Assembly (NCBI GenBank): GCA_030147845.1
Contig: JASBUN010000041.1
Span: 34,630-98,629, forward strand
Length of the DNA: 64,000 nucleotides
Source: Gammaproteobacteria bacterium
GTDB taxonomy: Bacteria > Pseudomonadota > Gammaproteobacteria > JASBUN01
Direction: 5' to 3'
Positions 1 through 64,000 of the stretch are shown piece after piece (position 1 is the stretch's first letter; each line of letters opens with the position of its first letter). The translations under genes were made by a program, and so were the position numbers. Under the pieces are notes generated by a model. The model was given only the letters and a program-made list of their open reading frames with translations, was not told the origin of the DNA and did not search any database.

Positions 1-319
1 CGATGGCGATAGCCGCCAGCGGCAGCAACACGATACCTAAATTTTCGATCGGCTTGCGAATGGCGGTCAGCACGAGAATAAGCGCGATAATCCAGCTGAT
101 CAGCGAGCCGGCGTTGAAGAAGCCGAGATTGATGCCTTTGGGGCCGACCAGAGTCTGGTATAGCAGGCCGCCGTGCAGTATGACCGCGCCCATCGCCAAC
201 GCTAAAACGCTGGCCTTGCCCTCGTCCTGGTTATAGCCGCGCGCCAAGCGTACCGCCAGCAACACTCCGCTGGTGAGGTAGAGGAACACGCTGAGCAGAA
301 TCAAGATAATGTGGTTCAT
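1..319 (-). CDS. Cytochrome c assembly-family inner membrane protein (YpjD/CcsA-like), N-terminal part; the gene runs off the window
   Basis: Manual minus-strand translation from ATG at 319-317: MNHIILILLSVFLYLTSGVLLAVRLARGYNQDEGKASVLALAMGAVILHGGLLYQTLVGPKGINLGFFNAGSLISWIIALILVLTAIRKPIENLGIVLLPLAAIAI. It shows several hydrophobic helices. It lies near and divergent from ffh, as ypjD does in enterics. It is absent from the ORF track because it is truncated by the window edge. Confidence 0.6.
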   Translation of the reverse strand, partial: MNHIILILLSVFLYLTSGVLLAVRLARGYNQDEGKASVLALAMGAVILHGGLLYQTLVGPKGINLGFFNAGSLISWIIALILVLTAIRKPIENLGIVLLPLAAIAI

Positions 320-503
320 GGGGTGCCGGACTAGTGCGCGTTGCGGGCATAATCGCACAACTGCCGCCCACATTGAAGGCTGAACTATACACGGTGTGCT
401 GACGCGTTGTGACCAATTTGTGACTTGAGCTTTGTTTTCCTATCAATCAGTTATGGCATAATCGCGCAAGTGAACTAGGGTAACTGACAAGGTTGGCGGA
501 AAA

Positions 504-1268
504 ATGGAGCTACGGGTATTGGGCTGTAGCGGTGGCATCGGCGCCGATTTGCGCACCACCTCCCTGCTGCTTGGGGAGCATGTGCTGATCGATGCGGGCA
601 CCGGTATGTGCGATCTGCGGCTGGCGCAGTTGGCAAAAATTCGCCACATTTTTGTCACCCACTCGCACCTGGACCACGTCGCCGGTATCCCGCTATTGGT
701 CGATACCATTTTTGACACACTCGAATCGCCGTTGACCGTGCACGCCCGACGCGAAACACTCACCGCCCTGCGTGAGCATATTTTCAACGACATTATCTGG
801 CCGGATTTTACCCGCATCCCCAATCACCGCACGCCGGTACTGCGCTATCAAGAGATGGTCCCGGGCGAGCAGCGCACGATCGGCGAGTGCACGGTCGAAA
901 TGATTCCGGTGAATCATGCCGTGCCGGCGGCCGGTTATCGCCTGTCGGGGTCGTCCGGTACGGTCGCATTTTCGGGCGACACGAGCACAAATGACGAATT
1001 CTGGGGCGCCTTGAATCGCCACGACGAGCTGGATGCGCTCATCGTCGAGGCGGCGTTTCCCGACCGCGATCTGCAATTGTCGCGTTTGGCGCAGCACTAT
1101 TGCCCGCAGCTGTTGGCCGCCGACCTAGCCAAACTTAACCATCGCCCGCGCGTCTTTATTACCCACCTCAAGCCTGGTGATGAAGACTTGATCATGCGCG
1201 AGTGTCGTCATGCCATGCCGGATTTCGACCTGCAGCGGCTGCAGGTCGGCGAGAGTTTCTCGCTGTAG
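504..1268 (+). CDS. MBL-fold hydrolase, class II 3',5'-cyclic-nucleotide phosphodiesterase-like
   Basis: Motif THSHLDHVAGIPLLVD matches the HxHLDH signature of class II cAMP phosphodiesterases. The N-terminus LRVLGCSGG is typical of the family. Confidence 0.7.
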   Translation: MELRVLGCSGGIGADLRTTSLLLGEHVLIDAGTGMCDLRLAQLAKIRHIFVTHSHLDHVAGIPLLVDTIFDTLESPLTVHARRETLTALREHIFNDIIWPDFTRIPNHRTPVLRYQEMVPGEQRTIGECTVEMIPVNHAVPAAGYRLSGSSGTVAFSGDTSTNDEFWGALNRHDELDALIVEAAFPDRDLQLSRLAQHYCPQLLAADLAKLNHRPRVFITHLKPGDEDLIMRECRHAMPDFDLQRLQVGESFSL

Positions 1269-1347
1269 ACGCCGGCGTACTGATTCCCGCCGGCGGCGCG
1301 TATCCGCTACAATGGTGCTTCGATTCTTCAATTCCGCGTGATTCATC

Positions 1348-2706
1348 ATGTTTGATAGCTTGTCAGAACGCCTTGCGCTAACCATCAAGAAGTTGCGCGG
1401 TCAGGGCCGCCTCACCGAGGACAATATCCGCGACACGCTGCGCGAAGTGCGTATGGCGTTGTTGGAAGCGGATGTGGCGTTGCCGGTGGTGCGCACATTC
1501 GTTGATCGAGTGCGCGAACGCGCTATCGACAAGGAGGTGCTGGGCAGCCTGACGCCCGGTCAGGCGCTGGTCAAGGTGGTGCGTGACGAGTTGGTCGCGG
1601 TCATGGGTGACGCTTGCGACGATCTCGAGCTCAATGTGCCGCCACCGGCGGTGATACTCATGGCAGGATTGCAGGGCGCCGGCAAGACGACCACGGTGGC
1701 TAAGCTCGGCCGCTGGCTCGGCGAGCGCAAGAAGTCCGTGCTGGTGGTCAGCTGTGACGTATATCGGCCGGCGGCCATTGACCAGTTACGTACCCTGGCA
1801 AGCGAAGTCGGGGTGGATTTCTACGCCAGCGAGCCGACTCAGGATCCGGTCGCAATCGCCACCGCCGCCCTCGATCACGCGCGCCGGCAGTTCAAGGATG
1901 TGGTCATTGTCGATACCGCCGGCCGGCTGCACATCGACGCGCAGATGATGCAGGAAATTCAACGTCTGCACGCTGCGATACAGCCTGCCGAGACGTTATT
2001 CGTGGTCGATAGCATGACCGGCCAGGACGCCGCAAACGCTGCCCAGGCCTTCAGCGAGGCGTTGCCGCTGACCGGTGTCATACTGACCAAAACCGACGGC
2101 GATGCACGCGGCGGCGCGGCTTTGTCGATTCGCCAGATTACCGGCAAGCCGATCAAGTTTCTCGGCTCCGGCGAAAAAACGGCTGCACTGGAGCCGTTTT
2201 ATCCTGACCGTGTGGCGTCACGCATACTCGGCATGGGCGATGTGTTGAGCCTAGTGGAGGAGGTCGAACACCAGGTCGACAAGGACAAGGCGCAAAAGCT
2301 CGCCAAGAAGTTACAGAAAGGGAAAGGTTTCGACTTGGAGGATTTTCGTGACCAACTGCAACAAATGAGCGCCATGGGCGGCATTAGCAGCCTGCTGGAG
2401 AAGCTACCGGGCGTGTCCGGTTTGTCGCCCAAGATCAAGAGCCAAGTCAACGATCGCGACATGCTGCGTCTAGTCGCCATTATCAACTCGATGACGCCCA
2501 AAGAGCGGCGTTTTCCGGAAGTGATCAAGGGTTCACGAAAACGCCGGATTGCCGGCGGTTCGGGCACGCAAGTGCAGGACGTGAACCGCCTACTGAAACA
2601 GTTTGCCCAAATGCAGAAGATGATGAAAAAAGTGGCTAAAGGCGGTATGGGCAAGATGTTGCGCATGATGAAGGGCAAAATGCCGCCTGGCATGCCACCG
2701 ATGTAA
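1348..2706 (+). CDS. ffh: Signal recognition particle protein Ffh
   Basis: N-terminus MFDSLSERL, GTPase motifs GLQGAGKTTT / DTAGR / TKTDGD, and a Met-rich C-terminal M domain. Confidence 0.97.
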   Translation: MFDSLSERLALTIKKLRGQGRLTEDNIRDTLREVRMALLEADVALPVVRTFVDRVRERAIDKEVLGSLTPGQALVKVVRDELVAVMGDACDDLELNVPPPAVILMAGLQGAGKTTTVAKLGRWLGERKKSVLVVSCDVYRPAAIDQLRTLASEVGVDFYASEPTQDPVAIATAALDHARRQFKDVVIVDTAGRLHIDAQMMQEIQRLHAAIQPAETLFVVDSMTGQDAANAAQAFSEALPLTGVILTKTDGDARGGAALSIRQITGKPIKFLGSGEKTAALEPFYPDRVASRILGMGDVLSLVEEVEHQVDKDKAQKLAKKLQKGKGFDLEDFRDQLQQMSAMGGISSLLEKLPGVSGLSPKIKSQVNDRDMLRLVAIINSMTPKERRFPEVIKGSRKRRIAGGSGTQVQDVNRLLKQFAQMQKMMKKVAKGGMGKMLRMMKGKMPPGMPPM

Positions 2707-3259
2707 GCGCCGGCCCGCCGACCATGATTAGCCCTTTTTTGGTTCGTGCACAGCATTTATGGAGATTCCGATAAGGCGCATTTTCTCGCCAAGGCGCAAA
2801 GCGCGCCAAAGGGGGGCTCGCCAGGGTCGATGCGTGGCCCGCAGGTCGTCATGATCGAGCCCGGGTCGACGGTGGGCCGGCGCGTATTTGACCGTGTTGT
2901 CTTGCGTGCTTGGCGGCTTGGCTAGAGATCGACCGAGTCGAAATCCAGCCGCCGAAAATCAAGCCCGGCCTTTGGGCCGATTCTCGATAAAAAATCGTGT
3001 TATATCCAGCACTTGTCGATCGTCGTGAGGTTAATTTTTAGCCGCCAATTCGGCCGTTGAAGCGCTTCTTCCCGGTTGGTCGGAGTCCTTCCTTGCTGGT
3101 TGTAGTGCAGTTAGGCGGGCTGTGCCATGATGACCGCGGAGCCCCCGATTTGCACTTAGTCCTTCACTTTTGCGGCATTTCGGGTAGAATTGCCCGTTTC
3201 CCGCGCCCGCGCTAAGTCGTGGGCGTCAATCCGGTAAAGATTTCAGAGGAAGTTAGGTA

Positions 3260-3493
3260 ATGGTAACCATTCGTCTGGCCCGTGGTGGCGCTAAAAAGCG
3301 TCCGTATTACCACATCGTCGTCACCGACAGCCGCAACCGCCGCGACGGCCGCTACATCGAACGCCTGGGATTTTTCAACCCGGTCGCTTGCGGGCAGGCC
3401 GACACGCTGAGTGTCAATGCCGAGCGCGTGCAGTACTGGTTGTCGAAGGGAGCTCAGCCGTCTGACCGCGTCGCCAAGTTGATTAAACAGTAA
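3260..3493 (+). CDS. rpsP: 30S ribosomal protein S16
   Basis: [41 protein letters not shown]; canonical rpsP-rimM-trmD-rplS order. Confidence 0.95.
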
Positions 3494-3561
3494 ACGGACG
3501 GCAGCGGTCTCGGCGGTTGGCGTGCGCCGGCCAGCGCGATGGTGCCATTGAACACGACGGC

Positions 3562-4074
3562 ATGGCTGAGCAATCGCAGAAATTGGTTACTTTGGGCCGC
3601 ATATCCGGCCTATTCGGCGTTCAGGGGTGGGTAAAGCTGTTTTCCCACACCGAGCCACGCGAGAATATTATCGCTTATCGGGCTTGGTATGTGCGTCAAG
3701 GCGATGACTGGCGGCCCATGCAGGTGGCCGAAGGTCAACGCCACGGCAAGGGCGTGATTGCGCGCCTGGACGGTATCGACAATCGCGACGCAGCCAATGC
3801 GCTGGTTGGCGCCGATATCGCGGTACCGCGCGAACGACTACCGGCGCTGCAGGATGACGAGTTCTACTGGTCCGACCTTGAAGGGCTGCGAGTGGTCACC
3901 GTCGATGCGATCGAGTTGGGTACCGTCGATCATTTGATTGAGACCGGCGCCAATGACGTACTGGTGGTGAAGGGTGAGCGCGAGCGATTGATACCGTATG
4001 TGCGCGGCGATGTCGTTGTAGAGGTGGATTTAGACGCCGGTGTGCTACGTGTGAACTGGGATCCGGAGTTCTGA
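3562..4074 (+). CDS. rimM: Ribosome maturation factor RimM
   Basis: [29 protein letters not shown] is a typical RimM N-terminus. ATG at 3562 is preferred over the TTG at 3517 given in the ORF track. Confidence 0.9.
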
Positions 4075-4091
4075 CGGCGTTGACGCGCAAT

Positions 4092-4838
4092 ATGAGAATT
4101 GACGTCGTTACGTTGTTTCCGGACATGTTGCGCGCGTTGACCGGATACGGCGTCACCGGTCGCGCGGTTGAGCGCGGATTACTGCAACTGGAAACATGGA
4201 ACCCGCGCGATTACTGCCACGATCGGCATCGCACGGTGGATGACCGGTCTTACGGCGGTGGTCCCGGCATGGTGCTCAAGATTGAGCCGGTGCGCGATGC
4301 CATTCGCGCCGCACGTACGGCCGGCGGCGACGGTGGGCCGGTCATTTATCTCAGCCCGCAGGGCCGGAAGCTGGATCAGAAGGGTGTGCAGTATCTAGCG
4401 GCACTGCCGCATTTGATTCTGATTGCGGGGCGCTATGAAGGCATGGATGAGCGCGTGGTGGACATGGAGGTAGACCAGGAATGGTCGATCGGCGATTACG
4501 TGCTTAGCGGTGGTGAGTTGGCGGCCATGGTGATCGTCGATGCCGTAACGCGGTTGCAGCCGGGTGCTCTCGGCGATGAGACATCGGCGCAGCAGGATTC
4601 GTTTGTGGGCGAGCTGCTTGACCACCCGCATTATACGCGACCAGAGGTATTTGCCGGGCATCCGGTGCCGGCCGTGCTGTTGAGCGGTGACCACGCCGCG
4701 ATCGCGCGCTGGCGGCAAAAGCAGGCATTGGGCCGCACCTGGCTGCGGCGGCCGGAGTTACTGGAGCGCCTGCGGCTGACGGACGAACAACAGAAATTAC
4801 TGCAAGAGTTTATGCTTGAGCACGACGAACGAGATTGA
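4092..4838 (+). CDS. trmD: tRNA (guanine37-N1)-methyltransferase TrmD
   Basis: [12 protein letters not shown] start and the RYEGMDERV motif. ATG at 4092 lies in frame with the track ORF. Confidence 0.95.
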
Positions 4839-4860
4839 TTACAGGATATAGGGGTTGGCC

Positions 4861-5217
4861 ATGAGCAACATAATTGAACAGCTCGAAAAAGAGCAGATGA
4901 ACCGCGAAGTTCCAGTGTTCGGCGCCGGTGATACCGTGGTCGTGAACGTAAAGGTCAAAGAAGGCGATCGCGAACGCACCCAGGCTTTTGAGGGCGTAGT
5001 TATCGCTAAACGCAATCGCGGACTCAATTCATCCTTTACGGTGCGCAAGATTTCGCACGGCGAAGGCGTAGAGCGTGTGTTTCAGACCTACAGCCACGCG
5101 GTCGAGTCGATTGAGGTCAAGCGTCGCGGTGATGTGCGCCGTGCGAAGCTGTACTATTTGCGCGATCGACGCGGAAAATCGGCCCGTATCAAGGAAAAGC
5201 TGGCTACCCGCGGTTGA
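4861..5217 (+). CDS. rplS: 50S ribosomal protein L19
   Basis: [13 protein letters not shown]...[46 protein letters not shown]. Confidence 0.95.
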
Positions 5218-5263
5218 CGTTGTGCGCCGATTGTTGCGGCGCGCTGATTGGCCCTACAATGAG

Positions 5264-5291
5264 GGTGTCCCGGTAACGGGACACCTTTTTT
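5264..5291 (+). terminator. Rho-independent terminator of the rpsP-rplS operon
   Basis: Perfect 9-bp stem GGTGTCCCG (5264-5272) / CGGGACACC (5277-5285), loop GTAA, then TTTTTT (5286-5291). Confidence 0.8.
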
Positions 5292-5298
5292 GTTGCCT

Positions 5299-7134
5299 AT
5301 GAGCAAGCTAATTTGCCCACGAATCGGTAAGCAATGCGCCGGCGTGCTATCGGCCGTTGCGCTGTGTGCGCTGTTGCTGGCAGCGCCTCTGCGTTCCCGT
5401 GCCGCGGAACTGGACGACTTCATCAAACTCGCCGAACAGGGCGCGCCGACGCTGGCGCTGTATTTCTTGGACCGCGACCAGCCAAATGTCAGTAAAGATG
5501 TCGGCGGCTGGATGCGATGGGAGAGGGCGCGTATCGCGATTTATCGCCAGCGTAAGGATTGGCCTTCGATCGCTGCGCGCTTGTCGCATGTGCCCAGTGG
5601 CTTACCCCACAGCTTTGTTGTTTGGGCGTCGACTCAGCTTGCCGATGCGTACACGGCGGCCGGTGACGGGCGCGCGGCTTTGGCTGTGGTGCGCAAGCTT
5701 ATTTGGAGCGCCGGTCACGCCGCCGACGCGGCCGATTTGTCGCGCTGGCGGCGTGCTGTAATCGAGGCTTACCTCGCCGCAGGCGATGTTGACGACGCGC
5801 TGACGGCCATGTTGCGCTACCAGCAGGATTACGGCACCGGCGACAAGAATTGGAAACGCCTGCGCGCGCGCGTGCTATTGCGCGCCGGTCGGCCCGACGA
5901 AGTGCGCTCGTTACTGGCGCGCGACAACAGCGACAATGGGCGCGCGCTGTATCTGCTTGCCCGACTGCGCGATGGCAGTTTATCGCCGCAGAAAGTCCGG
6001 CGTGACGCCATCAAGTCGGCCGGCCGTAAAGGTATAAAGGCCGATGCTGCGTTTCGTTTCTGGATTGTAGCGGCGCAGGCGGCCGGGCGCGCGCATGAAC
6101 CCGAAGCCCAAATCAGCTCGTTGTCGCACGCGCTAGCGATCGACAGCCGCCGCCGAGTAGGCTTGTTCGCGGCCGATGGCGCCCAGCTTTGGCGTGCCTA
6201 CCTGAGTTACGGGCGCGCGCTTGGCAATGGTATGCAACTGCTCCTTGGGCGCGACTCGGATTGGTACGATGCGGCGGCTAAGCTGGCTAAAAAGCATCCG
6301 GTTCAGGCACGCGCGCTGTTCGCCGTGTTGGCGATCGACGGCGCCTCGCGCGGTGGCCGGCGGTTGGCTCACGAACGCTTCGCCGACGCTATTGATAAGA
6401 GCGACGGTGGACGCCTATTGCTGGTCGCCTTATATGTTGATAGCAATCGCTTTGCGGGCATCGCGCAGTTGCCGGACGCGCAACGCCGCGAGTTGGTCGA
6501 TGACGCGTTGGCGCGTTCCGATATCAAGCTCGCCTCGCGTCTGATCAGCGGCCTTACCACCGCGCCCAAGGGCGCTGACGCGCTATTTTGGCAAATGCGG
6601 CGCGCGCGTATTCTGATCATGGGCGGCGATGTCGACGCTGGTATCGACGCGCTACGGAGGCTGCTCGAACTACATCGAAAACTACCACGTAAACAAATCG
6701 ATCGTCTCATGCAGGTGCTGTTCGACCTTCAAAGCGTCGGTCGTAACCAAGCGGCGATCGAATTATTTCGGCGCCTGCCACTTAGTGACCAGGACGATCA
6801 GCTCAAACGTGAAGTGCTGTATTGGACGGCCGATTCTTATAAGGCCATGGGTCAGTACCAGGAGGCCGCGCGCCTGTATCTGCGCTCGGCCGGGTTGGTG
6901 CAACCCGAATCAATGGATCAGTGGGCGCAGACCGCGCGCTATCAGGCGGCGGAGGCCTTGGCGCAGGCGGGGCTGAGCGGCGACGCACGGCGAATCTATA
7001 ATGATCTGCTCGACGCGACCAAGGATCCCAGTCGACGCGCGGTGTTGCAGAGCAAGCTACAACAGTTGTGGTTGGTTCCCGAGCGCTCGGCCGTGCCGGT
7101 TACCAACTCCACTACGGCGGGCGGTTCACGGTGA
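5299..7134 (+). CDS. Secreted helical-repeat (TPR-like) protein of unknown function
   Basis: Signal-peptide-like N-terminus MSKLICPRIGKQCAGVLSAVALCALLLAAPLRSRAAE. The composition is Ala/Leu/Arg-rich and repetitive. No catalytic motif was recognised. Its stop overlaps the ogt start. Confidence 0.5.
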   Translation: MSKLICPRIGKQCAGVLSAVALCALLLAAPLRSRAAELDDFIKLAEQGAPTLALYFLDRDQPNVSKDVGGWMRWERARIAIYRQRKDWPSIAARLSHVPSGLPHSFVVWASTQLADAYTAAGDGRAALAVVRKLIWSAGHAADAADLSRWRRAVIEAYLAAGDVDDALTAMLRYQQDYGTGDKNWKRLRARVLLRAGRPDEVRSLLARDNSDNGRALYLLARLRDGSLSPQKVRRDAIKSAGRKGIKADAAFRFWIVAAQAAGRAHEPEAQISSLSHALAIDSRRRVGLFAADGAQLWRAYLSYGRALGNGMQLLLGRDSDWYDAAAKLAKKHPVQARALFAVLAIDGASRGGRRLAHERFADAIDKSDGGRLLLVALYVDSNRFAGIAQLPDAQRRELVDDALARSDIKLASRLISGLTTAPKGADALFWQMRRARILIMGGDVDAGIDALRRLLELHRKLPRKQIDRLMQVLFDLQSVGRNQAAIELFRRLPLSDQDDQLKREVLYWTADSYKAMGQYQEAARLYLRSAGLVQPESMDQWAQTARYQAAEALAQAGLSGDARRIYNDLLDATKDPSRRAVLQSKLQQLWLVPERSAVPVTNSTTAGGSR

Positions 7135-7628
7135 GCGGTGGCGGTCTATCCAGCGGATATCAGGCGGTGTTCGAGGCGCCGTGCGGACGGATCGGTATCC
7201 GTGTGCGTGAGGGCCGGCTCGCGTCGGTCGATTTTTTGCCGACCGACACCGATCTCGTGGCAGCCGGCGATGCCGTTACGCGCGCGGCGCTGGATCAACT
7301 GCGCCACTATATGCGAGATCCGCACTGGCGTTTTTCGTTACCGCTGGCAACCCAAGGCACCGCATTTCAGCGTCGCGTCTGGTCGGTGATGTTACGCATT
7401 CCGGTGGGCAGTACGCGCACCTACGGCGCTGTGGCGGCCGAACTGGGTAGCTCGGCGCGCGCGGTCGGCGGCGCCTGTAGGGCCAACCCGGTGCCGCTGG
7501 TGGTGCCTTGCCACCGCGTGGTCGCGGCTACCGGTATCGGTGGTTTCGGTGGTCATGTCGATGGCCCGGAACTGGCACGTAAGCGCTGGTTGCTGGGCCA
7601 CGAAGGTGCGCTGTTGGAACAGCCGTGA
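7131..7628 (+). CDS. ogt: Methylated-DNA--protein-cysteine methyltransferase
   Basis: Active-site PCHRVV, plus FQRRVW and RTYG motifs. The likely GTG start at 7131 overlaps the upstream TGA (GTGA). Confidence 0.85.
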   Translation: MSGGGLSSGYQAVFEAPCGRIGIRVREGRLASVDFLPTDTDLVAAGDAVTRAALDQLRHYMRDPHWRFSLPLATQGTAFQRRVWSVMLRIPVGSTRTYGAVAAELGSSARAVGGACRANPVPLVVPCHRVVAATGIGGFGGHVDGPELARKRWLLGHEGALLEQP

Positions 7629-7760
7629 TGGCATCGCGGCGTGACCGATAGGCGAGCAAAGCTTGAAATTTGTACAATCGGCCCCAGAACATAAGGGCGG
7701 TAGGGCATTCGTTTTCATTGTTTATACATCTGTTACAGATTTTCAGGAGAATTACCCATC

Positions 7761-9644
7761 ATGACGGTAAAGGCGCATAAGGAAACCCTGGACTTTCAGA
7801 CCGAAGTGCAGCAGTTGCTGCATCTGATGATTCACTCGCTGTATTCCAACAAGGAAATCTTCCTGCGCGAGTTGATCTCCAATGCTTCCGACGCCTGCGA
7901 CAAACTGCGTTTTGAGGCGCTTACCGACGACGCCTTGTATGAAGGCGCGACGGATCTGAAGATTGGTGTCGCGTTTGATAAAGACCAGCGTACGGTCACC
8001 ATTTCTGATAATGGTGTGGGCATGGACCGCGCCGAAGTCATCGACAACATCGGCACCATCGCCAAATCCGGCACGCGACAATTTTTTGAATCCTTGACCG
8101 GAGATCAGGCCAAGGACGCCAATCTCATCGGTCAGTTTGGCGTTGGCTTCTATTCCGCCTTTATTGTTGCCGATAAAGTGACGGTGAGTACGCGGCGTGC
8201 CGGACTGGGTGCGGAGCATGGCGTACGCTGGGAGTCGGATGGTAAGGGCGCGTACACGTTGGAGACGATTGAGCGCTCCGAGCGTGGCACCGAAGTGGTA
8301 TTGCATCTGAAGGCCGGGGAGGACGAGTTCCTCGATGCCTTCCGTTTGCGCCATATCATCAAGACCTACTCTGATCATATTAGTTTGCCCATCATGATGG
8401 CGGCGACCGATCCCGAGAAAGATGAAACCGAGGTGGTAAATCAGGCGTCGGCCCTATGGGCGCGCCCGAAGAGCGAGATCAGCGACGAGGAGTATAAGGA
8501 ATTCTATAAGCACGTTGCGCACGATTTCGAGGATCCGCTCGACTATGCGCACAGCCACGTGGAAGGCAATCAGTCTTACACGACACTGCTATATATCCCG
8601 AAACGCGCGCCGTTCGATTTATTCGACCGGGATCACCGTAACGGCATCAAACTGTATGTGCGGCGCGTCTTTATTATGGACGATGCCGAGCATTTGATGC
8701 CGCAGTATCTGCGCTACGTGCGTGGTGTGGTGGATTCCGATGATTTGCCGTTGAATGTCTCGCGCGAGATCCTTCAGCACAGTCGCATGATCGATACCAT
8801 TCGGGCAGCGTCGGTCAAGCGCGTGTTGGGCATGCTCGAAGCTATCGCCAAGAATGACGCGGATAAGTATGCGGAATTCTGGACACAGTTCGGCGCGGTG
8901 ATGAAAGAAGGCATTGCCGAGGATTTCGCCAATCGCGATCGCATCGCGAAACTGCTGCGCTTCGCGTCCACTCACAACGACGGCGAACAGCAGAATGTTT
9001 CGCTAAGCCAGTATGTCGAGCGCATGAAGGACGGCCAGGAAGCCATTTATTACATCGCCGCTGACGGTTTTGCAGCGGCGAAAAATAGTCCACACCTGGA
9101 AATTATGCGCAAAAAAGGTGTCGAGGTGTTGCTGCTGCACGAACGCGTCGACGAATGGATGATGTCACACTTGACCGAGTTCGAAGGCAAAAAGCTGGTG
9201 TCGGTTGCCAAGGGCGAACTTGATTTGGGTACGCTGGAGGACGAGCAGGAAAAGAAGGAAGTCGAGCAGGCTGCCGGCGAGTACAAAGACATATTGCAGC
9301 GCATACAGTCGGTATTGGGCGACAAGGTCAAGGAAGTACGCGTCAGTCACCGATTGGACCAGTCGCCGTGTTGTCTGGTGGTGGAAGAGGATGACATGGC
9401 GCTCAGTATGCGCAATCTTCTTAAGCAAGCCGGTCACCAGTTGCCACAGCTGCACCCGACGCTGGAGATCAATCCTAAGCACGCGTTGGTGCAGCATTTA
9501 CGCGATGAGAGTGATGAGCAGCGTTTTGCCGATTGGTCTAATCTGCTGTTCGAGCAGGCGTTGCTCAGCGAAGGCGGTCAGTTGGAAGATCCGGCCGCGT
9601 TCGTGCGCCGTCTCAACGAACTGTTGGTGAAGCTGGCCGGGTAA
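7761..9644 (+). CDS. htpG: Molecular chaperone HtpG (Hsp90)
   Basis: [32 protein letters not shown] and [11 protein letters not shown] motifs; length 627 aa. Confidence 0.97.
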
Positions 9645-9729
9645 ACACCATGCGGTGTCGGGCGAGGTCAGTGGGTTCCCGCGGCGCATGCGATCGGATA
9701 CGCTGTAGGCGGTGTGAAAGGCAAACTAG

Positions 9730-10167
9730 ATGGAGCGTCATCGCGTGAATGCAAAGCACAAGCATCGGCGCATCCGCGACCATGCGGCCCGAGTGGCGAC
9801 CATCATCGCCGAAGGTGCGACGTTTGTCGGCACACTCAAGGGAACGGCCAACTGTATTGTTTACGGCCAAGTGGAAGGTGACTGCGATGTTCAGGGCACG
9901 CTCGTGATCGAAGCGAGCGGAGTATGGCATGGCCGCATTCAGGCCGATAACGTCGTTATTGCCGGACACCTCGATGGTGAGGCAAATGCGCGTGAGCGCC
10001 TGGAACTGGCGCCCAGCGCGCGCGTATGCGGCAATATCCGGGGCGACGCGATCGCCATTGCCGAAGGCGCTGTGTGCGAAGGTCAGGTGCATACCAGCAA
10101 CGCGGCCGGACCTTCGCGTTTTACCGCGCGGCGCAATGCGGATGATCCGGCCGTGGTCGGGGAGTGA
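9730..10167 (+). CDS. Bactofilin-family polymer-forming protein
   Basis: Repetitive beta-helix pattern (G.v.G.i.a..v.I..G.v.G), for example IVYGQVEGDCDVQGTLVIEASGVWHGRIQADNVVIAGHLDGEA. Confidence 0.75.
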   Translation: MERHRVNAKHKHRRIRDHAARVATIIAEGATFVGTLKGTANCIVYGQVEGDCDVQGTLVIEASGVWHGRIQADNVVIAGHLDGEANARERLELAPSARVCGNIRGDAIAIAEGAVCEGQVHTSNAAGPSRFTARRNADDPAVVGE

Positions 10168-10583
10168 CCGCCGCTGTGAGCGGCGATGCCGATTCAGGCG
10201 CCAATTCACTGCGTGCGGACAAATGGTTATGGGCGGCACGTTGGTTCAAAACGCGGGCGCTCGCCGTCGAGGCACTCAATGGCGGCAAGGTGCATGTCAA
10301 CGGCATGCGGGTCAAGCCGTCACGACCGCTGCATGTCGGCGACGAGTTGCGGATACGACGCGGCTTTGATGAATATGTCGTTCACGTCCGCGCTTTGAGC
10401 GCCCGCCGTGGTCCGGCCGCGGATGCCCGGCATCTGTACGACGAGACCGCCGCGAGCATCGCTGCGCGTGAACACCTGGCCGCGCAGCGCAAGCTACAGG
10501 CATCGTCGGTGGCACACCCGGATCGGCGGCCCGACAAGCGCGCGCGCCGTCAAATCGTCCGCTTTACGCGCAAGTCGGACTGA
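10164..10583 (+). CDS. hslR: Ribosome-associated heat shock protein Hsp15 (S4 domain)
   Basis: [32 protein letters not shown] is the S4 RNA-binding motif. The GTG start overlaps the bactofilin TGA. Confidence 0.85.
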
Positions 10584-10621
10584 GATCCAGGTCTACCCGC
10601 CGTATACCTATCGAGGTTGCC

Positions 10622-11053
10622 ATGAGTCGTCCTATTACCCCTGCGCTGACCGTCGACATCATCATAGAACTGCCTGCCCGCGACGGTTGTCCGATCGTGC
10701 TGATCGAACGCCGTTATCCACCCTTGGGTTGGGCACTGCCGGGCGGCTTCGTTGACATCGGTGAGACCGTCGAGCACGCCGCGCTGCGCGAGGCGCGCGA
10801 GGAGACCGGGCTGCAGGTGGAGTTGGCGTGTTTGCTGGGCGTTTACTCAGCACCGGAGCGTGATCCGCGCGGACATACCGTTGGTCTGGTCTACGTCGGT
10901 CGTGCCGAGGGCGCACCGCGCGCCGACGATGATGCCAAGGGCGCGGATGTATTCGACCCCGATCAGGTACCGCGATTGGTGTTCGATCACGCCATGATTC
11001 TGGCCGACTATCGTCGTTACCGCGCCAGCGGAACGCTCACACCATTGCGCTGA
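10622..11053 (+). CDS. NUDIX hydrolase
   Basis: Nudix box [24 protein letters not shown]. Confidence 0.85.
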
Positions 11054-11165
11054 TGCGTGCGTGGGCGCTATGTTAGCGTCGTCTAATGCAGGCGTTTTTG
11101 CTATCCTGCAGTAACCGGTTAATCTTAATCCCGTTATTTTTATAACGTCATTTCAGGGAGGCCGA

Positions 11166-12212
11166 ATGCGCCCGGCACAGTTGTTCGTCATTATGGAGCG
11201 CGAGTTCCAAAGTACCCGCAGTGGTCATCACACGCCCGTGATGATGTGGGGGCCTCCCGGTATCGGTAAATCGCAAATGGTTGCGCAGGTGGCCGAACGG
11301 TACGATGTGCCGGTTATCGATATTCGTCTGTCGCAAATGGAGCCGAGTGACCTGCGCGGAATTCCGTTTCGGGTCGGCGAACACGTCGAGTGGGCCGTGC
11401 CGGCGATGTTGCCGGACGCCCGCCGCCATGGCGCGGCCGGCATCCTGTTTTTGGACGAACTCACTTCGGCGCCACCGAGTGTGTCAGCGGCGGCCTACCA
11501 GCTGATCTTGGATCGTTGCTTGGGTGCCTACGAGGTGCCGCGCGGGTGGGCGATATTCGCCGCTGGCAATCGCCAGGGCGATCGCGGTGTGACCTATAGC
11601 ATGCCGTCACCGTTGGCGAACCGCTTTTCGCATTTCGAACTGGACGTCAACCTCGACGATTGGGTGGCGTGGGCATATACGCATGGTATCGACGAACGCC
11701 TGATCGGTTTTTTGCGCTTCCGGCCCGAACTGTTGTTCGACTTCGACCCGGCACATAATCCTACTGCCTTTCCGTCGCCGCGCTCCTGGGAGTTTGCGCA
11801 CCGGGCGCTGTACAAGTTCGGCGATAATCGCGAAATGCTGATTGGCGCGTTGCAGGCTTGTGTCGGGCCGTCGGCCGGTATTGAATTGTCCGCTTTTGTC
11901 GAGAACTTGGATAAATTGCCGGATATCGATGCCATCGTGCGCGGCGAGCCGGTGCGTATGCCAAAAGAGATTGATCTCCAGTACGCCGTCGCTTCCGCGC
12001 TCGTCGGCCGGGCCATCAAGGTCAAGGGCAGCGACGACGCAACCAAGGTGATCGGTCACATCCTTGATTTTGCCGGCGGTTTCCCGCAACGCGAGATGGG
12101 CGTGATGTTGGTATCGGATATGCACCGCGCTATCGGTGAAGATTTGTTTACCGTTCCGCAGTTTTCCAACTGGGCGCAGGCGGTGGCCGACGTCATGTTA
12201 TTTAGCAACTGA
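11166..12212 (+). CDS. AAA+ ATPase, MoxR/CbbQ-like (AAA_5-type)
   Basis: Walker A GPPGIGKS and Walker B ILFLDEL. RGIPF and FAAGN motifs are typical of the MoxR/CbbQ-NorQ clade. Confidence 0.8.
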   Translation: MRPAQLFVIMEREFQSTRSGHHTPVMMWGPPGIGKSQMVAQVAERYDVPVIDIRLSQMEPSDLRGIPFRVGEHVEWAVPAMLPDARRHGAAGILFLDELTSAPPSVSAAAYQLILDRCLGAYEVPRGWAIFAAGNRQGDRGVTYSMPSPLANRFSHFELDVNLDDWVAWAYTHGIDERLIGFLRFRPELLFDFDPAHNPTAFPSPRSWEFAHRALYKFGDNREMLIGALQACVGPSAGIELSAFVENLDKLPDIDAIVRGEPVRMPKEIDLQYAVASALVGRAIKVKGSDDATKVIGHILDFAGGFPQREMGVMLVSDMHRAIGEDLFTVPQFSNWAQAVADVMLFSN

Positions 12213-12252
12213 CGTCGATACCCCCGGCGCCCGAAACCCTGAAACGGAAGTG

Positions 12253-13461
12253 ATGGCTCAGGACAACGAAACCAAGCTTAGCGCCGCGCGCACACGCTTA
12301 ATTCTTGATAAACCTTTTCTGGGCGCGCTGGTGTTGCGCCTGCCCCTGGTGGCAGGCGATCCGTCCTGGTGTAAGACGACCGGCACGGATGCGCGTGCGT
12401 TGTATTACAACGCCGATTACATCGCCGAGCTAAGCTTGGACCAGACGCAATTCGTGCTTGCGCATGAAGCGCTGCACTGCGCATTGTCGCACTTTGCCCG
12501 GCGCCAACATCGCGTCAAGCATCGTTGGGATCTGGCCTGTGACTTCGCCATCAATCCGATTCTCATCAGCGAGGGGCTGACGCCAACACCGGAAGCGCTG
12601 TATATGGAGACATTTGCCGGCATGACCGCCGAGGAAATCTATCCCATGCTGGACGACATGGAAAACGAAAGTCCCATGGACCAGCATCTCTACGACGGTG
12701 ACAGTGACGGCCAGGATAATCGCGCTGGCGCGGGTGGCAGCCGGCAAACATCGGCCGGCGATCGTTCCAACCAGGCACAGACCGACGCGCAGGTCGGCGG
12801 TGTGCCCCAGCCGCGACCATTGACGGCCGACGAACAGGAACGGCTGTCGGTGCAGTGGCGTCAGCGCATGGCGGGCGCGGCGCAGCAAGCCATGCAGGCC
12901 GGTAAAATGGGCGGCGCGCTGGCGCGGCTGGTCGATCATTTGCTGCAGCCGCAGTTGCCTTGGCGCATGTTGTTGGCGCGCTATATGACGGCGATGGCGC
13001 GGAACGATTATAACTACACGCGACCTTCGAGGCGTGAAGGCAGCGCCATTTTGCCCAGTTTGCGCAGTTCGCAGGTCGATTTACTGGTGGTGTTGGATAC
13101 CAGCGGATCCATTTCCGACGCCGAGATGCGCGCCTTCATGGCGGAAGTCGATGCCATCAAGGGGCAGGTCTGCGCGCGTATCACGCTACATGCCTGCGAC
13201 AGCCGTCTGGCTCCCGCCGGGCCTTGGGAGTTCGAGACCTGGGACGAATTTGAGCTGCCGGAAAATATCAGTGGTGGCGGCGGAACCAGTTTCGAGCCGG
13301 TGTTTGAATGGATGGACCGGCTTGGACGACGGCCGGACCTGCTGCTATATTTTACCGATGGCGAAGGCCGGTTTCCGCCGTTAGAACCCGCCTATCCGGT
13401 CATCTGGCTGGTGAAAGGGAAGGCCACGGTCCCGTGGGGGCAGCGCATACAGTTGAACTAA
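12253..13461 (+). CDS. Putative metallopeptidase-like domain plus VWA domain protein (partner of the AAA+ ATPase)
   Basis: HEALHCALSH (HExxH) lies in the N-terminal half. The C-terminal half has a VWA MIDAS-like motif LVVLDTSGSIS. ATG at 12253 is in frame with the track ORF. Confidence 0.7.
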   Translation: MAQDNETKLSAARTRLILDKPFLGALVLRLPLVAGDPSWCKTTGTDARALYYNADYIAELSLDQTQFVLAHEALHCALSHFARRQHRVKHRWDLACDFAINPILISEGLTPTPEALYMETFAGMTAEEIYPMLDDMENESPMDQHLYDGDSDGQDNRAGAGGSRQTSAGDRSNQAQTDAQVGGVPQPRPLTADEQERLSVQWRQRMAGAAQQAMQAGKMGGALARLVDHLLQPQLPWRMLLARYMTAMARNDYNYTRPSRREGSAILPSLRSSQVDLLVVLDTSGSISDAEMRAFMAEVDAIKGQVCARITLHACDSRLAPAGPWEFETWDEFELPENISGGGGTSFEPVFEWMDRLGRRPDLLLYFTDGEGRFPPLEPAYPVIWLVKGKATVPWGQRIQLN

Positions 13462-13555
13462 CGCACAGTTTGCGCAGTTGTTCGTGCGCTGGCCACTCAA
13501 ATCGATTAGGCTAAATTTACCGTATGGCCAAAGTCAGTCACCGGATGGGGGGCAC

Positions 13556-15001
13556 ATGACGGTCGCCAAGGTTCTAGAGTGTTTTCTCCGTGGGCACGGC
13601 GTTGCCTACGAGTTGTTAAATCATACTCCCACGGAAAGTCTTGAGCAGGCAGCACAGCTCGCTGATATTCCAGCCGACCAATTTGTGCGGGCGGTGGCGC
13701 TGCGTGTGGACGCTAAGCTGTGGGTAGTCGTGCTACCGCTAAGCTATGTGTTGAACTTCTCATCCTTGGCCGAATTGCTTGGCGGCGAACCGCAACCGGT
13801 GCCGGCCGATGATTTGGCGGACGAATTTTCCGATTGCGAGGGTGGTTGTATTCCGGCGTTGGCGGATGCCTATGGCATAGCGACGCTGTATGATCGCGTC
13901 GTCTTCGATGCGCCGGTGGTGGTATTCGAGGGCGGCAGTCACGGTAGTTTGGTACGCGTTGCAAGCCGCGATCTGCGCCGCATCGTCGCGGACACGAGCA
14001 TCGGGCGATTTTCCAAGACCATTCGGTCGCTACGCCCGCCACAATATGTGCGCAATCGCAAGCCGATTGCGGTGGCGGACGCAGCAGCCGGCCAAGGTGT
14101 GCAAGACCTTTCTCCGGCCGATAGCGTGCGCGATCGAATCGAGGCGATATACGCGCTGCCGCCGCTGCCGGCACACGCGCAGCGGATCCTGCAGTTGAGC
14201 CATGACGCCAATGCCTCGGCGGCGCAGTTGGCGCGTATTATCGACGAAGACCCTAGTCTCACCGCCCAGGTCTTACGCTATGCGCGTTCGCCCTTGTTTT
14301 CTTATCGCGGCGAAGTCGATTCAGTGCAAACGGCGATTTCGCGCGTATTGGGATTCGATCTGGTTATGCACCTGGCATTGGGTCTGGCCGCCCTGAAGTC
14401 ATTTAACAATCCTCCCGATGGGCCACTGGGGCTACAGGCATTTTGGCGTCACGCAAGCTTTAGCGCACTGCTGGCACCGCGCCTCGCAGCTGAACTTGCG
14501 CCCGAACTTCGTCCCCGCCCCGGACCGCTTCATCTAGCGGCACTGCTGCATAATTTTGGCTATCTGGTTATCGGCCATCTGTTTGCGCCGGAGTTTTACT
14601 TGCTGAATAAAATTGCTGCGGCCAATCCGTTGGTGCCGGTTACGACACTGGAACGACAAGTGTTGTGTATGGGGCAGGCGCGTGACGTAATGTGTGTCGG
14701 CCATGCGCGCGTCGGCGCTTGGCTCATGGCTTCCTGGGACATGCCCGAGGAGGTGGTGGTCGCCGCCGCCGAGCACCATAATGCCGACTACCAGGGTCCA
14801 AGTTACGTCTACGCTAACCTGATGCTGGCCGTCGATCATCTGCTATTGCAGTACGATATCGGTGACGCAGACCACCGAGAGTTGCCCGATTCAGTCTGCG
14901 CGCGCTTAGGCCTGTCAGTAGAGCAAGCTGTCGATATCGCCGGTGAATTGGTGGCGCGCGGCTCAGGCATGGACGAAATGGTTACACAGTGGGTAGCCTA
15001 A
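13556..15001 (+). CDS. YbaK/ProX-like deacylase domain fused to an HDOD signalling domain
   Basis: The N-terminal roughly 160 aa resemble YbaK/aminoacyl-tRNA editing domains (VAYELLNH...QFVRAVAL...GGCIPA). The C-terminal part has the HDOD pattern LPPLPAHAQRILQL...LARIIDEDPSLTAQVLRYARSPLF and HH...AAEHH. Confidence 0.7.
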   Translation: MTVAKVLECFLRGHGVAYELLNHTPTESLEQAAQLADIPADQFVRAVALRVDAKLWVVVLPLSYVLNFSSLAELLGGEPQPVPADDLADEFSDCEGGCIPALADAYGIATLYDRVVFDAPVVVFEGGSHGSLVRVASRDLRRIVADTSIGRFSKTIRSLRPPQYVRNRKPIAVADAAAGQGVQDLSPADSVRDRIEAIYALPPLPAHAQRILQLSHDANASAAQLARIIDEDPSLTAQVLRYARSPLFSYRGEVDSVQTAISRVLGFDLVMHLALGLAALKSFNNPPDGPLGLQAFWRHASFSALLAPRLAAELAPELRPRPGPLHLAALLHNFGYLVIGHLFAPEFYLLNKIAAANPLVPVTTLERQVLCMGQARDVMCVGHARVGAWLMASWDMPEEVVVAAAEHHNADYQGPSYVYANLMLAVDHLLLQYDIGDADHRELPDSVCARLGLSVEQAVDIAGELVARGSGMDEMVTQWVA

Positions 15002-15395
15002 GCGCGGCGCGGTGATTTCCACATAAAAACTATATATAATAATTTCGCTTGATCAAGCTTAGTTTGTGTCGAGCTCTTGACACTAGCCGTGTAGTCTGTT
15101 CAAGTCACCCGAGGGGGAAGTTGATCTCGGGAGGCGCATGGGTCTGCGTTTTGGACGGGGTGGCGATTGGCGTCGTTACTCTAGGCTTCCGATTCCGGTC
15201 AATTGAGTTGTGGGACGCATCTGCTGTTGTAGGACGTTCAACAACCTCCCCCTGTTGTGTCAATTATGGCTGCGCCGCAACCTAGGCATCCCCGCCACCC
15301 GCGCTATGCGGGTGCGTGGCAGGTCGCCAGGTGCTCCCCCCCCCGCGCACCTTGACGATCCGCTGTTGGGTGACAAGGTAGAGGGAGTCGTTCTG

Positions 15396-16817
15396 ATGAA
15401 CGGTGATAAAACGCAAGCCTCTAGCGCTGCGATGGCGCGTAAGGTATTGCAAATACTAGAAATTCTGCGGAGTTCACCGGCGGGCGCGGTGGTCTATCGT
15501 CAGGTTGAACAGGTGCTGGGCGATCTTGAGCACGCCCATCTGCGCGCCGAACGCACGTATGCCAATTTGCTCTATGCGCTGCTTGATGCCTATTTGCAGC
15601 ATCTGCCCATCGCCTCGCCTCTGTACGTTCAAGTCAAGGTACTGCAGCAGCGTTTGCAGCCGCCGTTGTCGCTGCTTGATTCCGACAGTCTTCGTGCGCA
15701 GATCGAGTCGTACGCCGATCACATCGCCAAAATCCAGGAGATCGACACGCAGCGCCTGGGGCGCGTGCTGGCGCCCCTGCTAAGCGACGATGGGCGGGAT
15801 GCCATCTTGGCGAACGAGGGGCGCGCGGCGGTGTTTGACGAGGGTCGCGCGGCGCGGCCGTCGGCAAAGAAAGATACGCCGGTATATGCCGGTCTGGTGG
15901 CGGGTGATGACCGCCGCAACACGATTCGGCAACTGCAGGAGTCGTTGTCCCGGGAAATTCGCGAGACGATTTCTCAAAATCAAGAGTTCGGTGTCATGCT
16001 GGACTTAGTCATGGGCGAGTTGCAACACGCCGATAGCCGTGACGAAATGAACGATATCCGCCAGCACCTGACTGACCAGGTGAAGCGTTTGCATCAGGGC
16101 CACTATGCGCTTGCTGAAAAGCTCGACAGCGCCGATCGGTATTTGCGCATCATCGAAATGGACAGCGAGCAACTCACAGCCGAACTCAGTGAAGCGCGGC
16201 AGATGAGTTTGACCGACGAGTTGACGGACTTGCCTAACCGCCGTGCGTTCCTCAACCGCCTCGAGGATGAAGTAGCCCGTGTGCAACGCTATGGCATGCC
16301 ACTGTCGCTCGCGATTATCGATTTGGATAGCTTCAAATTGATCAATGACCGCCACGGTCATGCAGTCGGCGATGCCGTGCTGCAGTGTTATGCCGGAGGT
16401 ATCTTTTCTATTTTTCGCCACCACGACATGGTGGCTCGCTATGGTGGCGAAGAGTTTGCCGTACTGCTTCCCAACACGGATAGTGAGGGTGCTTTACGCG
16501 CTATGCATAAGGTCCGTGAGCGCGCCTCCAGTCAGCTATGCAAGACCGATCAAGTGTCGCTGCGGTTGCCTACGTTTTCGGCCGGTCTGGCGGTCTATCG
16601 ACCCGGTGAGCCGCCGCATTCGTTCATCGAACGTGCCGACCATGCGCTCTACCGCGCCAAGCGTTTGGGCCGTAATCGCGTCGAGGTAGACGGACCGCTC
16701 ACGAGTACGGAAGGCGATAAGCCCGGCGCGGGAAATCCGCCAACTGCCGGAGCGGGAGATGATTCTCCTGATGCAGATCCGGACGACACGCTATTTACCA
16801 CCCCGTCCTTACAATAA
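15396..16817 (+). CDS. Diguanylate cyclase (GGDEF) with coiled N-terminal region
   Basis: LTDLPNRRAF, DLDSFKLINDRHGH, and the RHHD I-site followed by RYGGEEFAVLL. GAGGGAG Shine-Dalgarno at 15381-15387 precedes ATG 15396. Confidence 0.85.
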   Translation: MNGDKTQASSAAMARKVLQILEILRSSPAGAVVYRQVEQVLGDLEHAHLRAERTYANLLYALLDAYLQHLPIASPLYVQVKVLQQRLQPPLSLLDSDSLRAQIESYADHIAKIQEIDTQRLGRVLAPLLSDDGRDAILANEGRAAVFDEGRAARPSAKKDTPVYAGLVAGDDRRNTIRQLQESLSREIRETISQNQEFGVMLDLVMGELQHADSRDEMNDIRQHLTDQVKRLHQGHYALAEKLDSADRYLRIIEMDSEQLTAELSEARQMSLTDELTDLPNRRAFLNRLEDEVARVQRYGMPLSLAIIDLDSFKLINDRHGHAVGDAVLQCYAGGIFSIFRHHDMVARYGGEEFAVLLPNTDSEGALRAMHKVRERASSQLCKTDQVSLRLPTFSAGLAVYRPGEPPHSFIERADHALYRAKRLGRNRVEVDGPLTSTEGDKPGAGNPPTAGAGDDSPDADPDDTLFTTPSLQ

Positions 16818-16879
16818 GCGATAGCGTTCGTTATAATAAAAGAAGTCTACTTTTCCTCGTATTTTCAGGAGCTTTTATC

Positions 16880-17257
16880 GTGGCGACGGTGGAATTAACT
16901 AAGGACAATTTTGACCAAATCGTTGGCGGTAATGATTTTGTCATAGTCGATTTTTGGGCTTCTTGGTGCGGGCCGTGCAAGAATTTCGCGCCGATCTATG
17001 AAGCAGCTTCCGAAAACCACGATGATATCGTGTTCGGTAAAGTCGATACCGAAGCCCAACAAGAATTGGCTGCGCATTTTCAAATACGCTCGATCCCGAC
17101 ATTGATGATTTTCCGTGACCGGATCGTCGTATTTGCTCAGCCGGGGATGTTACCGGGCGAGGCGTTCGCGGAATTAATCGATAAAGCGCGGGCGCTTGAT
17201 ATGGAACAGGTGCGCAAGGATATCGAAACGCAGGCGAGCAGCGGGACTACGGATTAG
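16880..17257 (+). CDS. Thioredoxin
   Basis: WASWCGPCK active site; GTG start as given by the ORF track. Confidence 0.9.
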   Translation: MATVELTKDNFDQIVGGNDFVIVDFWASWCGPCKNFAPIYEAASENHDDIVFGKVDTEAQQELAAHFQIRSIPTLMIFRDRIVVFAQPGMLPGEAFAELIDKARALDMEQVRKDIETQASSGTTD

Positions 17258-17371
17258 TCCGTCGTGGCGGCGGCGTTGCTGCACCCGAGGGTTTTTCAAT
17301 AACCGGCTGTCGCTCGATCGAATAAATCCATTGTGCTACCTGCCGCGCGTAGCAGGCGACTGTGCCGGCGT

Positions 17372-18637
17372 TCAGATCAGCCCGTGAAACGGCTGTACCT
17401 CGACCGCTTCGCCGGCGCTTGCGCCCGAGCTTTCCGCCGGCAGGATGATGAAGCAATTGGCGCGACTCATGGATGTCAATACGTGCGAATCCTGTAGCCC
17501 GGTCGTTCGAACTACTAGTCGCCCATCACTGTCACGTTCGAGAATGCCGCGTTGATATTCGAGCCGACCCGGTTCTTTATGTAACGCGGTGATAGTCGGC
17601 ACACGAAGCAGCAGGCCGGTTTCGTGCCGATGACCCTGCATATGCCGCAGGGCCGGTTGTACAAACTGGTAAAAAGTCGCCATTACCGACACCGGATTGC
17701 CGGGCAAGCCGAAGAACAGTGTGCGCGCGATGCGCCCGACTGCTAAAGGCTTGCCCGGTTTCATCGCCATCCGCCAGAACTGGATTTCGCCTAACTCTTC
17801 CAGCGTTTCCTTGATGTAATCCGCTTCGCCTACCGATACGCCACCAGAAGATATGACCACGTCGGCAAGCGCCGACGCTTCACGTATGGCCTTGCGCACG
17901 TCGTCGCGGCGGTCGCGGATCACGCCCATATCGAGCGATTCGATGTCCAGGCGCGCGAGCATACCGTGAATGCTGTAGCGATTGCTGTCATGGATTTCTC
18001 CCGGCCCCAAGGTCTCGGCGGTACCGCGTAATTCATCCCCGGTGGAGAAAAACGCTACCCGCAAGCGTCGGAGCACGGTCACCTCGGCGACGCCAAGCGA
18101 CGCAAGCAAACCGAGTTCGGCCGGCGCGATCTGTGTTCCCGCGCCCAGTACTACGTCATCGGCACGCACATCCTCGCCGGCACGGCGCACGTCTTGTCCA
18201 CAACGGTGTCCGGCGGTGACGACGATTTGCGTGCCGTTGGCTCGCACCAGTTCCTGGGCAATCACGGTATCGGCGTTCAGTGGCAGTACGGCGCCGGTCA
18301 TGATCCGAATGCATTGCCCCGATTGCAGTATCGTCGTACTGGGTCTGCCGGCAAAGGCGCTGCCGACGATCTGCAGAGTGCGCTCGCCGTCATCGGGCAA
18401 GTCGCTTGCCATGACGGCATAGCCATCCATAGCGGAATTGTCGTGCGGGGGGACGTTGATTGGCGAAACAATGTCTTCGGCGAGCACGCGCCCGAGCGCA
18501 GCGCGGATGCCGAGCCTTTCGCGCCCACTCAGCGGGGATGCCAAGTCCATAATGCGTTGCTTGGCTTCGGCCACTGAAAGCAATTCGTGCGCTTGCGCGT
18601 CGCAGCCGCCAGCACCTTGGCGCCGTTCGGCGGTCAT
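17372..18637 (-). CDS. moeA: Molybdopterin molybdotransferase MoeA
   Basis: LLSVAEAKQRI, PPHDNSAMDGYAV and GGVSVGEADY motifs. Confidence 0.9.
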   Translation of the reverse strand: MTAERRQGAGGCDAQAHELLSVAEAKQRIMDLASPLSGRERLGIRAALGRVLAEDIVSPINVPPHDNSAMDGYAVMASDLPDDGERTLQIVGSAFAGRPSTTILQSGQCIRIMTGAVLPLNADTVIAQELVRANGTQIVVTAGHRCGQDVRRAGEDVRADDVVLGAGTQIAPAELGLLASLGVAEVTVLRRLRVAFFSTGDELRGTAETLGPGEIHDSNRYSIHGMLARLDIESLDMGVIRDRRDDVRKAIREASALADVVISSGGVSVGEADYIKETLEELGEIQFWRMAMKPGKPLAVGRIARTLFFGLPGNPVSVMATFYQFVQPALRHMQGHRHETGLLLRVPTITALHKEPGRLEYQRGILERDSDGRLVVRTTGLQDSHVLTSMSRANCFIILPAESSGASAGEAVEVQPFHGLI

Positions 18638-18685
18638 CGTCGCTTTGCGCCGCGTAGTACAGCTATATTCATGACGTCAAATTCA

Positions 18686-19222
18686 TCAAGTTGTCTCCGC
18701 ACCATGCAGCACCTTGTCTACAATGAATTGAACAATGTCGTCGGGCGCGTTGATATTCAATATGGGCAACGACGACGACTGCGGCAATTCTGTGTCACAG
18801 GCTACGGCAATGATATTCGGATCGGACAAGAATAACAGTGGCTGACGGAGTGCGGCTCGGTGAAGTTCGATTTTGGGGAAAGCCTCATGTTTGAAGCCCT
18901 CGACCAACAGCAAATCGGTATTGTCAGCATCGATATGACCGAGTAAGTCGCCGAGGCGCGGCTCGCGTTCGTCATTCTGTTCGGTCATCAACGCCCAGCG
19001 TTTGCGCGAGGCGATCAACGTCTGCCACGCTCCCGCCTTACGGAGTTCATAACTGTCTTTGCCCGGGTGATCAATGTCGAAGCTATGATGCGCGTGTTTG
19101 ATCAACGCAACACGGACACCGCGTTCGGTCAGTAGCGGAATCAATTGCTTCAGCAGCGTGGTTTTCCCGGTACCGCTGAAAGCAGCGAACCCCAACGCGG
19201 GTTTGCTGAAGATTAGAGACAT
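18686..19222 (-). CDS. mobB: Molybdopterin-guanine dinucleotide biosynthesis adaptor MobB
   Basis: FSGTGKTTLL P-loop and ALIKHAHHSFDIDHPGKDSY. Confidence 0.9.
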   Translation of the reverse strand: MSLIFSKPALGFAAFSGTGKTTLLKQLIPLLTERGVRVALIKHAHHSFDIDHPGKDSYELRKAGAWQTLIASRKRWALMTEQNDEREPRLGDLLGHIDADNTDLLLVEGFKHEAFPKIELHRAALRQPLLFLSDPNIIAVACDTELPQSSSLPILNINAPDDIVQFIVDKVLHGAETT

Positions 19223-19428
19223 GGGTGTGATCCCGACGAAAACATTCGAGCGTTACATTGTTATTCAACGCCCCTGAAAATGGTATACAGCCTTATGAAT
19301 TGTATGATCCGCCAAGGCCTACGTGCCGCCACAGTGAGTACGGAAAATTGCGCATCTCGGCGTGGGCAAGTCAGCGCGTGCCGGTTATTTTCAATCATAC
19401 GGTAAGTGGATCATGTCGTCACGGCGTT

Positions 19429-22251
19429 TCAGTCGACCAAGTCGGGCTCTCGGCATACCGCCAGTATGGCATGCCGGGCACGGTCGCGTAGATCCAGCGC
19501 ACCCTGCCAGTCGCCGCGATCGGCTCTCAAGCCCGGTAAGAACTCAATCTCAATATGCCCGCGACGGGGAAACCAGTGATCGCCTCTCAGTACGTTGCGC
19601 GTGCCGCGTATCGCTACCGGAATGACGGCGATATCGGCGCGTGCGGCACTTACGAACGCGCCCATGCGGAACGAGCGTAATCCCGGCGCCCGGGTAAATG
19701 TCCCCTCCGGAAAAAACACCAGCGACTGGCCTCGACGCACCGCTTGAATGATGCGGCTGGCGTCTTGCGCACTGCGCTTGGCATCGAAGCGTTCTACGAA
19801 CCAGGTGCCGGCTTTGTCAAGAAACTTGCGCAAAAACCAGGAGCGTGCGAGTTCGCGTTTGGCCACGAAGCGGTAGTCATGCGGCAAAGCGGAACTGAGC
19901 ACGAGGGCATCGAGATAGCTGGAATGATTGGCTACCACCACGTATGGCTGGCCGGCGACCAAGTGCTGTTGTCCGCGCACGGTCAGCGGCGTGAGCGTAA
20001 GCCAGGACAACAAACGCATGACTCCACGCACTACGGCATGCGGCATACGCCGGCCGGGAAGAATGACCACCAGCAGCCATACGGGTATAGCAAATATGCC
20101 GAATAAAAACCAGGAATAGGCGGCGAACAACCACGATTTGGTGGCCGTTGCGCCGCGTTTGAGCAAGGGCAGTAAGGTAGTGCCATAAAATGCAGCCAAC
20201 TGCGACCAGGAGGCTTCACGCCGGCCGGTTTTGCCGCGCTCGTACAGATCGCGACAGGCGCTGCGGCGTATTTTTCCACTTGAAGTTTTCAGCACGGCAC
20301 GTGGGGGCGCCAGAACGACGTCATCGGCCGGCAGTTGTACCAGTTCGGTGCATACCTGCTCAATCGCACGCATCAGTTCGCCGCGGCGGCCAGGATCGCG
20401 CTCGCGGGTTTCGGCCACAACGATCAACCGTTCGTTGCCGTCGTTAGGATCGATGCTGCCGAATACAGCCACAGCCCCGCCGCGGACGCCCGGCAAATCA
20501 CCGATGGCCTGTTCCAGGTCATATGGATAAATATTACGGCCGGCGCGGATGATGAGGTCTTTAGCGCGGCCGGTGACGAATATTTCGCCCTCGGCAAGAT
20601 AGGCGTAGTCGCCCGAGTCCAACCAGCCATCCTGGAGCAAACGGTTACTCGCCTCGATGTTGCGAAAATAGCCCTGTGTGGCGGATGGCCCGCGAAACTG
20701 CAGTCGGCCGATATGGCGCTCGGGCAGTTCACGCGCACTTCGGTCGACGATGCGCACTTCGTGTCCGCGCAGCGGCAGACCGCAGCCGACGATACGTAGC
20801 GCGTGCGCATTGCAGTCGACCACGCGAGCTTGGCCGCGCCTGCGGAACAGGTCGGCATCGACGCAGTCGATACGCACGCCACGCGCGGGTGGCGGAAATG
20901 CCAAGCCGACGCAATTTTCGGCCAAGCCGTATACCGGCGCCAGCGCTTTCGGGTCTAAGCCATAGGCGCGGAAACGGTCGATAAAACGCATCACCGTGTC
21001 AGCGTTCACCGGTTCGGCGCCGTTGCACATAAAACGTAATGTGCTGAGATCGAGTCCATCGATTTCCGCCTCGGTAATTTTGCGTGCGCACAGTTCGTAG
21101 GCGAAGTTCGGAGCGGCGGATAAGGTGCCGCCAAATCGGTTAATAGCCCACAGCCAGCGGTGCGGTCTGGCGATGAATGCGAGCGGTGACATCAGTACCA
21201 GCGGGATGCCGTGGTAAAGGGTGCCCAGCCATGCGCCGATCAACCCCATATCGTGATATAGCGGAAGCCAACTGACGAACACATCACTGGCGTCGATATG
21301 CAGCGCGGCGCCCATCGCACGGATATTGGCCAGCAGGTTGGCGTGCGTGAGTACCACGCCTTTCGGCATGCCGGTGCTGCCGGAGGTATATTGCATCAGT
21401 GCGACATCGGTGTCGTGGCACCGCACGCGCGCGCCGGCAGGCGAAGCGGCAAGTTCTTCGACCGTACATACTTCGCGCAAGCATGCGAGCCGGCTACGCA
21501 GAAACTGGCCGACCTTATGCGCTTCCGCAACGGTGATCAGAAGCACCGCTTCGGCATTGTCGAGGATGCCGGCTTGGCGTTGCAGGTGCTCGGTAAGCTG
21601 CGCCATGCGCGCCGGCGGATAGATCGGCACAGGTACTGCGCCGGCGAGCAAAATTCCGGCGAAAGCGTAAAAGAAATCCGCACTCGTGGGCAGCATGAGC
21701 GCGACACTTTGTCCAGGTTCGAGCGCACGTTCCCGCAGTCCGCCGGCGACGCGCTGGGCGCGTTCCCAAAGATCGATGTAGCGCAGCTTGGTTACTGCCG
21801 TACCGTCGGTGTCGAGCAGCAAGATATGCTCCCGTTCCGGCTGATTTTCGACATGCCACTGCAGCGCATCGGTCAGCGTCGCCGCCTGTGAAGGTGGTGC
21901 GTGAGCGGCTTTGGCGCTGATTCTGACAGCGCTCGTCGGCGCGAGCGCGCTCGGCGTGGTAGCGTTGCTCAAGGCGGCGATCAGGTCGGCGACGGTTTCG
22001 GCGGAAAAGATCGATTGTTCGGGCAACTGTACGTGAAAATTTGATTCCAGCCGTCGCAGCAGTTCGGTACGCCCGAGACTGTCGAGGCCGGCATCAGTGT
22101 CGACCGAGCTATGCTCGGTCAGTTGCAAATTGGTGCGCCCGGGGTTGATTTCCGCAGCCAGTTGTTCGACCGTTGCAATGATCTGTGCGCGGGTATCGAG
22201 GCTGGCGCCACCGGCGGATGGCTTGTCGGCAGGGTGGTCGGGTTTTGACAT
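19429..22251 (-). CDS. Fusion protein: acyl carrier domain + fatty-acid adenylating (AMP-ligase) domain + membrane segment + PlsC-type acyltransferase
   Basis: PP-attachment motif GLDSLGRTELL (Ser about aa 58). Adenylation core MQYTSGSTGMPKGVVLTH and SGDYAY. Hydrophobic stretch WLFAAYSWFLFGIFAIPVWLLVVILPG. Acyltransferase motifs NHSSYLD (HX4D) and FPEGTFTR. Confidence 0.8.
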   Translation of the reverse strand: MSKPDHPADKPSAGGASLDTRAQIIATVEQLAAEINPGRTNLQLTEHSSVDTDAGLDSLGRTELLRRLESNFHVQLPEQSIFSAETVADLIAALSNATTPSALAPTSAVRISAKAAHAPPSQAATLTDALQWHVENQPEREHILLLDTDGTAVTKLRYIDLWERAQRVAGGLRERALEPGQSVALMLPTSADFFYAFAGILLAGAVPVPIYPPARMAQLTEHLQRQAGILDNAEAVLLITVAEAHKVGQFLRSRLACLREVCTVEELAASPAGARVRCHDTDVALMQYTSGSTGMPKGVVLTHANLLANIRAMGAALHIDASDVFVSWLPLYHDMGLIGAWLGTLYHGIPLVLMSPLAFIARPHRWLWAINRFGGTLSAAPNFAYELCARKITEAEIDGLDLSTLRFMCNGAEPVNADTVMRFIDRFRAYGLDPKALAPVYGLAENCVGLAFPPPARGVRIDCVDADLFRRRGQARVVDCNAHALRIVGCGLPLRGHEVRIVDRSARELPERHIGRLQFRGPSATQGYFRNIEASNRLLQDGWLDSGDYAYLAEGEIFVTGRAKDLIIRAGRNIYPYDLEQAIGDLPGVRGGAVAVFGSIDPNDGNERLIVVAETRERDPGRRGELMRAIEQVCTELVQLPADDVVLAPPRAVLKTSSGKIRRSACRDLYERGKTGRREASWSQLAAFYGTTLLPLLKRGATATKSWLFAAYSWFLFGIFAIPVWLLVVILPGRRMPHAVVRGVMRLLSWLTLTPLTVRGQQHLVAGQPYVVVANHSSYLDALVLSSALPHDYRFVAKRELARSWFLRKFLDKAGTWFVERFDAKRSAQDASRIIQAVRRGQSLVFFPEGTFTRAPGLRSFRMGAFVSAARADIAVIPVAIRGTRNVLRGDHWFPRRGHIEIEFLPGLRADRGDWQGALDLRDRARHAILAVCREPDLVD

Positions 22252-22463
22252 ACGGTTCCTGTACGGCCGTGCGCGGCTTCGCCTTGTTTACCGAGTTACC
22301 GGCGATCGCTCCCTATGCGTTTCTGTCCGCTGTGAAAAGAATAGCGTACACCAAGATGCTGACATTACAGCGTACTTATTTCTAAATATAGTGTACCGTT
22401 GTTTTCGGGTTGTGGCTGTTCATTGGGTTCTATGCGTTAACTATTATGCACTCAGGATGCAGA

Positions 22464-23822
22464 ATGCTTCGAACACGGCACTCGTTGCACCGGCGTCTCG
22501 CACTTATGGTCGTGCTGGCCGGGTTGTCGATGTTGGTTGCCGGCGTGGTAGCCGCCGGCGGCGCGCGCAGCGATCGCGCTTTGTTGTTGCAACTCAAGGG
22601 CCCGATCGGACCCGCTAGTAGTGCTTATGTTTTGCGCGGTTTGGCGTACGCGCGCGCGCAAAGCATGCGCGTGGTCATCTTGCGCATCGACACTCCAGGT
22701 GGACTCGATACCTCCATGCGCGCCATCATCCAGGCAATCCTCGCGTCACCGGTGCCGGTGGTCTCGTATGTCAGTCCGGGCGGAGCACATGCGGCCAGCG
22801 CGGGCACCTATATTCTGTATGCCAGCCATATCGCCGCCATGGCGCCTGGCACCAATGTGGGCGCGGCCACACCGGTACAATTGGGCGCCGGCGGTTCGTC
22901 CGAGGCGAATTCTGAACACGGCAGCACGATGGAACGTAAGATGGTGAACGATGCGGTCGCCTATATTCGCAGTCTGGCTAAGTTGCGCCAGCGTAATGCG
23001 GATTGGGCCGAGCAAGCCGTACGCGGAGCCGCCAGTCTACCGGCCGATCAAGCCCTGAAGATGGACGTGATCGATGTTGTCGCCGACAACGTGGCACAAC
23101 TGTTACATGATATCGACGGTCGTAGTGTGATGGTGCAGGGCCGATTGGTCGTGTTGCATACCGGTGGTCTGCACGTGCAGCCGCTTGAACCCGATTGGCA
23201 TAACCGCTTATTGGCGACGATCACCGATCCGAATGTCGCCTACGTTCTGATGTTGATCGGAATCTATGGGTTATTTTTTGAACTGGTCAGTCCGGGACAT
23301 ATCCTGCCTGGGGTCGCGGGCGCCATTTGTCTGATATTGGCGCTGTACGCGTTTCAGACTCTGCCGGTCAACTACGCTGGGTTGGCGTTGATTTTGCTCG
23401 GTGTCGGCTTCATGGTCGCCGAGGCGTTCGTGCCGAGTTTCGGTGCGCTGGGTATCGGCGGCGTGATCGCTTTTGTGACAGGTTCTATCCTGCTTATGGA
23501 TACCGATTCCCCGTTATATCGTATTTCGCGACCGCTCATTTTCGGCGTTGCCATAGTCAGCGCCGGCTTGATCATTGCGCTCATGACGCTGATACTGAGG
23601 GCTCGACGGCGGCCCTTGGTCAGTGGATCAGAACTACTCATCGGTGCGCTCGCTGAGGTGGTGGACAGTTTCGATGGCCGCGGTTTGGTGCGCATACAAG
23701 GTGAGATTTGGCAGGCATGCGGCGCGCAGCCGCTGCGAAAGGGTGAGCAGGTTCGTGTGATCGGCCGTGATGGACTCGTGCTAAAAGTCGCATCGCAGTC
23801 CACGCCGGTTGCCTCGCGCTGA
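22464..23822 (+). CDS. NfeD-family membrane-bound ClpP-class serine protease
   Basis: Signal/anchor [27 protein letters not shown], a ClpP-like domain (LRIDTPGG...SAG), multiple TM helices, and a C-terminal OB-like domain ([10 protein letters not shown]). It precedes an SPFH gene. ATG 22464 follows AGGA. Confidence 0.8.
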
Positions 23823-23868
23823 ATCGGCGTCCGGCACAGTGCAATCCGTCGATAGGACGGTCGGAGGA

Positions 23869-24633
23869 ATGGCAATGACGGTATATACACTGTATGTGGC
23901 GATTGCCGTAGTCGTGGTAGTGATTGCGTCTTCGTTACGTGTGCTGCGCGAATACGATCGTGCGGTGATCTTTATGCTAGGCCGATTTTATAAAGTAAAG
24001 GGGCCGGGTTTGATATTGGTGATCCCGGTCGTTCAGCAAATGGTAAAGGTCGATCTGCGCGTCATTGTCATGGACGTGCCGAGTCAGGACGTTATTTCGC
24101 GAGATAATGTTTCGGTCAAGGTGAACGCGGTGGTGTACTTTCGTGTGCTCGATCCGCAGCGTTCCATCATTCAGGTCGAGAATTACTACGTTGCCACCAG
24201 TCAGTTGGCACAAACTACACTGCGGTCGGTATTGGGCAAGCATGATCTGGATGAAATGCTCGCCGAGCGCGATAAATTGAATGCCGATATACAGACTATT
24301 CTTGACAGCCAAACCGACGCATGGGGCATCAAGGTTGCTAACGTCGAGATCAAGCATATCGATTTAAATGAAAACATGGTGCGCGCCATTGCCCGCCAGG
24401 CGGAGGCTGAACGTGAGCGCCGTTCCAAGGTTATCCATGCGGAAGGTGAGATGCAGGCATCGGAAAAATTATTTCAGGCCGCGGAGGTGCTGGCGCAGAA
24501 CCCGAATTCCATCCTTTTGCGCTACTTGCAGACATTGACCGAGATCGGCGGCGAAAAGAATTCCACTATTGTATTTCCAGTTCCTGTCGATCTTTTGCGG
24601 CCGTTGATGAAGCTCGCAGAAAAAGACGACTAA
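23869..24633 (+). CDS. SPFH/stomatin-like (slipin) membrane protein
   Basis: [38 protein letters not shown] and AEAERERR motifs. GGAGG at 23863-23867 precedes the ATG. Confidence 0.9.
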
Positions 24634-24745
24634 GCGCGTGTTGTGCGCGGCTTTAGTCCAACCGGCCCAATGACGGTCGTAGCGGATATCCGACAGGCTG
24701 CTGTTGCGAATGGTTGCGCCGCAGCGAATGGTAGTCGATCTTTGT

Positions 24746-25678
24746 ATGGCTATGGATGATGGGCAAACAGTTACAGCGGCGGTTTCCGCGCGCGATCGAC
24801 AAGCGATCGAGTCATTTGCCGATGCGCTGTGGGTGGAACGCGGTCTGAGTGATAATACCCTCGAAGCCTATCGCGCCGATTTGCTGGGATTGGCCAAATG
24901 GCTGAATGGTGCCGGCAACGGCCTGCTGGGCGCCACTCGTGGCGATTTGCTTGCCTACCTTTCTCACCGGGTCAAGGTTGGTGCGCGGCCGCGCACCACC
25001 GCGCGTCTGTTATCGAGTCTACGGCGTTTTTACCGTTATCTGGTCCGCGAGGGGCGTATTCAGGCGGATCCGTCGGCGCGTATCGATGCGCCGAAGTTAG
25101 GTCGCGCGTTGCCACAGACGCTGACCGAGGCGGAAGTCGGAATGTTGCTTGAAAGCCCTAATATCGACGATCCATTAGGCATGCGCGATCGTACCATGCT
25201 GGAATTACTCTACGCTACCGGGTTGCGGGTATCCGAATTGGTCAATTTGAATGATGATCAGATCAATATGCGGCAGGGCGTGGTGCGTATTATCGGTAAG
25301 GGCAATAAGGAGCGCTTGGTGCCGATGGGTGAGGAAGCGATCGATTGGCTACAACGCTATATCGAGTCGGCGCGCCCGCAGCTTACCCGCGGTCGAGCCA
25401 GCGAATACTTATTCCCGAGTCGCCGCGCTGATCGCATGACGAGGCAGACGTTTTGGTATGTTATAAAACGTCACGCCGAACGCGCCGGTATCAGAAAACA
25501 TCTCTCTCCGCACACTTTGCGTCATGCGTTTGCCACTCACTTGCTCAACCATGGGGCGGACTTGCGCGTGGTGCAGATGCTGCTCGGCCACAGCGACCTA
25601 TCGACTACGCAGATTTACACGCACGTGGCGCGCGAGCGCCTAAAGGTAATTCATCAGCGCCACCACCCGCGCGGCTGA
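24746..25678 (+). CDS. xerD: Site-specific tyrosine recombinase XerD
   Basis: FADALWVERGLSDNTLEAYRADL, ATGLRVSELV, HTLRHAFATHLL and LLGHSDLSTTQIYTHV. The start is ambiguous among nearby ATGs (24704/24746/24752). Confidence 0.9.
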   Translation: MAMDDGQTVTAAVSARDRQAIESFADALWVERGLSDNTLEAYRADLLGLAKWLNGAGNGLLGATRGDLLAYLSHRVKVGARPRTTARLLSSLRRFYRYLVREGRIQADPSARIDAPKLGRALPQTLTEAEVGMLLESPNIDDPLGMRDRTMLELLYATGLRVSELVNLNDDQINMRQGVVRIIGKGNKERLVPMGEEAIDWLQRYIESARPQLTRGRASEYLFPSRRADRMTRQTFWYVIKRHAERAGIRKHLSPHTLRHAFATHLLNHGADLRVVQMLLGHSDLSTTQIYTHVARERLKVIHQRHHPRG

Positions 25679-25690
25679 TCTCCGCAGTGC

Positions 25691-26554
25691 TCAGTGCAGG
25701 GCGTTGAACATACGTCGGCGGTAGTGGCCGACGCGCGGATCGTCCTCGCCGAGCAGGCTGAAAATCGACAGCAGCGCTTTACGTCCCGCATCATCGCCAT
25801 ATTGGCGATCGCGCTGGGCAATGGCGAGAAAATGCCCCATGGCTTCTTCGTAGTCGCCCGCCAGCACTTTGCGTGCGCCTAGTTGGTAGCGCGCCTCGCT
25901 GTCATTGGGGTTGTTGCGCACCGCCGCCGTCAGCACGGATTCGTCGGCGGCATTTTCGGCCATGCGCGTGAATTCCATCTGCGCCATCAATACTGCGGCT
26001 TCCGGTTCCTGCGTAACGGCCAGCGGTAGCGTCTGGACGATTTGTTCGGCGGCCTGCAGATCGCCTTGCTCGAGGTGAATACGGATACGATCAAAGGCGA
26101 TCTGATGATTGTCCGGGTCCATTTCGGAGGCCCGGCTCAACAGTTTGAGCGCGCCGCCTACGTCGCCGCCTTGGTATGCTGCATCTGCTTGGCTGCGTAA
26201 CGTATCAGATTCGCGCGCGACATAGCGGTCGATCAACGCGCGGATAACCGATTCGGGCTGAGCGCCCTGCAATTCCTGCACCGGTTGGCCGTTTCTGAAT
26301 AATTTCAGCGTAGGAATGCTGCGTATGCCGTGCTGTGCGGCGAGCTCGCGTTCGGCTTCGGTATCGACTTTGGCTAGCAGAAACTTACCGGCGTAGTCCT
26401 GCACCAGCTTGTCCAACACTGGCATCAATACTTTGCATGGCCCACACCAGTCGGCCCAGAAATCAACCAACACCGGGATTTGGTTTGATTTGTCCCGTAC
26501 TGCGGTATCGAAATTCTGCGCCGTGGCGACGATGACATTGGCGGATGTGCTCAT
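25691..26554 (-). CDS. ybbN: Thioredoxin-domain/TPR co-chaperone YbbN (CnoX-like)
   Basis: VLVDFWADWCGPCK followed by a TPR-like C-terminal half; length 287 aa. Confidence 0.85.
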   Translation of the reverse strand: MSTSANVIVATAQNFDTAVRDKSNQIPVLVDFWADWCGPCKVLMPVLDKLVQDYAGKFLLAKVDTEAERELAAQHGIRSIPTLKLFRNGQPVQELQGAQPESVIRALIDRYVARESDTLRSQADAAYQGGDVGGALKLLSRASEMDPDNHQIAFDRIRIHLEQGDLQAAEQIVQTLPLAVTQEPEAAVLMAQMEFTRMAENAADESVLTAAVRNNPNDSEARYQLGARKVLAGDYEEAMGHFLAIAQRDRQYGDDAGRKALLSIFSLLGEDDPRVGHYRRRMFNALH

Positions 26555-26685
26555 AGAATATCCCTGAAAATTGCGAAGGTATTAAAATGGCAGAAGCGCT
26601 ATACGATGCATCGAGCGGACGCGGTAAGTCCGCTCGATGCGCGCGAGGGAGCGCACTCGCTTACAAAAATTGGGGCGCTTGATGA

Positions 26686-29600
26686 TTATTCAAGAGCGAC
26701 GCGGTGCAGGCGGCGGCAGGCGGTGAACAGTAATACGGTCTCGATCACCCGCTCGGGCCACAATCGAGCCGCACCCTGCGCGTACCAGCGCAGTTGCTCG
26801 ATATAGTTGCCCGCCAGTTGGTCCAAGTTTTCCGGTTGTGCGCCGGCGTGAGTCTTGTAGTCGACTATCAATATTCGTGTCGGGCTCACTATGACGCGGT
26901 CGATGACTCCGTGAACCAGATCTTGACCGGCATAATATTGAATCGCCACTTCGTTGTAGGCCCATTGCGCTGCGCTGCCGAACACGGATGCAAGTGCGGG
27001 ATCGTGCACGACTTGCCACGCTTCATCCCACCAACTTTGAAGGCGCTGGTCATCATTGTTGAGCGCAAGTTCGCGCGCCAACGCGCGCAAGGCATCGTCG
27101 CGCTTGGGCGCCGGCGCGACGCTTAGCCATTCCAACAAGCGATGGATGCCAAGCCCGCGTTGGCGGCCATCCTCGCCGGGCAGCGTGGTTGCATCTACCA
27201 TCGAAGTACTGCGGCTGGGGGCAATCTCGCGACGCCGGTTCAAGGTAGCTAGCGGCTGGCGCAGCCTCGCATCAAGGACCGGACCGCTAACCGCGGCCGT
27301 GGCTGCATCGGTTGCGCAACATTCCGGCGGTTGGACCGGTGAACGCAGTGTCAGCGTGGCGCCCTCTGGCTGCGCGATGGGCTCGAGTTGGCTGCGGATT
27401 TTTCCATACCAGCCTAAATCTTTGCCGCGCGCCGGTTCGCTACCGCTAATGATCAGATACTGGCGGGCGCGTGAAAGCGCCACATAAAGCAGATTGGCCT
27501 CTTCGCGGCGGGCGGCATCATCGTCGTGCTGTAACATGCGTGTGCTGATGGTATCCCGCTGCGCGCTCTTCGGCGCCAGGTAAAAGCTCGTTGGGCGTTC
27601 CGAGTCGGCCGGCCATTGCACCACCGTTCGCAGTGCCTCGCTGCGCGCCGTCGACGCGGTCGTGTCGGCCAAGAACACCACTGGCGCTTCCAGACCCTTC
27701 GACGCATGTATCGTCAGTATGCGAACGCGGTCGTCGGCACTGCCGGCGGGCGGCGCATCCGGCGCCTCGAGCCGATGGCGGCGCAGCTCCTGTAAACGAT
27801 GTATAAAGTGCGCGAGACTCGGGTAACGACCGCTATCGACTTCCAATGCCAGTTCCAGAAAGCGGGTTAAGTTCGAACGCGCGCGGGCGCGCAAGCCCTG
27901 CGGGAAAGCCGCTTCATAGCGACGAAGGACGTTGCCTTCGCTATAGATGCGGTCCAGCAGGTCGTGTACGGGTATCTGTCCGGCCCATGTACTCCAACGC
28001 TTCAGCAGGCGTTGTGCGCGCGCGAGTGTAGCGGTCGCCCCGGTGCTGTCGGCGAACTGTGCCAGGCGTTCATACCAGTATGCGCCACCGCCGTCCGCGG
28101 CCAAGCGTATGAGGTCTTCGTCGCTGACCGCGAACACGGGCGAACGTAGTACTTGTGCCAGCGCCAAATTGTTGTAGGGCATGACCAATATGGTTAGCAG
28201 GGCTTCCATATCCTGAATTTCCAGGCTGCTCAGCAGCGTACCGCGCTCGGCGCCGAGATAGGGGATATTCGCCTCGCGCAACGCCCTTTCGATGGCGTGG
28301 GCGTGCGTGCGCTTGCGCAGTAAAATAGAAATGTCACTGTATTGCACTGCCCGGTAGCCGTCACCGTCGACGATCGGTAGCGGTTGGCGAATCATTGCCT
28401 CAATGCGTGCGGCGATGCTGCGGCCTTCTTCGAAGTGACGCGCATCTTCCTCCACAATCCGCGCTGCATGCAGTGGGTTACGCAGTTCGGTTGCAGCGTG
28501 CGTGTTGGCGGCAGTGTCCATTGGTGGTGGCGCCGATAGTGGCAGCACATCGACCTGCCCCCAGAACGCGCGCCGGTGTGTATCGTGGGGCTTGAAGTTC
28601 GGTAAGTAGTCATTGAGTTCGCCACCGCCAAATACAGCATTGATGCAGTCGATGACGGCCGGCGAGGAACGCCAGGAGTGGTCCAGCGAATAAGATTGTG
28701 CGTCTAGATTCTGGCCCAGCCAGTCGGCGGCGCTGTCCATCAGACGAGGCTCGGCACGGCGGAATCGGTAGATCGACTGTTTTACGTCACCGACCAAAAA
28801 GACACTGCGCTGTCGTTCATTGTCGCCGGCGGCAAGCTCTTGCAGCAACGGCAGTAGCAGGCGCCATTGCGTGGGGTTCGTGTCTTGGAATTCATCGACC
28901 AGGAAATGATCGATGCGCTGGTCCAGTTTGTACTGGATCCAATGGGCGTTGTCGGCGTTATGTAGGAGTTCGTATGTTTTCCATTCCAGATCGTCGAAAT
29001 CGAGCCAGCGTTGCTCGCGCTTGATGCGTTGGTAGTGTTCCAGTAACCGCGTTCCGGCCCGGAACCATGCGCACGACAACCGCCACGTGTGGCGACGCCG
29101 GAGTTGGTCAAACAACTGTTCGAGGCGCTCGCAGAGCGAGTCGTGCAGTGCCAGGAATCGCTGTTGCGCCTCCGCGCCCATATTTTTTTCTTGGGTTTTA
29201 CTAGCCTTGCGTACGCGGCGTGTACCGCTGCCGGTAAAAAAGACTTGGCGCAGCAATGCCCAGCGTTGCTCGTCGTCGAGCTGGGTGTCCAGTGCCTGGG
29301 TCAAGAGACCGGCGTGCCCAAGGTTGCTGGCGGTTGCGTGTCGCTGCAGCAGCGCCGCAAAGTGGCTCACGTCGGCGCTCATTGCGGCTACAAACGCCGC
29401 GCCCGGATCGGCGTCGGGATCGATGTCGAGTAACCGTAACAGCGACTGTTCGGCATATGCCGGCGCGTCAGCCTGCCCCTCTGTGAATGCCCACCAGTCG
29501 CTACGGTGATGCAGAAAGGCGGATAGCGCCGCGTGCGTATTGTGTAAGCCGCCGCACTGGTCAAACAGTGTTTCCAGCGCGCGTGCGGTGGCGCCGTCTT

Positions 29601-30114
29601 GAGCCGCTGTGGCTTCGTTATAGAGTGCATCCCAGGCCTCGTTTTGGAGTAGCCCGGCGGTGTCGAGCAACTCGAACCCCGGCGGTACCGAGGCCTCCAG
29701 TGGAAAACGTTGTAGCGTGTCCTGGCAGAAGGCATGGAAGGTCGTGGCGCGCACCGGGTGTTCGCTAAACAGTAGTTCTTCGTAGAGGCGACGCGCCCGG
29801 GCCCGGGTTTCGGCGTTAGCGGTGGCGCCCAGCTCAGCCAGTGCCTGATCGAGTTGGCGTTCGGATAGGTGCACATAGCTGAGCAAGCGTTGGTTTAGCC
29901 GTGTCAGTATTTCCGCAGCCGCTTTACGCGTGAATGTGACGGCGAGAATACCGTCCGGGGGCGCGCCGGCGAGCAAAAGTCGCACCAGACGCGTGACCAA
30001 CAACCAAGTCTTGCCGGTGCCCGCGGAGGCCATGACGGTAGCGTTGTTAGATGGCGTGGCGGCCTGCAGGCTGGCGGACATGTCGATTCGGGTTCGAGTA
30101 ACGGTATTGCGCAT
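26686..30114 (-). CDS. addA: UvrD/Rep-family helicase-nuclease, AddA-like
   Basis: Walker A ASAGTGKTWLL, VDEFQDT helicase motif II, and C-terminal PD-(D/E)XK element ILIVDYKTH. Confidence 0.85.
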   Translation of the reverse strand: MRNTVTRTRIDMSASLQAATPSNNATVMASAGTGKTWLLVTRLVRLLLAGAPPDGILAVTFTRKAAAEILTRLNQRLLSYVHLSERQLDQALAELGATANAETRARARRLYEELLFSEHPVRATTFHAFCQDTLQRFPLEASVPPGFELLDTAGLLQNEAWDALYNEATAAQDGATARALETLFDQCGGLHNTHAALSAFLHHRSDWWAFTEGQADAPAYAEQSLLRLLDIDPDADPGAAFVAAMSADVSHFAALLQRHATASNLGHAGLLTQALDTQLDDEQRWALLRQVFFTGSGTRRVRKASKTQEKNMGAEAQQRFLALHDSLCERLEQLFDQLRRRHTWRLSCAWFRAGTRLLEHYQRIKREQRWLDFDDLEWKTYELLHNADNAHWIQYKLDQRIDHFLVDEFQDTNPTQWRLLLPLLQELAAGDNERQRSVFLVGDVKQSIYRFRRAEPRLMDSAADWLGQNLDAQSYSLDHSWRSSPAVIDCINAVFGGGELNDYLPNFKPHDTHRRAFWGQVDVLPLSAPPPMDTAANTHAATELRNPLHAARIVEEDARHFEEGRSIAARIEAMIRQPLPIVDGDGYRAVQYSDISILLRKRTHAHAIERALREANIPYLGAERGTLLSSLEIQDMEALLTILVMPYNNLALAQVLRSPVFAVSDEDLIRLAADGGGAYWYERLAQFADSTGATATLARAQRLLKRWSTWAGQIPVHDLLDRIYSEGNVLRRYEAAFPQGLRARARSNLTRFLELALEVDSGRYPSLAHFIHRLQELRRHRLEAPDAPPAGSADDRVRILTIHASKGLEAPVVFLADTTASTARSEALRTVVQWPADSERPTSFYLAPKSAQRDTISTRMLQHDDDAARREEANLLYVALSRARQYLIISGSEPARGKDLGWYGKIRSQLEPIAQPEGATLTLRSPVQPPECCATDAATAAVSGPVLDARLRQPLATLNRRREIAPSRSTSMVDATTLPGEDGRQRGLGIHRLLEWLSVAPAPKRDDALRALARELALNNDDQRLQSWWDEAWQVVHDPALASVFGSAAQWAYNEVAIQYYAGQDLVHGVIDRVIVSPTRILIVDYKTHAGAQPENLDQLAGNYIEQLRWYAQGAARLWPERVIETVLLFTACRRLHRVALE

Positions 30115-30327
30115 TCTCCCAGAATCGATCTCTGTGAGCGAACTGTGGCCGAGTGTGGTGAATTGGTTTGTAGGCCGAGTCTGATATTGCTGTAGGGAAT
30201 GCCTGGATGGTGATGTGCGACAACGCCTCGTTGTATAGCTTATTTTTCTTCTAATATATTGAACTTATTATGGTTGTTTGGTTGACGGGCGATGCCGGCT
30301 GGCGCCCAGCAGCACTGATTTCACGTT

Positions 30328-30355
30328 TTGCAACACGCGTAAATACCCGTATAAA
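30328..30355 (+). promoter_or_regulatory. Candidate sigma70 promoter of small RNA candidate 1
   Basis: TTGCAA (30328-30333), 16-nt spacer, TATAAA (30350-30355). It has the same architecture as the promoter proposed at 30589-30616. Confidence 0.4.
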
Positions 30356-30361
30356 TAGCCT

Positions 30362-30496
30362 CTAATCGTGCACTTTGGTGCCGATTAGACCAGGGAAGGT
30401 GAACAGGGAGGGTAACAAGGACGAAGTGGCAAATGGAATTGCCGGGGGCAGGATCGCCCTGAGGGACGAAAAGGCGGCGTAATGCCGCCTTTTCTT
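30362..30496 (+). ncRNA. Candidate CsrB/Rsm-type (CsrA/RsmA-sequestering) small RNA 1
   Basis: No coding potential. Six A(N)GGA motifs fall in about 75 nt (GGA at 30394, 30407, 30419, 30435, 30451, 30464). Two sit in hairpin loops (GGCAA-ATGGAA-TTGCC; GGGC-AGGATC-GCCC). There is a 5' hairpin TCTAATCG...CGATTAGA, and the element ends in an intrinsic terminator. Confidence 0.5.
30473..30496 (+). terminator. Intrinsic terminator (AAAA upstream makes it potentially bidirectional)
   Basis: GGCGGC (30473-30478), loop GTAAT, GCCGCC (30484-30489), then TTTTCTT. Confidence 0.7.
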
Positions 30497-30554
30497 ATAC
30501 AGGCGGGGAAATTTGGGTGATTATGGGAGTGGTGTAGGCGAACTCCGAAAATTC

Positions 30555-30572
30555 TGTAGGCCAAATCCTACA
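30555..30572. promoter_or_regulatory. GacA/UvrY-box-like palindrome
   Basis: TGTAGG-CCAAAT-CCTACA is a perfect 6-N6-6 palindrome. It differs from the Pseudomonas GacA upstream activating sequence TGTAAG-N6-CTTACA by one symmetric position. It is centred about 60 nt upstream of the predicted start of small RNA 2. Extra TGTAGG half-sites lie at 30533-30538 and 30191-30196. Confidence 0.45.
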
Positions 30573-30588
30573 AAAAATATACGTCATG

Positions 30589-30616
30589 TGGACAGAGTTA
30601 CAATAATTGATATAAA
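30589..30616 (+). promoter_or_regulatory. Candidate sigma70 promoter of small RNA candidate 2
   Basis: TGGACA (30589-30594), 16-nt spacer, TATAAA (30611-30616). Confidence 0.35.
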
Positions 30617-30622
30617 ACAATA

Positions 30623-30841
30623 TCTAACCACGTTACATCGGTGCGAACGGCGGGCGTGAGAGTGTGAGGCTGATACTGCGGCTGATTGCGTCGGTCACGA
30701 AATCCGCTCACACTAGCCCTTGCTGGGCCATCATGGATGGCCTCAAGGACCACACCGGATGGAGGAGCCATACGGCTGTGCATTGGGCCGGGAGGGCTCA
30801 TAATGGACACAAAAGGCGGCCTGCGGGCCGCCTTTTCATTT
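30623..30841 (+). ncRNA. Candidate CsrB/Rsm-type small RNA 2
   Basis: Seven GGA motifs are concentrated in 30733-30808 (CATGGAT, CAAGGAC, CCGGATGGAGGAG, CGGGAGG, AATGGAC); five fit A(N)GGA. The 5' part is structured (GAGTGTGAG...CTCACAC). A strong terminator closes it. The track ORFs here (30664..31134, 30686..31258) are antisense to addB and implausible. Confidence 0.45.
30815..30841. terminator. Bidirectional intrinsic terminator (small RNA 2 on plus strand, addB on minus strand)
   Basis: GGCGGCC (30815-30821), loop TGCG, GGCCGCC (30826-30832). It is flanked by AAAA upstream and TTTTCATTT downstream, and lies 29 nt beyond the addB stop. Confidence 0.7.
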
Positions 30842-30869
30842 GCCTCCGAAAAACATCACGCGCGGCCGA

Positions 30870-33800
30870 TCACGGCGCCGCCTGTGCGGATTCGAGCCAC
30901 GCCTCGCGTCGGCAAAGACCCGACATCGGACAGTGTTTGCATACCTGTTCGTCACCCCAGGCCGGTAAGGCCGCGCCGGCGGCGGCTTCATCCAAAACCG
31001 ATGCCAGGCGCCGGCGCACGCGATCGCGCAGTTCGCTCAGTTCGGTTCCGTCCAGCATCGAGGCCGATTCAACGTGCTCGCCATCGAGCCGGACGTATTC
31101 CACCTGCGTCGTCGAACCGTGCAGTATGGCGTAGCTCGCCAACTGCACCGCTTCGCCTTGCATCACCATGTCCGCGTTCGGGGTGGCGCCGGTTTTATAA
31201 TCGATCACGGCATGTTGGCCGGAGCCGTTGGCGTCGACGCGGTCCAGGCGTCCTTTGAGTCGCCAAGTCGGCCCGATGGTTTGTTCACAGGCGCTTTCCA
31301 CCGCCACGACTGACCAGTGCCGCTGACGTTCGATCTGCCAGTCGATATAGGCGGGGATCAGGCTCAGCCAACGTTTGAGCCATCCTCTGTGCATGAAATT
31401 GTCTTCCAGATCCTTGGCGAATTGCGCATGCGCAATCGCCTGCAGGCAATCAATCGCGCGCGCGCGGTTTTCCGCCGTAAGTGGTTCTGAGAATGGTCCC
31501 GGCAGACCATCCACAGTGGCGTGAAATGCCTGCAGGCAGCGATGCACGCGCTGTCCGTAGTCGGACTTTTCCAGCACTTCGCGAATTTCATCTACCGGCT
31601 TGAGTTGCAAGCAGTCGGCGGCGAAAAACTGATATGGACAATCCACCAAACGTTGGTGGGCGCTTGCGGATACTGCGTGCGGCAATTTGTCGGCCGCAAC
31701 TTGTGGGCGCGGATACGGCATCGGATGCGGTAGTTCTGCTTCGTCAAATGTACATACATCGGTGTCCGATGCCGACAACAGGTGGGTCAATCCGGCATCA
31801 TCCAGACCGCAGCCGAAGGCGCTATTGTGAAAGGTTTCAAGCGCCTCCAGCCACGGCGAAACGACCACCTCGTCGCCGTCCTGCTGGCGGTGACAAGTGA
31901 TCAGAACTCGATTTGAGGAACTCAGGAGGCGACGAAAATGATAAAAGCGCTCGGTGAGGGTTTCATGCCAGCTCGGCAGTTTGAGTTCGCCACGTACGGC
32001 GTCGTTGAAATACGGTGAAGGCGTGCCGCTACCGGGCAGATGACTGATTTCGGCGCCGGCGATGATCAGCGCGTCGAAACGGCATAAATGACTTTGTTCT
32101 AACGTCAGGAGTTGTACCGCACTGTTGGCGGTATTGGGTCGGAAGCTCGCGCGTTCCAGCGCGCGTCCCAACCAACCGCGGAATTCGCTCCAGTTCATGC
32201 GCACCTGCCGTTGGTCGGTGGCCGCGCGTAGCTGCTGAAGTTGTTGCAGTACACGAAACCCAGCCGCGTCGGCGGCTAACGTGCGGCGCAGCTCGAGTGC
32301 GTCGAGGCTGAAATCGAGTGCGTCCAAATAACGTTGTGGTAAATGCGGCCGTCCGCCAAACAGGGCCTGTAACGGCGCCGCGGCGTGCGCCAAATGATCG
32401 AGTAATTGCGCGATGCGTGCGGTTGCCGGCGCCGACCACTTGAGCCTGCGCGCACGGAAGCGTAGATGTCGACGATAGCGGGCGAGGCCGCGGGCGACGT
32501 TCTCGTGTAGAACGATATCCCGCTCGAGGCGATAAACCGCGGCGCGAAAACCATCGGCATCGTCCAGTGGTAGCAGGAACGGTGATTTGAGCAGATCGAG
32601 CAGCGGTTGATGTGCGAAATCCTCTTCCACCGTTTGTAGCCAGCGCTCGATGACGGTCGCGGCACTGGTGGTGGATAACGCCCAGCCACCAGTATCGTCC
32701 AGCACGATCTCGGCGCGTTCGAGCAATGCCCGTACACGGCGAGCGAGGCGACGATCCTCGGTGACAATGCCGATGCTCGCCATGCCCTCGAGCAGCCAAC
32801 GGCGTACTTGTAGGTCGATCGCCCGCGCTTCCTGTTCGGCGTCCTCGGCGTGGAAGCTCATCAAACGGTTACGTGCCGGACTGTCGGCGCCGGTTCCCCG
32901 CCTGAAGTTTCGTGCGCGCTCTGATAACGGATTATCGCGGTATGCGTACGTGGCATCAATGAACAGCGATAGCGCGTCGGTCGACTTGGTCGCGTGCGGC
33001 GCGATGTGCAGCATGGCGGTAAGCCGCGTGAGCGCCGCATCAGGGTGGTAGTGATCGCTGCCGAACGCGCCGTGCAAAATTAGTTCGAGCTGGCCGCGCT
33101 TCAGCAATGCTTGTAACCAGGCGCATTCAGCGCTGGTGGCACGATACCATCCGAGCACGAATATGGTCTGATTCGTACGGATACTGTCGAGCGATTGGCG
33201 CAGCCGCAATATATAGGCGCTATTAGGGTCGATGCGTCCATGCGCATGTAACTGTTGGTGCCACGCGCGCCACAGCGTGTGTACCAGGGTTGCTTCGCGT
33301 CCCAGGTGGGCCGGTGTCGTTGCGCGAGTGCCGTAGCCGCGGCCGATTCGGCTGATGAATTCGTCGACATTGTCCGGCAGTTGAACATCGAAACGGGTAA
33401 GCTCATCGAAAAATTGCAATAGGCTTTCGCAGAGTCGCCACGGATCGGCGTCGCCGAACAGCGTACGATGTTGTTGTAGTGCCTCCATGAGAATCAGGTC
33501 GCGACCGACATTTTGGACGGCCGGCGTGTGGGCGATGCAGAGGGAATCAAGCCAGCCAGGCAAGGTGTCGATGCGCGGACCGAGCAAGGCGCTAAGGCCG
33601 CGATCAGCCGCACCACGCAGTAGCAACTCGCGTAGGCGCGGTGCGGACTGGGTGTCGGGCAACAAAACGACGACCTGGTCGAGATCGGGCAAGGCATCGG
33701 CGTGCCGGGTCAATATGCGTTCGGCGGCAAACGCTAGCGGGTCGCCGTCATAGGGCAGCAGATGGATGGGTTGCGACACGTGGTGCGACACGGTATTGAT

Positions 33801-33896
33801 TGCTATCCCGAACGGCCGGATTGCTTCGGCAGGGGCGCGGCGCACGGCGTATACCGGTGGTTTGACGCCGGATTTTGCGATGACAATGCAAGCCAT
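30870..33896 (-). CDS. addB: PD-(D/E)XK nuclease-family double-strand break repair protein, AddB-like
   Basis: About 1000 aa, upstream of the addA-like gene. C-terminal nuclease element AVIDYKTGA followed by the Cys cluster CKHCPMSGLC. Confidence 0.8.
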   Translation of the reverse strand: MACIVIAKSGVKPPVYAVRRAPAEAIRPFGIAINTVSHHVSQPIHLLPYDGDPLAFAAERILTRHADALPDLDQVVVLLPDTQSAPRLRELLLRGAADRGLSALLGPRIDTLPGWLDSLCIAHTPAVQNVGRDLILMEALQQHRTLFGDADPWRLCESLLQFFDELTRFDVQLPDNVDEFISRIGRGYGTRATTPAHLGREATLVHTLWRAWHQQLHAHGRIDPNSAYILRLRQSLDSIRTNQTIFVLGWYRATSAECAWLQALLKRGQLELILHGAFGSDHYHPDAALTRLTAMLHIAPHATKSTDALSLFIDATYAYRDNPLSERARNFRRGTGADSPARNRLMSFHAEDAEQEARAIDLQVRRWLLEGMASIGIVTEDRRLARRVRALLERAEIVLDDTGGWALSTTSAATVIERWLQTVEEDFAHQPLLDLLKSPFLLPLDDADGFRAAVYRLERDIVLHENVARGLARYRRHLRFRARRLKWSAPATARIAQLLDHLAHAAAPLQALFGGRPHLPQRYLDALDFSLDALELRRTLAADAAGFRVLQQLQQLRAATDQRQVRMNWSEFRGWLGRALERASFRPNTANSAVQLLTLEQSHLCRFDALIIAGAEISHLPGSGTPSPYFNDAVRGELKLPSWHETLTERFYHFRRLLSSSNRVLITCHRQQDGDEVVVSPWLEALETFHNSAFGCGLDDAGLTHLLSASDTDVCTFDEAELPHPMPYPRPQVAADKLPHAVSASAHQRLVDCPYQFFAADCLQLKPVDEIREVLEKSDYGQRVHRCLQAFHATVDGLPGPFSEPLTAENRARAIDCLQAIAHAQFAKDLEDNFMHRGWLKRWLSLIPAYIDWQIERQRHWSVVAVESACEQTIGPTWRLKGRLDRVDANGSGQHAVIDYKTGATPNADMVMQGEAVQLASYAILHGSTTQVEYVRLDGEHVESASMLDGTELSELRDRVRRRLASVLDEAAAGAALPAWGDEQVCKHCPMSGLCRREAWLESAQAAP

Positions 33897-33970
33897 TGCA
33901 CCCCTAGGTCGCCGACCGCGTGCGTCCGTCGAGGACTAAGAGTAGCTGGAGCAAGGCGGTGCAATGGTGG

Positions 33971-34294
33971 TCAGCGTTCCAGGTATTGAAGTTTATCGGG
34001 CTTCCCGTCCCATTCCTCGGCGTCCGGCGGGGCATCCTTCTTCTCCGTGATGACCGGCCAGTCGCGGCATAACTCGGCATTTAATTCCGTCAAGTGCTGC
34101 TGCCCTTCCGGGACATCGTCTTCGGCGAATATGGCCTCGGCGGGACACTCGGGTTCGCACAAACTGCAGTCAATACACTCTTCGGGGTCGATAACTAAAA
34201 AATTCGGTCCCTCATGGAAGCAATCGACCGGGCAGACTTCGACACAATCGGTGTATTTGCATTTGATGCAATTTTCAGTAACGACGTAGGTCAT
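33971..34294 (-). CDS. fdxA: 7Fe ferredoxin
   Basis: [51 protein letters not shown]. Confidence 0.95.
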
Positions 34295-34433
34295 GTATCA
34301 AGCTCTTGAATTTTTTGTGGCAATAGCGGAAGCAGGCATGGGCGGGCAGCCCCGCCTAGTATTGTAGTCTTCGGGGGAGAATGCAACTGCGTGAACGTCG
34401 AGGTAAGGCGGCGGTCGTGGACGGCGGATCCGC

Positions 34434-35453
34434 CTAATTGGCCAGATCCGTGCGTGCGATGACCCGGTTGCGGCCCTGCTCCTTGGCTTCGTAGAGCGCT
34501 TTATCCGCCAACTCGATCAACATCTGTACACCGCTGTCGTTCGATGGTGTCAGCGTTGCTATTCCGGCGCTGATGGTCAGGTGGGTATCGACCGTGGAGC
34601 CTTTGTGCGGAATTTCGAGCGCCCGCACCGCCGCACGCACGCGTTCAGCGACCAAGGTAGCGCCGTGCGGATCCGTATTCGGCAAGACGACGGCAAACTC
34701 TTCACCGCCGTAGCGCGCTACCAAATCCGCCGGCCGACTGGCCGTTTTGTCGAGGATGCGAGCGACGCGTTGCAGGCAGTCGTCACCACCCTGGTGACCG
34801 TAGGTGTCATTGAACGGCTTGAAAAAATCAATATCGATGAGAATAAGCGAAAGCGTGCCGTGCTCACGTTCAATGCGCTTCCATTCAGCGTCCAGCGTGG
34901 TATCGAACTGTCGACGATTCGCAATTCCGGTCAGCCCATCCAGTGACGACAACCGCTGTAGTTCGGCGTTGGTTTTTTCGAGTTGACGTTGCATCTCGCG
35001 CAGAGCCATGAATGCGGCGTCGCGTTCGAGCTGCATAAGGTAATTTTTTGTGTGCGCGCGAATGCGGGCGATCAATTCGATTTTATTCGGGAGTTTTACC
35101 AGATAGTCGTTGGCGCCATTGGAAAAGGCGTCGCTCTTAATAACCGGATCCTCCTTGGAGGATAAAACGATGATCGGAATATCGCGGGTGACGTTATTGG
35201 CGCGGAAAAAGCGTACCAGCGTCATGCCGTCGATGTCGGGCATGATCAGATCCTGCAGAATGATAGTGGCATCGAGTTCGGATGCAGTTTGTATGGCGGC
35301 GGAAGGATCGGCGCAATAATGAAACTCCATATCGCTTTCGCCTTGCAACATGCGGCGGATGCCTTCGGCTACCATGGCTTGGTCGTCGACCAGGAGGACT
35401 TTTATGATTTTGTCATTGGAAATACTGGCGCTGAGCTCGTTATTATTGGTCAT
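34434..35453 (-). CDS. wspR: Response-regulator diguanylate cyclase (REC-GGDEF), WspR-like
   Basis: REC domain (VLLVDDQ...LIMPDIDG), RPAD I-site, and RYGGEEFAV. It is the last gene of the Wsp-order operon. The start at 35453 (MTNNNELS) overlaps the cheB-like stop. Confidence 0.85.
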   Translation of the reverse strand: MTNNNELSASISNDKIIKVLLVDDQAMVAEGIRRMLQGESDMEFHYCADPSAAIQTASELDATIILQDLIMPDIDGMTLVRFFRANNVTRDIPIIVLSSKEDPVIKSDAFSNGANDYLVKLPNKIELIARIRAHTKNYLMQLERDAAFMALREMQRQLEKTNAELQRLSSLDGLTGIANRRQFDTTLDAEWKRIEREHGTLSLILIDIDFFKPFNDTYGHQGGDDCLQRVARILDKTASRPADLVARYGGEEFAVVLPNTDPHGATLVAERVRAAVRALEIPHKGSTVDTHLTISAGIATLTPSNDSGVQMLIELADKALYEAKEQGRNRVIARTDLAN

Positions 35454-36501
35454 GGTGTTGCTGCCCCCTGGCTGGGTGTTCCTTCCCATTCCGGGTCAGT
35501 TCCCGGGTCAGTGCGTGGGCGATATCGCCGACTGGTAGAACGTCGGCTGCGGCGTTCAGTTCTACGGCGGCTTTTGGCATCCCATACACAGCGCAACTGT
35601 TTTTATCCTGAGCGATGGTATACATACCCCGGCGTTTTAATGCAAGCAGGCCGCTGGCGCCGTCGCGTCCCATACCCGTGAGTAATACGCCGATGGCGTC
35701 GTCCTGCCAGTAGGTGGCGACGCTGTCGAAAAAGACGTCTACCGACGGCCGATAGATATGCGCGGCGGGTTCCGCGGTGTAATGGAGACGGCCGTTTTTT
35801 CTTAGGATCAAGTGATCACTTGTGCCCGCGATGAGCACTGTTCCAGCCTGGGGGCGATCGCCGTCTTCGGCCAGACGCACGTTAAGTGGCGATTGATCAT
35901 TCAGCCACTGTGCCAGGCCGGGCGCGAAATGGCTATCGACATGCTGAATGATGACGATGCCGGCGCTGAAGTCGGCGGGCAGTGCACTTAGAATTTGTGC
36001 CAATGAGCCGGGGCCGCCGGTCGACGAGCCGATGGCGATTAGCGACGTGCTGAATTGTCCGCGTTGCGCCGGCAGGGCTGGCGCTGGCTGTGGTGCAGGC
36101 GTATGTCGCGAGATCAAATGACTGATGGAATCGAGCTTTTTCTTTAGACTCTGAATCCCATCGCGCGTGCGTGCGCCGCCAAGCGTAGGCGTGCTGATCG
36201 CGTCCAGCGCGCCGGCAGCCATGGCTTCGAACACCTTGGCGGAATTGCCGGTGACCGACGCGGTTACCACCAAGATTGCGCACGGTGTGGCGTCCATAAT
36301 GCGTTTGCTGGCTTCGATGCCGTCCATGTGCGGCATGATCAGATCCATGAGTATGGCGTCAGGGCGGTCGGCGGCGCATTGTTCGACCGCTTGAACGCCG
36401 TCGGCCGCGGTCCAGGCGATGGTGTGTTCCGTGTATTCCAAAATCACGTGGGTGAGCGCTGACACTACCATGCTGACATCATTGACGATCGCGATTCTCA
36501 T
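35443..36501 (-). CDS. wspF: Protein-glutamate methylesterase CheB (WspF-like)
   Basis: REC domain plus the methylesterase motif GSSTGGPGSL. Confidence 0.9.
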   Translation of the reverse strand: MRIAIVNDVSMVVSALTHVILEYTEHTIAWTAADGVQAVEQCAADRPDAILMDLIMPHMDGIEASKRIMDATPCAILVVTASVTGNSAKVFEAMAAGALDAISTPTLGGARTRDGIQSLKKKLDSISHLISRHTPAPQPAPALPAQRGQFSTSLIAIGSSTGGPGSLAQILSALPADFSAGIVIIQHVDSHFAPGLAQWLNDQSPLNVRLAEDGDRPQAGTVLIAGTSDHLILRKNGRLHYTAEPAAHIYRPSVDVFFDSVATYWQDDAIGVLLTGMGRDGASGLLALKRRGMYTIAQDKNSCAVYGMPKAAVELNAAADVLPVGDIAHALTRELTRNGKEHPARGQQHHDQ

Positions 36502-39203
36502 GCCGTCGCCGCTCCGATCAGGTCGTTGACCGAATTAATCAGCGTTTCGTCATGGAAACTGCCTTTGGCCAGGTAGTAATCCGCGCCTGCGTCAAGGCCG
36601 CGATCGCGGTCCTCCGGTCGATCTTTGTAGGACACGATCATCACCGGCAGCGCGCGCAACACCGGGTCTTTTTTAATCATGGTGACGAGCTCGATGCCGT
36701 TTAGACGCGGCATATCGATGTCGCTGATAATAAGGTCGTAATCGCCGGTGCGTACCGTGTTCCATCCATCCATTCCATCCACCGCCACATCCACCTCGTA
36801 ACCCTTGGATTGCAGCAATTTGCGTTCAACTTCGCGCACCGTTAGCGAATCGTCGACCACCAGAATGCGCTTGGTCGTACGCTTGTCTGCATTACTTGAG
36901 CGTTTGACTTTGTGCAGCCGCTTCCCTGAGACCAGGACGTCGATAGAACGCGCTAAATCGTCCACATCGAAGATCAATACCGGTTCGCCTTCCTCGGTTA
37001 TGGCTGCTGCGCTGATATCTTGAATCTTGCCTAAGCGTGGATCGATCGTGTGTACCGCTAGATCGCGGCGGCCGATGAACTGTTCTACGACGAGGCCATA
37101 ACTTGCGTTACGATCGCCGATCACCACCACCGGCAGGCTCATGTCTGAGTTTTCGCCATTCTTACGCCCGAGAACCTGAGTCGCATCCACCAAGCCGATG
37201 TGCTGATCTCCGTAGGTAATATATTGGCGGTCTTCCAGCGTCTCGATTTGACCACGTTCTATTTTTAGGATGTGCTCGATGCGCGCCAGTGGGAATGCGT
37301 AGAGCTCGCCGGCGATGCGTACGATGAGGCTGCGAATCACCGACAGAGTGAGTGGTAGCTGCAGATTGACGCACATCCCCTGGCCTGGATTAGTGGTCGA
37401 TCGAATTTGGCCACGCATTTCCTGCACCGTGCTGTGGACCACGTCCAAGCCGACACCGCGACCGGAAACTTCCGTGACCTCATCTCGGGTCGAAAACGCC
37501 GGCAGAAACAAGAAGTCGAGGAGTTCGGATTCCGATAAATCGGCCGCCATCGCCGCGCTGACCATTTCACGTTCGACGATCCGCTTGCGTAGTCCATCCA
37601 AATCGACCCCGCGTCCATCATCACTGATGACGATAGAAAGGAGCCCTGCGCTGTGAAGCGCCTCCAGGCGAATCGAACCGACCGCAGGCTTGCCGGCCTG
37701 CGCACGTTGTTCGGGCGATTCGATGCCGTGGTCAACGGCATTGCGCAGTAGATGGTTGAGTGGTGCTTCGATTTTTTCGAGGATATCGCGGTCGACCTGC
37801 GTATCCAGACCAGCAATATGCAACTCTACTTGTTTGCCAAGCGAGCGTGCGATATCACGGACCATGCGTTTGAAGCCTTGTACGGCGTCTCCGAATGGCC
37901 GCATACGGCTGGTGATGACCTCATGATTCAGGCGGCTGGTCAGGTTGCTGATACGGCGATCAAAGTCTTCCAGCTCCGAAATTCGCCCCGCCAGCGACTG
38001 ACGACACTCGTCCGCTTTAGACTGTGTTGTCTGTAGCATGTTTTTGGCGAGATCGTTCAGTGTGTTTTCGTCCAAGGCATTATGAAGGCGATCGAGATGT
38101 GCAAGCAATTCGGTGTGACGACGTTTTAAAATCAACAGGGAGTCGGCATATGAGCGCAGCCAGCCTGCCGAGACACGAAATTCGCCGGCGTAACCCACCA
38201 GGCGATTAACACGCTCAGCGCTGATTCTTAGTACGCGTTCGCCGCCCTTGGCGGCGGGAACTTGGGCAGCGGCGGGGTCGGGCTCGCGTCGCTGTACGTC
38301 CGGCTTGGCTTGTGGAGGCGATTTGTCGCCACGCAATATGCCTCCTAATTCGGCCGTAAGGGCGGCGATGGCCGGCTGATTCTGTTTACGCCACTGATTA
38401 TGTTGATCGTTCGGTAATTGAGCGATGCTTGCCAGCAGATCGACACCACGCAACAGTACGTCAATGTCATCGCCGAGCAATTGGATGCGTGCTTCCTGTG
38501 CAGCGACAAAACAGTCTTCCATGCTGTGTGCGACGTCAACCGCGCTGGCGACGTCCACTAAGCGCGCCGCGCCCTTGATCGAGTGCGCCGCGCGCATCAA
38601 TGCCTCCAGCAATTTGGCCTGGTCGGCGCTGCTCTCCAACTCCAAAAGCCCTTGTGTCAACGCGCCGGTATGGGTTTCCACTTCGATACGAAATAGATCG
38701 AGCATGTCGACATCGTGATCGGCGTGGGCGGCGGGGCGCGGTACGTTATCGGCGCACTGTGTATTGCGCACGGCGTTTGAGGCCGCCGGCTTGGAATTGT
38801 CGTCGCGTACTCTCGCCAACTGCGCGACTAATTGTTGTAACTCATGCTGTTCATCAACCGATTGCTGCTCGTGTTGATCGGCGCTCTGCTTCGCGATGCG
38901 CGACAGCATGTCGACGCCGGTAAGTAAGGTATCGACGTGTTCGGCACGCAAAATCAAGCGTCCCGCTTGTGCCGCGACGAAACAATCCTCCATGACATGA
39001 GCGATTTCCACCGCGCTAGGCACGTCAACTAAACGCGCAGCGCCTTTGATAGAATGAGCGGCGCGCATGAGAGATTCCAAAAGCGACGTATCGTTGGGTC
39101 GACTTTCCAGCGCCAGTAGTCCTTCGCTGAGCGCCGAGGCATGCGTGTCCGTTTCCAGACGGAACAGCTCAAGCATGGTATCGTCGTTGAATTGGCTGGA
39201 CAT
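36498..39203 (-). CDS. wspE: Hybrid CheA histidine kinase with two HPt domains, a CheW-like domain and a C-terminal REC (WspE-like)
   Basis: Two copies of LMRAAHSIKGAARLVDV (His codons at 39056-39054 and 38585-38583). HATPase motif GRGVGLDVV. C-terminal ILVVDDSLTVRE...DIDMPRLNG. Confidence 0.9.
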   Translation of the reverse strand: MSSQFNDDTMLELFRLETDTHASALSEGLLALESRPNDTSLLESLMRAAHSIKGAARLVDVPSAVEIAHVMEDCFVAAQAGRLILRAEHVDTLLTGVDMLSRIAKQSADQHEQQSVDEQHELQQLVAQLARVRDDNSKPAASNAVRNTQCADNVPRPAAHADHDVDMLDLFRIEVETHTGALTQGLLELESSADQAKLLEALMRAAHSIKGAARLVDVASAVDVAHSMEDCFVAAQEARIQLLGDDIDVLLRGVDLLASIAQLPNDQHNQWRKQNQPAIAALTAELGGILRGDKSPPQAKPDVQRREPDPAAAQVPAAKGGERVLRISAERVNRLVGYAGEFRVSAGWLRSYADSLLILKRRHTELLAHLDRLHNALDENTLNDLAKNMLQTTQSKADECRQSLAGRISELEDFDRRISNLTSRLNHEVITSRMRPFGDAVQGFKRMVRDIARSLGKQVELHIAGLDTQVDRDILEKIEAPLNHLLRNAVDHGIESPEQRAQAGKPAVGSIRLEALHSAGLLSIVISDDGRGVDLDGLRKRIVEREMVSAAMAADLSESELLDFLFLPAFSTRDEVTEVSGRGVGLDVVHSTVQEMRGQIRSTTNPGQGMCVNLQLPLTLSVIRSLIVRIAGELYAFPLARIEHILKIERGQIETLEDRQYITYGDQHIGLVDATQVLGRKNGENSDMSLPVVVIGDRNASYGLVVEQFIGRRDLAVHTIDPRLGKIQDISAAAITEEGEPVLIFDVDDLARSIDVLVSGKRLHKVKRSSNADKRTTKRILVVDDSLTVREVERKLLQSKGYEVDVAVDGMDGWNTVRTGDYDLIISDIDMPRLNGIELVTMIKKDPVLRALPVMIVSYKDRPEDRDRGLDAGADYYLAKGSFHDETLINSVNDLIGAATA

Positions 39204-39205
39204 GG

Positions 39206-39880
39206 TTATACCAACTTTCTGCTCAACGCATGAAATACAAGTTCATCGTCCAGGCAGCCGACGTGCACATCGTCGACATTGATAATTCCCTTAATGAACG
39301 TCGAAGCCGCTTTCGCCACGGTCGCCGGTGCGACTTCAATCTGATCCGCATGAAAGCGGAAAATATTCTTCACTTCACTGACGGGAAATACGTAACGTTC
39401 GCCGTTGCGTTCGGTTACCAGGATACGCTCGTGCGTTTTTATGCCTTCCATGGCGTGCGCCGAGCCTTTATCTAGACCGATAAGATGACCCAGAGAAACG
39501 CATAAGTGAAGTTCCCCTCGAAGATTGATTAGACCCTTTAGCACACGATCGTTGGTGTGCGGTATGCTATGTATCAGGCGCATATCAGCGATTTCACAAA
39601 TCAATCGATTGGGCAGACATAGCCATTCGTTGCCGATTCGAAACATCAGCGCGGATTCGAGTGTGTCGGTCGATGACGCGATCGGTGTGCTGAGGTTTTG
39701 CCCCCATTCATCGAGATAGCCGTCAGGCGCCGCACGGTCGAGCAGGTTACGTCCTGCCGACGAGTAGATGTTACAGTTGTGACAGTGGATGACCTGATCG
39801 AGCTTAGGACAGCGCGGACGCTCGTTGCCCCAAATGCCGATACGATTCCAGCAGTCTATTAGTTTGATATTGGCGCTCAT
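39206..39880 (-). CDS. wspD: CheW-domain coupling protein (WspD-like)
   Basis: The CheW-like region (FRIGNEWLCLP...INLRGEL) follows a Cys-rich N-terminal extension. The position matches wspD. Confidence 0.8.
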   Translation of the reverse strand: MSANIKLIDCWNRIGIWGNERPRCPKLDQVIHCHNCNIYSSAGRNLLDRAAPDGYLDEWGQNLSTPIASSTDTLESALMFRIGNEWLCLPNRLICEIADMRLIHSIPHTNDRVLKGLINLRGELHLCVSLGHLIGLDKGSAHAMEGIKTHERILVTERNGERYVFPVSEVKNIFRFHADQIEVAPATVAKAASTFIKGIINVDDVHVGCLDDELVFHALSRKLV

Positions 39881-39907
39881 CGGCTTTACTGTGGCTTATC
39901 GCACGAC

Positions 39908-41176
39908 TCAGTTCTTCGCGCGTTCGGCTCTCCTTCTAAGCAGCGCGGCGTTTTTGGCATCCCCGCGTTGTTCAACGATCAGCGCGAGGTGGACCAGCGA
40001 CTCGTAGTGTTGAGGGTCGAGGTAAACCGCCTTGCGCAAGTGCTCCTCGGCGGCAGTCGTCTCTCCTAGGGACTCTTCGATTAGGCCCAATAAAAAATAG
40101 CTGTCCCCACATGGGCCATCGCTACTAATCTGTTCCTGACAAATCGCTCTGGCGGCCTGCAAATCACCCTTATCCGCTAGCTGCCGCGCACGCTGCAATG
40201 GCTTGATCTTCGCCGCTGTTGCGTCGGCCGCCGGCGCCGTCGCTGTGATGCCCGTAGGCGCAGGCCTGACTTGCGTCGGTGCGTTTATGCGCTGATGCGG
40301 CGGCCGAGCGCTTGCATCGCGCCGCCGTATCGATGCCTTTTGTGCAGGACGATCGGCCGCATTCTTGCTTGCCTCAGGCAGCACCTTTCTGAACGAGAAG
40401 GCGCTCGCCGGCCCCAAGCTGGTAAATAGTGTCTGCGGAATGACGCCGCACTCGGCATGCCCCAAGAACAGAACTCCGTCGTCTTTTAATACGCGGTGCA
40501 AAGTCTTGTGTGCACGCTGCTTGGTCTGCTCGTCAAAATAGATGAGCAGGTTGCGACAAAAGATGATGTCGTAGTTATGTCCCGGTATACCGGTGGTATT
40601 GGACAGTATATTGCCTTGGCGGAAATAAACTTGATCGCGAATTTGCTTGGCGATTATGTAGCGATCGTGTTCGCGCTGGAAGTAACGCTCACGAATAGTC
40701 GGGTCCTGTTTGCCGCGAAACGAGTGCATTCCGTAGGAGCCGCGTAGTGCGTATTCAAGCGCTTGTTGACTGACGTCGATGGCATCGATTTTAAACTGCG
40801 CGGCGCGTAAACCGGCCTCAAACAGCGTGATGGCAATAGAGTAGGGTTCTTCGCCAGTTGAACATGGCAGGCTGAGTATGTGCAGCGGCTCTTGCTCGGT
40901 AATACGCCCAAAACGTTGATGCACGTTTTCTTTTAGGGTTACAAACGGCTTCGAATCACGAAAAAACCAAGTCTCGGGCACCACAACCGCTTCAATAAGC
41001 TGCTTAAGTTCACCTGGCGATGTTTGCAGATGATCGGCATATTCTTCCAATCGTTCAATGCGGCATACGGCCATACGCTGATGCGCGGCACTGTCGATTG
41101 CGGACGTGCCGACCGATTGCGCGTGTAGTCCGATGTGTTCCTTCAGCAGCTGAGCGATGCGGTCAAGAGTGTTCAT
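39908..41176 (-). CDS. wspC: CheR methyltransferase with C-terminal TPR (WspC-like)
   Basis: ETWFFRD, SLPCSTGEEPYSIAI and FCRNLLIYF motifs, with a TPR-like tail. Confidence 0.9.
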   Translation of the reverse strand: MNTLDRIAQLLKEHIGLHAQSVGTSAIDSAAHQRMAVCRIERLEEYADHLQTSPGELKQLIEAVVVPETWFFRDSKPFVTLKENVHQRFGRITEQEPLHILSLPCSTGEEPYSIAITLFEAGLRAAQFKIDAIDVSQQALEYALRGSYGMHSFRGKQDPTIRERYFQREHDRYIIAKQIRDQVYFRQGNILSNTTGIPGHNYDIIFCRNLLIYFDEQTKQRAHKTLHRVLKDDGVLFLGHAECGVIPQTLFTSLGPASAFSFRKVLPEASKNAADRPAQKASIRRRDASARPPHQRINAPTQVRPAPTGITATAPAADATAAKIKPLQRARQLADKGDLQAARAICQEQISSDGPCGDSYFLLGLIEESLGETTAAEEHLRKAVYLDPQHYESLVHLALIVEQRGDAKNAALLRRRAERAKN

Positions 41177-41711
41177 CGTTTACCACTGCCGGGGCGATCG
41201 ACACATGTGCGTCAATTGCGCATCTGGATGTGCTGGCGGAAGTTGGCGCAGGCGCGAGTTGGTCCGACTGAAACAGTCGCGCAAGCACCGAGTCCGGAAG
41301 CATGCGATTGTGATCGACTAGCTGAATGAGCCCATCGGCGTCGCTGCAGATACCTTCGAGAAAAGGGGCGGCTGCGACCGTGACTCCCGACGGGACTAAT
41401 TCGTCCTCGCGTCGATGTATGGTTCCATTTACCTGCTCGGCGATCAGGCCAAGGACGTGCGATGTAGCGGAAGCGGCTGTATGGCGAACCAAAATAATGC
41501 GCGTACTCATGCGCGTCAGGCTGGGGCGCTGTTCGAACAGCTGGCATAGATCGATTACCGGAACCGGCGTGCCGCGGTAACTGAAAATGCCGGCGACATA
41601 GGCATCCGATAACGGTAGCTGCTTCATGCGCACCACCGGCGTTATCTCGACAACCGCGTCTGTCCGCATTGCGTAACGTTCTTCGCCTATTGTGAAAGTT
41701 ACCAGTAGCAT
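41163..41711 (-). CDS. wspB: CheW coupling protein (WspB-like)
   Basis: LLVTFTIGEERYAM...IFSYRGTPVPVIDL is the CheW fold pattern. Confidence 0.85.
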   Translation of the reverse strand: MLLVTFTIGEERYAMRTDAVVEITPVVRMKQLPLSDAYVAGIFSYRGTPVPVIDLCQLFEQRPSLTRMSTRIILVRHTAASATSHVLGLIAEQVNGTIHRREDELVPSGVTVAAAPFLEGICSDADGLIQLVDHNRMLPDSVLARLFQSDQLAPAPTSASTSRCAIDAHVSIAPAVVNDEHS

Positions 41712-41723
41712 TGATCGGCGCGG

Positions 41724-43967
41724 CTACGACGCTACCCGGAAACGTGCGACCCCGGTTTGCAAATCTTGGGCCGCACCTTTCAGTTGTTGGATCGATTGGC
41801 TCGACTGGCGCAGTGAAGCTGCGGTTTGCTGCGCCGTTTCATTAAGCTGCGTCATGCTTTCGCTTATTTGTCCCGCAGCGTCCGATTGCGACTGCATGCC
41901 GTGATTCACTGTTTCAAAGCGCGGTGTGAGCGTCTGGACCTGTTCGATGATCTGTGCCAGCTGTCCACCAACTTGCGCGACTTCATCGACAGCGCGGGCA
42001 ACTTCTTCCGAGAATTTATCCATGCCCATCACTCCGGCAGAGACCGAGGATTGCATGTCTTTGACCATTTGCTCGATGTCCCAGGTGGAAACGGCCGTTT
42101 GGTCGGCAAGACGCCGTATTTCACTGGCAACCACCGAAAACCCGCGGCCATACTCACCGGCTTTTTCCGCCTCGATAGCAGCATTGAGCGACAACAGGTT
42201 GGTTTGATCGGCGACTTTGGTAATGGTCGTTACAACCGTGCTGATGTTGCCGGTTTTCTCGCTCAGGACGGCCAATTTTCCGGTGATTGTATCGGTTGCC
42301 TGGCGCATGCGATGCATGGTTTCCTGCATGCGCGCCAAAGCGCTATGACCGTCGGCGGCGGAGTCGGCGGTATCTTCGGCAACAGCGGTTACTTCCTCCA
42401 TCGTTTTGACCAATTCTTTGGAGGTCGCCGATATCTGAGTCACCGTTGCCATGACTTCATTCGTGCTGGCTGCCTGCTCGGTCGCAGTCGCCTCCTGCTG
42501 TCGAGCCGTGGCGGCAATTTCGGCCGCTGACGCGTTTACCTGGTTACCGGAGTGCTGAACCTGTGTCACCAAATTGTTGAGGTTGGCGATCATGATGTGA
42601 ATATTCTCAGCCAGCTCGTCGATGGTCTCGGTGCCGTGAAAATCGGCCAGCGTGCCGGTTAGATCGCCCCGTGCGGCCTTCTCGACCACCGACAATAGCA
42701 GTAACACTTTCTCTCGAAGCGCTTCGGATTGTTGATTTTGTCGGCATACAGCATCGTTTAACGCGGCGGTCATAGCATGTAGCGTGCTGGCGACGTTTTC
42801 GATCTCGTCGCCGCCGTGGATGTGTTCGAGGTGGGTCACCACGCCCTGGTCGTCGACACTTTGCATAACCTCGCCGATGGCGGTGACGCCGCTCTCGACG
42901 GCGCGCGTCATAGGGCGGATGATGCCGCGGGTCAGCAGTACGGCGAGCGCGATGACGGCACCGATGGCGAGCGCCAGCATGATCAGCACGACGCTGACGG
43001 TGTGGGTGGACTGCCTTACCAATGCGTCGCCAATCTGTTGAATATTGGTTACCTGCATTGCCACCAATTGCTCGATGTCGTGATTGAGTGTCTGTACAAG
43101 TGGGCCCAATTCTGTGCGTATCAAGTAGGCGTCCTGACGCCATTGGTCGCTGTCGTGCGTTTTGAGGATATATTTGAAATGCTCATCGAATTTTTGCAAT
43201 AGCGCAGGGATTTGCGCCATCGCTGCATCTTGATCCAATGCCAGCGATTTTCCATATGTGTCGCGTAAATGCGTCATTTGTTGCGCAAAATACTCGCGAT
43301 AATTTTTTACCTCATCGACGGCCGAGGCTGCCCGAAAACCAAGGTATCCGCGCAGGCCGCCCATGAGTCGAGCCCAGGCATAGCGCATCTCGTTGGCATC
43401 GTGAATCAATCCGCTGCGTTCGTGTCCTGCGCCGCGATCCTCTTCGGCGCGCAGAATGGTATCGACGTCTTGCAGCAGCTGCTGGCTAAGCGGGTTGACG
43501 TTGCGCGCCGAATAACTCATCGCGGGAAAATTCTTATTACGGTCGGTTGCCAGGGTAAACATCGTTTCCTGGTAGGTCTTGAACTTATTCATATCCGATT
43601 CAATTTTGTGCACCAGCCGCGCGGCTTTGGGATCGGAGCGCACGCTCGATTCTTGCTTAAGTTTTACCAAGAGCGTATTGGCCATCTTTAAGTGGTTGAG
43701 ATAATCGAGCTGATGGCGCTTCTCTTTACCCAGTAGGTAAAAGCCGAGTTCGCCGAGCGCCGCCTTGAGGTCGGCGGACAGCTCCAGGGAACGAATGACG
43801 GTGCGCTGATGCTCTTCGACCACTTCCGAAGTCGCGTGCCGAATGGATAACAAACTGGCCACGGTTTGCGCGGCCACCACGGCGAGAATCAGCAAGAGGG
43901 CGCCGAAGCCAACGAACATCTTGCGCTTCACGCTCATGCGTTTGAATCCTGAAATGATAAATGACAC
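41724..43967 (-). CDS. wspA: Methyl-accepting chemotaxis protein (WspA-like)
   Basis: Signalling-domain core [36 protein letters not shown], with two TM segments and a HAMP region. The start could also be a downstream ATG (M11 or M17). Confidence 0.9.
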
Positions 43968-44193
43968 TGGGGCACCCCTGCCGCCATGCGAACGGCCTTA
44001 TTGTAGGCAGACCATGGCCCGTAACTCCCTGCCGTGGACGCCAGCAGTGCGGCGTCGGGTCGGCGCGAAACGGCGAATCAATCCGATGGTCTGCCAACGG
44101 ACGCCGGCTGGCGCCCGCAGTCATGTCTGACTATCGGCATGAAGCACCATAGTCTTTAGGTGTAAATCAACTACATAGTTAAATGAGAAGGGG

Positions 44194-46770
44194 CTATTCG
44201 GAAAGCCCTGATTTGAGTGCGTAAAGGCACTCCAGGGCCTGTCGCGGGGTCAGTGCGTCGGGGTCAATAGCACGCAAACGCTGTACTACCGGGTGCTCCT
44301 CGTTGGCTGCAAACAGCGCCATCTGTGGCGGCTCGGCAGCGCCCGCACTCGACAGCGGGGTCAAGTCGTTGCGTTCCAACACTTCCAGCCGCGCACGCGC
44401 CTGCGCGATGACGCCCTGCGGGACGCCGGCCAGCGCGGCGACGTGCAGCCCGTAGCTGCGATCCGCCGGACCGTCCTTTAGCGCATGCAGAAACACGATC
44501 GAGTCGCCATGCTCGATAGCGTCCAAGTGCGCATTGCGGATGGCGGGATAGGTGCTCGGCAGTTGTGTCAGTTCGAAATAGTGGGTGGCAAACAGGGTAT
44601 AGGCCCGAACGTGGGTGGCGAGGTGGACGGCGACCGCCCAGGCCAACGATAATCCATCGTAAGTGCTTGTTCCACGTCCAATTTCATCCATCAGCACGAG
44701 ACTGGTCGCGGTCGCATTGTGTAAAATATTGGCGGTTTCGGTCATTTCCACCATAAACGTCGAACGGCCGCTGGCGAGGTCGTCCGAAGCCCCGATACGG
44801 GTGAAAATACGGTCCACCGGGCCCAGCTCGACGTGTTTTGCGGGGACAAAACTACCGATATACGCCATTAGCACGATCAGTGCAGTTTGCCGCATATAGG
44901 TCGATTTTCCGCCCATGTTCGGGCCGGTTATTATCAGCATCGGGTGCTGATCGTCGACTTCGGTGTGGTTGGGCACAAAGGCGTGTTCGAGCACACGCTC
45001 GACCACCGGGTGGCGGCCGTCGCGGATAACGATGCCGGGCGCGTCGCTGAGTTCGGGGCACGTATAGTCGAGTGAATCGGCGCGCTCGCTGAGATTGACC
45101 AGTACGTCCAGTTCGGCCAGCGCTGCGGCGCTGAGCTGCAATACCCCCAGGTGCTCGACGAGCTGATCGAGTAAGCCTTCATACAAGGCCTTTTCACGTG
45201 CCAACGCGCGTTCCCGGGCGCTCAGTACCTTGTCCTCGAAGGCCTTCAATTCGGCCGTGATGTAGCGTTCGGCATTCTTCAGTGTTTGGCGGCGGGTGTA
45301 GTCTGCCGGTACCTGTTCCGACTGGCTGCGGCTGACTTCGATATAGAAGCCGTGCACCCGGTTGTAAGCGACCTTCAGGCCGGCGATGCCGCTACGCTGG
45401 CGTTCGCGCGCCTCCAGCTCGACCAAAAAGTGATCGGCGTTTTGGCTCAGGGCGCGCAATTCATCCAGTTCGGCGTCGTAGCCGCCGGCAATGACACCAC
45501 CGTCGCGCACCAACATGGCGGGGGATTCGACCAGCGCCGATGTCAGCAAGGTTTCGATGTGCGGGTGTTGCGCGATCTCGCCTGCCAGGGAACGCAGACG
45601 TGGCGAATCCAACGGCGCCAAATGACGCTGCAATTCCGGCAGTTGGCCGAGCGCGGCGCGCAGGGTAGTGAGATCGCGCGGGCGCGCGGAACGCAGCGCC
45701 ACACGTGCGAGTATGCGCTCGATGTCGCCAATGCCGCGCAGATGGTCGTGCAGCGCCGAGTAGGCGTGTTCGTCGAGCAAGGTTTGAATGACGTGGTGGC
45801 GCATGCGCAGCACTCGCCGGTCGCGCAAGGGCCGATGAATCCAGCGGCGCAGTAACCGACTGCCCATGGCGGTGGCGGTGTGATCCAGCACACCCGCCAG
45901 GGTGAATTCGTGGCGCCCGGTGATGCTGGTGTCGAGTTCCAGATTGCGACGCGTTGCGGCGTCCAGAATAACACTGTCATCGCGCGCCTCGACGGTCAGG
46001 GCGCGCCAATGCGGCAGTGCGGTACGCTGGGTCTCTTGCACATATTGCAGCAGGCAACCGGCGGCGGCGACGGCCGCGGGCATGTCGTCACAGCCGAAAC
46101 CCGACAAATCGTGTGTGCCGAACTGGGTGTTCAACAAGCGCTGGGCGGTGTCGGCTTCAAAGTGCCACGGCGGGCGGCGGCGCAAACCGGGCCGGGCGCC
46201 GATGACGTCGGCAACTTCGCTGTCCTCGCTGAGCAGGAGTTCGGCCGGCTTCAGGCGTTCCAGCTCGCTGGACAATGCTTCGCCGCCGCTGACTTCCTGC
46301 ACACTGCATCGACCGCCACTGAGGTCGAGCGCGGCGATTCCGTATCGGTCACGCTGTTGATGTACGGCAACGAGAAGATTGTCGCGACGTTCGCCGAGCA
46401 GCGCCTCGTCGGTCACGGTGCCGGGCGTGACGATGCGCACCACCTGTCGCTCGACCGGCCCTTTGCTGAGTGCCGGGTCGCCGATTTGTTCGCAAATGGC
46501 GACCGACTCGCCGGCGCGTACCAACTTGGCCAGATAACCGTCGGCGGCATGGTAGGGCACGCCGGCCATGGGGATGGGTTGACCGCCCGATTGCCCGCGC
46601 GCGGTCAAGGTAATGTCGAGCAGACGGGCGGCCTTGCGCGCATCGTCATAGAACAATTCGTAGAAATCGCCCATGCGATAGAACAGCAAAATGTCCGCAT
46701 GTTCCGCCTTGATGCGTAAATATTGCTGCATCATTGGCGTATGCGGCACATTTATTTCTAATGAGCTCAT
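44194..46770 (-). CDS. mutS: DNA mismatch repair protein MutS
   Basis: [27 protein letters not shown] and STFMVEM motifs; 858 aa. Confidence 0.97.
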
Positions 46771-46843
46771 GCCGTTACGCTGCTCTACTTATTGAAATAT
46801 AAATATTTATAGTTTTTCCCTCGTCTCTTAACGTCTCATTGGG

Positions 46844-46940
46844 TCTCACGAAATATCATCCAATCTCACGAAAAAGTGTAACTTGAAGTGTAACTTTTGC
46901 TGGTGTAACTTTTGTTGAAATCCAAAAGTTACACTTTTTT
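46844..46940. repeat. Repeat array between mutS and the integrase
   Basis: TCTCACGAAA occurs twice (46844-46853 and 46864-46873, 20 bp apart). GTGTAACTT occurs three times direct (46876, 46888, 46903). The 12-mer GTGTAACTTTTG lies at 46888-46899 and 46903-46914, with its exact inverse CAAAAGTTACAC at 46923-46934. The last pair forms a 12-bp stem with an 8-nt loop, followed by TTTTTT (46935-46940). Confidence 0.75.
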
Positions 46941-46975
46941 CCTTTCCCAGGACAAACTGACATCAACCCAAGAGG

Positions 46976-48286
46976 ATGCCAATGGGAACAGTACAGAGTA
47001 CCAAACCTCTATCTTCCCGGACAGTGGAGACGATGAAGCCGGGAGATAAGATTAAGGCCGACACGGGAGAAAACATTGGGTTGCGAGTGAAATGTGGGGC
47101 TACCGGCGTAAAGACATTTTTCTATCGCTATACCAGCCCGATCACCTCAAAGCTCGTTCAGGTGAAAATCGGCAACTTCCCGGAGACCTCCCTGGCCGAA
47201 GCGAGATTGAAGCTCCAGGGACTTAAACAAATTCGCCGCCAGGGGCACTGCCCGGCAACTGAGGCCAAAGAGGAGAAACGGCAGAAACGGGAGCAAGCCC
47301 AGGAATTGGAACAGGGACGAGTAGAGTCAGTAGAGAAGCCCTTCACCGCGGAGAACCTCGTAGAACTCTACCTGACCCAGTATATCGAAGACCGGAAATC
47401 TCCAAGCGGAAGAAAAATCGCCGGTGCACGAAAACCGAAAGGTCAGTCTGAGACGCGCAGAACCCTCTATGGCGATGTGATTCCCAAGTTGGGGGAGATG
47501 CCGGCAAATGCTGTCACGCGAAAGGCTGTGGTGGATATGATCATGGCAATTGTTCAACGTGGGGCAAATGTTCAAGCAGGAAATGTACTGAGAGAGCTTG
47601 CCGCCGCCTACGAATTTGCGATTGGTCTGGGCTATTTTTCAGATGAGTTTGCAAATCCGGCAATTCTCGCCAAATCAAGCCTCAAACAGGCCAAGGTGAA
47701 GCTTACCCATCAACGAGGAAAAAGAGTCCTCTCTGATACCGAGTTGGCGACGTTGCTGAAATGGTTGCCTGGCGCTGATTACACCGCAACACAAAAGAAT
47801 GTTCTTCGATTTACCCTCTGGACAGGGTGTCGTACCGGAGAGGTCTGCAATGCGGCCTGGAAGGACATCGACTTGAAGAAACGGACATTCCACATAAGGG
47901 AGAGTAAGACGGAGGTCGAGCGCTATGTACAATTGCCCCGTCAGGCGGTGGAATTCTTAACAACTCTTCGCCTGACCACTGGAGACTATCTGTTCCCATC
48001 CCAGAAAACGCGGCTGCCTATCCAGCAAAAACAACTAACCGAGCAGGCCTGGCGGATGAGGCAAAGCAACAGCATGGTAAATCTTCCGTCCTGGACACCT
48101 CATGATCTGCGCAGAAGTGTCAGGACTGGTCTGTCACGCTTGCAATGTCCTAACGAAGTGGCTGAAGCGGTATTGGGGCATTCACGTAAGGGGATTGAAG
48201 GAACCTACGATTTGCACAGGTACGAGGCGGAGTGTAGGCAGTGGTTACAGAAATGGGCGGATCATCTGGACTCGCTTATTCGTTAG
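46976..48286 (+). CDS. int: Tyrosine integrase, P4/CP4-57-like with N-terminal arm-binding (DUF4102-like) domain
   Basis: N-terminus LRVKCGATGVKTFFYRYTSP...VKIGNFPETSLAEARLK. Catalytic elements WTGCRTGEV, HDLRRSVRT and LGHSRKGIEGTYDLHRY. Confidence 0.92.
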   Translation: MPMGTVQSTKPLSSRTVETMKPGDKIKADTGENIGLRVKCGATGVKTFFYRYTSPITSKLVQVKIGNFPETSLAEARLKLQGLKQIRRQGHCPATEAKEEKRQKREQAQELEQGRVESVEKPFTAENLVELYLTQYIEDRKSPSGRKIAGARKPKGQSETRRTLYGDVIPKLGEMPANAVTRKAVVDMIMAIVQRGANVQAGNVLRELAAAYEFAIGLGYFSDEFANPAILAKSSLKQAKVKLTHQRGKRVLSDTELATLLKWLPGADYTATQKNVLRFTLWTGCRTGEVCNAAWKDIDLKKRTFHIRESKTEVERYVQLPRQAVEFLTTLRLTTGDYLFPSQKTRLPIQQKQLTEQAWRMRQSNSMVNLPSWTPHDLRRSVRTGLSRLQCPNEVAEAVLGHSRKGIEGTYDLHRYEAECRQWLQKWADHLDSLIR

Positions 48287-48578
48287 TAGTTGAGGCTCGA
48301 TCTTACAGTAAGTGCCAGTCTTCAACTGGCCGTGTTCGACCCGTTCCCGTCATTCCGGCGAATGCCGGAGTCCAGGCAGCCGCAAGGAAACGCGGGTCTT
48401 GGAACGATCCTAAGCAGACGGTTAGTCGTGTAAACTGTCCCCAGAATTCCTCCAGGTATTCTGTTGACCGAAAAACCGGGCTGCTTTACACGGATAATGA
48501 CAAACAAACTGCGGTTACTTAAGGCAAGACTGATGAAGCCTGTAGTGGCCGTTCTACCGATCAAAGGAGGTAAACGCC

Positions 48579-51464
48579 ATGATGGCGCGCGGTTCGGAGT
48601 GGAGAAGATGGGACCTTCACGTCCATACGCCAGACACGGCGCTTGAGGACAATTACGGAAGCTGGGACGAGTATATCGCGGGTATAGTCGCCCAGAATGA
48701 AGTCCGGGTCATTGGCGTTACCGATTACTTCCTGTTTGATAATTACGGTAAGCTAAAGGGTCACCATGAAAGCGGTGCATTGCCCGAAATTGATCTGCTC
48801 ATCCCCAATATCGAGTTCCGCATAGCGCCGCCGACCGATAAAGCAACTGCTTTGAATATTCATCTACTGGTCTCGCCGGAGGACCCTAACCACCAGCAAG
48901 AGATTCATAATGCACTCGCCCGGCTGACATGGGAGTATGGCGGCAAGAATTATTCGTGCATTCGTGACCAACTGATTGATCTTGGAAAAGCGTACGATCC
49001 CACTAAGACAGAAGAAAAGGGCGCACTCGCGGTTGGCGTTACGCAGTTCAAAATTGACTTTTCCAGTTTTCGAAATTGGTTTAAAAGAGAGCCCTGGATC
49101 AGGGGCAATTCCATTATCGTAGCGGCAGCAGGTGATGACGGTCTCTCGGGTTTTTATACCGACGGCGGATGGGCAGGCTGGCGCGAAGAAATCACAAGGT
49201 TTAGTCCTGCGCTATTTTGCGGCCGTCCGGGTGAACGCGACTTCTGGCTCTGCCGTACAACAGAAGAGCATAAAGAAACCGTAATGAAACTGGGAGGGAT
49301 GAAGCCGTGCCTGCACGGTTCCGATGCGCACGGCATGGACAAACTTTTCAAACCTGATCAGGACCGGTATTGCTGGATCAAGGCGGATACGACATTTGAC
49401 GGGCTCAAGCAGGTCCTTTACGAACCTGAAACCCGCGTCCATATCGGTCCGACAGAGCCGGTCTATCATGATGAATCCCGTGTCATCCGCAATATCCGAT
49501 TGTCCGGCTCGGACGGATGGTTTGATGATATAGAAATTCCGCTTAATGCCGGGCTGGTGTCCATCATCGGGCAAAAAGGCTCGGGTAAATCCGCATTGGC
49601 CGAAGTAACGGCCTTTGCTGCCGGAAGCTGGGCGACTGATGAAAAGGGCAGCTTTTTACGCCGCGCTGGCGGACTACTTAATGGCATGCAAGTCGAGCTT
49701 GAATGGTGCGATGGTGAAACAACGTCGGCAGTGCTTGGCGAAGAGCAGTCAGATGATTGTGCCGTGCGCTACCTGTCACAAAAATTTGTAGAGCATTTAT
49801 GTTCTGATGACCGGCTCGGCGACGAGCTTGTCAATGAAATAGAAAATGTCATCTTTTCCTATATTGACGAGAGTGAAAAGCTCAATGCCTCGTCATTTAA
49901 AGAACTCCGGGCAATAAAGACTGAAGGAACCCTCGCACAAGGGCAACGTCTTAGCGACGATATCAAACGCCTCATTGCCGAAGATTGTGAACTGCGCGAC
50001 AAAGCCCGTGCGCTGCCCGAAAAAAAATCGCGGATCAAGACGCTCGCCGATGAGAGGGCGGGGCTTGTCAAACAGATGCCAAAGGCCAGTACACCGGAAG
50101 AGCAAAAAACCCAGCAAGCCTTACAGCAGGCACGTACCACCCTGGCTGGCTTGCAAAAATCGGCAGGAGAAGACAAACAAAAGTTACAGAAGATCAAGAA
50201 TATCAGAACTGAAATCACGTCCTTTGAAACACGTATGCAACGGTTCTATGACGAACTGGAACCGGACCTCATCGAAGTCGATGTTCCACAGGAAAAGCGT
50301 GCGCGTTACAAGCCGGCATTTCCAGGAGAAACAGAGCCACCGCTTGCCGCGCGTGAAACGGCTATCAAAGCCACTATTAATACAAGGCTTGGCACAGAAG
50401 ACGCGCCTGCTTCCGGAACTATCCGCGCCATACAAAAAGAAATCGAAGCTTTGAGCAAGATAGACACTGCTGACAAGGCGCGAGCCAAACGGATTGAAGA
50501 AATCCAAAAACGCATTGCAGCGATTGATACCGAGACGGAAAGGCTCAACAAAGAAATCGAGCAGATTGAAGGTCCTGATAGAAATCGCGTCGGCGCCATC
50601 GGGACAGAACGCATGACGACCTATCGCACCTATTTCGAAAACCTCAAGGACGAGCATGCAACGCTTGCGGAATTGTACTCGCCGATCACGGCCCGTATTC
50701 AATCGGACGCTTCATTATCACAGGAACAAGCTCTCGAATTTTCCATTCGCTGGGAAGTCGATCTTGATACGTGGTTGACACGCGGCGAAGGCCTTTTCGA
50801 TCAGCGCCGGACCATTCCGTATAACACTATGGCCGGACTTAGAAAGGCAGCCCAAGAAAAACTCGTCCCCGCTTGGGCTTCGGGCGATCCCGACCAGATA
50901 AAACCTGCCATGGACGAATTTTTAACCGCGTTTCGGGACAAGAAGTTGCCGCCTTCACAATATATGCGCACAGGAATCACCGTGCAGGACTTGTTCGACT
51001 GGCTTTACGAGACGGAACATATCCGGCTGAGTTACGGCCTCAAATATAACGGTACAGAGCTTGAAAAACTCTCGCCCGGAACAAAGGGGATCGTTCTACT
51101 TATTCTATATCTCGGTATGGACGTGTCGGATTCACGGCCACTGATTGTCGACCAGCCGGACGAAAACCTCGATAACGAGTCGATTTACGAGTTGCTTACC
51201 GGGTACTTCAAAGCGGCAAAGTCAAGGCGGCAGATTATCCTGATTACCCACAACCCCAACCTTGTTGTAAACGCGGATTCAGAACAAGTCATTATCGCGA
51301 CCTGCGCGCGGCGTGAAAATGGCTTGCCGCATATCACCTATGAAGCGGGCGCGCTTGAAAATCCGCGTATCAGGGCACAGGTCTGTCGCATTCTGGAAGG
51401 CGGCACGACGGCCTTTCGCAAGCGTGAAAAACGCTACGCGCTTAATGCTGCCCAGTCGGTATAA
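48579..51464 (+). CDS. PHP-domain phosphoesterase fused to a Rad50/SMC-like ABC ATPase with long coiled-coil insert
   Basis: PHP motifs WDLHVHTP, GVTDY and LHGSDAH. Walker A GQKGSGKSA and Q-loop RYLSQKF. About 300 aa of E/K/Q/L-rich coiled-coil sequence. Signature-like LSPGTKG, Walker B LIVDQPDENLD and H-loop ILITHNPN. GGAGG at 48566-48570 lies 8 nt before the ATG. Confidence 0.8.
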   Translation: MMARGSEWRRWDLHVHTPDTALEDNYGSWDEYIAGIVAQNEVRVIGVTDYFLFDNYGKLKGHHESGALPEIDLLIPNIEFRIAPPTDKATALNIHLLVSPEDPNHQQEIHNALARLTWEYGGKNYSCIRDQLIDLGKAYDPTKTEEKGALAVGVTQFKIDFSSFRNWFKREPWIRGNSIIVAAAGDDGLSGFYTDGGWAGWREEITRFSPALFCGRPGERDFWLCRTTEEHKETVMKLGGMKPCLHGSDAHGMDKLFKPDQDRYCWIKADTTFDGLKQVLYEPETRVHIGPTEPVYHDESRVIRNIRLSGSDGWFDDIEIPLNAGLVSIIGQKGSGKSALAEVTAFAAGSWATDEKGSFLRRAGGLLNGMQVELEWCDGETTSAVLGEEQSDDCAVRYLSQKFVEHLCSDDRLGDELVNEIENVIFSYIDESEKLNASSFKELRAIKTEGTLAQGQRLSDDIKRLIAEDCELRDKARALPEKKSRIKTLADERAGLVKQMPKASTPEEQKTQQALQQARTTLAGLQKSAGEDKQKLQKIKNIRTEITSFETRMQRFYDELEPDLIEVDVPQEKRARYKPAFPGETEPPLAARETAIKATINTRLGTEDAPASGTIRAIQKEIEALSKIDTADKARAKRIEEIQKRIAAIDTETERLNKEIEQIEGPDRNRVGAIGTERMTTYRTYFENLKDEHATLAELYSPITARIQSDASLSQEQALEFSIRWEVDLDTWLTRGEGLFDQRRTIPYNTMAGLRKAAQEKLVPAWASGDPDQIKPAMDEFLTAFRDKKLPPSQYMRTGITVQDLFDWLYETEHIRLSYGLKYNGTELEKLSPGTKGIVLLILYLGMDVSDSRPLIVDQPDENLDNESIYELLTGYFKAAKSRRQIILITHNPNLVVNADSEQVIIATCARRENGLPHITYEAGALENPRIRAQVCRILEGGTTAFRKREKRYALNAAQSV

Positions 51465-51600
51465 AGTCTGTCCAAGAATACATTCTTTTCATAAGGATTT
51501 GTGAAGACCATCGGCATGGAATGAAGGTTTATGGGTTGACCGTTTAGGGCAATGCGTAACTACCTTGCACTTTAACGAATATATTTAGATTTTGATTTTA

Positions 51601-54600
51601 ATGGATGATCTAAACAAGCAAATACCGCCGCCAAAATCATGGATGGATTTTGAGAATCTATGCCATGGCCTTTTTAGTGCAATCTGGAGTGATCCTTATG
51701 CCCAAAAGAACGGCAGGAGTGGCCAGCCGCAACACGGTGTAGACGTTTTCGGATCGAAAAATCAGGAGTATGGCGTTTACGATGGTGTCCAATGCAAAGG
51801 CAAAAACGCCAATTATGGTAGTCAAGCAGATATAGAGGAAATCGAACAGGAAATCGCGAAAGCGGAGAAGTTTTCTCCGGATCTGCGTCACTGGATATAT
51901 GCGACGACTGCGCCCGTAGATTCCAAGTTACAAGAAGCCGCGCGAGAGATTTCGAAAGCGCGGGCGGCCAAGAATCAGTTTACCGTCTCTGTATTCGGAT
52001 GGGAGCAAATAGAATTCTTGCTGTGTAAGCATAAAGAGGTTTTGCGTGCCTTTTATCCCGAATTGGGATTTGATCCAAACGCCTTCATTGAAGAGCTTCG
52101 TAAACAACTTCAATCAGAAATATCCGATCTCACGTGTTTTCTTTCCTCTGCCACGACAAAAGAGGAGCAAAGCCGAAGCATTGTGGGCGATCCTGTGTGG
52201 GTCCCCGTAAAGTTCGGCCAGGGGCGCGGACTCGGGCCAGCCCTCATGGGCCGCTCGATGAGCGCGAGTGACGCCATTTCGTGTCCACAACTACCGGAAG
52301 TATCCGGAGTCATTGCTGACTTATCGCGTGCCTATGCATCGCGCATTGTTGGAGAGCCTGGCTCAGGAAAATCGCTTTCTGCCTTCCAGGCGATGAGACA
52401 CTTTGCCTCCGCAGGGTGGCAGATTTACAAGCTCGTCGATCCGCGCCGACAGGATATAAACATTCCTGATAAATCGAACGGTAGCAAAATACTTCTCTTT
52501 ATCGATGATGCTCACATCATCGATGAATCCCGTCTCAAATTGCTTGAAGAGAAGACCGGGCCGGATCTGTATGTTCTTTCAACCCACAATTCCGAAGACG
52601 GGCGCACATCCTTCCGCAATGCGATTGCTATTGATAGCAGCAGGGCCGTAACGGTAATTGCGAATGCGCTCATGCGCGATCCCCACAGGACGTTAGGAGA
52701 GGTCAGTAAAGTCGATAAGGATGTCGGTGAAAAGATGATGGATATCGGTCTTGAGGACCGCATAAGTGATGCACGGGAACGGGCGAATTGCCCATGGCAG
52801 TTTTGTTTCATTCTTGGTGGTGGCTGGCGTAGAGCAAGTGAATTAGCTGATGCTGCGCGGCACGCAAAGGCCGATATCATTCTTGCAGGTCTTGCGTGCC
52901 GTCAGTTGATATCCAGAGATGAACCTCTCGAAATCGAAGTTGCTCTAAAGCTCCTGTCTTGTGCCGGTATTGATGAAAAATCGGTCAATAACAGTATAGA
53001 TTGGCTCGTATCGCAGCGGTTGCTACTTTCAAGGGAAGATCTGAGAACACCGCATCAGCGATTTTCCGCCATCGTTCTCGGCAAGATTCTTCAAGGTCAG
53101 GATTTACCTGGCAGGGACACAATTGGAAAGCTTCTGCAGCACATGCTCAGAGATGAGTCCTATTCACTTGCAGGAAAGCGCATGCTGCTTCATGAATTGC
53201 GGTTTCAGGGCAATTATGGACGGTGGGCATATCTTGTGCCCGCAGACACACTTGGTGGTGATCTCGCAAAATGCTGGCAGGCAAGTAGCGCGGAAGAAAG
53301 ACTCCACGCCTGCTATTTTCTGAGTGAACTGGATTGCTACTATAATGGCTGGCCGGAGGCGTTGTTTAAAGACCACGAACAAGTTATTGCCGACTGGATT
53401 TCCGCTCCCCAAACACCTGTAGGGTGGGGGCTGGCCCGTCTCATACACGGAATTGGTAACCAGCATCGGGAATATATTTCTTCAATCATTGAAAAAGCCG
53501 ATCCGCTCTGCATAGCCCGAGTGGTGAATAATGTTGATGTTGATAGTACGGCCCATCTTGGGGAACTTGTCGGTGCCCTTGGCTATGTAAGGAACACGGA
53601 TTGGCACCGCGAATTTGCTTCCAAACTAGATAGAGATGCCTTACTAAATTTACCTGGACACTGGCCGGATGGTGAGGACCTCTGGGCTTTTGCCAAGTTG
53701 TGTCAAGCGCTTGACGGAGTGGACGAGAGTCTCGGACTGGACCTGGCTGCAAAGTTTATTCCCGTGGCCCAAAAAGCATATGACCGCGATCCGGTAGAAG
53801 CGTTTCACTTTCTGCACGACATGAATATGTCAGTGTTGAGGATTTACGATCCATTAGGCATTTATGTCGGGAAATTGGGTCCAAGAAATCGTCATCGCCA
53901 GATCGCCCGCCAAATGTTTAAGGAGATCAATGTCCAAAAGCTGGCATATCAGATATCTGAAACCCGGCTCCGCGATATGCAGTCCGCAGCAGGCCTTCTA
54001 TCGATGTTGCACAACGTTTCACCCGCAAAATATGAAAAGGTTATTGATGGTATAGATTGGAACTGCATTGCTGAAACCATCGGGCATCATTGGGACAACC
54101 TACCACATGAGGCGGAAGTGTTTCTTGGTGTTTGCTATGGGGCCGAACCCTCGCGTCACAAGCTGGACGGGCTCATCCTTGATAATCTTGAGAGGATACG
54201 GCTTTTCCCGCCCCGTATTGCTATCGTGAGCCCCGATGCAGCAATTCGTCACGTTGAGGCGGGAAAGGAAATCCGTATTGCGCAGCACGATCATGTCGAT
54301 TGGACATTTGGCCCAGTTGTCCTCGCATTGTTTGATGAAAGGAAGCCAGAACGACTAGAGTCCGCGGTGCAGAGTGCGGAGGCCACCGCAAGCAAGACGT
54401 TTTCGCAGAGAAACCATAGCTGGTTTAAAGACGCGTATGAGTACATCAATATCTTGAATAAAGTAGCGCCAAAAAGTTTGGAGCGAATTCTGGATGGTGT
54501 GGATGTTTCCGGTGCTTCGGAAGGGTGGGCTGATTCCTTGAAGAAGGGAGGAGGCCCAGCCAAGACAGTGGCATTTCTAATTGCGCGCAGCCTTAAGCGC

Positions 54601-54681
54601 GAAGACAAGCTTGGAGAGCTTGCGCAATCATTAAGAAAGCGTTTCCCGCGTAAATCCGTCCTACCGAAAAATAATTCGTGA
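51601..54681 (+). CDS. Mrr-like PD-(D/E)XK nuclease domain + P-loop NTPase + large C-terminal helical region (STAND/Avs-like architecture)
   Basis: N-terminus FENLCHGLFSAIW...GVDVFG...GVQCKG follows the Mrr catalytic-domain pattern (D...QxK). Walker A GEPGSGKS and Walker B ILLFIDDAH. About 650 further residues carry no recognised motif. ATG 51601 is preferred to TTG 51592. Confidence 0.75.
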   Translation: MDDLNKQIPPPKSWMDFENLCHGLFSAIWSDPYAQKNGRSGQPQHGVDVFGSKNQEYGVYDGVQCKGKNANYGSQADIEEIEQEIAKAEKFSPDLRHWIYATTAPVDSKLQEAAREISKARAAKNQFTVSVFGWEQIEFLLCKHKEVLRAFYPELGFDPNAFIEELRKQLQSEISDLTCFLSSATTKEEQSRSIVGDPVWVPVKFGQGRGLGPALMGRSMSASDAISCPQLPEVSGVIADLSRAYASRIVGEPGSGKSLSAFQAMRHFASAGWQIYKLVDPRRQDINIPDKSNGSKILLFIDDAHIIDESRLKLLEEKTGPDLYVLSTHNSEDGRTSFRNAIAIDSSRAVTVIANALMRDPHRTLGEVSKVDKDVGEKMMDIGLEDRISDARERANCPWQFCFILGGGWRRASELADAARHAKADIILAGLACRQLISRDEPLEIEVALKLLSCAGIDEKSVNNSIDWLVSQRLLLSREDLRTPHQRFSAIVLGKILQGQDLPGRDTIGKLLQHMLRDESYSLAGKRMLLHELRFQGNYGRWAYLVPADTLGGDLAKCWQASSAEERLHACYFLSELDCYYNGWPEALFKDHEQVIADWISAPQTPVGWGLARLIHGIGNQHREYISSIIEKADPLCIARVVNNVDVDSTAHLGELVGALGYVRNTDWHREFASKLDRDALLNLPGHWPDGEDLWAFAKLCQALDGVDESLGLDLAAKFIPVAQKAYDRDPVEAFHFLHDMNMSVLRIYDPLGIYVGKLGPRNRHRQIARQMFKEINVQKLAYQISETRLRDMQSAAGLLSMLHNVSPAKYEKVIDGIDWNCIAETIGHHWDNLPHEAEVFLGVCYGAEPSRHKLDGLILDNLERIRLFPPRIAIVSPDAAIRHVEAGKEIRIAQHDHVDWTFGPVVLALFDERKPERLESAVQSAEATASKTFSQRNHSWFKDAYEYINILNKVAPKSLERILDGVDVSGASEGWADSLKKGGGPAKTVAFLIARSLKREDKLGELAQSLRKRFPRKSVLPKNNS

Positions 54682-55113
54682 GCGATAAGTAGTTCTGTTA
54701 TAGCAATTGTTTTCACTATTGCGCGGTATTCGCCTAACGACAAACGTTCTCTTATTGTTCTTGACTCTTGCGCGTGAATGAGTCATGAGTCGGTCATGGC
54801 TATCGAACCGGAGTATGGTAGTACCTTAAAGAGAAAGGCAAAGAATGAGCGTCAGTGACATCGATATCTACCTTACCGCCAATGTTGGCCTGGGGTCTTT
54901 GAATTTGGATTTTCTCAATGCCCGCTCCTGGCTTATTGCTGTCGTTGTCCGGTAATCAGCGATTGTCTCGACTAGGGTGGAAGTTAGCATTCGGGTTGTC
55001 TGAAATCGCCTCCCGCTAACATCCATTCATGGCCGTTCTGAACCACTGTCAGACGGATAGGGCGCGCGACCTCATTTGACAAGGTCTATCGCTCGAGTCT
55101 GAGCTCAAGCAGC

Positions 55114-55392
55114 TTATTGGTGACAAACAATCACATAAGCTGCCAGATTCTGCCGTTTTTCAATGAGAAGTTTTACCACGGCTTGAAGTTCCTCTGTTGT
55201 TTTTCCCGAGGCAAATGCATTTAACATGGTATCCACTTCATGGGCCAGCCAGCCGACAGAACGATTACCAAGGGAAACCCCAGGAGGGAACAAGCCTTCA
55301 CTGATTCGACGATAGAGGGTCGCGTGACTCATCCCGGTTCGATTTAACACCGCTGGTTTTCTTTCGATTCGGATTGCGTGATGCTCAGACAT
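55114..55392 (-). CDS. alpA: AlpA-family phage/island transcriptional regulator (HTH)
   Basis: LNRTGMSHATLYRRISEGLFPPGVSLGNRSVGWLAHEVDTML matches the AlpA pattern. Confidence 0.85.
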   Translation of the reverse strand: MSEHHAIRIERKPAVLNRTGMSHATLYRRISEGLFPPGVSLGNRSVGWLAHEVDTMLNAFASGKTTEELQAVVKLLIEKRQNLAAYVIVCHQ

Positions 55393-55748
55393 ACGCGATG
55401 AATACAGGCTGGTGTGCGATTGTCGGGTGCTTCATGGGTTCACGTGCTCCACCGTGCTTTGATACACAGTTCATACTAACGGTGAGTCGTGCGAGAAAAA
55501 CCTGGGAAAGCGGGCAGACCGGGGCGGGCTTTCGTCATTGAAATCGCGCCGGTGCGTGTCGATGAGCGGCGGCGATTACAGATACTTTTTGAAGTACGCC
55601 ACGCTCACAAGCACGGAGAGGCCTTGACGCTTCTGTCGTAAGTCTTTGGTGTGATGGAGTGGGCCCGGACCAGCGGGCACCGTGATCTTCGGGTACTGCA
55701 GAATGTCAATTATGCACCATCAGTGAAAGACCTGTCCGAAAAGCTCGA

Positions 55749-56015
55749 CTAGGCAACCCGGTTCTCCTGATGTTTCTCAGTCCAGGCAATCACTTCCTTG
55801 GCCTTCCACAAGGGTTGCCCGCGGCGTTTACTGCCGGCGACTGGCAACCTGATGGCCTGGGGAAACCCGGGGAGAGCAGTGATGCGGTCACGAACGACCG
55901 ATTCGGAGCGCTTCAAATAAGCGGCGATCTCTTTCACCGTCCATAAGTCCACCGTAATCGGGATACGCGGGGAAAGGTTGTTGATCGCATCCAGTAGTAT
56001 TTCGATCTGATTCAT
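55749..56015 (-). CDS. Excisionase-like HTH DNA-binding protein
   Basis: WTVKEIAAYLKRSESVVRDRI...PLWKAKEVIAWTE is typical of small MerR/excisionase-type HTH proteins in mobile elements. Confidence 0.65.
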   Translation of the reverse strand: MNQIEILLDAINNLSPRIPITVDLWTVKEIAAYLKRSESVVRDRITALPGFPQAIRLPVAGSKRRGQPLWKAKEVIAWTEKHQENRVA

Positions 56016-56414
56016 ACTTGTTCCATGGCTTCATCGTTTTCGATGCAATGATTGTATTGGCCTGGTCACAAGGGAATTAGGTCGAAACCCCGGATCCAGC
56101 AGCGGCTTTTCCGCGTATTTTTCGGTACGCGCCGTCCTTCCAGCCGTCTAGTTCACACATACCGGTCGCAGCGTTACTAATAAAGCAGGAAAGCGACTCT
56201 AGAGGGACGTGCTTTCGGAGACGTTTATTTTTGTCCAGGCCACTAACATCCGAAGGGAAGAAATTCATGAAGGAGAAAGTGGTGAAAATCGAACTTTGCA
56301 GTGGCAACCAGCCGTATTTGAATCATGTTTGCGACATCGCACGTAAAGATCCCACTATCGCTTCGCTTCCGCGGGCAACGCCATCCAATCTGGCTTTCCT
56401 ATAGGGTACCGCCA

Positions 56415-57998
56415 ATGGCTAGCCAAGACTCTAGCGCCATGCAGGAACCGGGCATTCGTGACGCGGCCACGACAATCATGCTGGATGTGTGTCGTATCAA
56501 GCCCTATGAACGCAATCCGCGTCGCAGCGAGAATCCGGAATACGATCGCATCAAGGCCTCCATCCGTGCCAATGGCATTGATCAGCCCTTGGTAGTCACG
56601 TGTCGACCCGGCGAAACCGACTACGTCGTCGGTGCCGGCGGCAACACGCGGTTGCACATCCTGCAGGCGTTGTACCAGCAAACGGGTGACGAGCGATTCC
56701 AGTGGGTCGATTGCCTGTTCAAGCCGTGGCGTGAAGAGTCGGATGTGCTGCTGGCACATTTAAGGGAAAACGATCTGCGCGGTGGACTGAGTTTCATCGA
56801 CAAGGCGCAGGCCGTCTTCGAAGCCAAACAACTTCTCGAAGAGGAAATGGGCAACGATAGCCTTTCGCAGCGACGCCTCGAAACGATACTTCGAGATCGC
56901 GGCTACAGCTTGAGTCACGGGCTGATCTCCCAGATGGGCTACGCTGTTCACACCTTGCTCCCGGTGATTCCCCAGGCGCTGAAGTCGGGTCTCGGCCGAC
57001 CGCAGGTGGAGCGGATTCGTGCGCTGGACAGGGCCGCGCGCGCCCTCTGGAAAAAACGCAAGCTGGGTGATGACGAATCCTTCGATGCAGTGTTCGCGGC
57101 ATTGTGTGAACGATACGACGGTCCCGAGTGGGATCTCGAACTGTTGCGCAATGCCATTGAGATTGAGGTTGCGGAAGAGCTCGAGGTGAGCATCCAGGCC
57201 ATTCGTGTTGAACTGGACGCGCACCTTTTAGGGCGCGAGATCGAAACCCCAATCCTTGAGAACGATCATGACGCGGATACACCAGAAGAAAGAGCGCCTT
57301 CTTTTAATGCCATTACGACAAAAGCAAAAAGTGCTGCCGAGGAAAAGATACTTGGTGACTCACGCGGCAACAACGCGGATAAGGCATCCAAGGGTGAAGT
57401 GCCTCCACCGCAACGACCATCGCTTGTCATCGCGCCAGATCCATCGGAGGAAGACTCAGAGGAGCAGCCGGCTAACCCTATAGAGTCAGAGGCGGGTTTC
57501 ATCGCAAGTTCGATCACGCCCAGCCAACTCGCTTCCACGGATCTCAAATCATTGCGTGCTCGGGCCTGGACGCTGGCGGCTCGTCTCGCGCAACGCAACG
57601 GCATCGGCGGCCTGGTCGCGCCGCTGTCCGGCAAGGGACTCGGGTTCATCCTCCGCGACGTACCGGATTCCTCGTTGGCCGAACAGTTGGACGCCGACAC
57701 GCTTGGCCAGGTCTCCATGTTGTGGTGGCACCTGGCGGCTTGTGCGGAGATGACCGTGGCACCACTGGATGCCGTTATCGCCACCTTGTCTGACGACTCG
57801 ATCCTGCGCCAGGCGCTCGAGAACCAGGATGCCGGCCTGCTCTTCAACAGTGTCTGGACCCTCGACCCGGGACATACCGGCTATCGGCTGTGGCGCCAAC
57901 TCGGCGACCAGGACTGGCAGGACTTGCTCAACCTGATGGATACCTACCGCCGCATACATCGTGCGGCGGAGGCCTCGCAGGTCCGGCTCTGGGAGTAG
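56415..57998 (+). CDS. ParB-like nuclease-domain protein (ICE type)
   Basis: IKPYERNPRRSENPEYDRIKASIRANGIDQPLVV and VVGAGGNTRLHIL give the ParB/Srx-fold N-terminal pattern. ATG 56415 lies in the track ORF frame. Confidence 0.8.
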   Translation: MASQDSSAMQEPGIRDAATTIMLDVCRIKPYERNPRRSENPEYDRIKASIRANGIDQPLVVTCRPGETDYVVGAGGNTRLHILQALYQQTGDERFQWVDCLFKPWREESDVLLAHLRENDLRGGLSFIDKAQAVFEAKQLLEEEMGNDSLSQRRLETILRDRGYSLSHGLISQMGYAVHTLLPVIPQALKSGLGRPQVERIRALDRAARALWKKRKLGDDESFDAVFAALCERYDGPEWDLELLRNAIEIEVAEELEVSIQAIRVELDAHLLGREIETPILENDHDADTPEERAPSFNAITTKAKSAAEEKILGDSRGNNADKASKGEVPPPQRPSLVIAPDPSEEDSEEQPANPIESEAGFIASSITPSQLASTDLKSLRARAWTLAARLAQRNGIGGLVAPLSGKGLGFILRDVPDSSLAEQLDADTLGQVSMLWWHLAACAEMTVAPLDAVIATLSDDSILRQALENQDAGLLFNSVWTLDPGHTGYRLWRQLGDQDWQDLLNLMDTYRRIHRAAEASQVRLWE

Positions 57999-58003
57999 GC
58001 TCG

Positions 58004-58612
58004 ATGGACGGGACCAAGGAATCCGATTTGATCACGGCCGTGCTGATGTACGCGATCCGCTGCCTGGCCGAAGGGGATCAAGCCGCGTTGCGCAACATGA
58101 ATTTCGGACCGCGCGAAATCGAGGCGTTGCGCGAGATGAACCTGGCCGATCTCTATCGCGTCGAATCCTTGCGCGCCCATTGCCTGGATATCGTTCTCAA
58201 TCGGGACGTGTACTGGCCCATGATCGAGCATCTGCGCCGTCAGCGCGAATCCGAGGAACTGCAACAAGTGCTCATTGCCGCCGACGCACCGTTGGAGATG
58301 ATGCAAACGCTCTTCGGCTTGGGCTCCCGCGAATACACGCGCCTGCGCCGTATGCTCACTGTCGATCCTTCGGTCGGCCGGCCGGCGGAACCCGATGAAG
58401 CGAGCACGCACAAGCTCTGGAACGCCTGGGTCCAACGGACGGACACCGAAGAAGAGGGTCCGCTCCCCCCGGACGAGTATCTCGCCATCCACCGTGAAAC
58501 CGGTATCTCTATGCGGGCCATATGGAACTTGACGCAACGCTGGAATCAATACGGTGACTTGACGGGTCGAAGCAGTCACGACCCTGTGGAGCGAGCGTGT
58601 TCGGATGGATGA
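58004..58612 (+). CDS. Conserved ICE protein (DUF2857-like by recollection)
   Basis: MDGTKESDLITAVLMYAIRCLAEGDQAALRNMNFGPREIEALREMNLADLYRV. The gene starts 6 nt after the ParB-like stop and overlaps the next gene by 8 nt. The family name is unverified. Confidence 0.55.
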   Translation: MDGTKESDLITAVLMYAIRCLAEGDQAALRNMNFGPREIEALREMNLADLYRVESLRAHCLDIVLNRDVYWPMIEHLRRQRESEELQQVLIAADAPLEMMQTLFGLGSREYTRLRRMLTVDPSVGRPAEPDEASTHKLWNAWVQRTDTEEEGPLPPDEYLAIHRETGISMRAIWNLTQRWNQYGDLTGRSSHDPVERACSDG

Positions 58613-59864
58613 GGGTTCTCGCGGACTCCGGCCCGAGACCCACGCACTGGATGCACTGATACAGGCGACCATCGAACGCGTACAACAGGAATCGGGTAGC
58701 AAGCAGTCCGATACCATGCTGTTCATGGGCAACCGCCATCAGGCGTTCCCCACGCTGGTAGTGCAAGACCCCGTGCTCGAACCCGTGGACAAGTTGGTGT
58801 GGATGGTCATCATGCTGCAGGCCCAGGAGATCGGCGGCAGCACGGCGTTCCCCAGTTACGAGTATCTGGCCAAGAAAACCAACGTCTCCTCCACATCGAC
58901 CATCTCCCGGGCTATCGCCATTCTGCGCGCCACCCGTTGGCTGACCTTGTGTGCGCGGCTGCGGGAGGCGAGCGGCCGCTTCCGCGGCAACGTCTATGCG
59001 TTACACGATGAACCCTTGCCGTTGGTCGACGTCCTGCACCTGGACCCGGACTATATGCAGTTCCTGCAGCAGTCGCTCGGGCATCATCATGCTCGGGTGC
59101 GCCTGGTCGCCAAGGGGGTGTTGGATACCATCGACGAGGACATCCAGGAGGGTCTCGATATCTGCGCCCAAGGCCATCCGCTCGAACGTCGCATGCAAGC
59201 GGCGGAGGCGATCCAGCAGGATTCACCGCGGCGTTATTTCGCATTCAGCGCAAAGGTGATGACCCGTCTGCGCAACGTGGTCGGGGAAGGCGGTACGGAT
59301 CACCGGGACCAAAATTCAAAGGCGGATGAAACAGGGTTCCAAATTTCGAACCCACAAAATTCAAAGTCGAGTAGTTGTAGTAGTTATATAAATAAAACTA
59401 CTACTACAGAACCCGCTGAAGAGAAAATAATTAGCGGCCACGCAGAGGGGGAGCCGTCCCTGATCTACCCCAAGCGTCTCTCTGACAACCAGCGCGAGCT
59501 CGCGGATCGTTATTTGAAATCCGTTTCCGAAACTGCACGTCAGCCCATCCTCGATGAGCTGGAAGGCCGGTTTCGTTCGGAACAGAAGGGCATGAAGCCG
59601 GTGTACGACGAAATGCGCTTCCTGCACTTCTTATGTCGCGCCGCGAACAAGGGTGAGTTCGTGCCGAACCTCGGCATCAAGGTGCATGACGAACGCATCG
59701 AGCGGAAGAAGGCGCGCTTGAGGTACCTGAAGCAACAGGAGCAAAGCCTGGCGGAAGTGAAGCGTCGCGATAGTTCCAGCGCCTCAGGTCAACAACAGCT
59801 CGCCGAGCTACGCAAATCGCTCAACCTGCCGGCGCGTCCACAGACCGACGACGAGTCGGACTGA
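58605..59864 (+). CDS. ICE/pathogenicity-island replication-protein-like winged-helix protein (STY4528-like by recollection)
   Basis: FPSYEYLAKKTNVSSTSTISRAIAILRATRWL is HTH-like. A low-complexity linker (QNSK...QNSKSSSCSSYINKTTTT) separates two domains. The family name is unverified. Confidence 0.55.
   Translation: MDEGSRGLRPETHALDALIQATIERVQQESGSKQSDTMLFMGNRHQAFPTLVVQDPVLEPVDKLVWMVIMLQAQEIGGSTAFPSYEYLAKKTNVSSTSTISRAIAILRATRWLTLCARLREASGRFRGNVYALHDEPLPLVDVLHLDPDYMQFLQQSLGHHHARVRLVAKGVLDTIDEDIQEGLDICAQGHPLERRMQAAEAIQQDSPRRYFAFSAKVMTRLRNVVGEGGTDHRDQNSKADETGFQISNPQNSKSSSCSSYINKTTTTEPAEEKIISGHAEGEPSLIYPKRLSDNQRELADRYLKSVSETARQPILDELEGRFRSEQKGMKPVYDEMRFLHFLCRAANKGEFVPNLGIKVHDERIERKKARLRYLKQQEQSLAEVKRRDSSSASGQQQLAELRKSLNLPARPQTDDESD
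59310..59404. repeat. Iteron-like direct repeats plus AT-only tract flanked by an inverted repeat, inside the replication-protein-like gene
   Basis: CAAAATTCAAAG lies at 59310-59321 and 59355-59366 (perfect 12-mers), with a related AAATTTCGAA at 59341-59350 inside GGTTC...GAACC. GTAGTAGTT (59377-59385) and AACTACTAC (59396-59404) flank a pure A/T spacer. A 14-nt A/T-only run spans 59384-59397. Confidence 0.7.
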
Positions 59865-59880
59865 CCGATACCCGAAATGC

Positions 59881-59901
59881 AGTGGTTACAGTGTAACCAC
59901 T
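59881..59901. repeat. Perfect 21-bp palindrome in the intergenic region
   Basis: AGTGGTTACA-G-TGTAACCACT, 17 nt after the stop of the replication-protein-like gene. Confidence 0.8.
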
Positions 59902-60032
59902 CTCAGCACTCTCTCCCCGGTTATTGTGTCTCGGCGTCAACCACGCCGAACCGTGCGGGAATAATTCCTTGTCGGCCGGCTCTCGTCATGGATTGATGGG
60001 CGACTCATTCACCAGGATGAAGGATATGCCAC

Positions 60033-60833
60033 ATGAGTTCCGGTAAGTCAGACCCAGAACAACAGAACCACCCGGAAGACGCGAGCGTCGATGCCGGGCC
60101 GGGTGCGCTGCGTGGGCAGGTGTGGCTGACGGTCCAGACCCGGCAGGCGCAACGGCTGATCCGGGGGCGCAACGGCAACGCCGACAAACCGGCGATCATC
60201 GGGCTAGTGGGATTTGCCGATCGGCTGCGTGTGATCTGGCAAGCGGCACGCAATGACGATCCCTACGCCGATTGGTGGCTGGTCAAGGTGCACGAGGCGC
60301 TGGAACGGGTGCGTGACCTGATCAAGAACGACCAGGCGGCGTTAGACGCGCAGCTCGAACAGCTCACCGCCCTGGAAGTGGCCGTGGCGGAGTCGATGAA
60401 GCCATACCGGATCGCGCTCCAGTTCGCCAACCCCTACGCCTATCGAGGCGCACAACTGATCGCCGAGTACGACAGGTTTGTGCGCACGTTGTTGACCGCC
60501 CACCATGTGGGAGTGTTGACCGGGGCCGCGATGGAAGGCTCACTCAATGCGGGTGCGCGCAAGATCCGCGGCGCGTTCGCGGTACCGCAAGGTTATCACT
60601 TCCTCAACGTCGATCGCGCGGCACTCCAACAAGGCACCGCCAACGCGAGTCGCGCCAGCCAGCTCATGGGCGAAGTCCCGGAAGACGTATTGAACAGAGC
60701 ACACCAGGCACCACTGGTACCCCGCAAAGTCCGATTCCCCGAAGAGGCGGCCAAGCACATCCGTCTCAAGCCCGTTGATGCCGCACCAAGAGCGGGTATC
60801 GCCGTGGGAAACGACGACGAGGTTAGCACCTAG
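60033..60833 (+). CDS. Conserved ICE protein (PFL_4669/TIGR03761-like by recollection)
   Basis: Long ORF co-oriented with the ICE core; LTVQTRQAQRLIRGR...DPYADWWLVKVHEALE. The family name is unverified. Confidence 0.5.
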   Translation: MSSGKSDPEQQNHPEDASVDAGPGALRGQVWLTVQTRQAQRLIRGRNGNADKPAIIGLVGFADRLRVIWQAARNDDPYADWWLVKVHEALERVRDLIKNDQAALDAQLEQLTALEVAVAESMKPYRIALQFANPYAYRGAQLIAEYDRFVRTLLTAHHVGVLTGAAMEGSLNAGARKIRGAFAVPQGYHFLNVDRAALQQGTANASRASQLMGEVPEDVLNRAHQAPLVPRKVRFPEEAAKHIRLKPVDAAPRAGIAVGNDDEVST

Positions 60834-60908
60834 TTTTCGCTGGTATGCAACGCGTCGCCCGCCATACTACTGCGACGACATGATTAATGCCGGTAGGGCC
60901 GAAGCCGT

Positions 60909-61289
60909 ATGACTAAGGCGACAGCAGGCAAACGTATCGCACTTCTGCTCGACCCGCGGGTGGCGTTTGAGGCCCTGATCCTGAACCGGCTGGAGCGAAT
61001 TCCGGAAGTCCGGCGTCAAGAGTGGCTGCGCGGGCTCCTGGTGCAGGGCTTTCGCCAGGAATGCCAATCGTTGCGGGTGGTACAGGACGAGGTTGTTCCG
61101 CAACCGATGAGACCACCACAAGGCCAAGGCGTGTCAACGAGGCAACCGCGAACCGCGTTTGCCGCCTGGTTGGCGCAACCATCGGCTCCACGCGTCATCG
61201 AGACCGCGGCGACGCCGGCGGCGGTCGAAGTGAACACCGCAGCGGGTCAGGCTAAGCCCTTCGCCGGCTTGAGAAAGGTGATCGGTTGA
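60909..61289 (+). CDS. Hypothetical small ICE protein
   Basis: ORF directly upstream of the ParM-like gene. Its N-terminus is KRIALLLDPRVAFEALILNRLERIP. No motif was recognised. Confidence 0.4.
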   Translation: MTKATAGKRIALLLDPRVAFEALILNRLERIPEVRRQEWLRGLLVQGFRQECQSLRVVQDEVVPQPMRPPQGQGVSTRQPRTAFAAWLAQPSAPRVIETAATPAAVEVNTAAGQAKPFAGLRKVIG

Positions 61290-61328
61290 GGCTGGTTGCA
61301 TAAAAGACGAGACAAGAACGGAGGAGAA

Positions 61329-62354
61329 ATGATGACAGAATCCAATACGGTGTCGCCCATCCAAGTCGGTCTCGATGACGGGTATGCCTTTACGAAGGTG
61401 GCCCTGCCGGATGGCAGGCTGATCGCCATTCCCTCGCGGGCCAGGGTCGGCATGTCCGGCGTCACTTGGATCGATAACGGCCGGCAGCGCATCTTCGAGT
61501 ACGAAACCGAAGGGGCGATGTATGCGGTGGGCGCCGTCGACGGTGCGCCCACGCATTTCGAGGGCTATCCCACCTCGGGACTGAACCGCGTCATCGTACA
61601 GCATGCCCTCCAGGAAGCCGGGCTGTCCGGCCGCTCCATTCATGCGGTCTCCGGACTCCCCGTCAGCGCCTTCTACAAGAAGAACGGTGAGCAGCGTCGC
61701 GACACCATCGAGAGGAAGCGCCTCAGCTTGAAGCAGGCGGTGCAACCGAAGTCGGAGCGGCTGCCGGCCGCGATCGCGTTCCACGAGGTGATCCCGGAGG
61801 CGCTGGCCGCGTGGTACGACTACGTCATCGTCACCCAAGCCAATGATGTCATTCTTGATGAAGCGCGCTTGTCGGTGCCGATCGCCATCGTGGACATCGG
61901 CGGGCGCACCACCGACTACGTGGTCGTGAAGGACCAGGGCGTCGTTCACGCATCGTCGGGTTCCTTACAGGGCGGCATGTTGGACGTGAAACAGCAGGTG
62001 GCCAACGGCATCCAGGAACGCTTCGACCTCGAGAACGTGGGCGAGCAGCTGGTGTCATCGGCCGTCGAACGCGGCGTCGTACGTTTGCACGGCAAGGATC
62101 ACGATGTCGCGGCACTGGTGGACGCCGCCAAGCGGGAGCTGGTGGAACGGCTCTATGCCGAGAGCCGTCGCCAACTCGGGCTGGGCGTGGAACTGGATCG
62201 GATTGTGTTCGTCGGCGGTGGCACGGTAGCGCTGGCGGAACACATCGCCAATTGGTTTCCCAACCAGGCCATCGCCGAACACCCGGCCTTCGCCAACGCG
62301 CGCGGCATGCTGAAGTATCTGCAATACGTCTGTGAAGAGTCGGACGTGGCCTGA
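61329..62354 (+). CDS. ParM/StbA-like actin-fold ATPase
   Basis: Actin-fold phosphate and adenosine motifs VGLDDGYAFTKVA, VDIGGRTTDYVVV and VFVGGGTVAL. GGAGGAG lies before ATG 61329. Confidence 0.7.
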   Translation: MMTESNTVSPIQVGLDDGYAFTKVALPDGRLIAIPSRARVGMSGVTWIDNGRQRIFEYETEGAMYAVGAVDGAPTHFEGYPTSGLNRVIVQHALQEAGLSGRSIHAVSGLPVSAFYKKNGEQRRDTIERKRLSLKQAVQPKSERLPAAIAFHEVIPEALAAWYDYVIVTQANDVILDEARLSVPIAIVDIGGRTTDYVVVKDQGVVHASSGSLQGGMLDVKQQVANGIQERFDLENVGEQLVSSAVERGVVRLHGKDHDVAALVDAAKRELVERLYAESRRQLGLGVELDRIVFVGGGTVALAEHIANWFPNQAIAEHPAFANARGMLKYLQYVCEESDVA

Positions 62355-62482
62355 CAATGGTTTTATACGTGGTCACTGCGGTCTCAGTGATAAACAAGGC
62401 GCCTTAGGACCGTGCGACAGGCGCCGTGGCGAAAGCCTCGGTCCAGCTTCAAGGAAACACAATCGTTTCCGTTTTTCACCAA

Positions 62483-62510
62483 CCCTGCCGGGTAAGCCTT
62501 CCCGCCAGGG
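62483..62510 (+). repeat. ICE intergenic hairpin motif, copy 1 (upstream of the DUF3577-like gene)
   Basis: CCCTG-CCGGGTAAGCCTTCCCGC-CAGGG, preceded by TTTTTCACCAACCC (62472-62485). It shares the leader and the GCCGGGWAAGC core with copy 3. Confidence 0.6.
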
Positions 62511-62553
62511 TCGCGCTTGCTCCGGATGAAACCAACCTGAAGGAGTAAGCGCT

Positions 62554-62958
62554 ATGTCCAACAACGAAAGTACCAAGTATTTCGATCTTCACACCAACGG
62601 CATCGGTTATCTCAACCGTGTCCGGGAAGTGTCACCGGAAGAGGGGACCCCCTTTCTGAGTGTCACCATCGCTGCCCTTCGCGGCAGTGTCGACGACGTC
62701 CAGTACACGCATTTCGAGTGTCCCGTGTCCGGCAAGAAGGCGCAGGAAGTCGTGCGCCAACTCAAATCGGCCGTGGAGGGCAAGTTGAAGGTGCTCATCG
62801 GATTCACGCTCAGTGATCTGTATGCGGAGCCCTTTACCTTCAAGAACGGTGACAAGGCCGGCGAGACCGGTGTCAGCCTGAAGGCCCGACTGCTTCGCGT
62901 GTCATGGGCCAAGGTCGACGGCCAGCCGTTCTTCACGGAGCAAGATAGCGCTGCGTAA
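62554..62958 (+). CDS. DUF3577-like (ssDNA-binding-like) ICE protein, by recollection
   Basis: MSNNESTKYFDLHTNGIGYLNRVREV...FLSVTIAALRGS. It occupies the conserved position before radC in this ICE family. The name is unverified. Confidence 0.55.
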   Translation: MSNNESTKYFDLHTNGIGYLNRVREVSPEEGTPFLSVTIAALRGSVDDVQYTHFECPVSGKKAQEVVRQLKSAVEGKLKVLIGFTLSDLYAEPFTFKNGDKAGETGVSLKARLLRVSWAKVDGQPFFTEQDSAA

Positions 62959-62968
62959 ATCAACATCC

Positions 62969-62993
62969 GGCCGGGTAACTGAGTTACCCGGCC
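62969..62993 (+). repeat. ICE intergenic hairpin motif, copy 2
   Basis: Perfect 11-bp stem GGCCGGGTAAC / GTTACCCGGCC with loop TGA, 11 nt after the upstream stop. A second hairpin GGGGGAT-C-ATCCCCC lies at 63009-63023. Confidence 0.7.
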
Positions 62994-63062
62994 ACCTTTC
63001 AACCCATCGGGGGATCATCCCCCCGCGGGTCTGGTCTCCCGGTCTATTCGAGGAGATCAGTC

Positions 63063-63554
63063 ATGAAGAACACGGACGACCGGTTCGCCGGTCTGAAGCC
63101 GTCGGAGCTCAACGACGTGGAGAAGCAATCAGTGATGATGTTGGCGATGAAGGTGTTGGCGATCAAGCATCGCGCCGGGAGAACCTTGAGCAGTCCAGTC
63201 GAGACACGAGATTTTCTGCGTCTGCGCCTGGCCGACTACCGCAACGAGGTATTCGGATGTCTGTTTCTGGATAACCGGCATCGGATCATTGCTGTGCGTG
63301 AGTTGTTTCAGGGCACCATCGACGGTGCTTCGGTTCATCCGCGCGTCGTCGTGCAACACGCCATGGAGGTGAACGCGGCCGCCATGGTCTTTTTCCACAA
63401 TCACCCCTCCGGAGTCGCGGAGCCCAGCCGTGCGGATGAAATGCTCACCCGCCGGCTGAAAGAGGCGCTGGCACTGGTCGATGTGCGCGTGCTCGACCAC
63501 TTCGTGGTGTCGGCGGGTGACAGCGTGTCTTTCGCGGAACGTGGCTTGCTCTGA
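63063..63554 (+). CDS. radC: RadC-like JAB-domain protein
   Basis: FFHNHPSGVAEPSRADEMLTRRLKEAL and VLDHFVV give the JAMM/RadC motif. Confidence 0.9.
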   Translation: MKNTDDRFAGLKPSELNDVEKQSVMMLAMKVLAIKHRAGRTLSSPVETRDFLRLRLADYRNEVFGCLFLDNRHRIIAVRELFQGTIDGASVHPRVVVQHAMEVNAAAMVFFHNHPSGVAEPSRADEMLTRRLKEALALVDVRVLDHFVVSAGDSVSFAERGLL

Positions 63555-63579
63555 CATTCGTAATTTTTCACAACCCCAG

Positions 63580-63603
63580 CCGGGAAAGCTTCCTCTTTCC
63601 CGG
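63580..63603 (+). repeat. ICE intergenic hairpin motif, copy 3
   Basis: Perfect 9-bp stem CCGGGAAAG / CTTTCCCGG with loop CTTCCT, preceded by TTTTTCACAACCCC (63565-63577). Confidence 0.7.
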
Positions 63604-63651
63604 TCGGGAAGGAGGTGTGACCCGGTGTTCATTCCACACAGGAGAAACACC

Positions 63652-64000
63652 ATGTCCAACTCTTCAAATGATCGCAGCACTGAATCGTTCTTCGGTGAGG
63701 TCATCTCAACCTATACCCGGGCCCAGGCCATCGAAGACGGTGTCCTGATCGACGCAGGCAGCATGGCACAGGAGGCCGGTTTCAAATGGCCGGTGGCCGT
63801 GACATCCGCTGCTTGGGCCGATTGCGTGGCCTGGTCAGAGGACGACAGCGACAAGCAGGCTCATCAGGACGAGTCCGGCCGCTTGTGGGATGTGCTCTTC
63901 ATGGCGTCCCACGCCATTCGAGCCCGCTCAGGTTCCGGTGATCGGCTGCTGTTCCAGCTCTACCGGGTACCTCGCGACGGGCGGTCGACAAAGGCGGAGC
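63652..64000 (+). CDS. Hypothetical ICE protein, N-terminal part (runs off the window)
   Basis: Manual translation from ATG 63652 after AGGAGA: MSNSSNDRSTESFFGEVISTYTRAQAIEDGVLIDAGSMAQEAGFKWPVAVTSAAWADCVAWSEDD... The frame stays open to the window end. Confidence 0.5.
   Translation, partial: MSNSSNDRSTESFFGEVISTYTRAQAIEDGVLIDAGSMAQEAGFKWPVAVTSAAWADCVAWSEDDSDKQAHQDESGRLWDVLFMASHAIRARSGSGDRLLFQLYRVPRDGRSTKAE

What the first reader, a model, noticed from the sequence alone, without database searches (positions are those of the whole stretch)
51601..54681. Giant Mrr-like nuclease / P-loop NTPase / helical-array protein with STAND (Avs/NLR-like) organisation
The N-terminus follows the Mrr catalytic pattern (FENLCHGLFSAIW, GVDVFG, GVQCKG; D...QxK). 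About 130 aa further on lie a Walker A (GEPGSGKS) and Walker B (ILLFIDDAH). Roughly 650 residues of Leu/Ala-rich sequence with no recognisable motif follow. Effector nuclease, then NTPase switch, then a large C-terminal sensor is the layout of antiviral STAND (Avs) and other bacterial NLR-like proteins. The C-terminal region is where target recognition would reside and looks uncharacterised.
Basis: partly seen in the sequence, partly recalled or inferred. Interest (0 to 1): 0.75.

Follow-up and report, generated by a model that had tools for sequence, protein, structure and literature searches.

The report
Uncharacterised nuclease-armed antiviral STAND (Avs-like) protein
This gene, carried as cargo on a mobile element, encodes a 1,026-residue NLR-like immune protein (DNA-cutting head, ATP switch, long helical sensor) from a widespread, untested family, so it is a new member of a known class and not a new kind of system.

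Summary
Window 51601-54681 (+) is one intact 1,026-codon gene, and every quoted motif is present. The interpretation also holds.

- **N-terminal domain (aa 1-155):** a PD-(D/E)xK nuclease of the Mrr type. E18, D48 and Q64-x-K66 are near-invariant. The best structural match is MspJI.
- **NTPase (aa 246-345):** matches Pfam nSTAND3 and nSTAND5. The query scores below threshold; many homologues score above it.
- **Whole-protein AF2 model (pLDDT 89.8):** the three best PDB matches are the antiviral STANDs SAMD9, EfAvs5 and Avs4.
- **C-terminus (aa ~501-1014):** a HEAT/ARM-like alpha-solenoid.

Orthologous NTPase-sensor cores carry other N-terminal modules instead: trypsin-like protease, HNH, SIR2, SMEK and EAD7. 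This is the effector shuffling typical of defence STANDs.

No neighbouring gene is conserved, so this looks like a single-gene system. Homologues sit beside CBASS, Hachiman, type I R-M and OLD/Bil genes, on ICEs and plasmids. That includes 27 of 5,426 complete E. coli genomes, where it is annotated "hypothetical protein".

No Avs1-5 model in PADLOC matches it. The sensor has only 286 relatives among 1.84 billion representative proteins.

Verdict: an uncharacterised Avs-like family with an unknown trigger. It is probably already counted in the 2026 STAND census, which I could not check. Moderate interest.

The parts
51601..54681 (+). Complete gene, 1,026 aa plus TGA stop: effector - NTPase - sensor protein.
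   Evidence: translation and stop codon; full-length homologues that start at the same Met.
51601..52065 (+). N-terminal Mrr-type PD-(D/E)xK nuclease domain (aa 1-155). Catalytic candidates: E18 (51652-51654), D48 (51742-51744), Q64-C65-K66 (51790-51798).
   Evidence: Near-invariant residues. Mrr_cat or Mrr_cat_2 hits in 7 of 29 homologues. AF2 pLDDT 89, pTM 0.86. Foldseek top hit MspJI, E 4.4e-5.
52066..52197 (+). Hypervariable linker (aa 156-199). This is the junction at which N-terminal modules are exchanged.
   Evidence: Median 17% identity and no conserved column. pLDDT below 50 for aa 177-196. Homology of the swapped variants begins at about aa 190-200.
52198..52335 (+). Family-specific conserved segment before the P-loop (aa 200-245; consensus W-x-P-V-x-F-x3-R-D-L-G-P-A-L-M-G-R-x-L-G-P-x-D-A-x-A-C-P).
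   Evidence: 41% of columns are at least 90% conserved. The segment is retained in every N-terminal variant.
52336..52635 (+). P-loop nucleotide-binding domain (aa 246-345). Walker A GEPGSGKS at 52351-52374; Walker B ILLFIDDAH at 52489-52515.
   Evidence: G251, G256, K257, D302 and H305 are invariant in 121 of 121 sequences. nSTAND3 and nSTAND5 hits. Five parallel strands in the model.
52636..53100 (+). Helical and putative winged-helix part of the NOD module (aa 346-500), with invariant PWQFCF (52792-52809), GGGWRR, and R482-x-P484-H485-Q486 (53044-53058).
   Evidence: Invariance. All-helical in the AF2 model. Any role of H485 as the STAND 'MHD-like' histidine is inference only.
53101..54678 (+). 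C-terminal alpha-solenoid (HEAT/ARM-like), the presumed sensor (aa 501-1026).
   Evidence: About 35 helices at pLDDT above 90. Foldseek hits to importin-beta, karyopherins, SF3B1, CAND1 and importin-alpha. Only 286 relatives among 1.84e9 representatives. Full-length hits (about 940-1,150 aa) carry it at their C-terminal end; many shorter hits look like fragments.
48579..51464 (+). Neighbouring cargo gene, not part of the system: TrlF-family PHP + SMC/ABC-type ATPase (Ppl-like).
   Evidence: NF045780 scores 605.7 bits against a cut-off of 350. PADLOC Ppl, partial match. Not a conserved neighbour of the STAND gene.
46976..48286 (+). Tyrosine integrase at the left end of the mobile element, beside mutS.
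   Evidence: Phage_integrase, Arm-DNA-bind_3 and Phage_int_M.
56325..64000 (+). PFGI-1/SPI-7-type ICE backbone: ParB-like, DUF2857, STY4528, PFL_4669, ParM-like, STY4534, RadC. The STAND gene is cargo of this element.
   Evidence: NCBIfam, Pfam. GC drops to 0.50-0.52 in 48-56 kb.

Best explanation
The gene encodes a stand-alone antiviral STAND (Avs/NLR-like) protein carried as cargo on an integrative conjugative element.

**Proposed mechanism, by analogy with Avs3, Avs4, Avs5 and Avs7:**
1. In the resting state the C-terminal alpha-solenoid and the NOD module hold the protein monomeric, probably ADP-bound.
2. The solenoid binds a conserved invader molecule, most likely a phage protein. This releases autoinhibition.
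3. ATP binding at the Walker A/B site drives oligomerisation.
4. Oligomerisation brings the N-terminal Mrr-type PD-(D/E)xK domains together into active nuclease assemblies.
5. These degrade DNA and abort the infection.

**Shown here:** the three-module anatomy, conservation of the catalytic and nucleotide-binding residues, fold similarity to solved antiviral STANDs, effector swapping on the same core, absence of a conserved partner gene, and location in defence islands and mobile elements.

**Inferred:** defence function, the nature of the ligand, oligomerisation, the DNA substrate, and cell death or growth arrest.
For: **Anatomy.**
- AF2 model: mean pLDDT 89.8, pTM 0.73.
- N-domain: E18, D48, Q64 and K66 conserved in 117-120 of 121 sequences. 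Mrr_cat or Mrr_cat_2 above threshold in some homologues. Best fold match MspJI, then EcoO109I, Can2, McrC, Card1 and Cap4.
- NTPase: Walker A K257 and Walker B D302 invariant. nSTAND3 in 26 of 29 and nSTAND5 in 23 of 29 family members.
- Whole-model Foldseek top 3: SAMD9 (1.8e-8), EfAvs5 SIR2-STAND (2.5e-6), Avs4-portal (8.2e-6). HEAT/ARM solenoids follow.

**Modularity.**
- The same NTPase-sensor core carries a trypsin-like protease (its N-domain hits LmuA, Avs1b and HamA models), SMEK_N, HNH (hits CBASS and SduA effector models), EAD7 or SIR2_2.
- The Mrr-like N-domain recurs at about 50% identity on 1,600-aa proteins whose NTPase hits the PADLOC Avs4 model.

**Single gene.**
- No flank cluster occurs in more than 7 of about 63 loci holding most of the gene. 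The commonest is an integrase.

**Context.**
- Type II CBASS and toxin-antitoxin modules on a mobile element.
- OLD-like, AAA_15+DUF4276 and Bil genes.
- hsdS/hsdR flanks in the L002, L003 and L014 loci.
- Hachiman and an Mrr_cat protein in an IS-flanked 14-kb block in E. coli, Klebsiella and Enterobacter.
- Here, low-GC cargo beside a Ppl-like TrlF ATPase on a PFGI-1-type ICE.

**Distribution.**
- At least 398 loci across 185,579 species genomes, spanning many phyla.
- 27 of 5,426 E. coli genomes at 99% identity or more.

**Literature.**
- Avs5 is SIR2 + nSTAND3 + helical repeats and resembles SAMD9 (10.1101/2025.07.08.663546).
- Avs proteins oligomerise on target binding (PMC13581612).
Against: - There is no experimental evidence for any member of the family.
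- The query is below the Pfam gathering scores: nSTAND3 21.3 against 27.2, nSTAND5 20.6 against 34, and no Mrr_cat hit.
- No PADLOC Avs1-5 or NLR model matches it. Only weak PDC-S73 and PDC-M58A hits appear. NCBIfam gives nothing.
- Sequence profiles find no solved STAND.
- Global TM-scores to SAMD9, Avs5 and Avs4 are low (0.14-0.28), so similarity is at domain level, not in overall shape.
- The sensor is HEAT/ARM-like rather than the TPR-like type usual in Avs proteins. Nothing identifies its ligand.
- Promoter and terminator scans are at chance level.
Confidence: 0.72

Rival explanations
1. A two-gene system with the upstream TrlF-family PHP/SMC-like ATPase. TrlF would sense DNA ends or phage cues, and the STAND protein would act as its partner or effector.
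For: The two genes are co-oriented, 136 bp apart, and share the low-GC cargo segment. In Photorhabdus, TrlF works in an operon with partner genes (10.1101/2020.06.02.129163).
Against: TrlF is found in only 1 of 78 homologous loci, and there it lies 5.6 kb away. No flanking gene is conserved. TrlF relatives such as Ppl are described as single-gene defences. The STAND protein already has its own effector, switch and sensor.
Confidence: 0.05
2. An NTP-dependent restriction-type enzyme, similar to type IV or modification-dependent enzymes. The helical C-terminus would read DNA directly, the NTPase would act as a motor or switch, and the Mrr/MspJI-like domain would cut foreign DNA without cell suicide.
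For: The best fold match of the nuclease domain is MspJI, a modification-dependent REase, and McrC is also in the list. One homologue gives a weak DNA_alkylation (AlkD-type HEAT) hit, E 0.0027, below threshold. UniRef and NCBI name some members 'restriction endonuclease'.
Against: The same NTPase-sensor core carries protease, SIR2, EAD7 or SMEK modules, which make no sense for a DNA-reading restriction enzyme. The NTPase is the STAND type, not the McrB/GTPase or helicase type. The C-terminal domain is near neutral: pI 6.3 here, family median 7.4. No methyltransferase partner is conserved.
Confidence: 0.1
3. A non-antiviral role, for example competition between mobile elements or anti-plasmid activity, an addiction or toxin module that stabilises the ICE, or a signalling STAND unrelated to immunity.
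For: The gene is always on mobile or variable DNA: ICEs, plasmids and IS-flanked blocks. No phage trigger is known. Defence-associated and non-defence STAND clades are interspersed in the published tree (PMC13581612).
Against: The neighbours are mostly recognised anti-phage systems. The effector repertoire is that of abortive-infection systems. There is no antitoxin-like partner and no DNA-binding output domain.
Confidence: 0.1

Closest known systems
Avs5 (SIR2-STAND; EfAvs5 PDB 9jap, PaAvs5) and the SAMD9-like group (SAMD9/9L, Avs6, Avs9)
   Same: - Tripartite layout: effector, nSTAND3-type NTPase, alpha-helical repeat sensor.
- SAMD9 and EfAvs5 are the two best structural matches of the whole model.
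- The Avs5 NTPase is the same Pfam family, PF20720 (10.1101/2025.07.08.663546).
- A sister set of about 1,100-aa proteins joins SIR2_2 and nSTAND3 to this very sensor.
   Different: - The effector here is an Mrr-type nuclease, not SIR2, PNP or AlbA_2.
- The protein is about 200 aa longer than EfAvs5.
- There is no PADLOC Avs5 match and no sequence-profile match to 9jap.
- TM-scores are only 0.24-0.28.
- No OB-fold or SAM domain is present.
Avs4 (Mrr-like nuclease - STAND - TPR; EcAvs4 bound to phage portal, PDB 8dgf)
   Same: - Same effector class and the same order of modules.
- It is the third-best structural match.
- N-domains about 50% identical to this one sit on 1,600-aa proteins whose NTPase hits the PADLOC Avs4 model.
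   Different: - The NTPase belongs to another clade (nSTAND3/5), and there is no Avs4 HMM hit on this protein.
- The sensor is about 520 aa and HEAT/ARM-like, whereas Avs4 has a TPR sensor of about 1,000 aa.
- The trigger is unknown.
MspJI / Mrr family PD-(D/E)xK nucleases
   Same: Catalytic signature D...QxK with an upstream Glu on helix 1, and the alpha-beta-beta-beta-alpha-beta core. MspJI is the only significant PDB match of the isolated N-domain.
   Different: No SRA-like or winged-helix DNA-reader domain is present. Here the nuclease is the output of a STAND switch.
Avs7-Avs24 and the 198 defence-associated STAND clades of Lee et al., Nature 2026 (PMC13581612)
   Same: Same class. Their seed set included Mrr-bearing STANDs and the nSTAND clades. 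Enterobacterial homologues of this family exist, which is the kind of protein they sampled.
   Different: I could not establish whether this family is one of their clusters, because the supplementary tables are not held. No paper in the library cites WP_023300121 or WP_042863491. RefSeq still names them 'hypothetical protein'.

Membership tests
Mrr-type PD-(D/E)xK nuclease (Pfam Mrr_cat PF04471 / Mrr_cat_2 PF13156) | Catalytic Asp and (D/E/Q)-x-Lys on adjacent strands, plus an acidic residue on helix 1. | tested here: met
   E18 in 118/121, D48 in 120/121, Q64 in 119/121, K66 in 117/121 with 3 Arg. The exceptions are mainly the two homologues with swapped N-domains.
Mrr-type PD-(D/E)xK nuclease (Pfam Mrr_cat PF04471 / Mrr_cat_2 PF13156) | Restriction-endonuclease-like alpha-beta-beta-beta-alpha-beta fold. 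| tested here: met
   AF2 N-domain (pLDDT 89): H14-28, strands 35-36, 49-51 and 60-65, H78-88, strand 95-101. Foldseek: MspJI E 4.4e-5, probability 1.0. The next hits are PD-(D/E)xK nucleases at non-significant E-values.
Mrr-type PD-(D/E)xK nuclease (Pfam Mrr_cat PF04471 / Mrr_cat_2 PF13156) | Pfam model score above the gathering threshold. | tested here: inconclusive
   The query has no hit at E <= 0.1. Among homologues, P0023 scores 29.1 bits (cut-off 21) and P0072 scores 27.5 bits (cut-off 22). 7 of 29 members hit at E < 0.01.
Mrr-type PD-(D/E)xK nuclease (Pfam Mrr_cat PF04471 / Mrr_cat_2 PF13156) | Metal-dependent DNA cleavage. | not testable with these tools
   Needs biochemistry.
STAND NTPase (nSTAND3 PF20720 / nSTAND5 PF25199) | P-loop with Walker A GxxGxGK[ST] and Walker B hhhhDD. 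| tested here: met
   GEPGSGKS 251-258 and ILLFIDDAH 297-305. K257 and D302 are present in 121/121.
STAND NTPase (nSTAND3 PF20720 / nSTAND5 PF25199) | Pfam nSTAND model above the gathering threshold. | tested here: inconclusive
   The query scores 21.3 (cut-off 27.2) and 20.6 (cut-off 34). Homologues above the cut-off include P0102 at 34.4, P0028 at 33.4 and P0023 at 31.2. 26 of 29 members match at E < 0.01.
STAND NTPase (nSTAND3 PF20720 / nSTAND5 PF25199) | Fold similarity of the NOD-plus-repeat body to solved STAND proteins. | tested here: met
   Foldseek against PDB: the top 3 are SAMD9 9zjs_B, EfAvs5 9jap_A and Avs4 8dgf_A, each with probability 1.0. Global TM-scores are low (0.14-0.28).
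STAND NTPase (nSTAND3 PF20720 / nSTAND5 PF25199) | Helical domain plus a winged helix whose conserved His contacts the bound nucleotide. | tested here: inconclusive
   A helical region at 346-500 and an invariant R-x-P-H-Q (482-486) exist. Without model coordinates, neither the wing nor the His-nucleotide contact could be checked.
STAND NTPase (nSTAND3 PF20720 / nSTAND5 PF25199) | C-terminal superstructure-forming repeats. | tested here: met
   Alpha-solenoid at aa 501-1014 with pLDDT above 90. HEAT/ARM matches.
Avs (antiviral STAND) types 1-5 as modelled in PADLOC-DB v2 | Match to an Avs1-5 profile. | tested here: not met
   No Avs hit on the query or on P0028. Only weak PDC-S73 and PDC-M58A/M54A hits appear.
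Avs (antiviral STAND) types 1-5 as modelled in PADLOC-DB v2 | Effector - NTPase - sensor in one polypeptide, with interchangeable effectors. | tested here: met
   Mrr, trypsin, HNH, SIR2_2, SMEK_N and EAD7 variants occur on the same core.
Avs (antiviral STAND) types 1-5 as modelled in PADLOC-DB v2 | Location among defence genes or on mobile elements. | tested here: met
   This is a qualitative sample, not a statistical enrichment test. Neighbours include CBASS, Hachiman, type I R-M, OLD/Bil and integrases, on ICEs and plasmids.
Avs (antiviral STAND) types 1-5 as modelled in PADLOC-DB v2 | Phage protection, and activation by a defined phage protein. | not testable with these tools
   Needs plaque assays and co-expression screens.
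Avs6-Avs24 / STAND clades of Lee et al. 2026 and Legrand et al. 2025 | Listed in their clade or sensor-cluster tables. | not testable with these tools
   The supplements are not held. The main texts give no accession or description that matches.
TRL system (TrlF-TrlG-TrlR) | The STAND gene is a conserved partner of TrlF. | tested here: not met
   TrlF occurs in 1 of 78 homologous loci and is not adjacent there. No TrlG-like or TrlR-like ORF lies beside TrlF in the window.

The most novel reading that the evidence does not exclude
The conserved HEAT/ARM-like solenoid is a sensor type not represented among characterised Avs sensors. It would recognise a cue outside the known repertoire (terminase, portal, capsid, tail and replication proteins). 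That cue could be another conserved phage or conjugative-element protein, or a non-protein or host-derived signal. The same sensor has been coupled by evolution to at least six different outputs.
Probability: 0.3. Interest if true: 0.6.

Novelty: new member of a known kind. Interest (0 to 1): 0.4.

Why it matters
Bacterial STAND/NLR-like receptors are now known to sense much of the core phage proteome, yet most of the roughly 200 defence-associated clades have no known trigger.

This family is a good candidate for closing part of that gap:
- It is compact and strongly conserved across phyla.
- It appears to work as a single gene.
- A near-identical native copy exists in E. coli, Klebsiella and Enterobacter.
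- Its sensor is restricted to this clade and is coupled to several alternative effectors.

Trigger identification is therefore directly testable. It would also show how a HEAT/ARM-type solenoid performs pattern recognition.

For genome annotation, the result turns a recurrent "hypothetical protein" or "nSTAND3 domain-containing NTPase" into a predicted nuclease-armed immune sensor.

Tried and rejected
- **Sequence-profile search of PDB** with the 121-sequence alignment found only the P-loop of APS kinase. Single-sequence searches with the NOD region and with the SIR2 variant gave only spurious designer-repeat hits. No solved relative is detectable by sequence.
- **NCBIfam** gives nothing for the protein. 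**PADLOC** gives only weak candidate-system hits.
- **TrlF partnership** rejected: not conserved.
- **Conserved-neighbour search** by all-against-all clustering of flanking ORFs found no partner.
- **Promoter and terminator scan:** counts at or below the shuffle expectation, so uninformative.
- **Foldseek against viral structures (BFVD):** no match at E <= 0.001. **tblastn against 50,697 phage records:** no match. The family is not phage-borne in those sets.
- **Nucleic-acid-binding sensor idea:** the C-terminal domain is not basic. The single DNA_alkylation hit is below threshold. Not supported, not excluded.
- **Host identification:** MutS is at most 68% identical to any species representative, so the island boundary could not be mapped by synteny. 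No tRNA is present at the integrase.
- **Named Avs families:** I could not check whether the family is already named in Lee et al. 2026, because the supplements are not held.


Full report
**Observation.** Window 51601-54681 (+) is a single intact ORF of 1,026 codons ending in TGA. A TTG three codons upstream extends the mechanical ORF. All 120 retrieved homologues begin at the same Met-Asp-(Asp/x)-Arg/Leu N-terminus, so ATG 51601 is the start.

- FENLCHGLFSAIW, aa 17-29
- GVDVFG, aa 46-51
- GVQCKG, aa 62-67
- GEPGSGKS, aa 251-258
- ILLFIDDAH, aa 297-305

Two details need correcting. Walker A lies about 185 residues after the QxK motif, not about 130. The 721 residues after Walker B are not motif-free. 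They hold invariant family signatures: PWQFCF 398-403, GGGWRR 406-411 and R482-x-P-H-Q486.

**Family.** A search of 5.8 billion clustered proteins returned 528 homologues. More than 120 are full length (about 1,000-1,050 aa) at 40-94% identity. A scan of one genome per species found at least 398 loci. They span Pseudomonadota, Chloroflexota, Latescibacterota, Verrucomicrobiota, Spirochaetota, Acidobacteriota, Actinomycetota and Desulfobacterota. Database names are "hypothetical protein", "ATP-binding protein", "nSTAND3 domain-containing NTPase" or "restriction endonuclease".

**N-terminal domain (aa 1-155).**
- The query has no Pfam nuclease hit. Homologues pass the curated thresholds: P0023 on Mrr_cat (29.1 bits, cut-off 21) and P0072 on Mrr_cat_2 (27.5 bits, cut-off 22). 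7 of 29 members hit at E < 0.01.
- E18, D48, Q64 and K66 are conserved in 117-120 of 121 sequences. The exceptions are mainly the two homologues with a different N-domain.
- An AF2 model of the isolated domain (pLDDT 89, pTM 0.86) has the alpha-beta-beta-beta-alpha-beta order of restriction-endonuclease-like folds.
- Its only significant PDB match is MspJI (E 4.4e-5). From memory, the MspJI catalytic domain uses the same D...QxK signature.
- The next hits are EcoO109I, Can2, McrC, EcoT38I, Card1, Cap4 and SgrAI. All are PD-(D/E)xK nucleases, at non-significant E-values.

The Mrr-type nuclease assignment is therefore supported.

**NTPase and NOD (aa 200-500).**
- The query hits nSTAND3 and nSTAND5 below threshold.
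- 26 of 29 and 23 of 29 family members hit at E < 0.01, several above the gathering score.
- Walker A K257, Walker B D302 and H305 are invariant.
- A family-specific conserved segment (aa 200-245) precedes the P-loop. A hypervariable, low-confidence linker (aa 156-199, median 17% identity) separates it from the nuclease.

**Whole-protein model.** AF2 with the 121-sequence alignment gives mean pLDDT 89.8 and pTM 0.73.
- Against PDB, the three best matches are human SAMD9 (1.8e-8), EfAvs5 SIR2-STAND (2.5e-6) and Avs4 bound to a phage portal (8.2e-6).
- A long series of HEAT/ARM solenoids follows: SF3B1, importin-beta and karyopherins, CAND1 and importin-alpha.
- Global TM-scores are low (0.14-0.28). 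The resemblance is therefore in modules and their order, not in overall shape.
- Sequence profiles detect no solved relative.

**Modularity.** Orthologous NTPase-sensor cores (33-47% identical from about aa 195 onward) carry other N-terminal modules:
- A trypsin-like protease in P0102/L011. Its N-domain hits PADLOC LmuA, Avs1b and HamA models.
- SMEK_N in P0078.
- HNH in L051, L054 and L060, which hits CBASS and SduA effector models.
- EAD7 in L043.
- SIR2_2 in P0199, and weakly in L059.
- Two unassigned domains in L061 and L063.

Conversely, the Mrr-like domain recurs at about 50% identity on 1,600-aa proteins whose NTPase hits the PADLOC Avs4 model. This interchange of death effectors and adaptor domains on a constant switch-plus-sensor is the hallmark of defence STANDs (Kaur et al., PMC8195603; Lee et al., PMC13581612).

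**Sensor.** The C-terminal 526 residues have only 286 relatives (E <= 1e-3) among 1.84 billion representative proteins. In full-length hits (about 940-1,150 aa) the domain lies at the C-terminal end. Many shorter hits look like fragments. The more distant set of about 1,080-1,150 aa that was checked (five proteins) also has an nSTAND3 NTPase, in one case with SIR2. The domain is near neutral and moderately conserved, at 38-41% median identity with 10-12% of columns at least 90% conserved. Nothing identifies its ligand.

**Context.** In the window the gene is cargo of a mobile element:
- A tyrosine integrase lies beside mutS.
- A TrlF-family PHP/SMC-like ATPase follows (NF045780, 605.7 bits).
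- Then come the STAND gene, AlpA, and a PFGI-1/SPI-7-type ICE backbone.
- GC falls to 0.50-0.52 across 48-56 kb, against 0.55-0.63 elsewhere.

TrlF is not a conserved neighbour. It occurs in 1 of 78 loci, 5.6 kb away. No other flanking gene is shared by more than 7 of about 63 loci that hold most of the gene.

Neighbours elsewhere include:
- integrases, UvrD-like helicases, hsdS/hsdR flanks, a caspase-helicase and a T4SS coupling protein
- a type II CBASS operon with toxin-antitoxin modules
- OLD-like, AAA_15+DUF4276 and Bil genes

In E. coli, Klebsiella and Enterobacter the gene sits in an IS-flanked 14-kb block with an Mrr_cat protein, a TIGR02391 protein, a Pua-like metallophosphoesterase and Hachiman. 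That copy is at least 99% identical in 27 of 5,426 complete E. coli genomes and is annotated "hypothetical protein". It is 37% identical to the window protein over the full length and keeps all the motifs.

**Mechanism (inferred).** By analogy with Avs3/4, Avs5 and Avs7 (PMC13581612; 10.1101/2025.07.08.663546):
1. The solenoid binds a conserved invader molecule.
2. Autoinhibition is released.
3. ATP-dependent oligomerisation juxtaposes the PD-(D/E)xK domains.
4. DNA is degraded, which aborts the infection.

Rivals are a TrlF-dependent two-gene system, a restriction-type enzyme that reads DNA directly, and a non-antiviral role on mobile elements. They are less well supported for the reasons given above.

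**Comparison and novelty.** The protein works like an Avs. It is not a member of Avs1-5 as modelled in PADLOC. Its NTPase is of the nSTAND3 type, which Avs5 shares. Its effector class is the one Avs4 uses. Its sensor is its own.

The 2026 census of prokaryotic STANDs (589 clades, 198 of them defence-associated, Avs7-24 named) very probably contains this clade, since Mrr-bearing and nSTAND seeds were used. I could not check this, because the supplementary tables are not held. No paper in the library cites the enterobacterial accessions.

I therefore rate it a new, uncharacterised member of a known kind, of moderate interest. Its main value is as a tractable family whose trigger is unknown.

Noticed in passing
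window 48579-51464 (+): A 961-aa PHP + SMC/ABC-type ATPase of the TrlF family (NF045780, 605.7 bits; partial PADLOC Ppl match). In Photorhabdus, TrlF sits in an operon with TrlG (AlbA_2 + HATPase_c_4) and TrlR. Here no TrlG or TrlR is present, and it looks like a second, independent cargo or defence gene.
   Followed up: partly
window 46771-48286: A P4-type tyrosine integrase starts about 200 bp from the mutS start codon. No tRNA or tmRNA gene occurs anywhere in the window, so the attachment site is not a tRNA. The island boundary was not mapped, because no close relative genome exists (MutS at most 68% identical).
   Followed up: partly
window 55114-56015 (-) and 56325-64000 (+): AlpA regulator (PF05930) and an unassigned 88-aa ORF. 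These are followed by a PFGI-1/SPI-7-type ICE backbone: ICE_PFGI_1_parB, DUF2857, STY4528, PFL_4669, ParM-like, STY4534 and RadC. The element runs off the window end.
   Followed up: partly
window 48000-56000: GC content drops to 0.50-0.52, against 0.55-0.63 in the rest of the window. This marks TrlF, the STAND gene and the AlpA region as recently acquired cargo.
   Followed up: yes
P0199, L059 (9116-12463), P0190, P0130 and other ~1,080-1,150-aa proteins: A sister set carries the same C-terminal sensor (22-36% identity) behind an nSTAND3 NTPase and a longer N-terminal region. That region is SIR2_2 in P0199 (24.9 bits, cut-off 24.5). This is an Avs5-like layout with a different, larger body, and PADLOC Avs5 models do not recognise it.
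   Followed up: partly
P0132, P0205, P0215 (516-518 aa) and P0198, P0203, P0206, P0208 (538-573 aa): These proteins consist of little more than the sensor solenoid. They could be truncated metagenomic gene calls or genuine stand-alone sensor proteins.
   Followed up: no
L165 9142-22735 (E. coli EH09-18-41 chromosome) and L163 (E. hormaechei plasmid): An IS-flanked defence block of about 14 kb, inserted in ydeT and shared at 99% identity or more between chromosomes and plasmids of E. coli, Klebsiella and Enterobacter. Gene order: hypothetical protein, TIGR02391 protein, Mrr_cat+DUF5074 protein, the STAND homologue, Pua-like metallophosphoesterase, HAD hydrolase, Hachiman HamA/HamB.
   Followed up: partly
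L016 4563-9989, L017 4678-9939, L024 4627-9813, L033 4614-9812: A protein of about 1,750 aa (only a weak AAA_30 hit) lies 43-189 bp from the STAND homologue in four loci, three of them Burkholderiales. In L024 a TrlF homologue lies just upstream of it. It may be a recurrent island module.
   Followed up: no
window 26686-43967 (-): Ordinary chromosomal genes: an AddAB/RecB-like helicase-nuclease pair and a Wsp-like chemosensory cluster (MCP, CheW, CheR, CheA, CheB and a GGDEF response regulator). These are assigned by reading the translations only.
   Followed up: no
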